64,000 nt of DNA, from positions 458,518-522,517 of the forward strand of contig CM082591.2 of NCBI GenBank assembly GCA_040954595.2. Direction: 5' to 3'. How positions within the stretch are numbered: the first letter of the stretch is position 1; each line of letters starts with the position of its first letter. The notes under the pieces were generated by a model that saw nothing but the letters and a program-made list of their open reading frames with translations, made no database searches and was not told where the DNA came from. Of this stretch, positions 1-64,000 are shown piece after piece. The stretch is from Balanoglossus misakiensis. Taxonomy: Eukaryota > Animalia > Hemichordata. Made by a program: the position numbers and the translations under genes.

Positions 1-3000
1 ATTTTATACTAGATAAATGGAAGCAATACAGGAAAAAAAACACAGCTGATAGAATAGGACAAACTAAAGGTTTCATACCTTTCTGTCAACCATCTTCCAT
101 GAACTTCTCCATAGCATCTGGTCTGATAGATACCCATACAATACCAGTACGTACATGCCTGAGTACCTACATGATTAAAACATGAAGCAGATTCTTGCAT
201 CAATAAAATGGAAATCATTTTTTTTTAATTGACGTAGGAAAATACTAGAAAATAAATCTTCATTTTCATGCGTGCATTGCTCAATAATATATATACTTTA
301 AACATTTTCAATTGCTGGGATATCAGCTTTTATGTTAATTCACTGTTTCCTTTCGTCCTTGAAAGTCGAATATCGTAACATAGCCCAAGGGTATGCAGAG
401 AATGCACATTTCGACAAATTACATTGAACTTAAAATATGTGTTTGCTGTCTTTAAGACTTGAATTTCAATCTACTGAAATCGAAATATGATTGTTATCAG
501 TCTGCAATTCTTGCAAGGACTGTGCTCGTGGCCACAATCAATGCATCTCGATTGACACAAAAGATGACTTTGCTACTTCTTAATCGGAATACAAAGACAA
601 TCCATTTGGAAAATTGCAGATGGACGGTCAAACGGGATTCGTCACAGCAAGTTGTTAAAAGCTTTTGGTCACCTCGAGGCTATAGGTTTTATATGCACTA
701 AGCGATGAGCTGATCGATTTGCCGCGCAGTCAGATTGGAAACGTAATCGATCAGGCTCACCTTGATGTCTTGATGTGATGGTATTGATATGCACACGCAC
801 AGGGATGGGGGAGAGAGAGTGAGAGAGTGAGGGTATAGTGTAGGTGTGGGGTTTCTCCAGGTGGGTTAATTTGTAGGAAAGCAAGCAAACAAGGACACCT
901 ATTGATTTCCATGATACCGATTGTTGAAACCTTTTGGATGTGTTGATTCTATTGATATGGATGTCACCCGACAACATTTGATTTGTGATTGATTTTTCGC
1001 ATATCTTTGTTGAATCTGAGGTGGTTTGAAACTCTATTTTAATTACATTTCTCCTAGTACGTATTTTTGTATTTAACTTGCGAGTGATTTTTAGTTTCAT
1101 CAGACCCATCAATTAAGTATTGTACATTAAGAGGAACTTTGTATCTAAAATTATCTGACCAATGTATTGCGCATTATTAGTTAGCATCTTGGTATGTATA
1201 TTGGAAACTCCCTTTTGCATGCTGGAGTACCACAAGATCTTCATAAACTGACCTATTTCTTGTACATTTTAAATTGGATACACTGAGCCACCTGGAAGCC
1301 TAAATTCTAAATTTGCTTTGAATGCCAAGGTATCAGGATCCTCATTCTGTCTTTCGAAACTATCTAACTTTACATTTGTTACCTGCAGCTCAATCTTTAG
1401 ATCACCATGTGCAAAACATGTTAGTTGTTGTATCTTCAATAGAAAATGTACATCAGTTACTGGATATTTGTGAATCGCACGCTAGGAGAAGAATTTTTGC
1501 CTTTTGTTGCCAACTAGCACAAACGGCAACCACAGGAGGTCACAAGGCAACAAGTAGGACACTTATTCTGTGATGTATTTCCGTTCCATCTGTAGAAACC
1601 CTCATCAAATGGGGACTGGGCAGCGTTGGGAAAAATGATTTCAGGTTCAATTACAGCCAAATGATAGAGACACTGAACACATACATGTACACAAGATCTA
1701 TAACGAAAAACAACTGTGAGCCAATTGTTATTCAATGCTATTTCTTTGGTTTCATCATCAAGTTTCGCACAAGATGAATTTCCTGCAAGTACGACTCCCT
1801 ACTGAACGTCTGTATTTCGTGTAATAGTCTCTCTGGGGTTCTTAGGATCTTGCGTGAGGTCACGTGAATCGTCTTGACAGTAGAATTCTGCCGAGGGATA
1901 AAAGATTGTATTTCCCGCAGATAAGCTTGCTCTGAAGAGAAATGTAGATTCACTTTTACCTACATATAGAAATCAATAAGGCGAACCCCTGGGCAATTTT
2001 CGGTTAACCCTGTGAGGCTTCCAGAGATTTATAACATGTAATTACCTTTGCTTGCAGTCATGGTTATGCCAGAGCTCTGGAACTCTGACAGTCAACCGAA
2101 CTAGTTGGGTTTGCTACTTATGGAAGGAATTCAAAATTTCCCTCAACTTTGTGGCACCCTTAAGTTTAATCTACTGTATTTTTGTCACCATTAGGCAATC
2201 GCACTAACATTCAAAGTATAATACTCTGACTAACTGGTAGTAAACTGTCTCAAATACTCTTTATATTCATTACTTTACTTGGTTGGAATGTATACTTGAT
2301 ATGTCCTTATAAAAGACAGGTGCATTACTTGAAATGAGGCCAAATCTGAACTTCACTTTCCTAATATTGATTATTCGGTACAAATGCAATATTATCAAGT
2401 TAGCTATTACAGACAGGTGTGTTTGAACAGTCTTTACTTTGTCTCAGAAAAATAAAGCAACAACAAGAAATGTTATAGCTATGTGTCATTTCTTGTTAGC
2501 CTTGTCACATGTGATGTGAATGCTGTTCTAAGTCTGCAGTGCAGCCTTGAAATGTATATACGCTCCAAGTGCAATCTATGAATGCAAAATTATTTCCAGA
2601 ACGTGATTTTAGTATTCCATCATGTTTTGAACACATGTAATATAAAGCATACTGGTACATATAAGCTGCCTTCAGGGGATCCTTGTGTTCATAAGTATTT
2701 CTGCGGTTTTGAACACAACTCTAATCAATGTCGCAATTCTTGGACGAACTCGAGGCCTTGCAAGCATACGACTTAGTTGCCCAGTATACTAATCATTATA
2801 ACAGATGCATGTCCCATCGGCTGTGAAATCGCTGATTCACATTTAGAATTTCATGCAGAAATTTTGATCATTAGCGTCATACTGTACCACATGCCGCAAA
2901 CAAGGTTTATTGAGTGAGCCATGCACAATCTTCCGGTCTGTGCTTTGCGCAAAAATACTCTGGTTCTGCATTATAAGTGGCCAACAAATCAAGCTAAAAG

Positions 3001-6000
3001 AATGTCGTAAAGGCTTTTATTTTTCATGGGGAACACAGCATATTCCTAACAATAAAACCATGCTAATGTTGACTAGAAGCACGATAGAGAGTAAATACTG
3101 TACGTTGTATTAAGATAGTCTCCATAACATGTTAAGGCTCAGGCAACAAACAACTGATTTGGCTTCAATAAGGTTGTCTTATTTTTAATTACTATATATC
3201 CATGGAAAATTGAATAATCCAAGAGATAAAACCTATACAGACAAGGACTCACTAGTCCGACTCAAAATATTGTTCATATAAATTTTGATCACGTACAACA
3301 CCAACCTACTATATATCAGAATGACATCATTGCGTTTCCGCGATCAAATATTTGCTAAAATTGCATTTCTGATTGTTCGACCCTATCACAGTGCTTCAGT
3401 AATCACACTGTCCAAATTTTGCATTACTGTTGAACTGGTCTTCTTCAGAAATGGTGCTTTCTTGATATACATGCTTCAAACCCTATAATGGTTATTTGCA
3501 AATGGTCGGCCCACTTGAAAACTACATTCCGTGGATGAACTTCCAGAGGTCGCTTGCGTTCTGTATTAGAGATATCCTCCAGAGGTATGTTGTTTGTTGA
3601 GTGCAGTGCAATTAAAAGCAGAGGAAGTAAGTGGATGATCTAACCCACCATCTTGAAAGGTCATTGTGGTACAATATACTGCCTGACGTTTTAACAACAG
3701 AAACATCATTCTCCCTGAGTGAAAGATTACTTTCAATGACAGCATAGAATTCCTGGAGAAATACATGTCGTAAAAAGTGACAACTAAAAAGGATGTTCGT
3801 CTTGTCAAGGATAGTGCCATTCACCAACATTGATATCGATGATGTACGTCTGTGTGTATTTCTACATCTTGTGTTGTTGGCACATAAAACCTAATTTTGC
3901 CCTGCAAAAGGTATATTCTACTTAATCCAGAATTGTCTAAAAGTCTAAGAAACATATGGTTTGTAACAAATACAAGTCTAGACTTCCTTTAACTTGTGTG
4001 AACAAGAATATTCAAACCAAAGGACAATGAGAACAACGGATACCAGGTCAGATATCGATCACTTAATCATTGTTAGGATCGATCACACTTCAAATGGTAC
4101 TAGTAAGATGTCCGTCAAAGAGAAGACCTTGCCCTAAAGTATTCCACTTTACATTCAGCTCAGCCAAGTGCTGTCTAGCACCTTAAATAACTCTAATCCG
4201 TCATCGTAACCCTTTTAATGGCTGATATGGACACTCAAGACTGTCTGTCTTTATACAATTGTCACAACAACTGTTGAATGACAAATCGCAAGTGTCAAGA
4301 ATTGGGGGTGATAACATTCATAAAACTATCTCTTAAACTAAATGGTTAGCCAGAGGAGAGAAGACTTTAATATCCATCTTAGACTGAGTATTTAGAGACA
4401 AGGACGTCGTGAAAATCCATACATGAATTTTGCTTTGACTGTTTAAGTTAAGTGAGACTGACCCACTTTCATTTGCACTCAATTATTGTAAATGCTTTTA
4501 AAGTAGTGATGGAAAAATCCGTTAGATAGCATTTGTAGCCGAAGCTGGTCTCATATCATTCTTATAACTTCAACTAACGATCTTATTGTGGTGGTCATGT
4601 ATACCTTACAATGATGTGGCTAATAATATAGTTTGCCTTGCAGCTCCAGAAAATACATTTACGTGTCCCTGCAGTTTACTTGTGGTGAATGATCATGATG
4701 AAAAGGCCATGAATACACTCTGTGTCTATCCTGAAAATCAGTGATATTCAAATGATCTATCTGATTGCTATTGATGAAAACTAATAACTGATGTTTTATT
4801 CTTCCAGTCATAGCTAAAACAAAGGAAAGTCCCTCAAATGATGAGAATATTCTTGATTGCTAGAAGGGCATTGTTGTAACCAAGCAACAGTGCTATCTTA
4901 GTTAGTGAGATTAACTGTTTGTATGTTCATCTAAACGTCTTCAGGGACATTATCTGCTGTATAACCTGTAAGATAGCTAATATCTCGGTGCCAGTAGCAA
5001 TGTGATGCTGCAATAAACATGGGCCAAAGGTTGACTGTCAAGCCTATTTACCAAAGAAAAATTCAACTTGAAGAGTAAGCGTGTTATTCTACAAATCAGA
5101 ATTCAAAATTACGTTTCAATGTCATCAAATACAGATAGCTATCCAATTTCAATACCATCGGTCATTCCAGAAATCGATCAATCAATCAATCTATCATGTT
5201 TGAAACAACATTGTTGATGTTATATTAGAATATCTTGAAATAGACCAATGAATATACACCAAATGTGCAAAACTGTGGTAAATATATGAATCGGTTGCCT
5301 TATTAAAAAGGTGCTTGTGTTGGTTTTTATCTTTATGATAAGGCTACTATGACTGTCACGTTTCTCTGAATTTTTTTTAATGTACTTCTACTAAATATCC
5401 ATGAGATGTATTCCTCTTCCTGAAAAGGGAAGCTGAGAATCAGAAAATAATCTGAGGAGAGAAAAAATGCAAACAGTTCCGTACAGAAGCCTTATTGAGC
5501 CTATTTCTCATATACGTTTACTCAGAGGCATGTACCAAGAGATAAGTCTGAGATATTCATCAAGATTTTATCTCACATACGAGTATTAGCCGTCTTTAAG
5601 TCTAATGGAAGGTAAATTGCTACTATATATAGATTGATCATCTGAAACAGTTATATGCCCTATGAAGGAAATTCTGGAATCATGGTCTGCATCACCAGTT
5701 GACAAAATGTATAAAAGTAAACTAAATGTCAAAGGATTTACTAACTGTATCGCCACGGAAGCCAACAGATGGAATTTGTGGCAGATATTGGACAGAAGGC
5801 TACATCAGTTGTGTATTCAAACTAACACTTTGTAGGCCTGTACCTCATGTTCATGAATTAGTACCTACTTCTCTAAAACTCATTTATTTTGAGTCTTGCC
5901 GATTAATAGAAAATGATTTAAAACTGATTTCCAGCTCATTAAGTTTACATAATGTATTGGCAAAACCTGAAATTCACTCGTAACCCATTTCTCATCTAAT

Positions 6001-7207
6001 CCATCAAACTGGTTCAAAAACATTTATGCTCCAGTTTGAGAATTGATAGAAAGGTTATTAATGACTCGCCGCTGGCTAGGATTTTCGCATTGAACTTGCA
6101 AAGTCTAAGAAATGTTCTCCACAGTAACAAGATTGATACAGGGTTAATCACGAGAGACGGATATACAAATTTCATATGGTAATGTCAGCAAATTAGCGAT
6201 TAGTATATATGAAACAGCTCAAATTTCTACTGTAAACTTAAGAGCACTGCTCTACTATCTTTCCAGGTAACATATTAACTGAGGCAGTACAGGAAAAACC
6301 TAATCTGTGCTTCATGCCATGTAACGGATATTCATTTTAATGGTGTCTAAGTTTGGCAAATCGAAATAACATCTGTGGGCGTCAGTGATAGGTTGCGTTC
6401 GAAATGTTTCCCCGCATTTTGAATTAATTGGGTTTTGTAGTGGAATTATACACTACATCCTTTTGAAATGAAATGCCTTGCGGGTAAGGTGTGATGGATT
6501 TATAAAATCCATTCACGTTCAAAAAAATATTGTAGTTCATATGTGGTGAAAACGTACTCTGTGAGATCTCTCAATTTTAATATTCCATTCAGTGTCAAAG
6601 ATCATGCTCATTACGTACCTTCTCGACGAAACCTTGTGAGCAGGTTGATAAACATTATTTCTATAATTATCTTCATTTTACAATTTTTAGTGATGCCATG
6701 TTGGGGCTAATTAAATTAAATTACATTAGTGTGGTTTGTAATCAAATGCACACATAACTTTAATTAAATACAAAATTGGAATATTATATTTTTACCATGG
6801 CTTTATGGGGTAGAAATTAGTTTTGCTACAGCTTCAGCTACAGCTTCAGCTTCATGAGATAAAAATTAAATTAATCTCAATGAAAGAATGTTCGACTAGG
6901 CAATTGCCTGTCTTTAAAACAAATTTAACTGTGATATTACTTACATAATGTCACTTTGGAAAGTTTCGAACATTTGTCGCAATATCTTTGATTTTATTAT
7001 AAGACCTGGATTTTCACTCGCCTTTACCTCATTTAAGATATTTTCCTCTATACTGGACTTAAATAATGAAACAGTTTGTATTAATCTGATCGCTTCACTC
7101 TGTAAACCCTCAGGATTTTGCGGCATATTTACTTTTGATCGGTTTGCTGGGAGTTGGTTTATTTACATCACGTCACTTACAAATAATAACTGTACAGTGT
7201 GTGAGTA

Positions 7208-7268
7208 GTATGTATGTATGTATGTATGTATGTATGTATGTATGTATGTATGTATGTATGTATGTATG
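7208..7268. repeat. (TATG)n microsatellite, ~15 units
   Basis: Direct read of tatgtatgtatg... Confidence 0.95.
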
Positions 7269-10200
7269 TGTATGATGGATATATGACAACTAAACTTTTG
7301 TTAAGTGCAGGCAATCATATAGCACCAATAGCGTGACGATTTTGAAATTACAACTTCCATGCTGTGATTGTTTGCACCAAAGTTTTTACCTTAGTTTCAT
7401 AAGCAGCGTGTGTTTTTACGCACAACCAGTCGTTTCTAAAAGCTGCTGGCAATTTTCTACATCATCGTGACAGCTGCATGATACCCGGTTAACAGAAGAC
7501 ATTATCTCTGTTAGTCACAGCGTCCTGACACTATAAATCATGTGTACTTTACAGAATTGCTACAAGTCAAATGACGTAATGCCAGACACCAGTGATTGAG
7601 TACTTGTTAATTACAGTTGATGTAGAACAAAATAGCCAGACTGCACTGACACACTAAAAAGCCTTGGCTTCATCCATGTACTTTCTTCCAATGTCTATAG
7701 ATTGATTAGTTCAAACGCTATAAACACATTATTGATAATAACTTTTAAGTTAGGTCATTTGGCATTTATTTTGAGCCGGAATGATGTATGAATTCTGCCA
7801 TCTGTCTTATTCTGCAGTTTAGTGTCAACCGGTAAGAATTCAATTCTGTTCAATAAAATTATTGATTTCGCAAAATAGTGTAAATTTGTTGTCGACCCAA
7901 GTGTGTATCAGGCAAATTATCATCTAACTATGGCAGGTCATTCTCATCCAGTCAAAATAACATGTGATTTGGGGGAAGTTTTTTGTTGGTTATTATGCAG
8001 CTTACAGATAACGAAAGTAACCTCGACCACACTGTATTTTTTTCAGCTGACTTACAGATTACTATCTCACTTAAATCAATCAATCAATCAACCGACAAAC
8101 CAAGCAAACACAATCATTCTTTGTTTGAAATTTTCCTGCAAGCTTTCAAAAACAGTATTGAAGACTCGAAATCTGACTTAACTGCTCAATATCTTCGACC
8201 TTTCAGAAGAATATGTTGCCATTCGCAATCAATACCGGTACTTATTTTATATCCCTTGATGAAACACCTGATTACCGGTAAACATTGGATTAGTAAAATA
8301 TGAAAACATCTCTATTTTTCTGTGCCATCTGGCGTTTAAGCAAAACTGTAAAGACAGCAAAGGTGAATTAGATCATTTACAGTTGGTGTAATCCAAAAGT
8401 GACGAAAGCTCTCGAGGAAAGTGGAAGACATATTATAGAGATTTTTGTGGGAAAAGCAATCTCCTCACAGTTTGTTGTCCGGAAATAGAACCTTGCAGTG
8501 TTAACACTCGTCCTCTCAACCATTTCCTAATTCGCCTAAAATATAGTCAAAGATAAAAGCTTTTCCTGGCAGGGAGTTTAAAGATGTACATGTACCTGCA
8601 AGTAAAAATCACAAACTGCAATAATCGGGTCCCAAATTTTACTATAATTAAAATGGAGATGTCAAAAAAATATAACAGTATTACAGGACAGATCTACAAA
8701 ATTATCCGTCAGAGAGTGCCTTGAATGAAAATTATCAATCAATCACTACCCCGGTAGATATCCGTGTGCACTGCACTGATATAGAATATTTTGTCTACAT
8801 GAAAGTGGTCTGCGAAAGGTATAGGGTATGATCACGCAGTGTACAGACATACATAGCTAGATCATTCAACTAAGAATTTGGGGGGGATTCAACCTTTTCT
8901 TCTTAGATCACTGTAGGGAATCACTGACCTGGATGGATCAATTGAGTTTCATCTCAGACATATACTGAGCGCAAATTGCATGGAGACTCGACAGTGAGCT
9001 AATGTTCAGCAAATGGGGAAAGTACATTTATTTAATCAGGCTTTTAAGGTGCAATGAAGCAGTAGGCCACTCTTGCTCTGAGCATTCTCCTTTGACATGA
9101 GCCAAGATATGAAGTAGGTTCAAACCAAAGGAGAGCCCGTTTTGGGATTTTCAATACAACACTGATGGGATTGTCTGTTTTGAAAACATCCAGTACAACA
9201 ACATTATGTTAATACTCATTCACTTGATCTCTCTTTAGTGTAATGGAAACTTCTTAATTTTAACTTGCCTGAGAAACAATACTCAGGAAATTAAGGTAAT
9301 AAACAAATTTCCTTAGCACATTCAAATTCTTTTCAACAAGCCGAATAAGACCTTGCTAGTACCGGTACACCAACTGCATAAGTTATGGATCTTCTTTTTC
9401 TACAGACAGACAGGTTGATTGAAGTTAATGGCGAATGAAGCACAGCATTATTCTTACTAGTGCCTTTTAAAAGGCCAAATCTCATTTGAATTTCAGACCT
9501 TGTATAGGAATCTATTGAGTAGCAAAAAGAAGATTAAAGCTTTGAGTGTCATGATAGTGCTTGAACTATGTAGCACGCTAAAGCCTTTCTGTCTGTGTTC
9601 ACGTTCTTTTACTCAATACATTCTCTGCATTGTGTTCTGGACATCAGCATACATGTGACTTAAGATAGTTATATAGGCAACAGTCACTCCACGCACCTAA
9701 CGCTGAGCATGTCTGTGTGCAATTCTTTTACTTGGTTTATTTTTGGCGTCAAAGAAGCTGTTCAGTGTACGTGAGCTGGATGACACCATTTTCGGTCACC
9801 GCAAAATATATGCCGGTACAAGGGAAAGCCCTCGTTACATAAATGCAGCTATTTGAGACACTTTTGCTGAATGTTAATAACCATTTGGGTAGATTTGCTG
9901 CTTGTAGATTAAAATTTCCGAAGGCTATGCTTACCGTTCCTTTTTACAGAGTTTATGTATAATACATGTACTTTGCAAAGATGAGGTTCATCGATTATTT
10001 AGTTCAAAAGATACCCAAATACATTGTAGTTTGGACTGAAACTGATCTTGATCATTGAGTGTATCACCTGAATTAAAAAAATGTTCTGAATAGAGTTTTA
10101 AACTTTTATGGTATCAAACAAGACCCTGACGCAGTTGCTCTATTGTGGAATGTAGGTCATTCCAGGATGAAAAGTCAACCAACTTGAAATAGAAGGCTTG

Positions 10201-13200
10201 CTTGTATATTTGCTGGTGAATTATGGCCACTTAATTAAAGAGAGTCTATGTTGGAAAATATGAAAATGAAATAAAATATTTTTGAAATATGAACAGTTAA
10301 GATCAAAGTAAATCACGCAGAATTGTAGTGGCATTTTTGTTGTACATATACACTCAACTGTCGCCAGACACCTTACACAGCAAGTTCAGGCATTGCAAAT
10401 GGTTTATCGATTTCATTCTTGACTTAATAGTCTCAATTACAGCAGTACAGTTATTGTGATCATGTATCCCATCCGAGCAAATCACAAATCATTGCCTTCT
10501 CTAGCTCATTTTTTTCGATGAGAAGAGTTCTGTACACACAAGATGTGTATGATAGGATAGTTTGTGCTACAACTTACAACGATGCTGAAATTCAGGTAAT
10601 AATGTACCATAACCTGGATAAACGTCATCATTTTCATGTTACGAGGATCCTAAGGGGGAATTTACGACCTGACCCCAAAATAATGAGTTTGAAGCTGAAA
10701 CCGGCCGTCTGTGGCGAATCAATCACTTTGATACAAAGGCGGGTTGGGTGAGGGGGTGGGGGTGGTTGTTGTAGCATTGAGATAAGTAAACTAAAGCCGG
10801 ACAGCTTCTGATATGTTTATCTTACAAATTCCGTTCGATATTTTTTGCAAGGCAATGTGGCAAAGTATTCAGTGGTGTTTTGCAACTGGCTTGGCAACTG
10901 AGTCTTGTGGAAAACAATTGTTAAGCACAGATACTAATGAAACAGAACTCAGTGACCTTCTGTGTAGATGGGCAGGCACCCCATTAAATGGAACTGCGAC
11001 TCAAGAATAGAAATGTGCCCACAATACTCATGTCCCATGATAGCAACTCAAAAAGCATGATTAATTATGTACACAACTCTGTTGGCAAATTAATTACTCG
11101 GGCGAAACAGCTTAACTTTTGACATTTCATTGTTTGTGTTCAGCAGTGAAAACCCCACTTCTTGTTTTACCCCAAGGCATTCTAAAATACTCGATATTTG
11201 TTAACACAATTAAGTGTTGTGTACAAAATGCATTGTTGTATACGCAACTGATGCCTTCAAGTCCTGTCTTACACTTATAGAACAAATACAGAGATCCACA
11301 AACCAAATACTGGACATTGCGAATGTTCTAAAGACTCCAACTTCGACAAAACCGTCAAACAAGTCATCTATTCCTTTCACGGCAGCTTAAATGTACCAGG
11401 CTTTAAGAAAACTATTTTCTATCATTTGAATGGGTTAAAGCCCTACCAACTTTGGTAAATTACTCTTGGTAATCATTATTATCTTGCTGGTTGGTGTTTG
11501 GCCAACAAGAGGGACTTGCTTTATTTACAGAGCACAGCTAGGATTCACATATAGAACCAAGGGTTGTTCACGCACGGTCAACCGTGCGGAGAACAAGCAG
11601 CAAGTGTTATATACTGCTGCATCGTAGAACACTGGAAATATGCCCAGGGCAACCTGCACTGATGAGCAATATAATAGAGAGAAAAATAGTCGTTCGATAG
11701 TACTTGGCACTCAATGTACTAAATTGCTTATTGAAGAGCTCTATTTTTGTGATTGACAAACGACCATTATCGAATAAAGCAAGGTACATAGCAATTACAG
11801 GGCCCTCTTCACACACCATGTATACCCCACGTACATCGTTGTAAGAAGTGAGTTATAGACTTGTGTAAATCTCTGTTGCTCAATTGTTTTCACCATATTT
11901 TAACAATTTGCCATTTTAATGGGAGAATAAGGAGACTAATACAAAAGCTATATTGGAAGGTTTTCTACTGACGTAATAGTGAATAAATCAGTCGATTCTA
12001 CGTCGGAATCGCTGTTTGTTATAAACGGTGATAGCTGCTTGCATCAAGATAATTGCTGCCAAAACTTCAGTGACAGATTTCTCAGCGACGTATCTCCCTA
12101 GAAATATCTACAGATCTATCTGCCTGTACTCCGTTTAATGTGCATTTGCTCTTTTATCAAATAACTAATGGGAGCATATTCAGTTCACATCTGATTTTTT
12201 TCTGGTTATTTGAAGTATCTTGTGTAATCATTGTGATCATGTGTCTTTTTCACTCTCTGATCATCCATCTGCTTGCATGCTAGTTATATATCAGCGATTG
12301 TAATGAAGTGAGCAACCGAGTAGCTATATAGTGCGTGTGTATGTCTCATTTGTCGACGTTGCATTCACTCGTAACTTTGTAAAATTGAAAACCGTGTGAC
12401 GGCCATGGAGACATCAAGATGTTAGTTGTGCAAGGGGATCACCTGAAGAGAGGAGTAGAGTGTGCAGGCAGGACTGTGACGTGAACGTGATTAGTTTCTG
12501 TAAAGAGTAAAACTACCTGGGGAGAGGTGTACGCTTCCTCTAACGGAATCGAGAAGGAAGTTGTATCCATGCACTACGGAAGTTAAAAGTAATGAGAGTC
12601 AAAGAAGGAAAAAGGGGGGAATAAAATGCACTTGGTAATTAATTGAACAGTGGTCAATTGGTCATACATTGATTGGTCAGAGGGTAAAAGTTCTCCTAAT
12701 AAATGATATAATTACTATAACTTTAGAATAAAGACATCATAAAGAGCCAATATCTTGCTGTGAATTAAGCTTTTTATCAGTAAGCATATATCATGTCATG
12801 TGGTTATTCTCCTATTTCTTATGTTACAGAATCAATTTGTTGGGATTTTGGTCTCCGTGTCAGACAATAGCCTGGGCACCGGGAACAAAGTACGCCAACG
12901 CAGCTGAATACAAATTGGGCAAAATATTCGCAGAGATAGGGAGTTCTGGATAACTCAAGCAGCAGATGAGATCGACACTTAAATCACTGAATCGTTCAAC
13001 CTCAGTGGCGAAGGTAAACTAGGGAGATGCTTAAATCTTGAGTGAACAGATTCGCGTTATTAGATTTACTGTCTGTTGACTAGCGGAGTTCGGTTTGCAG
13101 CGTCGGTGAAGTTTCACTGAGGGTAATGACACATTCGTAGATTCGGGGAGTTAAGAGCTTGTAACGTAAATTGTTCCATGTGGAACTTCTGACGTTGAGT

Positions 13201-13281
13201 AAGGCGCGTAGAAATAGTTTCAAGACTTTTAGGTAGTTATTTTCTTTTTGTACGGGAATGAGCAAGAATCTGTGAAGAAAA

Positions 13282-13966
13282 ATGTACGGCTTACTGATCG
13301 AAAGTATCTGTGAATATCTACGGGAACGATTTGGCGACGAAAAATGGATGATTATATGCGAAAGAGCCTCGATACAAAATCTGACATTCTCAACGCATCA
13401 AATTTACAGCGAGAAACATATCCCGCGCATTGCCTCTGCAGCCAGCGAAGTTACCTGCGTACACAAACAAGATTTAATGAACTCTTTCGGCATTGAATTT
13501 GTTGGTTTCGTCGGTAAGTACGGGTATGATCAGATCTTGCGTGTCTTGGGGAGGCATATGCGAGATTTCCTCAACGGACTTGACAACTTGCATGAGTACC
13601 TGCGATTCAGTTACCCGAAAATCCGACCGCCAAGTTTTTTCGCCAGTGAAGAGACTAGGCACGGCTTGACTCTACATTACCGCAGTAAAAGAAAAGGATT
13701 TCTACACTACTCAATCGGTCAACTGAAACAGGTGGGGAGGTCCTTCTACAACTTGGACGTTCAGGTTGAAGTGGTCTCTGAAGATTTTAAATCAGACAAC
13801 ACGTACTGCGCTGTCTTCAGACTCTACTTTGACAACAAGGAGTTTCGTGGAGACCTTGGTTCAACGTTGAGGATTCGTGAAACCTGGCATATCAAGAGCG
13901 ATGAATTTTTCGAATTTTTCCCGTTCTGTATTGTGTTTGACACAGACTTAATCATCCGTCACTTGG
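13282..13966 (+). CDS. sGC coding exon 1: complete H-NOX heme-binding domain plus start of PAS
   Basis: ORF 13282; proximal His104 (codon 13591-13593), YxSxR (Y133/S135/R137), Tyr143 (13708-13710); donor g|gtaagt at 13967. Confidence 0.95.
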
Positions 13967-16900
13967 GTAAGTCAGTTTATGTTTTGTTCAAAATTAATTT
14001 ATTTGTATACAGTGGTTCTGGAAATGCTCTGTTTTTGAAGACCTCTGTATGATGTATCTACAAAAATATAACCTAGCTCATTCTCTAAAGTCGATCACGG
14101 CTATACACACGGACGCTGTAATTTTCAGCAACTTAGATACCTTTGTGAAATTGATCCACACATCTCTGCTGGCAGATGCTAGTGACAGTGACACCAACTG
14201 GTGACGTGTGTAAGTTGAAATGTGATATACAAGTCCAACAAAAAACCATAATGGAACTGAAGGAAGCACACATATTATAGAACCAAATAAAAGCATGAAG
14301 AAATTCGTGAGCACCTTCTAAAGGGACACTGTAAAATTATCCAATCTTTTTATTCTGTGTATCAAATGCTGTCCTGTTTCCTGCGGCAGTACCGGTGTAC
14401 TCTGCTTCACACTGTAAACTAACGAGGAGCTCATTGTTATAATCTTTATTGATGAATGTATTTAGTAATTCAAAAAGTATGGGATCGTGAATTGCTGTTA
14501 TAGTCTTGACGAACACACATGCCATGAGTTGACACGCGAAATACTAGATACTTTCACATGCCTAAGGGAGTACAAGGAGAAGCTTGGGTTGATACACAGA
14601 ACAAGAATTACCGGTAAAACATCAAAGGTTACACGTTCTCCCTGTTAATTGATACAAATTGGAACGATAACCCCGGTATAAAAATCATTATGAGGGTAAT
14701 GGAAGATGCTTGCCGTGGGCGTTGGGAATAGTACGATTACAACAAGTTTGAACATGACGTGCATGTAATTTGAATCTTGCTGCTCGACTGAGCTTCCCCT
14801 GGCTAGAATTGGCATGGATTAGAATCAGTATATATAGTTGTCTTGCACGCGATGGCCCAGCACTTCCTTGATACGTAATCCTACACCTGCTTGTTTTCAA
14901 AATTTTACTTCTGTCAAACTCAGAGAAATCCAGCCAGGATATCAACTATTTAGGGCTGATATAGAAAAAATAGATTTAAATAATAAATTACCTACAGTAT
15001 GTGTTTGCGTATAAGTTTACAGAAGGAATAATCAAATATGTAAATTTTCATGGCAAACAAAAATCTGTACTGATAGTCTATGTATTTTTTATAAGCATGT
15101 CATTGCATCTTGTCATTGCAACGGATTGTCAATGACTTTACTGACAAGGTTGCCACCACTCGTGGTGAGTTCTATGCATATGTTTTTCTGCGAATCGATA
15201 TGTTTGAGTTGATCACCTTCCAGGCATAAGACGTAAGTGTCAATGCGACTCACACTTCTATGTCTTCTCGAGGTTGTGCCTGTTAATGTAGTGACAGCAC
15301 GTTTTCAATGATGGAACATTCATAATAAAATTACTGAAAAACAGCCAAACGTCAAAGCTTATATCTATCTGCAGACTAATCTATTGACGAGTGTGAGTGC
15401 ACGAATCTCCCTTCGCTTTTGTAAAATATCTCTTCAATTCAGTTCAATTTATTATATGATCGATTATTTTACAATTAAATTAATTAATAGCTCAATGAGT
15501 ACCGACGTAACATGGCAGTTACGTGTTGGCATTCTCCTAGTCAAACTAAAGAGTTTGTTGATCATTTCATCATTTGCCATAGTCCTGCTTTAAATATTTC
15601 CAACTACATTCAGCAGTGTAGTCTAGCTGTCTTTCATCTGGAAAACTGTATCAAGTCGCATGTTTTCTATTCAGACATACGCATGCGCCCTGCGACGATA
15701 CCGGCCTTTGTGAAATGATCTCTATGCCCTGTTGGTCTCCATTCATTGCACGCAAGTCTTTAATTCTTGTGTGCGCTTCTGAAGTTGCCGACCAATTAGT
15801 GAAATCTATCGACCAAAACAGTGTGGCTACTTATTACGTGAATCATATCAAAGCTTTATTCAAACGTTTGTCACACGGGCATTTGTCCGAACATTGTCCA
15901 TGTTACACACGCATGCTTTTCTGTAGAAGTCTGTCGTACTGCAAGCTTTAGATAGGAATCTATAAATCCCTTCACGTATGACTGAACGATTATTCACATC
16001 ATTATTTTATCTACAAAGACTATTACATGACCATTACATCTTAAATGAACCGTAAACCTGACGTGATCGGTTTCAGAAATGAACAGCGAGTACTTATTAA
16101 ATGGGGCACGTATTCAATGCAAAGTACGTTGTTTTCGACGAAAAATTATGTTGATCATGGTACCAGAGATTTTGCAAACCCAATTTATTTGAAGTATGTC
16201 AACAACAGTGACGAGGAATTTCGTTCTTGCACGTTCCATGCCAGACGAGAGACAGTTGGTGAAAAAACAAACATGTCTGGAGCTCTTAAATGATCACCAC
16301 AACGGTTCAATCTGTATGTACTAATTTTCACGCAGTTCCAGAAATACATGTATACTGATAAACACCACTTCAATCTGTATTAGGGAAAGGTTGTTAAAAA
16401 ATCTCAACTGCTCTAACTAATGTACCATCATACATGCACGTTCTGTCTGAAGGCTCTTCTTAATAAATTGTGATGTTCAATGGCTCTGGGATTCAAAAAG
16501 AACAAACTTTGTCTTTCCTTCAGAAAGGTCTGGTACGATTTTCAAGTGATTATCTTCAGAATCCCAAAAGGGCAACCTCACTGTTGACATTTTGTTTACT
16601 TTGACACGACTTATGATACTTAAGACCAAAGCTCCGAAATAAATGCATGCTCATACCTTACTAATTGATTGTGGTATTATTGCGTACTTGACCATTTTAA
16701 TTGGACCTATACATTAAATACAAATATATTAGTACGGTTTAAAGAGTTAACTTTGCTACTTAAAACTTTTGTGTAAACTTTGCTTTCATCACTGTAATTT
16801 AGTTGGAATATACGGTACTATTGTACCATTTTTCTTTCTCCTTTATTTGTGCAATTGAAACATTTTGTGAATCCCTTTCAACTGAAGTCTGCGCCTGGGT

Positions 16901-19900
16901 GGATATGTCATTTTTTCATTTGACGTTCCTGTTTAGACTTTGCACAATCAAAATGTGAGAAACACAGCGCTGAAGACAAAGTTTTCCTGTTTTTTATTGT
17001 CTGAGCATGCGTGGAGTGGTTGCAGTTGAGAGAACAAACTGCCATCAGTTTATAAACATGCAAATCTGGAATGCTGCAAGAGTATATACAACACATGGAA
17101 CAGATGTTCATTAATGTTACATTTTTGTGTCTTCAGATTTCCGTTACTGTCAAATGTTATAAAGATCAGTGCGGATTTTCTTTCAGCTTAGGTAAAAATA
17201 TACTATCTTTGTCTTGATTTCCTTTTTTCCTGTACATACTGGGTAAACTAATAAATGCAAAGTCCTCGCAACTAAGCAAAAACGTCAAATAAATGAGCAG
17301 ATGTGGCAATTTTTAGAACTTATCAGAGTATGATTTCAAAGATGTCCTGAGATCTAAGACTGTATACAACACAAATCAATTGAAAAACAATCGCAAATCA
17401 ATATGTTGATGTATGTCACTCGCCAGACACTGCTTTTCATTGCTAAAAAGTTGTTCTCAATCAATAATAAAGTCTGGTGGAATATTTATGGGTATACTTA
17501 AAAATGCAAGAGAAATTAATCTGCCTGAATAGCCATGCATTAATTTTTCAATATTCACACAAGCACCGGAAATTCAGCATGCAAAGAATATTAGTTTATC
17601 AGGTTCAATCGAACATCCATGAAAGTTTAATCTCTCTTCACTAAAAACCACATTTGCTATTTTAAAAATATGCATCACCAATATACAATTTTCTTTTCAA
17701 ATGAATATTTGCATATCTTGGCATATAAATATGTTTTCGGGTTCCCTTAGAAGAGATGTGCCTTTCAGTACATTAGACCTTTTACATCTTCATGATAAAT
17801 ATCAAGTGTGTGGTGGGTGCCATGGTAGTAAAGTGAGGGTAAATATATCAGTTATTTGCAGAACATATTCCATGCCTGTTACACGACTGCAGCGTACAGT
17901 AGAGTGCTGGCTTGTCACATTGTGCAAGGCATACGTGTCTCTTTCAAGGCAAATAGTATCATTGCCCTTCAAAGGGCCCTTGAAAGGTTAAATTGAAGTG
18001 GACTCTGGCTGATACATGTAGGTGTAACGTCAAATTTGCGGATTCATATTCAGACATTGGCGAACCAGAGTGGAGTTTTGGCGATTTCATGTTTCATTCG
18101 GTAAATTATCTTGTGTTTACATGGTTTCGTCACTGATTAGATCACTGTGAGTCATAATATAACTCCTTGATTTTTTTGTGATCAAACAATTTGTTTCAAG
18201 CGAAGTCAATTCCTCTTAGTTGTGGCATTACACCCATGGGAAGGTTAGTGTATTACAACGGACGGCAGGTAACAACCAGTGGCGCCGTAAGAAGGATGTG
18301 TTGCCATGGAAACAAAATCAGCGCCAACGCACTGCTGTAACAACTGCACCTACTCGTGAATCAAAACATTCTTCCTTCTCGCGTTATGTATGAAAACTGA
18401 CAGAACCTCCAGACGGATACAAGAAATATCATAAAGGTTTTAAAATGATGGAGCTTTCATTGAGTTGAATTAGCATAGGCAAGGCAAACTTAAATGATTG
18501 CGACAGTGTATGTGACTTTCAATTTGATCACATGGGGTCAGTTCATGTCCCATGGAGAAATATAAACTATCCTCTTTATTGAAGTTTATAGTTCACTGTA
18601 TCATTGTATGCTTTCCACAATATCCGTGCTGTTTTCCGGTGTTTTGTAATGAAATCTTCCTAATAAGAATAAATAGTAGGAAGAATAGTCGTAGTAATTA
18701 GAATAAATGGCATGAAAATTCACAGTGAGCGATTGGAATCTTGCATGACATCAAAATTCTACCATCTGCGATTAGCAAACACTATACCGTACATATGACA
18801 GACGTCGAGTGTTTTCATGACTGTAGGCAACAAACTAAATCAGAAACAAACACAATTACGGCGACTAAGATAAAATAAACAAGGTACTTTCAACGTGATG
18901 TACTCTTCTATCGATCGCACTTCCGGCGATAAATTCAGCTTTTGTCTACCTGCATAGACACGACGCCGATGGTATGGTCATATTCCGTGACCGAGTCACT
19001 GACCTACATTCAATCAATCACCATAATAATTTATGTACCCCACAAACTGTTGTAAGATATCCAGCAATAATCGCACAATTCAACTGAACTCTATGAAACT
19101 GCAGCGACATTTTTGTTAAGTAAAAGTATTAGATTTGGAGTATTTTAACGAAAATAATACAGTAGAACAGTGACATGTAAACAATTTTCAGGCTATTTTC
19201 AAGATCTTATTATCACAAAGTAGTTCCAATCAATGTTATTGTAGATGAAAAACGCATTAAGGACCAGACTTAAAAGTTAAATGTACTCATGTAAAGTAAT
19301 AGTATTTGCACACTTGAAATTCAACTGGTACTAGATTGATCAACATGCCTTAAAGCAGTAATTTCTTGTTACAGTCCAAAAAAGCCGAAAACAAAATCAA
19401 CTTAGCCAAACTAAACTATCAAATCTTTTACAAAACAGCTTTAAGATATTTACGAGAGGCAATATCTGATTTGAGTTCATTCAATATATTTATCGTCTGA
19501 TTACTTGGAAATTTTGCATGCAGGTCCCTTGGTGCCATCTACTGTAAATCAGATTTGTTCAAATTACGGCAGAATCTGCAATATTACATTTTGAGGGTCA
19601 ATTGCCTTTTTGGTGCAAAAAAACTTCTCAGAATACGTGTTCGAATCAAGCAAAAGCACCAAAAGCAAAAATATTGCGGCGTCTTATTCATAAACCTCAA
19701 GGTATAGACATTGTCTGCACATTGTGTGTAGGGTAATTAAGCCACATGTGTTCACCATCCAGACGATTATATTAACTATCATCTGCTTGTTTCCTTCTGC
19801 CAAGATTTCCCGCCGTTCTCATGCTGCGCTCTACATATTGCCGTCTGGAGAACATGTTTTGTCTTTATCTCAATATGCCATGTAGGAGCCGTTCAGCAAA

Positions 19901-22900
19901 GTAATGACATGTACAAGCTCTGAGATTCCTATTTGTCGGCTCTAAATCTCTAAATGTTTATGGATCTCCCGCCGAATGAAAAATGATACCGACGCAGGAA
20001 TTTCTATTCTTGGGAAGTCTGTAACCGTCGGCGACACATTAATTTGAAATTAGCCTTATAATGACGTCATTGCTATCATTTTAGAAGTTAAATACACACA
20101 GCAGTTCGAGGGATGATGATAATTATTAGCTGACAGCCTTAATGATGCCATGTATTTAAAATTCATATGGACTAATATTTCTGCCGGACACACTGATCAT
20201 GCTCCAACTAAACAAGTTCATACACTTGCCGCAAATGTCATGATTGGAATATGACCATTGCACATTCTATGCAAAGCGGAATCTGTCGGAGAATTCTGCA
20301 TGTCCAACATCTAAACATGACCCTGCATTAACGTGATCTAAAAGAAAACATGGCTGTTATTTCAGTTCTGAAGCTAAACACCGAAAAGTGCTTGGAACCG
20401 CGGTGCTCTGGGGAAATTACAAGTCAATATCTAGCATACTTGAAATATTGTTAATTTCTCCCAAAATTGTGACTGTTAATAACTCTGATCCACTTACACA
20501 GGAAAAAGTAGTTTTTGTCGAAAGTGAATGAGATGCAAATCTATAAAATGAGAGACTAATGGATTTTTCAAGTGGCATATCCGAGAAAGCAAGTGAACTA
20601 TATTCACGTACTATGAATCGACGTTCTAGCAAGTTTTCTGTACAGAACACACATGATGGCCGCTGTCCATGCAAGCAAACTAAATACATGTATTGTGTAT
20701 GTATAGTTTTAGCTGAATACTTTTCTTCTTCAAATAGAACCTTTAATCGGGACAGAAAAATTAGTTGCCTACCCATATATGTGAAATGAAACTTCTTTTG
20801 CCACCATATTCTGTGTTGACTGTTGTGTGCTAACTGGCCAATTTATTTCCAGTTTCATTTACCTTGACCAACAGTTTCCAATAAATTTGAAACACATCTA
20901 CACTACTGGTAATATTATCTGAGTAATGCTACTGCCCTACATTCACAGTGAATCCTGACATGAGTGAACAGATATTAACTAGAAAAAGACTCTCTGTAGA
21001 GCTGCTACGTGCAGAAAGTGTCGTCTGCCAACGGTAGATCAACACACAAAGTATGTGCCCAGTATGATTTCGAGTGAATGGTAATCTCTCCCGCCGTTCT
21101 GGTGTAAACAGATTTCTACTGGGATGTCTAACTTCACTTCTCAATCACAGCAAAGTGCAAATATATGTCTGTTTACAGGCTGTGGATGACGTATAATTCT
21201 TTGCAATTCGTTGGCCTCAAAATATATTGCATCTCTCAATACGATTAATGTAAGCTATATATGAGTACTTTACCATCCCCAAAATAACATTCATTAATAA
21301 CACAGTACCCAGATGAATAAGGTACGAGCACCTGTATATATTTATAGTCAATAATAATAATAGATGCACTGTACCGGTAATCCTGTTATTCCATTTTGGT
21401 TTTAATTCCAGGACCCCAAATTTCTACAGTATTACCCGACCTTGTTGGTGTGAAGATTACAGACGTATTCTCAATCAACAGGCCAATTATTGGTTTTACT
21501 TGGGATGAAGTAAGTAATATATATGAAAATTTAATCTTGAATTAGCCTGTTCAGCTAAAGCCTACAAAATTGGCAGACTGGACTGAGAAACCTTTATGAA
21601 GAACTTCTTTAAAATATGCACCCATGTAGGCAAATACTTTATCCCATTCCTAATTCAGTGTTCCTCACTGTTTCCACTTGACAGAATAAAAAAGAGATTA
21701 TATTCACTCAGATGAATATGAAACAGACTAAATGCTGTTTCAGACAGTGTGACGCTGTCATAATTTGCGTCACTTGCATTTTTGCACAGTGTGTGAAGTG
21801 TGACGCACACTGAGATTGTTATGCTGATGATATTAATCACATTTTACCTTCACTGCCTTTGTTAACTTAGTGTCTGATATTCCCATTTTCATATATCACT
21901 GTTTTTGATATCACATGGCTCAAATGGTTTCAGCTTTAATGCTTACTTACAATCAACAAAATAATTACGTCACAATGCCCCCAGATTCCTTGTATGAGAG
22001 TAAATATGTTTCCACCATAACACAAAAACATGCAGGACGTAAGTGGCATGACAGATGTCGTATAAATACTTTCCAGAATTGCCTTATATGGGCACCCTTG
22101 AGGCAGACGTGATGTTGATGGAATAAAGATGAAATAACATCATCTCTACTTCAGGCTATTTCATGAATTAATACACAGAGATATTTTTCTGTAAATATTC
22201 ACCAACTACAGCTTAATTATCATGAGGCCTGGCCTCAAAGCATGTTTTAGGATCTCCGTAGTGAATGGCAACGCAATGATCAATGCATCACCCATTACCA
22301 GAATGTTTCAATGAAAATTGTGTTCTTTTCTGGAATATTTACGGCAACATACACCCAGACAGATCATCTGTTATTCTATGTTAGAACAGTATGTTTTGCT
22401 GAGTGTCTGACTGACTGACTGACTGACTGGCTGCTTTTTAATGAATTTTAATATAAAGACAAAGGGAAGTGAGGACTGCAGGGTACCTACTTAGCACATC
22501 AATTTATCTTTTAAAAAATCTAACTATTTCATGCTGCTATTTATTCCAGCTTATCGTTCATACCAACAACATCTTCGAAATAGCGTCAATCGATAGAGTG
22601 AATGCTGACACGGTGTTTGCACGGCGTACCAGCGCGCCCAATCACAAGAAGACAACAGTGCCCCCAACTGGTCTCCTGGCTGTCAATTCCACCAATCGGA
22701 GAGCATCAAAAAGTATCAGCAGCAAACATGCCAAGCCTAACTATGATGTCACAAGTGAACTCAAGGCCTTTGAACAATGCACTGGAGAAAACAATGAAGT
22801 ACAGAAAGGTAACAACTCTTTTTTTTTGGCACATGGCTATTAACCCACAACTGATTTCAATGCTAACTTTATATCTTGACCAGTTGTGTAGATTCAATGC

Positions 22901-25900
22901 TGTATTCGTCATGCATATTCTATAGTGTTAATATGAGAGATGAATGGTAGTGCACCTTGAACTGCATATGTCAGTATTGGTACGCTCTCAATGTATGATT
23001 ACCTATAAGTCTTTTGTTCTTAAGGGATCATAGAGTCGGAAAGTGAGGACGAAAACAGCCTGCGACCACGACGGTTGTACCTTAAAGGTCAAATGAAATA
23101 CATGGCCCAGTGGAATTGTATGATATACCTCTGCTCACCGCTGTAAGTTAATGACCACCTCCATGGAAATTTCAGATGTAATCCTCTAAATATCATGCTG
23201 AGCAGTTTAGTAAACTACAGATTGATATCCTATAAGACTTGTGTAGTAATGAGAGGACACTCCTGTGATATCATATTATAAATACAATGGCACATTGTTT
23301 AAATGGTCAAATGCCATTGTCACAATTGTCTGCAAGAATATTATTGTAATATTAGCCTAATTTTCATTGTTATTTATACATTATTTATGTTTTTCTGTTT
23401 TCCTAAGGATGCCTAACTTAGATGCAATGTTCCGTACGGGTCTCTACATTAACGATCTCAGTTTACACGACTCGAGTAGAGATCTTGTGTTGGCTGGGAC
23501 ACAGCAGTCAGTAGAGTTAAAATTAGCCTTAGACCAGGTAAATAAATTTCATTCTGACAATGTCAAAGAAAGACCTTTGCAAGCATGAATCATTTCATTT
23601 GTAGTGTACCGCTATGTGTAGAGATTTTTATAATAACACTTAAGTCACTTCGAGGTCTTTATGTGTGTAATTTACTAGCTGTAATCTTGAGTAATGTTTT
23701 CGTCAATCTTTTTCTTATTTTGTTCCCCATTGTAGGAGCAAAGAAAGAGTGCCAAACTGGCAGAAAGTATGAAGAAATTGGACATTGAAATGAAGCGTAC
23801 AGATTCTCTTTTGTACCAGATGATCCCGCGACAAGTGGCAGAAAGGTTGCGCAGAGGAGAGCCAGCCCTTAGTACATGCGAGGTGAGAGGATTATTTCTT
23901 TAATAACCTTGTCTGACCAACATTTTGGCATTTCAGTTTGCATGTTTGTTACTTTGATATCAAAGCTCGAATCTGACTTAAAATTGTCACATGCCCACTT
24001 GCAGTAGTTGTACCGGTAGTTCTGCATTTCTTACACTATTGTGGACATTTTTATTTGTTTTGTAGGTCTTTAAGGATGTGACAATTTTGTTCAGTGATGT
24101 AGTGGGATTTACACAGATCTGTTCAATGATAACACCAATGGCTGTGGTATCCATGCTGAATGCTATGTACAGCAAATTTGACAAACTCACAGAACAACAC
24201 AAAGTTTACAAGGTATGTATCAAAGTATATATATGTTTGTGTGTGTGTGCAAGGGTGTGCCTGTATGTATGAGCCTGTGAATGTGTGTGTTGTGTGTGTG
24301 TGTACTGTAGATAATATTGTAAAACACTTTATTTTCGCAAGTTGAAATTTTCGCGATATCAAGAGAGGCCAGTTTCGCGAGTATTAATTTTCGCGTTCTC
24401 TTATTTCATTCACTCTATCTTATCTTCAAAAAAATTGATGTGACTTTTTATTTTCACATTATTTTGGCTCTCGCGTATTTCGCGAAAATTCATTGCTTGC
24501 AAAAATAAAGTGTTTTACAGTAGTTATACCTGATACCAATTATTGTATACAACAGGTGGAGACCATTGGAGACGCCTACATGGTGGTATCCGGAGCTCCA
24601 ACCAAGACAAAGTATCACGCTGAACACATCGCAGACATGGCGCTTGACATGGTGACTGGAATGCGAGGACTTAAAGATCCAGCATCTGGTGACTTCATGA
24701 AAATTAGAATCGGTATGTTGTCTGAGATAGTAAAGATGATTGTGGTACTTACATTCTTGATGATAATCCATGCTTGGGTTTAGTTGGTCCCTCAGGCCAT
24801 TCTGTCTGTGAAGAAATTTAATAATGTTTGGTTATTTTGATATATTTTTTTAATTTATATGAATTGAACTGCAGATTTATGCTCTGATTAGATAGTAAAG
24901 ATGATTTTGGTACTTACATTTGTGATGTTAATCCATGTTTGGAATTAATTGGTCCCTCAGGCCATTTTGTCTGCGGAGAAATTTAATTAAATATTATAAT
25001 ATTTGGGTGTAGTTGGAATTTTTTATATTCATATGAATTGAACTGCAGTTTTATGCTCTAATTCCTGAACCATGATGAAATATCCACCAATGTTCATGCT
25101 GTTTTTTGACCTGTTTAATGCAACTTTGATATTAAAGTTACACCATACACTAAAATTCCCCCCTCCCTCTCTCCAGGAATTCACTCAGGTATGGTGGTGG
25201 CTGGTGTTGTCGGCTTGAAGATGCCTCGTTATTGCCTTTTTGGTGACACCGTCAACACTGCATCGCGCATGGAGACGAGTGGTGACACTATGAAGATACA
25301 CATGAGCCACACCACTAAGTTATACCTGGAGCACGCTCCTTATATACTCGTCGAGAGAGGAACATTAGATGTCAAGGTGATTGTCTTTTTTCTGTTATGA
25401 ACAATTTAACATTTCAAGTTGTTAGTCACATTGTATAAATTTTGTTTATCTGTCTTTCTTTCTGTCTATCCATTAGTCATCATTTTGTTCATCTTGTGTG
25501 CTACTTTACCTTTATTTGTCTAATGAAATTCCTACCATTCAATTTCTTTCTCATAGGGCAAAGGTGAAATGAAGACCTACTTTTTGGAAGGCAAACGAGT
25601 TTCTGTTACACAACCTAATGAAAAGACAGTTCACAATGTCAGCGTTGTAGCTGTTGCTGAGATACCAAGAAGTTCAGTCGAGAGTAAAGTGGGAGTCACT
25701 TTTGCCCAAGGAACTGAAATGCCGACAGATTCATCGTCCAAGGAGGACGAGGAATATGAAGAATACAAAAGGGACTTTCCAATGACAGCTGTTCAGAGAC
25801 GATCAGACATCGATTTATCACAAGTCAGTGAATTCTCTGTGCCTATGTCGCCACGCTCGGTGAAGTCAACACTGACTGTCAGTCCAGAAAAGGAGCCAGC

Positions 25901-26600
25901 CTTTCGTCAAAGGTCATCTTCGGCGAATTCTCAGATGTTGCCATCCCGATTGGATAGCAATTTAGAAACAGGGCCGAGTCAGCAACGTCGAAACTCGCTG
26001 GTTTCATTTCTGTCGGCCGATTACACACCTGTTAGTTTTTCTGATGTGGATAGTATCACAGAGCAAGGGCCAACCATGCAAGAACTGGAACAAATGGTGC
26101 ACAATGAAAGAGAAAGAAAGTTGGAAAAAGCGCGCCGCCGTGCAAAATCAAAGTCCAGCATGGATGAGTCGCGACAAATGGGAAAAGGCGCAAGTGGTCA
26201 GAACAACGTTGAGAAAGGTGACCAGTTGGATGATTCTTACGAACAACTGAGCACTCGGCAGAATGGAGATGGTGATGAATCTGTTCCTGGGACTTCAGGT
26301 AACATTGATAATGGCGTTGAAGGTCTGACGTCGCAAAATGAAAGGCAAGGGACTTACAGGCAGGGAAGCAGTCCTGCATCTGCTCAAAACAAGCATGGGC
26401 TTTCCCTGGAACAAAGCGGACCTCAAAACAAGAATGTTGCAAGGACTCCACTAAACCCCCAGCTTGATAATTATCATAAGACAGATAATTTAAACCACAA
26501 CATATATCCGAATAATAACAGCGAGAATAACATCATCACCGAACCGAGAAGTGATACAAAGAAAACGGCAACAAAAAGTACCACCTGCTTGTTACTTTAA
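13282..26600 (+). CDS. Gyc88E: Atypical soluble guanylate cyclase (Gyc88E-like): H-NOX, PAS/HNOBA, coiled coil, class III cyclase domain, long low-complexity tail with CaaX; ~994 aa, 10 coding exons
   Basis: Exons with GT-AG junctions and consistent phase: 13282-13966, 21412-21509, 22550-22808, 23025-23142, 23408-23537, 23736-23882, 24066-24212, 24556-24712, 25177-25376, 25557-26600 (2985 nt). Motifs: [122 protein letters not shown]. The symbol means similarity to the Drosophila atypical sGC; orthology is not proven. Confidence 0.93.
22406..22428. repeat. (GACT)n short microsatellite
   Basis: tctgactgactgactgactgact. Confidence 0.8.
24066..25376 (+). CDS. sGC catalytic-domain exons (24066-24212, 24556-24712, 25177-25376)
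   Basis: [55 protein letters not shown]; the GTP-specifying Glu (ETIGD) and Cys (RYCLF) are present. Confidence 0.95.
24315..24522. mobile_element. ~208-bp MITE in sGC intron 7 (TA-flanked, Tc1/mariner-like non-autonomous element)
   Basis: Left end tattgtaaaacactttattttcgcaag vs reverse complement of right end tactgtaaaacactttatttttgcaag (25/27 match including terminal TA); internal tttcgcg repeats. Confidence 0.8.
24725..25063. repeat. Two-copy ~165-170 bp tandem duplication in sGC intron 8
   Basis: gatagtaaagatgatt(g/t)tggtacttacatt...ggtccctcaggccatt...atatgaattgaactgcag..ttatgctct starts at ~24726 and again at ~24891. Confidence 0.85.
25557..26600 (+). CDS. sGC terminal exon: end of cyclase domain plus ~330-aa Ser/Gln/Asn-rich tail ending KSTTCLLL
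   Basis: Acceptor tcatag|GGC at 25557 continues [13 protein letters not shown]; ORF 25569-26600; stop TAA at 26598-26600. Confidence 0.9.
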   Translation, partial: GKGEMKTYFLEGKRVSVTQPNEKTVHNVSVVAVAEIPRSSVESKVGVTFAQGTEMPTDSSSKEDEEYEEYKRDFPMTAVQRRSDIDLSQVSEFSVPMSPRSVKSTLTVSPEKEPAFRQRSSSANSQMLPSRLDSNLETGPSQQRRNSLVSFLSADYTPVSFSDVDSITEQGPTMQELEQMVHNERERKLEKARRRAKSKSSMDESRQMGKGASGQNNVEKGDQLDDSYEQLSTRQNGDGDESVPGTSGNIDNGVEGLTSQNERQGTYRQGSSPASAQNKHGLSLEQSGPQNKNVARTPLNPQLDNYHKTDNLNHNIYPNNNSENNIITEPRSDTKKTATKSTTCLLL

Positions 26601-29269
26601 AGATTATATTGGAACAAAGCTTTGCAAGCTCTTGTGAGATTTCACAAAGTTATTGGTCATTTACACAAAGTTTTAACAGACCATGAAACTGTGCATATTT
26701 CATTCGATTTTTCTCAGTATCATTTCGCTTTGATTCTATATTTAAAACATGACATACTTTTGCAGGAAGGATATACTTTCATATGTGTTTAAAGTAATAT
26801 GTTGTTTTTTTTGTTTGTTAAAAAGTCTGATTTTTCAATTGGTATCAATTTTCATGAGTTATTTACAAACATATAATGTATCCAACCGAGAACGTCTTAT
26901 ATGTCATAAAGGGTGATTGTGTCAAAATATTTACCTTTGCCGAATATGGTATATGAGTCTGGCAATCACAATATATTGTCTTTTCAAGTTATCTTTTTTG
27001 ATAAAAATCTAAACACATGAATATTTTGACATCAACAATCAAGGTGTGAAATTGAATCATTTTAATGTGGGATTAACAGTCAAGTATTATGAAAATACTT
27101 TAAGCAGTATATAAATAATAAACAACATATTTTTTTTCTTTGGATAAAGAGATATATACATGAAGTATTTACCAAGACAAGCACTCAAAGAGAAAGCCTT
27201 AACATCACTCCTTGTGATATTGATTTCAGCATTTTCATTGTATGAAATTTATTTTATTTCCCTTACTCAAAAAATGTGCAAAATTCTGGAGGTTGGAGGT
27301 CAATTCTGTTCTTCTGGCTTTACTTTTAAAACCTTCTATAGTCTATGTTAGCATCAAATAAAAAGTATGTGTCTCTAGAAATGCATATCAATTTGTTACA
27401 TATTGCAATGAATCATAGACAGTAGGTTCCTACTGTTGTCTATAAGTGAAAGATGAATTAACTAGTTGGAGTTGTGTCCAACATTTACCTTGATTGAACA
27501 GCATCATTTTCAAGAAAACCAAATATTCTGTCAATGAAACAGAGAATATTTTAATGACAATTTGGTTTTGCTATATTTTAATCGATTAAAGTGGCAAATG
27601 TGTGTGTACATCATGAATCTAAATTTATGTAAATCAGTTCATTTTGTTAATGTCAGAAATATTGGACGTTACATGTTAACTTTGTAATACTAAAATGTCT
27701 GTTAAAATAAAATTTTTAAATATCACATCAAATACTCACTTTCTTTCTGTTAGTCCCATGTTCTTTTGGTGGTGGATTTGCTGAGTTGTTTATTTATTTT
27801 GGTCATGTGACTGCACAGCTGTGATGGGATTGGTGCTGGAGAGCTGGTAGATGAAAGTTGCATAATGTCACCTGAATGACTTGTATTAAGATTTTATTGA
27901 AATGATTAAGTCACTATCAAAAGCATGTACTTGAGTTGACAAAATGTGAAAATGATCAAAACTCAAAAAGTTAAGAACTGCAGACTACTATTTGCTTTAA
28001 AAATTGGTTTATATGTGAGGGAGATTTTGTTAAGTGTTTGATATTGTGCTGTCCCACAACCAACATGAAACAGTGTCAGATAATGAACCCTTGAGGCAAG
28101 ATTCTGGTTAATTATACTTCAGTAGATATTAGGACAGTTCCCCCTGGACGTTCTCATGCAGATAAGCTGCACTGAAGAGTCAGTGTTATGGTCATACATG
28201 TAAATGCCTGGTGGGTATATACCTGTCCAGGGGGTGGCTGTACTAGAACCCACCAGTAAGCCTACCTGAACTATAGTCCTTCAATAAAATAAAATTCTAG
28301 ATAAATAAATGGGCATTGAGACTTTTGGAGTCCTCTCCTGCATAGCCTTTGAAAATCTGCAATAGAAAATAATATCATTGTGAGAAATTGAATTTAATGT
28401 CCTAAGTGACTTCACTAGGAGTGAATGAGTCCGTGCATAAAGTTAAATGGATAAAATAAATCATTATTTATGATAATGTAAATAGTCACTTTTGGAGATA
28501 TTTCAATTACCATTGGGCCACCTTAATCCTGTTTTGCCAATTCAAATGTTTGCCTCTGGCAAAATAGGTACAATTTATTTCATTTTTTAGAAATGAACAT
28601 ACAGGTACAATACTCAGAGGCTACTTGCTTGTCAACTATGATATTATCTCTGGGGACAGAATGACATTAACACAGAACAAATCACAAAATAAACAAAATA
28701 CCTGCAAAGCCTGGCATATCTAAACTGATAAAATCAAATGGTAGACATTCATCCTTGCTTCATTGTTTGACAAAGTACCATCAATCAAAAACTGTCTTTA
28801 TTGTGTTTGAAATAGATCAGCGGCCATTACTGTTTGTGAGAAGTATATTTTGCTATACTATTTAATTTTTGTGTGTGCAGAATTTTGAGTCTTAATTTTA
28901 CAATTTGTTCACATTATCCATATTTCTCTTAATTTGGATGAACTACCGGTAGTCTCTAGGTCTATGGAATTAAAGAGATTTTGTTAAGTTCGAGTGAAAC
29001 ATTTTCAAAGGTTACATCAAGTTAACTGAATTTCAATTGCTGACATGTTTTCAATGGACAATGGCAATTGAACTTTGACAGAGTCCAGACTGTGATACAA
29101 TGTACAACACAGATATTTACAGCCAGATCACATGACAAGCGTGCTTGGTAGATCGAGGTACGAAAAACCAAACTGTGACTTTTCGGCCATTTTTTCCCGG
29201 TGAGCACATCACCTGCAGTGCTCTTGATACTTTGGAACCTTAGCTTCAGTAATGTACCTGGACAGAAGC

Positions 29270-30120
29270 TCTACCTTGTGAGGAAATCAACCAGTCTGTT
29301 ACAATATTAAAAGGTATGTTGTTTTGAAGTTTGTGATTTTCTGTCTTTTTCTGGCAGTCCTCAAACTCGAGCCACACCTCTTTCATTTTCAAGTAACAGA
29401 AACACCCCCTCAATTTTTGTTAAATTGGAAATAGAATTAAGCCTCTAAACTGCTCTTCGCGTGAAAAAAAACCTAAATAAAAAAGTCTAGGATTTGTGAA
29501 TTCCAATTTATTTACATGTGACTATATATCAATCATATTTCACCTGGATTGGAGCTCTAACTTTTGAAGGAATTAACCACTCTGTTACAACCATTTTGAG
29601 ACGTATAAATTGGAGCTGATGATTTATTATCTTGTTTTTAAACTGAATACACTGAATACATATACCCCTGGTAGGTGACATGTTGTAAATGGATGTTGGC
29701 AAAGAGATTCAAAAGTCTGATATCACATCTACCGTACAACACAGGTACCCGGTATGTGACGTGACAAGTACTGAGCAACTCTGCGGTACTCCGAACCAAG
29801 CTCAGGGATATCTTCTGCTTATGACACTAGGACCTACTGTAGATTTGACAGTGTACCACAGATTGAAGTTTTACGTTGTGGAGGAATCAACTACTCTGTT
29901 TTGACATTAAAAGGTATGTTGCATCGAAGTTGGTCTTTTTCTTTCAGTCCCCAAACTCGAGCTACACCGTTTTCATTTTCAACTAACAGAACCCGACACC
30001 CACAAGAAGAATTGTATTAGAAATACTAGCTTAATAAGCACCTCTAGACTATTTTTTTCTCAGCTTGGACAAAGACCCATAAAGTAAAAATTTCTAGGAT
30101 TGTGAATATCAATGTATCTC
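29270..30120 (+). repeat. Diverged tandem duplication (600-bp spacing) of a probable non-coding first exon end and splice donor upstream of the GT4/NHL gene
   Basis: ttaaaag|gtatgttg at 29313/29314 and 29913/29914; both copies are followed by cagtcc(t/c)caaactcgagc(c/t)acacc..tttcattttcaa(g/c)taacagaa and later tctaggatt(t)gtgaa. Confidence 0.75.
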
Positions 30121-30754
30121 CATACAGCTATTATCAATTGTCAAACTGTCTCCTCAGTACTGTCACAGTGTGGTTATATTGGTTATATTTGTAGTACCGG
30201 TACTGGTATGCTACATGTTGTCTGTCACCTGTGACATCATTTGTCCCTCCAAAGCCTCTGCTTTCCAGAATATCAATCATGTTATCAACTGCGTGTTTCT
30301 GTCACCATAAAAGGTGACAGAAAAGCCATCACATTTCACCTTACAGGCTGGGCCATTGGTAGATTTCTCAATAACACTTTGTTACTCCCTGAAATGCATT
30401 TTTCAGGTACTGTACCACTGGTGTTAACAACAAAGATTGAAAGTCACAAAGCTTACGTAATGATTTTAACAGAGTTTAGCTATAAATGTTCAAACTGTGT
30501 ATGGTCATTCACATACAGTACACCATGGACATGATGTCAAATGCAGTGTTAGCATATTTGGTTAAATATTAAACCATACATGTACTGTAAATGCTATTCT
30601 AGCCTGGTTTCTAACAGACTGTGACCTCATTCGACCTTCCAGAAACTCGTTACTTAGTGTTTCACTGTGACTATGCGCATGGATCAATCTTAGGGGAAAC
30701 ATTTGTTACATCTGACAAATTTCCTTCCCCATACTTCTTCCTGATAGGAATACA

Positions 30755-32435
30755 ATGTCAGAACCATCTGCAGCACTGGTTGTATTGAAATCATGGGACA
30801 AGGAGGCAAAGACCTCCCAACCAACTCAAGCTATAATCAAACATCTCAAAGAAAACACACTCAAGTCTGAGAACATTTCTGAATTCCACTGTACTACCCT
30901 TGAAGTTGAAGTGAGTGAAGAACAAAAGAAAGATGCAGAGAGTGTTAGTGCTACTTTGATCCCAGCTGTAAGAGACAAGAGATTGGATCTTCATGAAGAC
31001 CCCCCTGGAGTAAACTGGCTTGTTCACCATGATACATACTTCCCAGATCTGAAGAGGCTGCAAAACATCAAACATGTAATTGGATACTCCCCAAAAACAA
31101 AGAATGCAGCAGCTGAAATTCATAAAAGTCTCTTCCCTGAAGCCAAACTTCATCAACTCCATCTTCCTGATCCTCCTGGAGTATTATTTGTAAATGAAGA
31201 ATGGAACAAAGAGGACTGTGACTTGAATGGGTTTCACAGAACTCTCGTACAAGATTTCTGTGCAAGAAAAGTCAAAGAAGGAAAACCTGTTAAAGCCTAC
31301 TCCACCTTTGTTGGTGTCAAAGCCAGTGATGACCAGAAGACAGATGCTGCCAGTTGTGATGTCACATTGATTCCAGCACAACCAAAAGACATCACTGATC
31401 AACCGGACTTAAAATGGTTGTTGAATCATGAAAGCTACTTTCCTGATCTGAAAGAGTTAGAAAACATCCAATATGTTGTTGGTTATGCTCCAAAGACGGG
31501 ATTTGCTGCTATAGACATCAGAGCAAAGTTGTTTCCAGCTGCTAAACTTGTTATGATTAACCATGCCTACAAAGATGATAACTGTCTGTTGGAAATTCCA
31601 GACGGGAACCTCAGTGAGATGATGCTGAAGATGGCAAGTGAAGCTGACGTCATATTGTCAATTGGTCCAAAAATGTATGAGCATTTCACTAATGAATACA
31701 GGGCAGAAATTAATGGAAAGAAACTATCCAGTATCCCTCACATGGAGATCCTTCCAAGACCAGGGAAAGTCTTCTTTGACAAAGATCCAACATTACCAGA
31801 TGAAGTGGAAATTCACCGCATACTGACATATGGACAGTTTGATACACCAGAAGCCTTGAACAGATGCGAGATGCTAGCTGCTTCTATTGGAAGTGTAGCA
31901 AACATGCGGAAAGCAGTTGGCCGCAGACCTCCTGTATGGTCAATACTGGGAGCTTCACCAGAAATCCGTCAAACAGAGTTGAAGGGCCTTACAGCCAAAA
32001 CGAAGAGTGATCATGTGAAGACATATCTCAACTTATATTACACAGAAAATAGTCTGCAAACATCACTGCTTCAGTCCCACATTTGTCTTCCTGCATCCTT
32101 CTACAAGAAGTATGGTTTTATTGGGTTAGAATCTGTGGCCATTGGAATACCAACCTTACCTGATGAAGATTCTGAACTTGGTCAGTTTCTCAGCAAATAT
32201 TTTCCAGAGTTTGCAGAAACTTTCTCATTGCCTAACACCATTGATGGAAAAGTAGAGAGGATAATGAAGATTGTCAGTAACATCAGGCTTGCCTTTATCC
32301 AAGCTATGGAACTGAAGAATGCTTTCAAAGTGAGTGAGGATGTGAACAAGAGTTATGCTAAATTTGCTAGTCTGATGTCACCAGAGAAGAAAGAACACCA
32401 GGAACACACAATTGACCAAAGCAGAAAGTCAAAAG
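30755..32435 (+). CDS. GT-B fold, family-4 glycosyltransferase-like exon with a duplicated N-terminal lobe
   Basis: 560 codons with no intron. VLFVNEEW...FHRTL, PDLKWLLNHESYFPDL...YVVGYAPKT...LFPAAKLVMINH, ADVILSIGPKMYEHF, ILTYG, SHICLPAS..KKYGFIGLESVAIGIPTL..DSELG follow the order of GT4 motifs (EW..GG, ADxVxxVG, PSxxExFGLxxLEAxxxGxPxL). Confidence 0.75.
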
Positions 32436-35400
32436 GTATGTTCAAACAAACAAACTTATGTAGATGTTCTGTTCAACAGTTTCAACATTGGACATTTTAT
32501 GATGTATTGCCTACATAGGCTAGTCTGGCTTTTACATGAATATTGTTATACCGGTATAAATGTCATGTAATGATGTATGGTAAACTAAGCTTTCAGCCCT
32601 GTAGCATAATTAATAGGATAATTAACTTACCCCAGTATTTTTAAATCTTGAAATTCGATTGTATGTTCTAACTTATAAAACTTTTTTGGTAAGGGTTATA
32701 ATTTAAGTCACATATTTTGTGGGCATTTTTGAACCAACAAAGATCACTCAAATGCAATTGCAGTACCTGATTTTGCTTTTAACTTACTAATTTATCTATA
32801 TTTCTGCACCCTTTCATTCTGATCATTCCAGACGAAGATGTCAATCATCAAAATCCCATGAACGCTGGACATAATGGAGCAGAACTCCTACCAAGTCAAC
32901 AAACAGTGAAGAGAAAAGTAGAGGAGGCAGTAACCAATAGTAATGACAACAACAAGCAAATAGAGGAGATTCATGATGAGGAGGATGTGGTATCAAGTAT
33001 GGCAGCAGAGCCACTACAAAACACAGAAAACCACGATGACACAACCATTTCATTTCATCTCAGACTGGATGAAAATGCCTATCAGCAGCATCTACGAGAC
33101 GAAACACCGAACGAGGCAATGCAGCAGGCGGCTTCTGCATCTTGGGACAAATGCAAACAGGGGTTGGAGAGAAGAGCAGCTGAAGTGGTAACCAATAGCG
33201 ATGACATCAACAAAGTCAAGAAGGCTTGCACTGACACAATGGGAGAAGTGGACGTAACCGATATGAAGGAGGGATCACTGCAAATCACAGTAAACACGCC
33301 TGTACTTTTTAATCTCTTTAAATTGCGGGCCACTTGTCAATCAAGAAGTTTACCTGAAGCGTTTGAACCAATCTTGATAACAGATGAAATGAGAGAGGAG
33401 GCCAACAGAACTGGAATTCCACTACAGTTGACAGCAACATATAATCAAGCTAGGTTTGATAAACTGGAACTATTCTTTCTGAACAGTAAGTCTGTCCTCA
33501 GGTTTCTGATATTTTTGAGTGTACCGTATTTAACTTATTACAACCCAATGAACAAAATCAGAGAGTATTTTGCATGGCTAATTAAGTTGTTGTATTAATA
33601 AGTTAATTGCTCAAAGTTTAGACATACATTCTTCCAAAACATCAGACTGTACTTCATGACTTTTCCCATTTATTGTCTTTCAGGAGATGGTGGGGGAATA
33701 GGCCCAGTGGAAATACTGGAATATGACAATAGAGTAGAAGAGGAAAGTGTTGATGAAATAATGGATGAGGTACATTAGATTGTGTTATTATAAGGAGTAA
33801 ATTATATAGCATATCAAACTAATGATAAATGCAGTAAAGCATTATAGTAAATTTATGCATTTAACAATTGAATGGAAGACTGTAATGTCCTGATACATGC
33901 ATTACATTTCTTTTACTTCGGTCATAAACAATTTCCACATTTTTGTTGCTTTTACGACTAAACCATAATTATTACATTTCCAATAAAGTTTCACAGAACA
34001 TGTGTGGCTTTCCAAGATGCAGAGATGGAAATCTGTTCTGATCATTTCCAGACTGACCTGAAACAAGGTGAGTACAAGATTTTGGGTTTGTCATCATTTG
34101 AGATTTCTAAACCTACCTTACTGTCATTTAAATCATGGGCAATGGCGTCGTTTTGGCCGTTTAGATAGAAATCATTTAACACAGCTAGAGGCATCATTGT
34201 TAAGTTTTTTTCAGAAAAAAAATTGAAGATAACAGGATTTGTATGTTTTGCAGGTGGGACATTATCCAAGTTATTTCTTGAGATTGATCGGACACATGAA
34301 TTCCAGAAGTTAGCAGACAAACATGCACCTCAGATATTTGACAGTGAGCAGAATAAAAGACACAAAGGAAGAGAGTTTGACATCATACAACTATCAGGGA
34401 AAATGACCAAGAAAGTTCAGCATATCCTGTCTCACAGACCCCGACTCTTAGAGTTACTGGGTGTTAGAAGGTACCTTACGACTGACACAGAAAGGACTGA
34501 TTTCAGTGAATCAGGTAATAAGCAGTGACTTTTAAATGGTGTCAATATAACTCTTTGATACATCACTACAGCAAATCTGACAAGCATAATACACACTCCA
34601 AAGGTTTAACAGAAGCTCTGAGAAATTTTTTCTTTCAGTATCAAGATATGAGGTTGTAGTTAGTGTAAGCTTTCCCGTGGTGATGATACTTTTACAAAGC
34701 AGCCAATAGTACAGGAAATATTTTCCTCGTTCTCAAAAATCACTACTCTCAATGAACAATTATCGCCATACATCCATCAGTAAATTTTCTATCAAAATAT
34801 AAAACTGGCACATTCAAAATTCATGGAATTTGACAGCCAATGTTTCTTGCATATGCATATCATACCTAAGTCAATAATTCGGTGAAATTTACTTTACAGA
34901 TTTAAATAATAATGTGAAAGTAAAGTATTTGGCAGAGCATCTACTCAGATCTGCAGATTGTTAAGTATACATCATTGAAATAATTACATTAAATCTACTT
35001 CATTTCAGATTTGGAGGGAAAAATCATACAATATGGCACACCAGTTCTTTCCATTACAGCAGAATCTATCAGCTCACAAGCACAAAGCTTACTGCCCTTT
35101 GAAGTTAGTCTAAAACAGTTCCAAGAAATGCAGTCCCTGAAATCAGATAAGAAATCTCTTAAACAGCATTTGGATGAGACCTTGGCAGAAAGGTCCAAAC
35201 TTCGAGCAGAAAACATGATTCTAGAGAATCAGTTGAAAGAAGCAATTCAGGAAAAGTCCCTCTTAGAAAAGCAGTACAAAGATTGTGTTCAGAAACTTGA
35301 AAAAACAGAAAAAGTAGCTTTCACACAACTTATGGATGTCATTTCCCTCAAGCAAAGATTGAAAGAATCAGACCCTAGACACATCCAAGAGTTGAAGTCC

Positions 35401-38400
35401 AAACTTGATCAGAAAGACCAAATAATTGCTGAACTCAAATCAAAATTATCCCAAGCTGAGCTACAGCTGAAAAAGGCTATGGGTCTTCAACTGGGAGAAG
35501 ATATAACATTGAAAACTGGGCAAGGTGAGATTGATTGGGATGTGGTCATGACATAAAAAGAGCTGGTTCATATTATTAGTAAGCCTTGTAAATGAGACAT
35601 GTTGATGATAACAACAATCCAGAGGATGTACCATATTGGCTTTCATTTTATCTTGTTGCTTCAATTTTCACTATCAATAACTTTATAAGAGAATGTTTCT
35701 GATGTTTTTCTACTTTAAGTTTAAACTGAGGTCACAATATTCTGTTTAATTTTCAACACTGTTTATCCGGCTTTTGAAGATACGTTTATTAACAAACTCA
35801 GGGGAATTCAATTTTTGACTTCTCATTTCAATTTGAATTAAAGCTGATGATACTGAAACTACTGAGGAAAAAGAAACTGGGGATGCCAAAACCAAACCAA
35901 CACAACCTGAGATGAGAAGAGAAGAAGAAACTGGATCGGGGGAAACCAAACATCCACAACCTGAGACAACTGCAGAAAAAGAAACTGGGGATGCCAAAAC
36001 CAAACCAACACAACCTGAGATGAGAAGAGAAGAAGAAACTGGATCGGGGGAAACCAAACATCCACAACCTGAGACAACTGAGGAAAAAGAAACTGGGGAT
36101 GCCAAAACCAAACCAACACAACCTGAGACAACAAGAGAAGAGGCATCTGGGTCTGCAGACCTAACCAAACAAGATGAACCAAAGTCAAAAGAAAGACAGA
36201 GTACCACTAAGAAAGGTAAGTCAATGAAACCTGACATACTCAGAAAATGTATGGAGGCTAAATGTACAGAACACATTTCACTGGCATTAGTGGCTAACAG
36301 TCTTTCAGTGTTTCCTCAAGGATCCCATGTTAACCCTTTACCCCCTAGTTCCCTCTATAGAGGTCCACATTTACCATAGAAAATGATAGACTTGGACCAA
36401 ACCATGGTGGTGAAAGGGTTAAAAGCACTGCAGGCATATGTTTTACACATTTAGCTTACACCATTGCATTCATAGTACAAATCATGAAATTCAAATTAGG
36501 AACTTACCAATTTTCTTTATCCAAGTGACAATCTGGAACAGCCAGTGGTATTGAGACAGACCATTATCATGACTCATCCTAAGTGACTGAAGGTTTTCCA
36601 TCTTTCAGATCATCCGCAATGATTAACAAACTCCCTTCAGATAGATTTTCTAGTAAAAATATGATCACCATTTTCATTAGTCTATTTTTGTTTCAAGTAG
36701 CCCACCTAGGACAACAATATCAGTAAATTCTTCAAAGTTAAAGTTACATTTAATTTCACATACATTTGTTCAACAAAAATACTCACTTGGTCTCAGAAAG
36801 TGACAGTCTTCTCAGCTGAGGACAGTAGATTTGTTCTCTGTTCACCAATGTGATAATTACTAATTTGACAGCAGACCATCTCTGGGTGGGCTGGAAAAAG
36901 AAACAAAGGTAATATTCATCTCATTCTTAAAGGCATTTTTCTTTCCCGACCTGTAACACAAACCAAGAACTGGCTGACCTACTGGTATATGTGGTTCAAA
37001 ATGATTGTAACCATGTTATCAAGATATATCAAAATCAATATATTCAATATAATCATCTTTAAAATTAAGACAATGATCATTGTTTTACTGATCTGGTCAT
37101 GTATGTTGCCATGGTAACTTGGTATTGAAAAACTTCAAACATATAGAGTACTTTGGCAGAAAATTTATCCAAGCATTAATTCAATTTGTTAAAAGAAGTT
37201 TTATTAAAACACTGACTAACTCTTGCAAAGTGCCATATTTTTCAAAATAAATTCAGTTGCCATGGTTACCAGTTAATAATGTTACCGTAATAAATTTGTT
37301 CAGGAAAATAACGAACTAAGGAATTATCCCTGAAGTTTAGTTCAAGAATTTTTATGAAAGGTCTATTGAGTCAAAAGTTACGAGAAAAAGAGCATTTTTG
37401 ACTTGATTTCTTCAAATGCGTTACCATGGGAACATCAATGTTAATATATCCATTTGATTTTTAAATAAGAATATCTTTCATGCATATTATAAAAATATGT
37501 CTAAAAAGAGACAAAGTAAATTTTCTCCCCAGTATTGCAGAGAAATAGAAATAGTTCCAGAAACTGGGGGTTAGTCTGGTTGCCATGGTTACTAATCACT
37601 GTAAACATTGTGTAGAAAAACTACCCCTTAGTAGTTCAGTTGTCATAGCAATGATTCGTTTATTTTGTAATATGTTTTCTCTTGTTAAAATGAACAATAA
37701 AACACTAACTCTAGCATATTCCTAATGCATTTCAATACAGCATGTTTGACCTTTGACCTTTGTTTCACCTAACAGGTCACTGGTCAATGAGGGCACTGGA
37801 CGGCCAAAGTCCAAAGCCAGGACGAAAGTTTAAACAACCAAGAGGTATGGTGTTCCACGGTGACAAACTGGTGGTGTGTGACAATGACAACAGGGTTGTA
37901 CAGATACTGAATCAAGATTACACCTGTGACAAAGTCTTGGGAAGTTTTGATGGTCAGTTTGCAAAGCCATTCCAGCCACGGGATGTAGCTGTCTCCCATG
38001 ACAACATCTACTTCATAAGTGATAAGGGAAATTCTCAAATTGTTGTTTGTGATCAAAACAATAAAATTCTTAGAATAATTACTCTACCTGCAGGCGTCGA
38101 TGTCTGTGGCATCGCTCTACTGAATGGATTTGTTTTGGTCATTGGTTTCAAAGATCATCGGCTACTCAAGTACACCCAAGATGGTCAGTATGTTGCAGAG
38201 GTTGGTGGTAAAGGTCGTGGCCAAACACAATTCCATCACCCATTCTCTGTGGTGGTCAACAGTAAGAATGTCATCATGGTGTCTGACTGTAACAATCACT
38301 GCATCAAGTGTTTTGATGCTGAATTGAAATTCTTGTATCAATTTGGTGTGGAAGGTTCAGGTCCTGGTCAGCTGTTGTGTCCATTCAGCATTGACGTCGA

Positions 38401-38593
38401 TGATGACGATAATTTGTTTGTGTGTGATGCGGGGAATTCTAGGATTGTGAAATGGAGATTTGATGGAGGGTGGATCTGTCACTTATTTGAAGGTGAGGTG
38501 AGTGTCCCTCAGTTCCTTGCAGTCAGCGGTGACAGAATTGCTGTTAAAGAGCAGTACAGCAACCAAATCAAAGTATTCTACAAGCAGACATAA
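30755..38593 (+). CDS. Multidomain protein: GT4/GT-B glycosyltransferase-like module + TRADD-N-like domain + coiled coil + 18-aa repeats + NHL beta-propeller; ~1488 aa, 8 coding exons
   Basis: Phase-consistent exons: 30755-32435, 32832-33485, 33684-33769, 33989-34067 (weaker aag acceptor), 34254-34514, 35009-35524, 35844-36215, 37776-38593 (4467 nt). Acceptor gatag| at 30748 lies just before the ATG. Joining all exons into one transcript is inferred from splice signals and phase. Confidence 0.78.
32832..33485 (+). CDS. Exon with acidic linker and TRADD-N-like domain
   Basis: VTDMKEGSLQITVNTPVLFNLFKLRATCQSRSLPEAFEPILITDEMREEA...LQLTATYN resembles the TRADD-N pattern GS(L/I)xIxVxxxSLxxLxxLxxxxxSGxLxxxxxxxLxT, recognised by eye. 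Confidence 0.6.
35009..35524 (+). CDS. Coiled-coil exon of the GT4/NHL gene
   Basis: ORF 35011; L/K/E/Q heptad-rich sequence (LKQHLDETLAERSKLRAENMILENQLKEAIQEKSLLEKQY...); catttcag| acceptor and g|gtgag donor. Confidence 0.8.
35858..36150 (+). repeat. Coding minisatellite: 54-bp (18-aa) units alternating A/B, giving a 108-bp higher-order unit; ~5.5 units
   Basis: TTEEKETGDAKTKPTQPE / MRREEETGSGETKHPQPE repeated within exon 35844-36215; near-identical DNA at a 108-bp period. Confidence 0.92.
36330..36422. mobile_element. Tiny TTAA-flanked piggyBac-like MITE
   Basis: ttaaccctttacc...ggtgaaagggttaa inverted termini with TTAA at both ends; related copy at 61707-61782. Confidence 0.65.
37776..38593 (+). 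CDS. NHL-repeat six-bladed beta-propeller (TRIM2/3/71-like NHL), terminal exon
   Basis: ORF 37760-38593; FKQPRGMV...VCDNDNRVVQI, FQPRDVAV...ISDKGNSQI, GGKGRGQTQFHHPFSVVVNS...VSDCNNHCIKCFD, FGVEGSGPGQLLCPFSIDVD...VCDAGNSRI; acceptor aacag| at 37776. Confidence 0.92.
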
Positions 38594-38779
38594 ACATCAC
38601 CATGAAATGCATGTCCACACGACATCAAAAACTGTGAAATTTGGGAGAAAATTTAGAGGCTGCGTCGATAAATTTCCGACTGTTGTTGATTGCATGCCAT
38701 GGCAACAAAGTTCAAACTGAACCTATGTCACTTTCACAATTTTTGGAGTTATTTTCAACATTTTGAAGTAAAATTCAAA

Positions 38780-39083
38780 ACAGAAATTAATTGTAGGTGC
38801 AGTCGCTACATGTACTGAGTGTAGGCAAAATAAACTGAGGGTGTTTTGAGTAATTTTTGCAGTTTATTTTGAGGGATTTTGAGACAAGACTGTTTGAAAC
38901 TGAATGCAATCCGTCAACTTGGAATGTAAACAATCAAAAATTGTTTTTTTTTTTCCACATTTACTAAGACATTTTTGAAAGAAACTTATTTCAGCCTACA
39001 GTCGCTTCATGTAACGAGTATAAACAATCCAAATCTGAGTCGTTTTGGAATATTTTTACTCGGTTTTTTTTATGAATTTTGAC
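38780..39083. repeat. Old diverged duplication (~200-bp period) downstream of the NHL exon
   Basis: cagtcgct(a/t)catgta..gagt(g/a)ta...ctgag...gttttg at ~38800 and ~38999. Confidence 0.45.
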
Positions 39084-39552
39084 ATGGAGGGGTCTGAAAG
39101 TTATGATGTCCATTTCCCATCAGATCTCCATTGCATCCAAAAAGGATGAAGGCGATTCATCAATTTATGTGTGCAAAATAATTCTAATAACTTACCTGTA
39201 CATCGCCAGATATATATTGCGTTGTAATTTATATATATTACCATTCGTTAGTCCGAAATTGTTGTTATTTCAAAAATATATGAACAAGGGATGTGAACGA
39301 CAGTCTTTTTGTTTTAACGCCATTTGTTTTTACGGTGTAGAGGGCGCACTTACAGCTCGATGTATATTGCGATCGATGTAGATTGCAGTGCGGAAAAGTG
39401 ATTTTGCAGTTTTAATGAGATACGTAAAGAATGTCGACTATTTATATTTTGTTTCACCGGATTTCAAAAAGTAAAAATTCACTGTACTGGCTAAAAGACA
39501 ACTACTTTACTGAAGAATAAAGTATTCTTTGTTCAAAGGCATACTTAAATAC

Positions 39553-39570
39553 TGCCGGCAGGGGGCGCTG
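39553..39570 (+). promoter_or_regulatory. CTCF-like motif between the convergent GT4/NHL and EF-hand genes
   Basis: tgccggcagggggcgctg resembles the bilaterian CTCF core CCASYAGRKGGCRS; a second, weaker match ggtgtagagggcgcac at 39334-39349. Confidence 0.4.
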
Positions 39571-40502
39571 TGACAATGTTTGGTATCAGGCCGACTTAGC
39601 GCAGCCAGCGGTGGGATTGGGGCAGGGGACCAGACTAAGGCCGACTGGGCCAACTTTTTCCTCGCTTTGAGTTCAAATTCATGCTGGCTGCATGGAGGCA
39701 CTGGACTCCTGAAAAGGGTGTATTGGTGTGTTACAACAAGTGACAACAAATTCTTTATCAAAGTTTAAATTATTTATTTTAAACACTTTAAAACCAAATT
39801 ACATTTAGTGCAAAGGTTAGGATCAAAGCAGCAAATCAACACGAGCACACTGATACATTTTTCTAAATGTATTACAAATAAATTTAAAATGTTCACAAAT
39901 ATATATAAATTAACACAAACATCTCTGTCTTTATAAACATTGATTATAACAAACTTTATTTTCACAAAAAGATTTCACCCCATATCACTTCTAAAATGGC
40001 TTTAAATGCCTTTGACGATTGTAAATGGTCTGGTCAAGGATGGATTCTATTAAAATATTCAAATATTAAATCAGTTTCTCTCAAACTTATTAGTTTTCTG
40101 ATTAGACAAAGAAAAACATGTGTGGTTCAAACATTAACATTATTATAGGTAGGTTGAAAGACAGCAAGAGATCGCGACAAAAACAGTCCCCTGAAGAATT
40201 TCAAATTTCTTGTTTTTCTCTGATTTTCTTACAAATGTCAAAGTGTTTCATCACAGCAAATGACGTAGACAGACAGACAGTGAGAGTCAATCAGTCAGAC
40301 AGACAGACAGACAAGACATATAGAGAAGCTTCCAGAAGAATCAGTTTAAAAAAAAGTTGTTGTGATTCATTTAAAAGACATGAAAATATCTGCCAACACC
40401 TAAAGATGCTTCTGATTTAAAAAATTTGGCAAAATCTGTGTGGAAATCATTGATTCAACAGTTGGGGGTAGAAAATCTCAAAGTATAAATTCTGGATAAT
40501 TT

Positions 40503-43500
40503 TCATTCACTTGGTGATTGTTTAAGTCGAATGGAAAGTCTCTTTGATTCCATCAGTTGTTTCATCTTCTTGTTGTTTTTCCATGACTTTTTGTGGAATC
40601 TCACTTTGTGTCTGACTGGAGTGTTTGATCCCCATGCACTAGGTGACCTTTCACCTTTGCTACTTGACATGCGACTTTTACCCTTTTCAGGATCAATCAG
40701 GGCCATTGAAAGTCGTTTCATAGCATCAGCTGTCTGTCTTTCTTCAAACGCTGAGACCTTCCTCAACACAGACTTTGGTTGTGATTTCAACGATGATTTC
40801 ACTGACACAGGAGTCCTTGATCCACGTGATTTTGATTTGATTTCGTCTTTGGACGAAACAGTCAGTTTGTCAAACTCGCTGAGATCCATCCCATGAATTT
40901 TCAGTTCATCAATTCCACTCAGCCGTTTACCCAACACGCCAATTTGAGTATGTTGTTGTTGTTGTTGTTCCTCCAGATTTTTCTTTTCTTCTTCAATCCC
41001 AGAATCCTCCTCTTCAGTTGTTTGATGGTTGGCAGAGTTCCTATCTCTCTCCTCCTCTTTGGCAGTTTCCTTTTCCATCAAATAGTCGTACAGTACTGCA
41101 GCGCTGCCGACACGTGCATGTTTATAGCGCCCTCGCTCTACTCTTTTCAGATCCATCTGTCGCAATCGCGAGCTGAGCAGATAAGCACGCAACTTGGAAG
41201 AGTCTGTGGGTCCAACATTGACATCTGAACTAACACTCTCATCCAAGCCATCAAGTTTCAGATGGTGTGTAAACAGTTTGTCCTTCTCACTTGAGGTGTC
41301 ACTCGATCGCTTTGTTTCATTCCGCGCGTCTCTCGGTGTTGACGCTTTCCTCTCCCATCCTCTACGGATCTCTCTAGAGGGTGCTATTCCAAGTGACCGC
41401 GCATTGCACTGCTTTTCATGCGTTCCCATAAACACTCGCGGTTCAGGTTGGCTAAGTCTCTTGATCTGTTCCTCAGTGAGGCCTGGCTTTTTCTTTTTTC
41501 TAACCTGAAAGAGACAATATTCAAATGTAACTCTCAAGGTTTTTTTATTTAACAAGCCGCACAATTTTCTCTTGATAAAATACCACAAAGAATCACTTAA
41601 ATCCTACTACAACCCAAGCGATATGTGACAACGTAAATTGAAACTTATTTGCTGTTTCCATTTCAACTCTTAAAAGACCACTTTATTGTAAGCTGTGTGT
41701 TTGCAATCAAATTTAAAGTGATATAGAAACTGCACCAGGCAGGAAATAATACGCCTGGTTCAATATTAACTTTTAATTTTACGTCAAAGAGGAGGAACAA
41801 GAATCTGTGGGCGATTGAAGTGGCAAATAAAAACTCGAGTTTCAAAATTTACCAATTGTTGAGAATTTGTGTGGATTTTGTAATTAAATCCTCAGGGATA
41901 TCCTGGAATAAATTGAAATAAACACATCTTGAAATTTCCCATCAGGTTTCCTGTCAAAGTTAGTTGCTAGGCAACTGCTCTACGTACTGTACCAAAATAT
42001 TCAATTATGGTGGGTTGGAGCAGAATGCCAGTAGAACGCTGTGGAACTCATTAGAAAATTTCTCATAGGAGTGAGTGTATCTGTGAACTTTACGCACAGA
42101 TTTCAGACAGTGTTACATCAAGAATATATATCAATTTTAACTAAAGCAAATTCTACAATTGTGATATTGTCAGCCGTACCTCTCTGGGTGGCAGTGGTGG
42201 TCTTTGATTGTGAAGTCTTTCTTCTCTGCGTTTTCTGAACGATGGAAGAAGTACATCTACTTCTTCATTCAGTAATTGCTGTGTCTTCTCTTCCTGTGTG
42301 ACAAAAAAATACCAAATGTACATCGAGTGCGTGACAGGACATTCACAGTCAAAATAAAAGAAGCTAACAGCAAGGGAGAGAACATACACATGACATAAAA
42401 TGTAATCGTTACCTTTGGCATACTCCTTCTTGTTATGTCAACAAAATAATGCAAGGAAATTGTGTGAAAGGCTGATGACAATTTTAGGAGACACAAAATG
42501 TTTATGACAGCACGATGAGGAAGATTTATAAAAGATGGTTGAGAACTGGAAAAGTCAGTCTATGAAACCTGTTGATAGTGCAGCGGCAGTTCCTGAAGTT
42601 GCTCTCAAATGTTCTTCTAATTCAGAGGAGAAAGTTCCACTGAATATTCACTCAGGTAAAATAATGTGAGGACACTATGGAATTCCACAATGTGTTACAT
42701 CAAAGTATCCTCAGGTTACGCCTTTCAAACCACACAGCTGTGCGGAATGCATGAAGACAGAACTCCACCTCTAGACAAAGACCACACAGAATACAGCGAG
42801 TCCAACTCCTCTGCGTACAGGTTGAACAACGTCAATCAATTATAATGTTTGTATATATCCTCACACAACAGCGAATGAGAACTCCTGATTCACGATAAAT
42901 TTCCAGTCCCTCTTTGAACCTGATGAATTCAAAGTCTGTTTCTCTCGTCTCGGATCCAAGACGTCACTATGACTGAAGTGGAAAACTAACCTACGTAAGT
43001 ACAAGGTACTTGGCAACGAGGGAGACCACTCATCACAATTCAGTCAACATTAACGTGTTCCAGAGCCAATAACAGCTAGGGGGCACAGACAGCCAAAGGC
43101 CATTTCCATCGCAACAATTACACAGCATACATAACTCTTCAATTAACCAAGGCCCACACAAATACTGAACAAGACATGAATACAGGTACCTCTTTTAACA
43201 AAAACTCTAGGGTATAAAGATTCCACATGTGATCGAATGTAACTATGACAATGGCGATCAGTCAGTCAGTTTTCCCAAATCAACAGGATGTGGTTTGTCT
43301 GGCATGAAGATTTCCACAATTAGGACAAATTTTCATCCTCAAAAATATTATAATAAACTATAAAATGCATGAGGAAACTTACCAGAGAATATGCACTATG
43401 TATAACAATAATGCAGTAGTCTCAAAATGACTCTACTTGAATCACAAACATAGACACACACATGTATCAGAGAGAAATGACCGAGCAATGAACAACCCTT

Positions 43501-46500
43501 GGACCATGAGAATAACACACCTGTTTGGCTAGACATAATACCAGTCCATTCAAGGGAAATGGATTAACCAGGTCGCTGAGAAGATTAATTGCAGATTCCC
43601 TGGTTCCTCTTCACAATCATCAATGATGTCCATTTATTTGAGCGTACTTGTCATGAATAATTAATTCAACTAATAAGATGTCTCTGACCCATCAATTGTT
43701 GGGAAGGAGGGAAGGGGAGGGGGAATCAATATTTTTCTGGACTATTGAATACTCCACTCTCCTGATTGTCCAAGACAGTTTGTATGTGTGCTACATTGGA
43801 AACTGGCAAGGTGACAAGTAACATATAAATAAAGCACTTTAAGACTTCTTACCAGCGTTTCAATTTCATACTGTAAGCTATCGATCAAATTCTGTCTTGC
43901 TGTTCTCTCGGTGACTAAGATACACTGAGGAGTTTGAGGTCTCTGGTACGGCACTGTTTTCATCCACGGTCGATGCACGACAGATTGTGACTCTGTCTCG
44001 CTGTACGTATCCTCCGATCTGAAAGGAAGTGTTCCAAATTGCATGCTGGGAGGAAACGGTTTGAAGAACTTTGAATTTGGTGACATGATCCGAACAGCAA
44101 TTGGTGGTTCACTTGGTTCAACATACAGACTGGATGGAGCTGACTGGATTCCTAGAGAGAGAGAGAGAGAGAAAAGATTTATACAATAACTATGGTTCTT
44201 GTACGAGAGAAAGATCTGAAACAAGTGATTTTTTCATCTGATGAATAGTTGATATGCTTACCATGTCTGCCTTTATTTTTGGTGAAGTTTAGCAATCGTT
44301 TCAATTTTTCCTCACTGTCCATTGGAAAGCAACCATCACCCTGAATAAATTGAGGAGAAATAAATAAATTGGTTTTAAAAAATACAAATGATATAACATA
44401 GATTCCTGTGATTTCTTGTTAATTTTTATAATAATTTCACCAACACCACCACCATCACCATCACCTGATGACTTCATAACCTTGATACTTAGTTATTTAC
44501 CAGTGTTACAGATTATAAATATTTATGATTAAAGTATCTTGGGTCAATAAATGCAAGTGCAAGTGTGAGATTTATTTCAAGGAAAGATTCACCAGCGGCC
44601 CACTGAAAGAAAATGTTAACATTCTAACTTCGAGCCCTCTACAGGTCATATGTAATATTCTTCTGTTGTATTTAAACCTGTCTCCACACTACAACTACAT
44701 GGTTTGGGTCTGACGTATGACATGATCTCTTTTCAAAAGATCTGTGCAAACACTGAGAAGACACTACATGTAATACAAGAAACTGGTGACATGCACTGGG
44801 GGAAAATAAAAAAGGAACAAGATGACAGTTCAATGAAAAAGCAACCACGTCTCAAACCAGCAAAGGAATCAAACACAATCCCCAAACATTCAGAATATTA
44901 ACTTTTGTATCTAAGAATCCTATAACTCATAGAGTTTTCACTACATTTCATTTTGACATCTCAGTCACAGGTACCTCAGCATACTTGGAGTTGATAGGCG
45001 AAAAGAGTTGAACATAAAAGTGTACAAACTAACATACACAAAACAAACACACACAAACAAATCAGAGGTTGATTAAAACCACAAAAGTTCACACTCAGAA
45101 TGACACCTAGACTCCACACACACAAAAGTCATTGTCAATTACGAGACCCAGAAGCTTTCCAGTATTTTTCCACGAGTGTTTGAGGTTTGAATCACTAACA
45201 AAAAATAGTTTCTGCTCATTCAACACATAAGCACACAGAACAGTACAATCTGAGATATTAGCAAAACTTAAACGTATCAAAACTTCATTTTTACAAAAGC
45301 CAAATGACATGCACATTCAACAACAAATAACAATGGACGAATTATACAAAGATTACGAACGAACAAACCTCTGAGTCAGAGGTATGAAGAGGAGTGGATT
45401 CTGAAGTTGCCGCGGTAACGCGGACAGGTGCAGAGGCAGGACGTGGTTTCCTTGTTGTTTCAGTTTCCTCCTTGCGCTTGTAGGCATCCGGTCGATACTG
45501 TATCTATGTTGGAGAGACGAACAACACACAGACAAACATGCACATTCTGGTACAATAGATAACTGTGGGTGCAGATAGACTTTGGTGCAGACATACAATC
45601 AACATCAAATATTCAATGTCCATTTAGAAGTTCAATGCTAAATCATGTTTAAATTAACTACGTCCTATGAAAAGTCTGTACAGAATGCTGGCATCTTTTA
45701 ACAGGTTCCCAAAATAACCATACTGCTGTATTCAAGTCCTAATTCATTGAAGCTCATCTGACTTGCACTGATGTACTGAATATCGATGAAGGACAACGTT
45801 AACACTAACTTCTAATTTTTATTTTTCCTCTTCTTTGTTGGAAGACAAGTTAGTACCAAACATCAAACCGCAAACAATTATTTTAACTTCTAACCTTATG
45901 CCTGGCATATTTCCCTTAGAAGCTTAAACACACTTTGGTATTAACAGTGTTCGAAATTCATAGGAAAGCTCAACCAGTCACCAGGACTGGCAACTTCAAA
46001 AAGTTGCCAGTCCTTCCAAAAACTTACCAGTCCTGATATTATGCCTTACAATTAAATGTAATCAAATACAACTGAGAAGCTATCACCTTATCTGTGAACA
46101 ATTGAAGATGGGGTGGAATCATCTTTCTCTTTACATTACTTTGATTTGATAATTTTCAAGCTTTTACATCATTGTTTCTTTTATTTGCAATACATGAACT
46201 GGGGAAAGTCTATAAGATGCCATGATACCTCTGGTCAACTCCCATGCTAAATTCAACTGTCTGTCGGACTGGTAACATTTTATTTTCACCAGTCCTACAG
46301 AAAAACAACCAGTCTCGGACTGTCGGACAGGCTTTATTTCGTACACTGGTATTAAAATGTCAAAAACAAAATCCATGCTTTTCAAGAGACTGCTGAGTTG
46401 CTTTGGTTACCACCCTACCTGGTCAACTGTGCTCGGTCGCTGTTTGAGGTTCGTAAATAACGACGTGCGTAATCTCTCGAACGCTGGCGCTGAAATTGGT

Positions 46501-49500
46501 CGTGTGTGTGTGGCACCTGCTTTGGATTTTTTCACCTGTTGGGACGAGTCGTCGATGAATCCTTGAAGCTGTTTGTATCTTTTACTGTGAAAACGTAGCT
46601 GTGTGAAAAGCAGACAGGCTAATTAAGATTGCAATCAATTGTATAAAGGCGCACCACAATATGACAACACTGACCTTCACACAAACTGAGCTCTTGTTGC
46701 TTCTGCTCTGAAGTATTGATTTATTTTTTGATAAGTCAGGGTCATTGAACATTCCCCTGTTGTTCACTGGTCCATATTTTCCTCAAAAGCAAGACCTCAA
46801 AAGTCCACATAGTCCTGTAAATTTTAGTGGAGACAATACCTATACAGCAAAAAGAATATACCAACACAAGCTAAAGATTATCAAAAACATTGTACATAAA
46901 AAAACAAATCCAGCCAGTATTCCCTTTCTCAAATGTTCACAACCTGACAAAAACATTTACACAGCAAAACATTGAAACATAAGGAATTCATAAAGAAAGA
47001 TCAAATCGTGATGTCTTTACCAGATTTCAACTTGCCAAAAGAAGTGTTCTGATTAGCGATCCAGGCGAAGAATGGCAAATTGGTCGAACATATTTTCCCA
47101 TAAAAGAAGTAGCCCTCTTTAATGATCTCACACTGTGACTAAATTAATCAGTTGAATCAGAACTCACAGCCGCAACCAAAGACCACTTGTTGCGTCGGCA
47201 AACACGCTCCAAGTATCAGCAAACAAACAGTGTATTATTGAGGTTGGAAACGAGAGTATGCAGAGATACAATGTATAATGAACTAGTACAAGGTTCCTTT
47301 TTGTGTGTGTGTGTGACTATTGTATTTGGTTGATTCTCTGTTGCCAGTACAAATGACAACTGACAAACAAGGCAGACATTTGGTGTACAGCAACTGTGTG
47401 TGTACATAGTAAACGCAGCGCTGTACTGGAAAAAAAAACTTGTTGTAGAATAAACTGCCACAAAGAGATTCTGTTCAGAAAAAAACATTGAAGAATAAAT
47501 GGACAGTACTGTAGAAATAATTTTTAGCTATTTTTTATTACGTTCCTTTTGTGTATCAAAAACATATTCGTTTTCTACTCGATACACAATGCTAAACTGC
47601 CCAAATATTTTGCTTATCAACATGATGACCTGCATATATGCAGTTGAGTTTTCAAAATAGATACATTTTGACAAGCTACTGGGCATTTACAAACACACAC
47701 ACACAAACACAAACAGACATACTCACTTGTTCTTTTCTCGCTTCAGTATTAAGACTGTGTTCTTTGGGGATTTTCCTGTCTCCGAGTTTCACCTCACCAT
47801 AGTTGAGTTCCGTGTCCATGAACACCTGATCAAGGTGACCTTGTACCTTCTCTTCACCCGTCACAAACAACGGGTCAAAGTCATCCATCTGAAAGACGAC
47901 AGTCAGTCAGTCAAGTTCAGAACATTAACACGAACAAATTCTGATTGAAGCTCTGCAGGTAGATGCTGCCTGACTAAGGGTCCAATCGTCACAACCCTTG
48001 AGGGTGCTAATTCCTAGTTCAGATGTCAATGTGAAGATTTATTGTCTAGAAAAAGGTTAGGATTAATAAAGACAATCTGACAATTCAAGAAAAGTTACTT
48101 TGAATAAGCTTCTCCAGTTCTTGTCAATGGCTCCTTCTCGTTGTTCTTCAATAAACACGTCTTTGGAATAATCACACCTGTGATGGAAAGACAACAAAAA
48201 ATTCCAGTTGGAATAAACATAGTTTGGAATCTATGTATAAAACACTGAACTGTTTCAGTTGCCTTCCACTGAAAATTTTTATTTATTGTTTCCTAAGCCA
48301 CCATACATTCATGTTGCATTTGGTGGATTTTTTGACAGAATTTATTGGACCTAATATTCATTTCATCAGTTGAGTTGTCAACTGTAGCAATATATTAAAG
48401 GTGGCCACATTTACAAGGATTAAAAGTTTTTGGCGAACAGCTCCCCCATAGTTTATACTTCATGATTTCTTTTGTTTTCAGGCAATTACTCACAGAACAA
48501 GGAGATCCATGAATTCATACAGTTGGATTCGTCCCTTTTCATCAAAATGATCTTTCATGTGTTTGACTCGATGCATCAGTTTCATGGGAGCTACAACTCT
48601 TCCACTCATCTGTGAATGAAGAAAAAAGAAAAGTAAAACATCAATGAAAACTTGGATGCAATTGGAATACACCCATGACTCTCAGGAAACTTGTTTACAC
48701 TGAAAATCTTTCCTGACTCACTTTTAGAGTTCGTAGCAGTGTCTGTTTATCGATGAGCATTCCTTTCATATCACCTGCTTCATAGGCTTGATAGGCAATC
48801 CGTACATCATTCAGTTCTGTGAAACTGAAAACAGAGAGAAAAACAAAAGAAATTGAAATCATTAAAGAGATACAATCTCCTGCCCTTATATGGTTAACTG
48901 ACCAAAACCTGAGCTGAAAATAAACACATGTTGTCTTACCTTAAGAACCTGTGCTCTAACAACTTAAGTGATTTCTTCAAAACATTGACATTGTAATCGG
49001 CAGTGTGCATGTTGAAGGTACGATCCAAAGCTTCGTTGAAATACTTTCTGTCTATCAGTCGGAAGATCTCCTATCAGATGAAAACAGAACATGTCTTTAA
49101 GACAATTCATTTTAAGTGCTAGTGGCGTTTAATATATAGCAGAGAGCAACTTAGCTCAGAAAAAGACAAACGTGATGTGAATATTTGTCTCAATCAACTG
49201 AGAAGTGTTTTAGCAGGTGGCCACTGATCTGGTCAAATTCAAAAGATCTCCAGGGTATGTGTCTTGAACTGCTTCATTGTTCAAACTTTTTTTTTCAACT
49301 CAGCAGAACAAAAGAGAAATTCATTGACAATTACACTCTTTGTCTCACTCCATTACAGCTTTTGGCAAAGTTTCAGCAGCATTGTCTACAAATGAAGACC
49401 TTCCAACAAAACAGGACTATTTTGCAAAACACTGATGGCTGCCAGTGGTAAGAGTCAAAAAGTGAGAGGAGTAGAAGATTCTTTTTCAAACTCACCCTGA

Positions 49501-51919
49501 CACTGACGACAGATTCTGAGCGAGTGATTTCGTCCGGAAGACATTTTTTCAGCGTGTCGCTTTGAAACTGAAATAAAAGAGACGATATTTCTCATATGTG
49601 GGTAGTGCTATAACTGAGCAAGACAGTAGGCCATCGAAACATCATGCTTGCTTTTGCGCCTAGGTTTAAAGGCCAATAAGGTCACCCAGAGGACAAAAAC
49701 CATGTTGCCATGGAAACATAAACAAAATGTAATGGAGGACCCATTGGTGTAGTTGTGCAAACATGGACTATTGTCAAGCACCTCACATAACACACTGGGT
49801 GACGGTCTGAGATAATTACAGTCTAGAGTACAATGCACAGTGGGGACTTTGTGTACATTGACTTCATTTAGGTTCAATGCTGATGGGGTTCACTGATTGC
49901 TTAGATTTCACAGCCTCTTATTTGCCATGTAAACTAAGGAGGGGTAGTATATTGACATCTGATTTGAAAATGAAAATGTTAGAATTTGCAACGACAAAAA
50001 ATTAACTATATTATCTTAGAATTTCAGCTGATTTGATTCACTCTGTTCTTGAAGCCACAGTAATCGGACACACACTTATAGTTCACCCTCTACCCAAACA
50101 AAAAAGCTTGTTGGCGGGCCGAGTATCGGATTAGAAGAGATCGGTATTGTTCCCAGGGAAAACAACTCTTGTGAGAAAACCCTCCGATGACAATACAATA
50201 AAGGTTTTGTATTGATCACCAATGTAGTGTGATTCTATGCTTTAGTCAATAAATACCAGATCAGATTCAACAAAATGCAGCAACAAATAAAAGAATGCAC
50301 AGTGCAGTTCACAGCATGCCTGGTAACAACATTTTCTCTACCCAGGGAACAAAGTAGGCCGAGATCTTTCAGACTTTTGTTCGCTTCTCACACTTCAAAT
50401 TCAATGTTGAAATGAAAAAAAGGTCTCATTTTTCTTTCCAAAACTACATTTGGTTGAAGGATTCCTTCCCAGAGTACAAACGTAGCAACTGTTGTTATTT
50501 ATCAAGCTATTTGGAATCAAGTAGGAACTATAAAAGACCGTAACAGCACTCTCATTTCTAAAGAACTTGACATTTTATGACAAAGCCGGTACTGAATTTG
50601 GCCAGGCCATTACAGACCACTGAGAAGGATGTGATGGCACATTCAAAGTGACAGATTTTATTTTCACCCCATTGTATTGAGAGGAGTGACACAATCTCCA
50701 TCAAATAGCCCTCAGCTTTGTTTGTACTGACATACAACATTGACTTCAGTATTTGCAAATGGGTCTTTAAATCAAACTAACTCCTATAGGGATACTGATA
50801 ATCAATCAATTTTCTATTGACAGATGAGTCACCTATCACACACAGTAAATTTTGTTTTCTGTTTAACTGTTAAAATATTTGTCAACAAGTTTTACCATAG
50901 ATACCATGGGTTTTAAATGTGGCAAAAAATGCCATTAAAACTTAAAGACACAAACTGCAACAGTACTCTCCTATTGTAATCCATTCAATGACTATGACTA
51001 TGTTCATTTCTTATATGTTCATTTCATTAATTGATTCTAAATACTGGTTCTTTTATTTACATTAACGGTTAGATATGGGCATGTCAATTCTCTCATTCAC
51101 AAAACATTTTCAATGAGTTTCCTTGTAACAATATCTAGAGGCAAAGAGTTTTTCATTCGGTCAATATTTTCACAACACACAAACCTTTTGTATTTCCCCA
51201 ACTCGCCTACTCGAGCGTTCCTATCATGTCCATTCCAGTTTGATATGACCATTCAATTTATTTTCTTATACTTAATATATACTATAGGTTTTTTATTTGA
51301 TTCGAGATGGTAGAAAATGCAAAATACTGCAGAAGATCACATTTTCCCAATGATCGCCTTCATGTTTAGTGTACATCGACCTGTAAGGCCCACAATGTTT
51401 ACTTGTGGTTCCGCTGCGTTGGCAAGCGTGGTTACCCAGTAATTCTGATCGGTCAACTAAACCAAATCGCTTCCACAAATTCCCATGATCGACAGAATTG
51501 AGAAGACGGACATTGTGACGTTGTATGGGCCATCAAGAATGACTGGGTTGTAATGCTGGCCCGATCCAGACACCGGTCAACATAGAGTTCAAGTTGATCG
51601 ACCGAGCGGATTTCATGTGTATGTAGCAACCGAACTACGAACGAGAATTTTTTACTATCAAGTGTTTGAAGAGGGATTAGCGATGAAACTGGTACTTGTA
51701 CTTACCCCAATCGCTCTAGACAGACAGCTGAAATAAACAGAGAAAAGGTTATTTACGTGGCGTGGAAGAAATCATTCATAATTCCCCCAAAATTGACAAT
51801 GTTTTGGTTTGAAATCGAGCAAAAATCAATCAACCGTGCACCGGTTGTTTGAAAATCGGTTGTTACCTTAGCTCTTCCCACGTGTAAACACGACGATCTT
51901 TTGGGTATTTCAGATGCAT
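40503..51919 (-). CDS. Uncharacterised protein with a degenerate calmodulin-like EF-hand pair and a long low-complexity K/S/E-rich C-terminus; ~848 aa, 14 exons
   Basis: Minus-strand exons, all GT-AG and phase-consistent: 51919-51867, 51727-51706, 49567-49496, 49070-48940, 48824-48722, 48609-48494, 48177-48099, 47888-47727, 46598-46419, 45503-45369, 44340-44262, 44151-43853, 42293-42180, 41504-40503 (2547 nt). EF-like part: ELNDVRIAYQAYEAGDMKGMLIDKQTLLRTLKMSG...FDEKGRIQLYEFMDLL. The start codon and first two exons are least certain. Confidence 0.8.
45945..46348. mobile_element. ~404-bp non-autonomous DNA transposon (hAT- or P-like MITE) in an intron of the EF-hand gene
   Basis: TIRs cagtgttcgaaat / atttcgtacactg (12/13); flanking direct repeat gtattaa (45938-45944 and 46349-46355); subterminal accagtc/ggactgg repeats at both ends. 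Confidence 0.8.
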
Positions 51920-54900
51920 AATTTGAAACTAAGGGAAATAATTATCCGCCTGCAAATTTGACGACCATGATTTCGCAATATTTACTTGAAGTAGACGACG
52001 CTAAAGTATCTTCTGCTATCTTCCGTAAACACGGAAGTTCCCATACATCGAAGAAACCATTTGTCCTAGGGAGTGGGCAATGTAAAATAGATGGAGGGGC
52101 AGCGTCGCATCAAATTAAAACTTATCTGCTTAGGAGAGGTGCCGTTTATTGTAAATGACAATTATTGGCCAAGTTTCGAATTAATATGCAAGTTGACCTG
52201 TCGTACAATCTTAAAAATAAACACATCTTGTCGAGATGTGCCCGCGGCCCACTAAAACCTCTCCTTTCGAAAGATGTTGGCCAGTCCAAATGTTATTGTT
52301 TTAAGTTTTTACAAGTTATTGTCATGCAAATCATTCATGCAGATTTGGGGGTTTTCCCAATTTTTTGCTGAATCATCTCAATTTTTCATATGGCATCCTT
52401 CATACTGTGCAGGATAATGTCCTTATTGAAATAAAGATTAAATTTGTCTCAAATATGTTTATACAGATTTTAAACAGCAAATTTTCAAACATTGTCAGTG
52501 ACAATGAACGAGAAAAATATCATTTTTCTGCAAGCGCTCCTTTTAAGAAAAATATATTTTTTGTTAGTGGGCAAAGTGAAAGCACGCGAGTTTATCCATG
52601 TACACACCCAATATAGATTTGAACCACCCCTAGACTTTGTATGATTTCAGCATTGTAACAAGTGGACACACTCCAAGCTCGATAACATGTTTATCCTAAC
52701 TTTGCACAGTATATACGCTAGTAGAAACTAGTTGTAAGACAGTCATTATTATTTTCTACTTTCATAACAAGAATTTAATGGAAGAAGATTGTGATAACAC
52801 TTTAACCAGTTAAATAATTGCTAATACATATTGTCGATACCTCAAGCAACAAAGGATAGAAGAGCCAATATAGAACCACCAATCAAAACAGTCGTTGTTG
52901 GCTAATGGCGAAGTTTCTTATCAATGGCTTTCATTGGATTACAACATTGCCATCGTCAAGGAGCCAGTGACGCTCTGAAATTTACATCCACGTCAAAACA
53001 TTGACATGCTAATGTCCATTGCTCCATCGAATGTACTAGAAACGCCCGCCCCAACTCTTTATATGGATAATTTGCTGCCTTTTATGGCGATCAGGGATTC
53101 CCTGACCTGTAGATGACTTACTACGTGAAATACGTGCAGCTTTTCAAACTAGTCGAACCGGTTAGAAGCAGCGACAGTCATGTCGTATATGCAAATTAAC
53201 AGAGACTATAAATATAAGCGACAACCGTGATTCATTCATAAAGTCGAGGGATTGAGAAGACAGAAGAGTTGTGAGAGAAGAAAAAGGAAGAGAGGGAGAG
53301 ACGATCACGGAGGCGACAGAAGAGAAGACAGCTCGGCCCGGCCTGCCGCCGCGTGGAATATATTTTCTCTCGCTCCCTGTTGGAGAATACGAGCAACGGA
53401 TATTGTAAACGCCGAATGCTTGTTTCGCCATAGCTGGTGGGCTAGAGAAATCGTACAACCGGACACTATATGAACCCTGCGACTGATGACAGACGCGGAA
53501 ATGATTGTTTACATCTCTCGTGGTAAACAGTTGCGTGAAAAGAAACGCTGGTGTAACGCCGGACAGTTACATTTTTACAGGAAAGAAACAAATGGTTCGA
53601 GTCTGAAATCGACATGTCGATCTGTGATGAGATCTGATGGAGGATTCAGACATAACCGCGAAATATTTTTGACAGCGGCCTTGGAAACTTCCGCTGGGTC
53701 ACCGGTCAGACCTTGCGGCACTCGGGTGTCTCGGTACGGTGGACTTATGCGAGTGTACGCCGGGCATAGCACGTCGGCGAGCTGTCTTGGTAGTAATGGA
53801 CTTTACGAAAAAGTGTGAGCTCATGATATGAGGAGACAAGTTACAGAACAGGAGGGAAGCTGCTGCCTCATTGCACAGCAGTGCTTTTTTCGAGGGATGT
53901 TGTGCGTGCGACAGCGACTTCCGTCCTTCTGCAAAACACACTTCCCCCTGAGTTTATACGACAACGTAAAGTCTATATGCTACACAATAAAGAAAATACA
54001 CTGAATAAAATTTCCCTGCATTGCCGCATTGCTACAAGTACAATCTGTTTTTTTGCTTTTCCAAATTCTGATCCCCCACCAGCTAGGTAATTAGAGTCAT
54101 GAAACTTGGCATGAACTAATTTGTCTCTGGAAAAATAACAAAAATAGTAAACACCGCTGTACAGCACTGTTTTCGTGTAGTGTTGTTCTAATATCAGGGC
54201 AGTTTCGCGTAAATCATTATGGATTGACGTCATCCATGAACTAGTTTTCACCCTTTACAGTCTATATTATATGCAGTGTCTACGCGACGCACTGCACGCA
54301 TACATTGACCCAATTCTAATGCGTTGTAAATATTTTCAGACGAACAAAATGCGACGCTATATCCTCAATGAAATTCTTTACATGTCAGTTCCCATGTAAC
54401 TTTCAGTATGTAACCCATACAGTACAGTGACGCAATTACGTTTAACGTAAAATAATACAAGAAAGTCCATATTTAGCTCTGAAATAATATACTGAAGCCA
54501 ACTGTATAATATATGCCACCGGGGCCAAGGCTACGTAAGGTCACAGCCCAGCTAGTATCGTCCTACAAATGGTGTCATACTCATAGGCATAACAATGTAT
54601 GTCTGCCGACGAAACGCCTGCTGTGTAGGCCTACGAGAAGGCAAATATATAACGAGAACCCAGGGCCTAGTTTTGTCAAATGAAAACCGAACTATTTTGT
54701 TGCCTGTCCCTTGTTTATGATGTCGTTGATACTAATTCGATTTCATGACACAAACCCTTCACAACAAGGCCCCCGTATATAACTTTACTTCCAATGGACG
54801 TACGTACTAAATTACACACTGATATACATTGGGAGGTTGATCACAGAGGTACTGATATTAACATCTTTCATCAATAACTGCAAAACAAACTAATGATTAA

Positions 54901-57690
54901 TTTACTTGATTTGATGCCATATATAATTTAAAGATAAAAAATCCAGTCTGTCATAAGATTTTTGCAGTGGAGATGAAAATGCATCTCATCTCCGATTTTT
55001 CCGTCGGTTTCAGGTGTAGTATGTGTATACCAGGCTGGTTTAAAATCTGGATTTTGTTCAGATCAATTCTGGATTTTTTTGTTGGAGAAGGGAGATACAC
55101 TGTAATACATGTATAATACATGTATTGGTTTGCTGAAAACCATGGACTCCCCTCTTTCAAATTGCTACTACCATCGTATGTTATAAAATATTATAAGCTT
55201 TCTTGTGGGTTGGTATAAACGCATAAGTTCACAAATGCATTCTTATCAGTTTGGTCAATGGTCGGTAGATTTTAGGGCCGATAAACTAGAGTGACCGTAA
55301 CCCAGAACTCTGGCCAGTGACCGAATTTGGTTTGGTTGCAAATTCGGTGAAGCATAATAAATCTAAATCTACAATAGGCCTATAGCACGAATGTTGATGA
55401 AATTCTATAGTAGCATACGAATCCAGACTTAGGCCTACAATTTATAATGAAGACATTTGATATAATTTTTCAGCACACAAGCATATCGATCTAAAACCAT
55501 GATTTTAAAACGTAACACATCAGGCTGCAATGATTAAGATATTTGACACCGGTAGAATATTCATTCATCTATACCTGTCCAGCATATTCGTTACCAATTC
55601 ACGGTGTTGATTTGTCAGATTTTGGACTTGAAAACAAAACGAAAAAAATGTTTGCAGCGTCTTGTGTGATTCTAAATGTTTATGTCTGAAGAAATCATTT
55701 GATTATGCCTGCATATCATGCCTGCGTATCATTTCCATTGCATTGCATGCATCGCTTGCAATTGTTAGGTTTACGCCCATGAAACACAGGAGGACTGAGT
55801 GAAAACTAAGTCAGACAGAACTGGGTAATTCGGTCACAGGAACTTTTGACCCCGCTTGTGAATTAATATGTACCCTCATCATATGATGTGTGACCTGCAT
55901 TGTACAAACAAATATGTGTTTCAGTGTGTGAGTCTTTCTAAAACACACTAGGTATGGAGACCAGACTACCAGGTCTGTAGATCAGTACCCGATCAGTATT
56001 TCTATAAGTTTCACCAAAATCAAGGCAGTCACTGGAAATTAGTGAAATTTATATTAGCATTCAAATAAACATGATAACGATATAGGGCTCTCATAGACTC
56101 AATACACTGTGAAATATATGTCACACTTCATGAAAGTAGTCCCGGACGGGACTACGCACTACGTCGTGACCGGAACACTTCGAACAGCTGGTACACCATT
56201 TTCAGTATGAATATCAATCTGGTCGCATGGGGGCGCTTTAGCACATACAGAACGCATGTCCATGTGCGTGGTTTGGAATCACTACGATTTTGTAACATTT
56301 TACAATACGAAGGCATTGTGTACCTTGGGAGGGAGAACACACCACAAATTTGTTTCCAAGCAATTGCTAGTCTTTACTAGCGAGAAAGAGAAACCTTTGA
56401 TTTGAGGTTGAAATCTCTTTATTTGATCTTAAAATCTTGACGCGATGTTGACAGTTTTGCCGGGTACAACGATCTTCCATTTTACTTATGTACACAACAA
56501 GACGTGTTTGTTTCTATGTTGTCAATGTTTTATTTACATATGATTGTATTCGACAAAAAGTGTCATTCACAGAAGGCTGAAACTACAAAAGAAAACATCA
56601 AAATGCATTCAATAAAAATGTTGTGCAAAATATTACAAACATCTTGAAACATTTTTGGCATACTTCTATACAAAATTTACAAAGATTGTGCATTAAAAGT
56701 GATTGTGTTGTGTTTTTGTCATATCTGAGGTACAGCTGTAAGCAAGATGATAGTCATTAAGGTGCAAAAAAAAACGTTGTGGATTTAAGTCCTAATTAAC
56801 ATATCACTTATTATAAAATAATAAACACTGCTTTCAATATTTTAGAAATAAAATTTTACTTTCAGCTGTAAGGTTTTGTAGTTAATGGCTGTCATGTGAT
56901 AATTTTAAGCAAGATAAGGGCTCAGACTTACATCACCATTGTATAGTCTAGCAAACCATTACTGTCAGTGAAGAATTGGCTGTCCTTATAAAGGTATAAA
57001 ACATATGAAAGCTACAGTACAAATAATAATTTCTAAAAAACAAACAAATTTGATGTATTTACATTTCAGTAAGTTTCCTGATTGTATGGTCCAATGTTTG
57101 CACAAAGTAGTACTTTTTGATGGAGAGTAGACGAAATCCTCCCTTTTATTTACGTGATAATACCTTTTTGACGGATATATACAAATGAATCTATAAGCAC
57201 AAGAAATTCATTTTCATTATTAGTGGACGGAAATACAATCAACAATGCCTCACATCAACACGGCTGTAAATTAAAATGGGAGACTTCCGTTTGAGCCAAG
57301 CTTCCTCAGTTTTTTACAATGCTTCAGTTCAACCGAGACATGGATTGGACTTCAGTGTGGTAGCAAAAGAACTAAGAAATACATAATTATGCCTTTGTGC
57401 AAACGTAAAATTTTAATATCTTTGAAATGCCTCACTCAAAAATATGTACAGTTCCAGTGTAGAGCAGGTAAAAATTGCACAAAAACTAACAATGATAAAA
57501 AAATTCACTAATCCAAATCTTATTCATGATTTCACCTATTTCTCATACTTAGATATAAATCTTACAATCTCTAAAAACTACTGTACTGTATTTTGTAAAT
57601 TATATTGTGTTATTGGTGGAATGTGGTCACTTGCTCTCAGTATTTGTGTCTGATGTTGCCATGGCCACCAGATTGATTAGTGCACCATGG

Positions 57691-60600
57691 TTACCAGGAT
57701 GATATGACAGGTGGTCTGGGCATAGGTGGCTGGAATGTCACATGGTGCTGGGCACTGATTTTGTTGACGGTTGCGTACTTCTGTTGGTGTGGGGACATGA
57801 AAGGGCTTGGCTCAGCACTTACATGGATTCTGGTGTTATCGCGCTGTAAGACAATAAAAATGAAACCTCTTATCAAAATATAGAAATATTCAATTCATTC
57901 TCAAGTGTATCATGAATGTCACAACTTATCTGTATTTGGACAAAGTGTACTACCGGTAATCATAATTGATCAGTTCAATCATTTAAAACTAACATCACTT
58001 GTGATGGACTTATCAAAAGATTCAATTGGACTATTAAACAATCAGCCTATTCTATGTCTTCTTGTTTAACTGGACACTTAGTTTGCATTCACATGCAATG
58101 TTCAATTTGTATAAAAGCAAAAGACATGCAGTTGGAGGGACTTTACTTTAACTGTCCCATCAACATCACACAACAGTTTAACACCTATAGACACCAAACT
58201 TTATTAGAACCTTAACTCTCCGCAAATTACTCCTGAAATGGAATCACCCATGTTTAGAGACCTGGAAGGTCAGAATACGGACACAAAAATGGGGGAAGCA
58301 AGGTGAAAGGAGAGATGGTTGGTTAGTAAAACATGGAATATATGGGGGCTGCATGTTTCTGGCTGAAATGAAGCACATGTAAATGTTAGAAGCAGTGGCT
58401 ACCTGTGGCTAACAAACGAGTTTTTCAGATTGGAAGATAAAAAACTGATTCATTTTGCTGGTATTAACATACCAGTACCAAATAATTAGCTTTAATCTAA
58501 TGATCAGATGGGGCAATTTCCAGATCATATCCATTCACTCCTTGCAAAAATACCGGTAATGTGCAAGCCATGTGATGCAGAAATTCTCAAATAATGGAAG
58601 ATGAAAAATACACACATGATTGCAACGACTCAAAATTATCATTCCTTAATCCTCATAACTTCTGAAATGCATAAAAGCAAAAGAGCTTTGTAAAAAGCAT
58701 GAAAATCCAAACTGCTAAACCCAGTTTCCCAGTCACCATTACAATGCAGTAAAATACCATCAACATGCATTGCCAGATTATAAACTAGAAACTGCATAAA
58801 CTCCATGTCATGTTATTTGCAGCTACTTAATACACCTCAGCCCATTAAACCTGTTCACCCCCATGCTCCATCTACAGTGAACAAGGCGTTTTATATTTTG
58901 GTTGTTTGGAAGAGACCACATCAGGGAGAGAGGGGTGAACAGGTTGACATATCTTGCCAGCACACGGATATCAGATTCCAAACGTACCTCACTGTGAGTG
59001 TGTGGAACCATGGGAATAACACAGGAACAAAAAAAACATACACACTTGGATTAGACAACGGAAAGATTGGACCAGGAAAGGAATTCTAAACACAGTAGCG
59101 GGAAACACATTCAGAATTAAAGAAAAAATAACAGGAGAGCACAAACCTTTCAGAAAGTAAAGCATTATTTTTATATGACAACTTTGGTGAAATTTCAGCA
59201 GACATGAAAACTTTTTGAGCTCATGTGTTTCATGCACTCGATTCTAACACAAGATTGTTTACATGGTGGCCATGTATAAATGTGTGCCACCACATGGTCA
59301 TTTGAAGGCTAAGACTTGCCCTTTTTACCATTTAACTAAGAGGTGACTGCAATCTTTTTCTTATAAAGGTACTAACCGTCATCTTTGCTGAAGATCTCCT
59401 GAGTGGTGCCGATCCAAGCCTTGTGCCTCCAGCACCAGAACCAGCATACAGTTCACCTAAGGAAAAAAAGTAAATAAGACATTAACAGCAGTGTATGCGA
59501 AAAGTACATTAGTCTTATTGTCATGAAATAGGTTGTCACATGGGTGGTTTAAAACTTCAAGTATGGGAGAAGTATCTTAGTTAATACAAAGTACATGTGA
59601 CACCTCTTGCCATAGGTACTCACCTGGGCGGGGTAGAACATCTGGCACGGGTTTTGAATTTTGGCTGCGTGTTTGCCTGCAGTAACTACTGTTATCGTTT
59701 CCACCAGATTTCACCCTTGGAGCGCCGATGGATGGGTGGGGTTTGTCCCCCGGGGAGAGGCCATGAGGATGTTTGGCTGCTGCCAACAGAGGTTGCTCTT
59801 CTTTCTCACTGTGATGTGAAAATAATTTTCAGAGTTAGAAATTATAGTCAAATATTAACTGTAAAATAATGTTCACGAGGAGAACAGCTGTTTTAATAAA
59901 ATTTGTTTAGAGAGCCTTTAGCTATAACTTTTGGCTACAATTTTCAGCATTTGTGTCTTGAGTATTATATGCAGTTTCTGCTTTTTTAACTCTAAAGCAT
60001 GTACACTAACAGTTTATGGTTCAACAAAACATTGAGGCAATCAAGATCTGCAGGTGGTGCAGAGAATTTAATGGTAACAAACTTGTTGAAAGTTACAGAT
60101 AAACGAACCTCAGACATTATTTTGTCTATTAACACAGTCTGTTAACACAGCATGTACACAACTTGTGAAGCACAAATTGTTATTATTTTAAACTGGATTC
60201 AAACTTGAGATTAAGAGTTGAATTAAGTGTGCACACACTCTTTCAGATTTGCAAAAAAACGGGAATGCTGGGGAAACACTTTAGGTACAAAATTGGAAAC
60301 AATATTCTTGGCAAATGAAGTCATTGCCATTACAAATTATAAAGTGCACAATTCTGTCTGCAGATGTGAGAGTGAATTATTGCATTAAATTCTGGTTGTA
60401 TTATTATTATGATTATCGACAATTCACAGCACAAACACAACAACCTTCACCAAACAACACATACTTATCGTACTGATGAGACAAGACAAGATTTCTTCCT
60501 TACACATTGCTGGATTCACATAATAATTGACAGACACCATGGACATGCATATAATAATATTATCTTGCTGCAGGAACCCTGTCCAACCCATTAATACCAT

Positions 60601-62650
60601 CAGCTTATAAGTTATATTTTTGCTTGAAACCATGCAGAACCAAGTTTCTACATATGGAGTTAACATGGTGATACTGCTCAGAAGGTTCAGTTCAACCTTC
60701 TAGAATACTGAGGCATGCGTCAAAATCATTACTTTCATCTATTTTATTATTCTTCACAGAGTGATCATTAACTTTTCCTTCCTTTCCTTCTTGCCAATTC
60801 TTCAATCACTGTAGTGTCACATAAATTGAGTTCAGCAATGAGATAAAAATTTAGTTATGAGAATTTAATTGCAAATGATAACACCAAGTTTGGCAGTGGC
60901 AGAGACCAACAAAAGTGATTTCTAGTTTGCAATTACAGCCATGATTTCATACAAATGATAAAGAATTAATTCTGATTACCAGTCAAGTAAAGGAAGATTT
61001 TACATGTGGTATTTCAATACATATCACGTGATTGATTCTAATAGTTTTAAGAGCTGTAATTCAGTTTGTAACACTTGACAAAAACACATAACATCTCCCC
61101 TTTGATTACAATTGAACTATTTGAAGTTTTCTATTGTGCCAGATATGACCTCCTTGAAGAATCAAACTTGGGTTTGGAAGATTCAAATTTGTATGAAGAT
61201 TCACAATTCATATCATTCACATTCTGTTTATCATTGCAGGCAATTTTTTACTCATTATATACTTTCATGGTTGGAACACGACTAAACATGACATAGTTTC
61301 TTCTTCTTTGAGTTTGTGGTTGAAGCTTGATGTTGTCACCACTGAAATGAAAGGAAGTTGTTGCAAAACCTTTTGTTGGACAATATTTTCAACTCCTTCA
61401 AATTTCAACCGTGCAGAAACAACACTTGTGAACAGAGCCAAACGTGACAAGTTCCAAATCAGAGTGTCCTCTAGAGGAAAGACTCACACAGATCCCTTAC
61501 ACCAAAGACAATACACTGAAGTAGCCAAAAGAAGAAAGTAAAAAAACACGTAAGGAAGTCTTTTGATACTAAACAAGAACACAAACACACAAATAAACAA
61601 ACAAATATAATGAACAAGTAGGAAAGAGATCATTTTAATAGCACTGCACATAGTCATCACTTGAGAACACCGATTACACTGGTAGAAAAATCACACATTC
61701 CTAACATTAACCCTTTCACCATCATTGTTTGTTCCAACTCCATTGTTCTCTCTGTACGCAGAAATGAGGGTGAAAGGATTAAGGCTTCTTAAATATTCAG
61801 GACAAGATACAAACAAATTAATCTGCCACTCACATTCTGAGAGCAGTGCTTGGTTTTCCATCAACTTCAACCATGACCTCAGGGTTTGGATTGCTCTCCC
61901 CAGTATCGCTGCTGTCATCGCTGCGTGCATCGAATGAAATTGCGTTCTTTGTAAATCGATGTGCCGCAGTCGTCCATGCTATGGCCTGTGAAAGAACAAA
62001 ATTCATACCTTTTAAAAAATTTAACAGAAATTCATATGATCCATCGTCTTCACTAGTTTAATGTCCAATCACAAACTATGTTTGATTCTTATGTCTGTGA
62101 GGTTGTTGGAATTCTTGTTTAAGTTTTAACTTTGAAGTCATGAAACTTAAACTGTGATTTTGGGGTGTACAAAGGCAAAAATAATGGAAGATGGATGGGG
62201 AGGATATTTGCCACAGAGGAAGGTATCTGTCAAAAGGGATTTTACCTGCCCTGTGGGTTTACACAAGATTGTAGTACACTCCGGTCCTGTCCCCCACTTG
62301 TGTTGTTCTTTCCACAGAAAATCCGTGGGTGGATTGTGTTGTCCCATTCCAGCTGCAGCCCACACCTGTCAAATCCAAAATTAAAGTTTCAGGTTGTTGA
62401 TCATCGATGCATTTAGCTGTTATTGAACTATTTTTAGAGAGCAAACATTAAAGAGGCATTTACCGTCACAGTTGATCCTGCCCGGAACCTTGTCCTTGGA
62501 GGGAATCTGTATACAGCCACCGGATGGCCTCCGACGTTCTGTTGAATCATGTACCCTCCGAACTCCTCATCATGGTTGGCCGAGGAGTTGAACAAACGGA
62601 CGAATTTGCCATCCCCATTTACTTCCAGAATCTTGATGGGTCCGGTTGAA
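57691..62650 (-). CDS. LMNTD1: Lamin tail domain-containing protein (LMNTD1/LMNTD2-like), 3' part; upstream exons not identified in the window
   Basis: Minus-strand exons 62650-62464, 62365-62246, 61985-61834, 59808-59624, 59456-59377, 57843-57691, phase-consistent. [23 protein letters not shown]...[37 protein letters not shown]...[35 protein letters not shown] is a typical lamin-tail domain. There is no C-terminal CaaX, so it is not a lamin. LMNTD1 vs LMNTD2 cannot be resolved. Confidence 0.88.
61707..61782. mobile_element. Tiny TTAA-flanked piggyBac-like MITE, same family as 36330-36422 in opposite orientation
   Basis: ttaaccctttcacc...gggtgaaaggattaa; the first ~35 bp align with the reverse complement of the 36330 element. 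Confidence 0.6.
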
Positions 62651-63149
62651 CTACAGGGGGAAAGAAACTTATCGTGAATCTCCTCAGTATTTCAAAACAG
62701 TGTTATTTTATATTTGAAAAGTGTGTTCGATATATTTACAGAACTTTAATAATTACAGGTATGTTGTGAAATGCATGGTATTTGGATGAATCTGAGAGAA
62801 GTTTGAATTCAGTTTTTAAAGAACAAATGTTCAGGCCTCTAGTTTTTCAAGGGTTATAATAGTTATTAAATCCTTGTGTCCACTGCAGTTATGTCTACTC
62901 TGTGTTGAACAGGTTCATATCCATTATAGACCCTCACGTGTCATTATATTGCTCTCGGAACACCATGTTGTTTCTTGTTAACTTTTGAAGATTTCAAAAT
63001 AGAGCATAACCATAGGAACAGAAAAGGCACTTGATATTGTATATAGTGCAAAAAGAAGGTGCTTTATTGTGAGAATGACAATCATACAAATATGATCAAA
63101 TATCTTAATATATACATAAACAAACCAAATTTTTCTTAATATTTTATCA

Positions 63150-63358
63150 AAAATGCCTCACACATCTATATCACACTGTGGTGGAAAATATTTGCACTTA
63201 AAAATATCTAATAAAATAAAATTATGAGAGCTTTATATACACAGAAAAAACAACTAAATGTTTCATAACTGAAGGAACTGAATCTTTAATGAAAAAAATG
63301 CCTCACACTTTTGTATCAGATGCATGTACTGTGGTAGAAAATATTTGCACTTAAAATA
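63150..63358. repeat. Two-copy local duplication (~60-bp core)
   Basis: aaaatgcctcacac...actgtggt(g/a)gaaaatatttgcacttaaaa at ~63150 and ~63295. Confidence 0.75.
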
Positions 63359-64000
63359 ATGTAAAAAATAAGTTTTGGGGGAAAGAGCGCTTGTAAATAT
63401 TGAAATTTATAGGTGTAAAGTAGAAAAAATTGTACATGTATGTGCAAATGACAGAACTATTTAAAGCTGTATGTTACGGTGAAAAACATGAATATCTTTT
63501 GTTCAACAAATGTTATAGTACTGTTTCAAAGACTAATGAAAAGAGGGACAGGAAAATTTCAGTTGCAAGTCTCTTCTGTATTAAATTTTGAATAAAAGTT
63601 TAGTGCTGATGTGATGAATCTTGAGAACAAAATTTCATAATATATATACAAAAATGCAAAAAGTACTGAGATCAGTGTTTCACAAGAATAGTTAACAAAA
63701 TTAAGGAAAAATGTCACTACAGTGAAATTTAGTACCATGTAAGGACTTTATGTGAGGTATCAGTCTACAAGCTTGTGTGAAAAAATATATATTTACAGAA
63801 ATATAAAAATATGTGCAATTTATACAGTAACAACACACAATGCAAAATGCATTAAAATTACATTATTGAAATTATGATCCTGTTTTATGTTTATGATCTG
63901 ATATAATTTTAAGGTGTAATGAAAATGATTCTGATCAGCTAATATGTGTCACATGATTATAAAATTTGTATAATTTCTGTTTGCCACAACTCTTTACTCC

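Follow-up and report, generated by a model that had tools for sequence, protein, structure and literature searches.

A GT4-conflict, TRADD-N-like and NHL fusion gene in Balanoglossus misakiensis: predicted loss of glycosyltransferase donor-binding residues and a hypervariable propeller face

The locus raises the question of whether a glycosyltransferase-like domain, a TRADD-N-like domain, a coiled coil and an NHL propeller are joined in one acorn-worm protein, and what such a protein would do. The window analysed is a 64,000-nucleotide stretch of contig CM082591.2. The predicted gene lies on the + strand between 30755 and 38593, and its splicing into 8 exons gives a single open frame of 1,467–1,488 amino acids. 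The features are as follows.

30755..32435, + strand: exon 1 (aa 1–560), with the ATG at 30755; relatives align from their residues 1–36
30767..31159, + strand: N-terminal lobe of GT4, duplicated in part (aa 5–135); the segment matches both copies in relatives, and Pfam shows two GT4-conflict stretches
31169..32383, + strand: GT4-conflict domain (aa 139–543), a predicted pseudo-enzyme
32832..33485, + strand: exon 2, an acidic linker followed by the TRADD-N-like domain
33035..33484, + strand: TRADD-N-like domain (aa 629–778) with a Gly-Ser turn, Ser codon 33275–33277
33684..33769, + strand: exon 3, with a conserved DGGG start and then an acidic linker
33989..34067, + strand: exon 4, acceptor uncertain (33989, 34025 or 34052), its content without homology support
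34254..34514, + strand: exon 5, an optional conserved module of ~85 aa in some relatives only, of no Pfam family
35009..35524, + strand: exon 6, predicted coiled coil (~aa 955–1080)
35844..36215, + strand: exon 7, charged repeat linker, with 18/36-aa units at 35853–36141
37776..38593, + strand: exon 8, intronless NHL propeller up to the stop codon
38829..38834, + strand: candidate polyadenylation signal AATAAA

All introns of the model are GT-AG and six of the seven are in phase 1; the 4.4 kb of coding sequence contains no frameshift, and its sole stop is at 38593. The three acceptors of exon 4 all preserve the frame, as do models that skip exons 3 and 4 together, or that omit exon 4 and splice from one of two alternative donors of exon 3. 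A fourth exon-4 acceptor, at 33997, was rejected because it breaks the frame, and a mini-exon candidate (36872/36875–36908, 34 or 37 nt) was dropped because it would shift it. An AG acceptor is located 7 nt 5′ of the ATG, which suggests an untranslated exon farther 5′. Among 291 tblastn matches in the window there was neither a second copy of the gene nor an upstream DED exon of the kind found in P0026. The relative P0027 of Ptychodera flava is collinear in one piece with model residues 8–1484 (38% identity), and its six modules follow the order seen here; an unbroken alignment with a shared module order is more than chance would give. The single phase-consistent eight-exon frame of the sequence-only reading is thus upheld as predicted splicing, with the exon 4 boundary uncertain, and the gene is confirmed as real at the level of sequence.

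The fusion could instead come from a faulty gene model, or the copy could be non-functional, with the GT–TRADD-N exons and the NHL exon belonging to separate units. The NHL domain is missing from 13 of the 28 long P. flava relatives, isoforms of one Glandiceps locus differ in whether they include it (P0225, P0071), and there is an in-frame ATG near the start of exon 8. Against this stand the uninterrupted coding sequence, the canonical splice sites with matching phases and the collinear models that NCBI gives for P. flava and G. talaboti; we regard an artefact as highly improbable.

Pfam profiles place the GT4-conflict family PF20706 on exon 1 (E 6.8e-32, aa 144–524; 111 bits against a cut-off of 26, profile positions 1–372 of 385) and NHL PF01436 on exon 8 (E 4.5e-17; 62 bits against a cut-off of 20), but give no TRADD-N match on exon 2, so that the profile check proposed earlier bore out two of the domains and not the third. 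Six NHL blades are read from the repeat motifs of the propeller sequence. The coiled coil of exon 6 has weak Pfam coiled-coil matches only and a heptad bias of 0.53–0.73 hydrophobic residues at a/d in the best register; no solved structure matches it at E up to 1. The repeat linker of 18-aa units is real (54-nt period, 5.1 copies), and a 108-nt (36-aa) unit in 2.7 copies (95%) describes the exon 7 repeat better. Exon 5 was considered as a second TRADD-N domain on the basis of an Atlas lead to TRADD-N clusters (0.83, with the P0027 copy); shuffled proteins reach 0.83 about one-third of the time, and HHalign against three profiles gave at most 0.3%. The model contains no RING or B-box pattern, and no such Pfam match was found in the exons or relatives scanned. 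The model protein also has no Death-fold domain and no strongly hydrophobic 19-mer (maximum 2.0). The combination of GT4, TRADD-N-like domain, coiled coil and NHL in one gene without RING or B-box is therefore supported, with moderate confidence for the TRADD-N-like part.

Residues of the GT4 domain were assigned by anchoring the catalytic columns to the solved GT4 6KIH via an amphioxus member, because there was no solved glycosyltransferase among the 41 PDB matches of the hemichordate profile. In GT4 enzymes, Arg, Lys and Glu residues bind the donor pyrophosphate and sugar (PMC8760489). In this gene, Q361, N369, K451 and K452 are located at the positions of amphioxus R, K, E and P, and H270 and E459 are retained. 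The pyrophosphate-binding Arg and Lys are thus replaced (Q361, N369), and the EX7E motif is broken at its first Glu (K451), with E459 intact. The same pattern extends over 60 full-length hemichordate-type domains: Arg is present in 2, Lys-Gly in 0, the first Glu in 4 and all three in 0, compared with 113, 115, 120 and 108 of the 121 amphioxus domains. After collapse at 90% identity, all three are found in 0/54 hemichordate-type and 95/107 amphioxus domains, and the Gly-Gly loop has GG in 1/54 and 82/107, respectively; no shifted KG or RG was found nearby in any of the 54. The second Glu (60/60) and the His (57/60) are retained, and the GT4 fold is conserved (44–52% identity to P. flava). The loss of the donor-binding Arg, Lys and first Glu across the acorn-worm clade is new, and the GT4 domain is here a predicted pseudo-enzyme. 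Its description as a GT4 effector does not fit the absence of these residues in this gene and across the clade. The partial duplication of the N-terminal lobe, as read from the alignments, is also new; two copies occur in P0001, P0002 and P0034, and several Glandiceps members lack the duplicate.

The GT4 domain might still be an active effector with a remodelled site, freed by propeller sensing to glycosylate molecules of the invader or the host. Asp or Glu one position past the lost Glu, found in 58/60 relatives, could mark such a remodelled site, and the second Glu and the His persist; one Glu is expendable in some GT4 enzymes (PMC8760489), and amphioxus proteins with this layout fall in the motif-intact set. 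However, the Gly-Gly loop has been lost along with Arg and Lys-Gly, the original first-Glu column is at the 97th percentile of variability, and both acid positions are Lys in this gene. We consider an active enzyme unlikely.

The exon 2 domain, identified earlier as TRADD-N from its GSLQITV segment, is predicted by AlphaFold (pLDDT 96) as β-α-β-β-α-β with Gly-Ser at the β2–β3 turn. Foldseek ranks 1F3V first (E 0.012) and a second fold search ranks 1F2H second (Z 5.8, rmsd 4.5, 111 aligned), both below the confident range; a Y1 transposase ties for first in the fold search (Z 6.2), and such weak scores are shared with other ferredoxin folds. HHalign gives 91% over 69 columns to a three-sequence amphioxus profile, two members of which are positive for PF20694 (TRADD-like_N), with at most 19% in 30 shuffles, and 88% for the exon 2 profile against the amphioxus linker domain. 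PF20694 itself matches neither exon 2 nor any of the 76 proteins scanned out of the first two homology searches, and the Atlas gave no usable match for the TRADD-N-like region of P0001. The serine of the β2–β3 turn, which with a tiny residue before it marks the DEDD2 clade of the TRADD-N superfamily, is shared by at least 90% of the 50 rows aligned; this gene has Gly-Ser, but in many relatives the residue before the serine is not a tiny one. The vertebrate TRADD N-terminal domain (1F3V, 1F2H) shares the ferredoxin-like topology and the turn serine, but the identity is ~11%, extra helices are present and the Death domain is absent. Thus the RRM-like fold, the turn serine and the indirect HHalign link speak for a TRADD-N identity, whereas the missing Pfam match and the weak fold scores do not; we call the domain TRADD-N-like, with moderate confidence, by fold and profile.

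A contact between the GT module and this domain is predicted (ipSAE 0.51; best of three controls 0.00), with runs sharing at least 92% of contacts and partner pLDDT of at least 87; the score is rated weak, as 5 of 78 solved complexes passed at ≤0.60 and so did all 4 passing mismatches. This contact agrees with the clamp model that Kaur et al. (2021) put forward; MATH, they note, is not the partner in every case.

If inactive, the glycosyltransferase domain could also be a second sensor or decoy that uses the retained Glu and His to bind a nucleotide or nucleotide-sugar, or that acts as bait for pathogen inhibitors aimed at active GT4 effectors, with the TRADD-N-like domain as relay. The ribose-binding Glu does not vary, the lobe on the acceptor side has undergone one or two duplications, the cleft varies at positions 451 and 456, and the weakly predicted GT–TRADD-N contact would suit a relay. 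Relaxed constraint explains the variability of a dead site equally well, however, and for the decoy, the best 120 of 354 matches were all amphioxus where acorn-worm active GT4s would be the targets of mimicry. This seems to us fairly unlikely.

The nearest solved structures to the propeller are TRIM71, Thin and TRIM3 (E ~1e-37). The NHL top face is defined in PMC4015489; in zebrafish LIN41, positions of these classes make contact with RNA (PMC5908797), as mapped on the 6FPT alignment. Eighteen top-face positions, set from the NHL consensus after the alignment had been seen, have a mean entropy of 2.53 bits compared with 1.11 for the 247 other columns and 1.34 for the 109 polar columns (21 of 30 aligned rows), a measure of diversity among paralogs and not a test of positive selection, whose p-values are overstated because the rows are related. 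Top-face positions make up 12 of the 25 most variable NHL columns. Their hypervariability among relatives is new; a binding face that differs so sharply between gene copies makes an intracellular immune sensor likely.

The similarity to TRIM71 and its kin, together with 2–6 Arg/Lys and several aromatics on the top face of relatives, would also suit an RNA regulator akin to TRIM-NHL proteins that serves housekeeping or development. Yet the protein has no RING or B-box, the conserved basic contacts of LIN41 are not kept (Q1237, N1253, Q1283 and D1325 in the chosen blade register), no part of the propeller is less conserved than the top face, and the net charge is −1. We judge such a regulator very unlikely; RNA of viral origin as the ligand, or RNA bound by another mode, is compatible with these data.

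P. flava has 28 long and 23 shorter related proteins (proteins, not genes). Fifteen of the 28 long ones combine GT4, TRADD-N-like and NHL, and 10 of the 13 without NHL have the coiled coil; tails on the same GT4–TRADD-N front half are NHL, TPR, NB-ARC with TPR, and PARP14-like. As the coiled coil occurs in relatives without NHL and other tails can stand in place of NHL, NHL is one tail among several on a GT4–TRADD-N chassis. We do not favour the sequence-only reading of a TRIM-NHL chassis with a replaced head, since the coiled coil accompanies the chassis that bears these other tails. TRIM-NHL proteins (TRIM2, TRIM3, TRIM71/LIN-41, Brat, Thin) do share a coiled coil followed by a C-terminal NHL domain with the same predicted binding face, but this gene has no RING, B-box or filamin domain, and its face is hypervariable and not of the conserved, LIN41-like basic kind. 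Streptococcal GtfB is an inactive GT-B partner of GtfA, a bacterial stand-alone subunit that acts like a chaperone; by analogy, the acorn-worm domain may be a GT4-like fold kept for binding after catalysis was lost.

The architecture is not undescribed, as had been supposed, since amphioxus LOC109485438 is entered in Kaur et al. (2021) as GT4 + TRADD-N + beta-propeller. The propeller of that protein is NHL; the paper labels the domain Beta-propeller, and the term NHL occurs 0 times in its supplementary files 4 and 6. The amphioxus set shares the order GT4, TRADD-N, NHL, the constant front with a variable tail and the lineage-specific expansion, but its GT4s keep Arg, Lys and EX7E, unlike those of the acorn-worm clade, which adds the duplicated N-lobe, the optional exon 5 module and the repeat linker. 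In a quick tree (58 rows, midpoint root, no outgroup), a long branch splits the two GT4 sets and the four amphioxus NHL-tailed proteins fall inside the amphioxus set. The NHL domain of this gene scores 133 bits against TRIM71 and 73–81 bits against amphioxus propellers. There are hints that acorn worms and amphioxus captured the NHL tail separately.

Lineage-specific expansion, a variable ligand face and swappable tails, the marks of a diversifying innate immune receptor, are all seen here in the sequences, and the immune or conflict receptor proposed earlier appears the likeliest role. In the reading we hold to be probable, by a narrow measure, the protein is a cytosolic immune sensor whose hypervariable NHL face recognises a foreign ligand, and whose GT domain, lacking donor-binding residues, is a scaffold or switch for the TRADD-N-like adaptor and not an enzyme. 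The TRADD-N-like domain would dock on the GT module in a closed resting state, as the weak predicted contact suggests, and the coiled coil would dimerise the protein. A ligand at the propeller, for which a pathogen protein, glycan or RNA are candidates, would cluster or open the protein, and the freed serine-bearing TRADD-N surface might then engage downstream adaptors of inflammatory or cell-death signalling. A bolder version, possible but doubtful, is that acorn worms turned a bacteria-derived GT effector into a dead switch that clamps a TRADD-N adaptor, a universal chassis for shuffled NHL and other tails; this would be an NLR-like repertoire with a pseudo-glycosyltransferase replacing the NTPase.

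The animal GT4 conflict domain has been treated as an effector enzyme (Kaur et al. 2021), and we found no test of this in the literature searched. Two sister sets now share one layout, with catalytic residues intact in amphioxus and lost in acorn worms; so clean a difference makes possible a direct test of whether the domain is enzyme, sensor or scaffold. The top-face positions name residues to mutate, and the hypervariable propeller face points to an intracellular recognition family in a group of deuterostomes whose immunity has received little attention.

Eight candidate exons with GT–AG introns on the + strand, with predicted splicing, give a single open reading frame from the ATG at 30755 to the TAA at 38593. 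The predicted protein has 1,467 to 1,488 amino acids, depending on which of three acceptors is chosen for exon 4 (residue numbering is that of the 1,488-residue form); a further exon 4 boundary was tried and rejected as the frame is lost. A model lacking exons 3 and 4 likewise stays in frame, and the exon 4 part of the gene model is therefore provisional. Pfam, the check proposed in the sequence-only reading, assigns exon 1 to GT4-conflict (E 6.8e-32) and exon 8 to NHL (E 4.5e-17), with no significant match for exons 2, 5, 6, and 7. The NHL domain is encoded by one intronless exon preceded by a phase-1 intron, and the linker of exon 7 repeats with a period of 54 nt, or of 108 nt at 95% identity. 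A pattern search of the predicted protein found neither RING nor B-box, and no clear membrane segment was found. The phase-consistent eight-exon frame described earlier is thus confirmed as sequence. The neighbouring genes and exon 5 are as follows.

13276–26600, + strand: upstream neighbour, a gene of the soluble guanylate cyclase type, with HNOB (E 2e-49) and pieces of HNOBA and Guanylate_cyc
34254–34514, + strand: exon 5, an optional, well-conserved 85-aa module of symmetric phase 1-1, in 26 of the relatives collected; no known family found by Pfam search
40503–41603 and 43742–44233, − strand: convergent downstream gene with long open frames; no Pfam match at E ≤0.01

Searching with exon 1 brought up 29 long proteins, of which 28 belong to the acorn worm Ptychodera flava (44–52% identity) and one to amphioxus, and at least 23 shorter ones, all from P. 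flava (counts of relatives are of proteins, isoforms and likely alleles included). The GT4, exon 2, and NHL modules are matched in 15 of the 28 long P. flava relatives, one with a partial NHL match. The P. flava protein P0027 has all six modules in the same order and aligns over residues 8–1484; that the fusion is an artefact of the gene model is highly improbable. The exon 2 domain search gave 61 representatives, and the ten looked up include proteins of P. flava, of Glandiceps talaboti, and of Saccoglossus kowalevskii; three hits are unrelated repeat proteins with weak E-values. These relatives make an acorn worm the likely source of the window. A quick tree built from 58 GT domains places the gene as sister (98% SH-aLRT) to four proteins of P. 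flava. It is the sole family member in the 64 kb, in contrast to its relatives, which occur in clusters. The G. talaboti proteins P0053, P0055, P0059, and P0071 stand for four family loci that may form one cluster; at one of these loci, some annotated isoforms carry the NHL tail and others lack it, and P0055 has two TRADD-N-like matches. Among P. flava proteins, P0026 carries an extra N-terminal DED, P0025 a C-terminal reverse-transcriptase piece, and P0009 a second, more degenerate GT domain and a different module order.

In GT4 enzymes, an Arg and a Lys hold the donor pyrophosphate and the two Glu of EX7E hold the sugar and the ribose (PMC8760489); in ALG2, a Gly-rich N-terminal loop is important (bioRxiv 2025.10.15.682550). 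An amphioxus member aligns with the solved GT4 6KIH at the donor-binding motifs. In a joint alignment, the amphioxus domains retain the Arg (113/121), the Lys-Gly (115/121), the first Glu (120/121), and all three together (108/121), this set being one amphioxus query together with its best 120 of 354 hits and hence a control of close relatives rather than a family-wide sample. In 105 proteins, the profile gave 81 hits; with 21 partial domains excluded, the 60 full-length hemichordate-type domains have 2, 0, 4, and 0, respectively. After 90% redundancy reduction, all three residues occur in 95/107 amphioxus versus 0/54 hemichordate-type domains. The gene studied here has lost the donor-binding Arg, Lys, and first Glu (Q361, N369, and K451 stand in their place), and the GT4 effector that had been proposed finds no support; judged by these residues, the GT domain looks catalytically dead. 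The second Glu (60/60), the His (57/60), and many core residues are conserved, which indicates that the fold is under selection. A role for the domain as a second sensor or decoy is unlikely. An acid one position after the lost first Glu in 58/60 hemichordate-type domains counts against the dead-enzyme reading and speaks for an active enzyme with a remodelled site, but the present gene is without even this shifted acid (K452). We consider such an enzyme unlikely. A pseudo-GT is preferred. The GT N-lobe is partly duplicated, residues 5–135 forming the second, incomplete copy. A statement that such GT4s are inactive is found neither among the matches listed from Kaur et al. 2021 (PMC8195603) nor among the papers listed by a literature search that covered few subscription journals.

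AlphaFold with 50 aligned sequences predicts the exon 2 domain (pLDDT 96) as a ferredoxin-like fold of four strands in which Gly-Ser joins strand 2 to strand 3, a TRADD-N signature according to Kaur et al. (PMC8195603, section 8). TRADD-N ranks first in Foldseek (E 0.012). VIA-align places it second among 48,161 entries (Z 5.8; 111 residues aligned at rmsd 4.5), a Y1 transposase tying with it at Z 6.2. Neither search is conclusive by itself. By HHalign, amphioxus domains bearing Pfam TRADD-like_N score 91% (30 column shuffles, ≤19%), and the domain in the linker of the GT4-NHL proteins of amphioxus scores 88% (30 column shuffles, ≤2%). Taken together, the fold searches and HHalign make the domain a probable DEDD2-clade TRADD-N (TRADD-N had been read from the sequence), although a direct Pfam search of exon 2 gives no TRADD-N match. 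P0226 (Saccoglossus XP_006819467.1), of the catalytically degenerate clade, also matches the exon 2 domain and is already in the Figure 6 source data of Kaur et al. as 'GT4+TM+TM+Snf7'. Predicted GT–TRADD-N docking scored ipSAE 0.51, and none of three controls exceeded 0.00; runs agreed in ≥92% of contacts, with a partner pLDDT of ≥87. The score lies in a range (≤0.60) where calibration passed just 5/78 solved complexes, plus all 4 false passes. The model weakly suggests that TRADD-N docks on the GT domain, in agreement with the clamp model of Kaur et al. (PMC8195603, section 12).

The coiled-coil exon is matched in 13/15 NHL-bearing and 10/13 NHL-less long relatives, although some NHL-less models may be truncated and composition alone can make coiled coils match; a common motif is present in the coiled-coil alignment. 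The same GT4–TRADD-N-like front carries alternative tails in relatives: TPR (P0017), NB-ARC + TPR (P0028), and PARP14-like (P0080). P0080, a G. talaboti protein of 3027 aa, joins the front to a whole PARP14-like protein (RRM, KH, Macro, WWE, PARP). The coiled coil in NHL-less relatives, the other tails, and the intronless exon after a phase-1 intron favour the NHL as a shuffled tail, and the TRIM-NHL chassis with a replaced head suggested earlier is disfavoured. For amphioxus, the table of Kaur et al. (PMC8195603) further gives Death + TRADD-N + coiled coil + propeller, so heads too vary across the wider family. The same survey places GT4 before TRADD-N in cnidarians, cephalochordates, and hemichordates and enters amphioxus LOC109485438 as GT4 + TRADD-N + beta-propeller; the layout, at first taken as undescribed, is thus already catalogued, though uncharacterised. 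Its supplement 6, looked up by genus name, gave no Ptychodera; the GT4+TRADD-N and Saccoglossus rows are from the matches listed, and further matching rows may exist.

For the NHL propeller, 18 top-face positions were defined, namely, in every blade, the two neighbours of the Pro and the residue following the strand-b Asp; the loops in question make up the top face, where ligands bind (PMC4015489). The mean entropy of these positions is 2.53 bits, whereas the remaining 247 columns average 1.11 and 109 polar columns 1.34; the positions were chosen after inspection of the alignment, the rows are related, and entropy is not dN/dS. The comparison uses 21 of the 30 rows; it leaves aside one isoform duplicate, rows below 48% identity, and the amphioxus rows. 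By this measure, the propeller is the variable part of the protein. The RNA contacts of LIN41 (Arg564, Arg581, Arg611, Lys628, and Tyr658; PMC5908797) fall into the top-face position classes, counted on the 6FPT alignment. We regard an RNA regulator as very unlikely.

We somewhat favour a cytosolic sensor built on a pseudo-GT, with the propeller as the recognition part. A foreign ligand would be recognised by the propeller, and the coiled coil would dimerise the protein; at rest, TRADD-N would be docked on the pseudo-GT, from where it would relay the signal. The sequence-only interpretation is partly supported overall: GT4, the probable TRADD-N, NHL, and a sensor role are retained, and the undescribed layout and the TRIM head swap are not. 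New here is that the clade as a whole has lost catalytic residues, that a GT lobe is duplicated, and that the NHL face is hypervariable.
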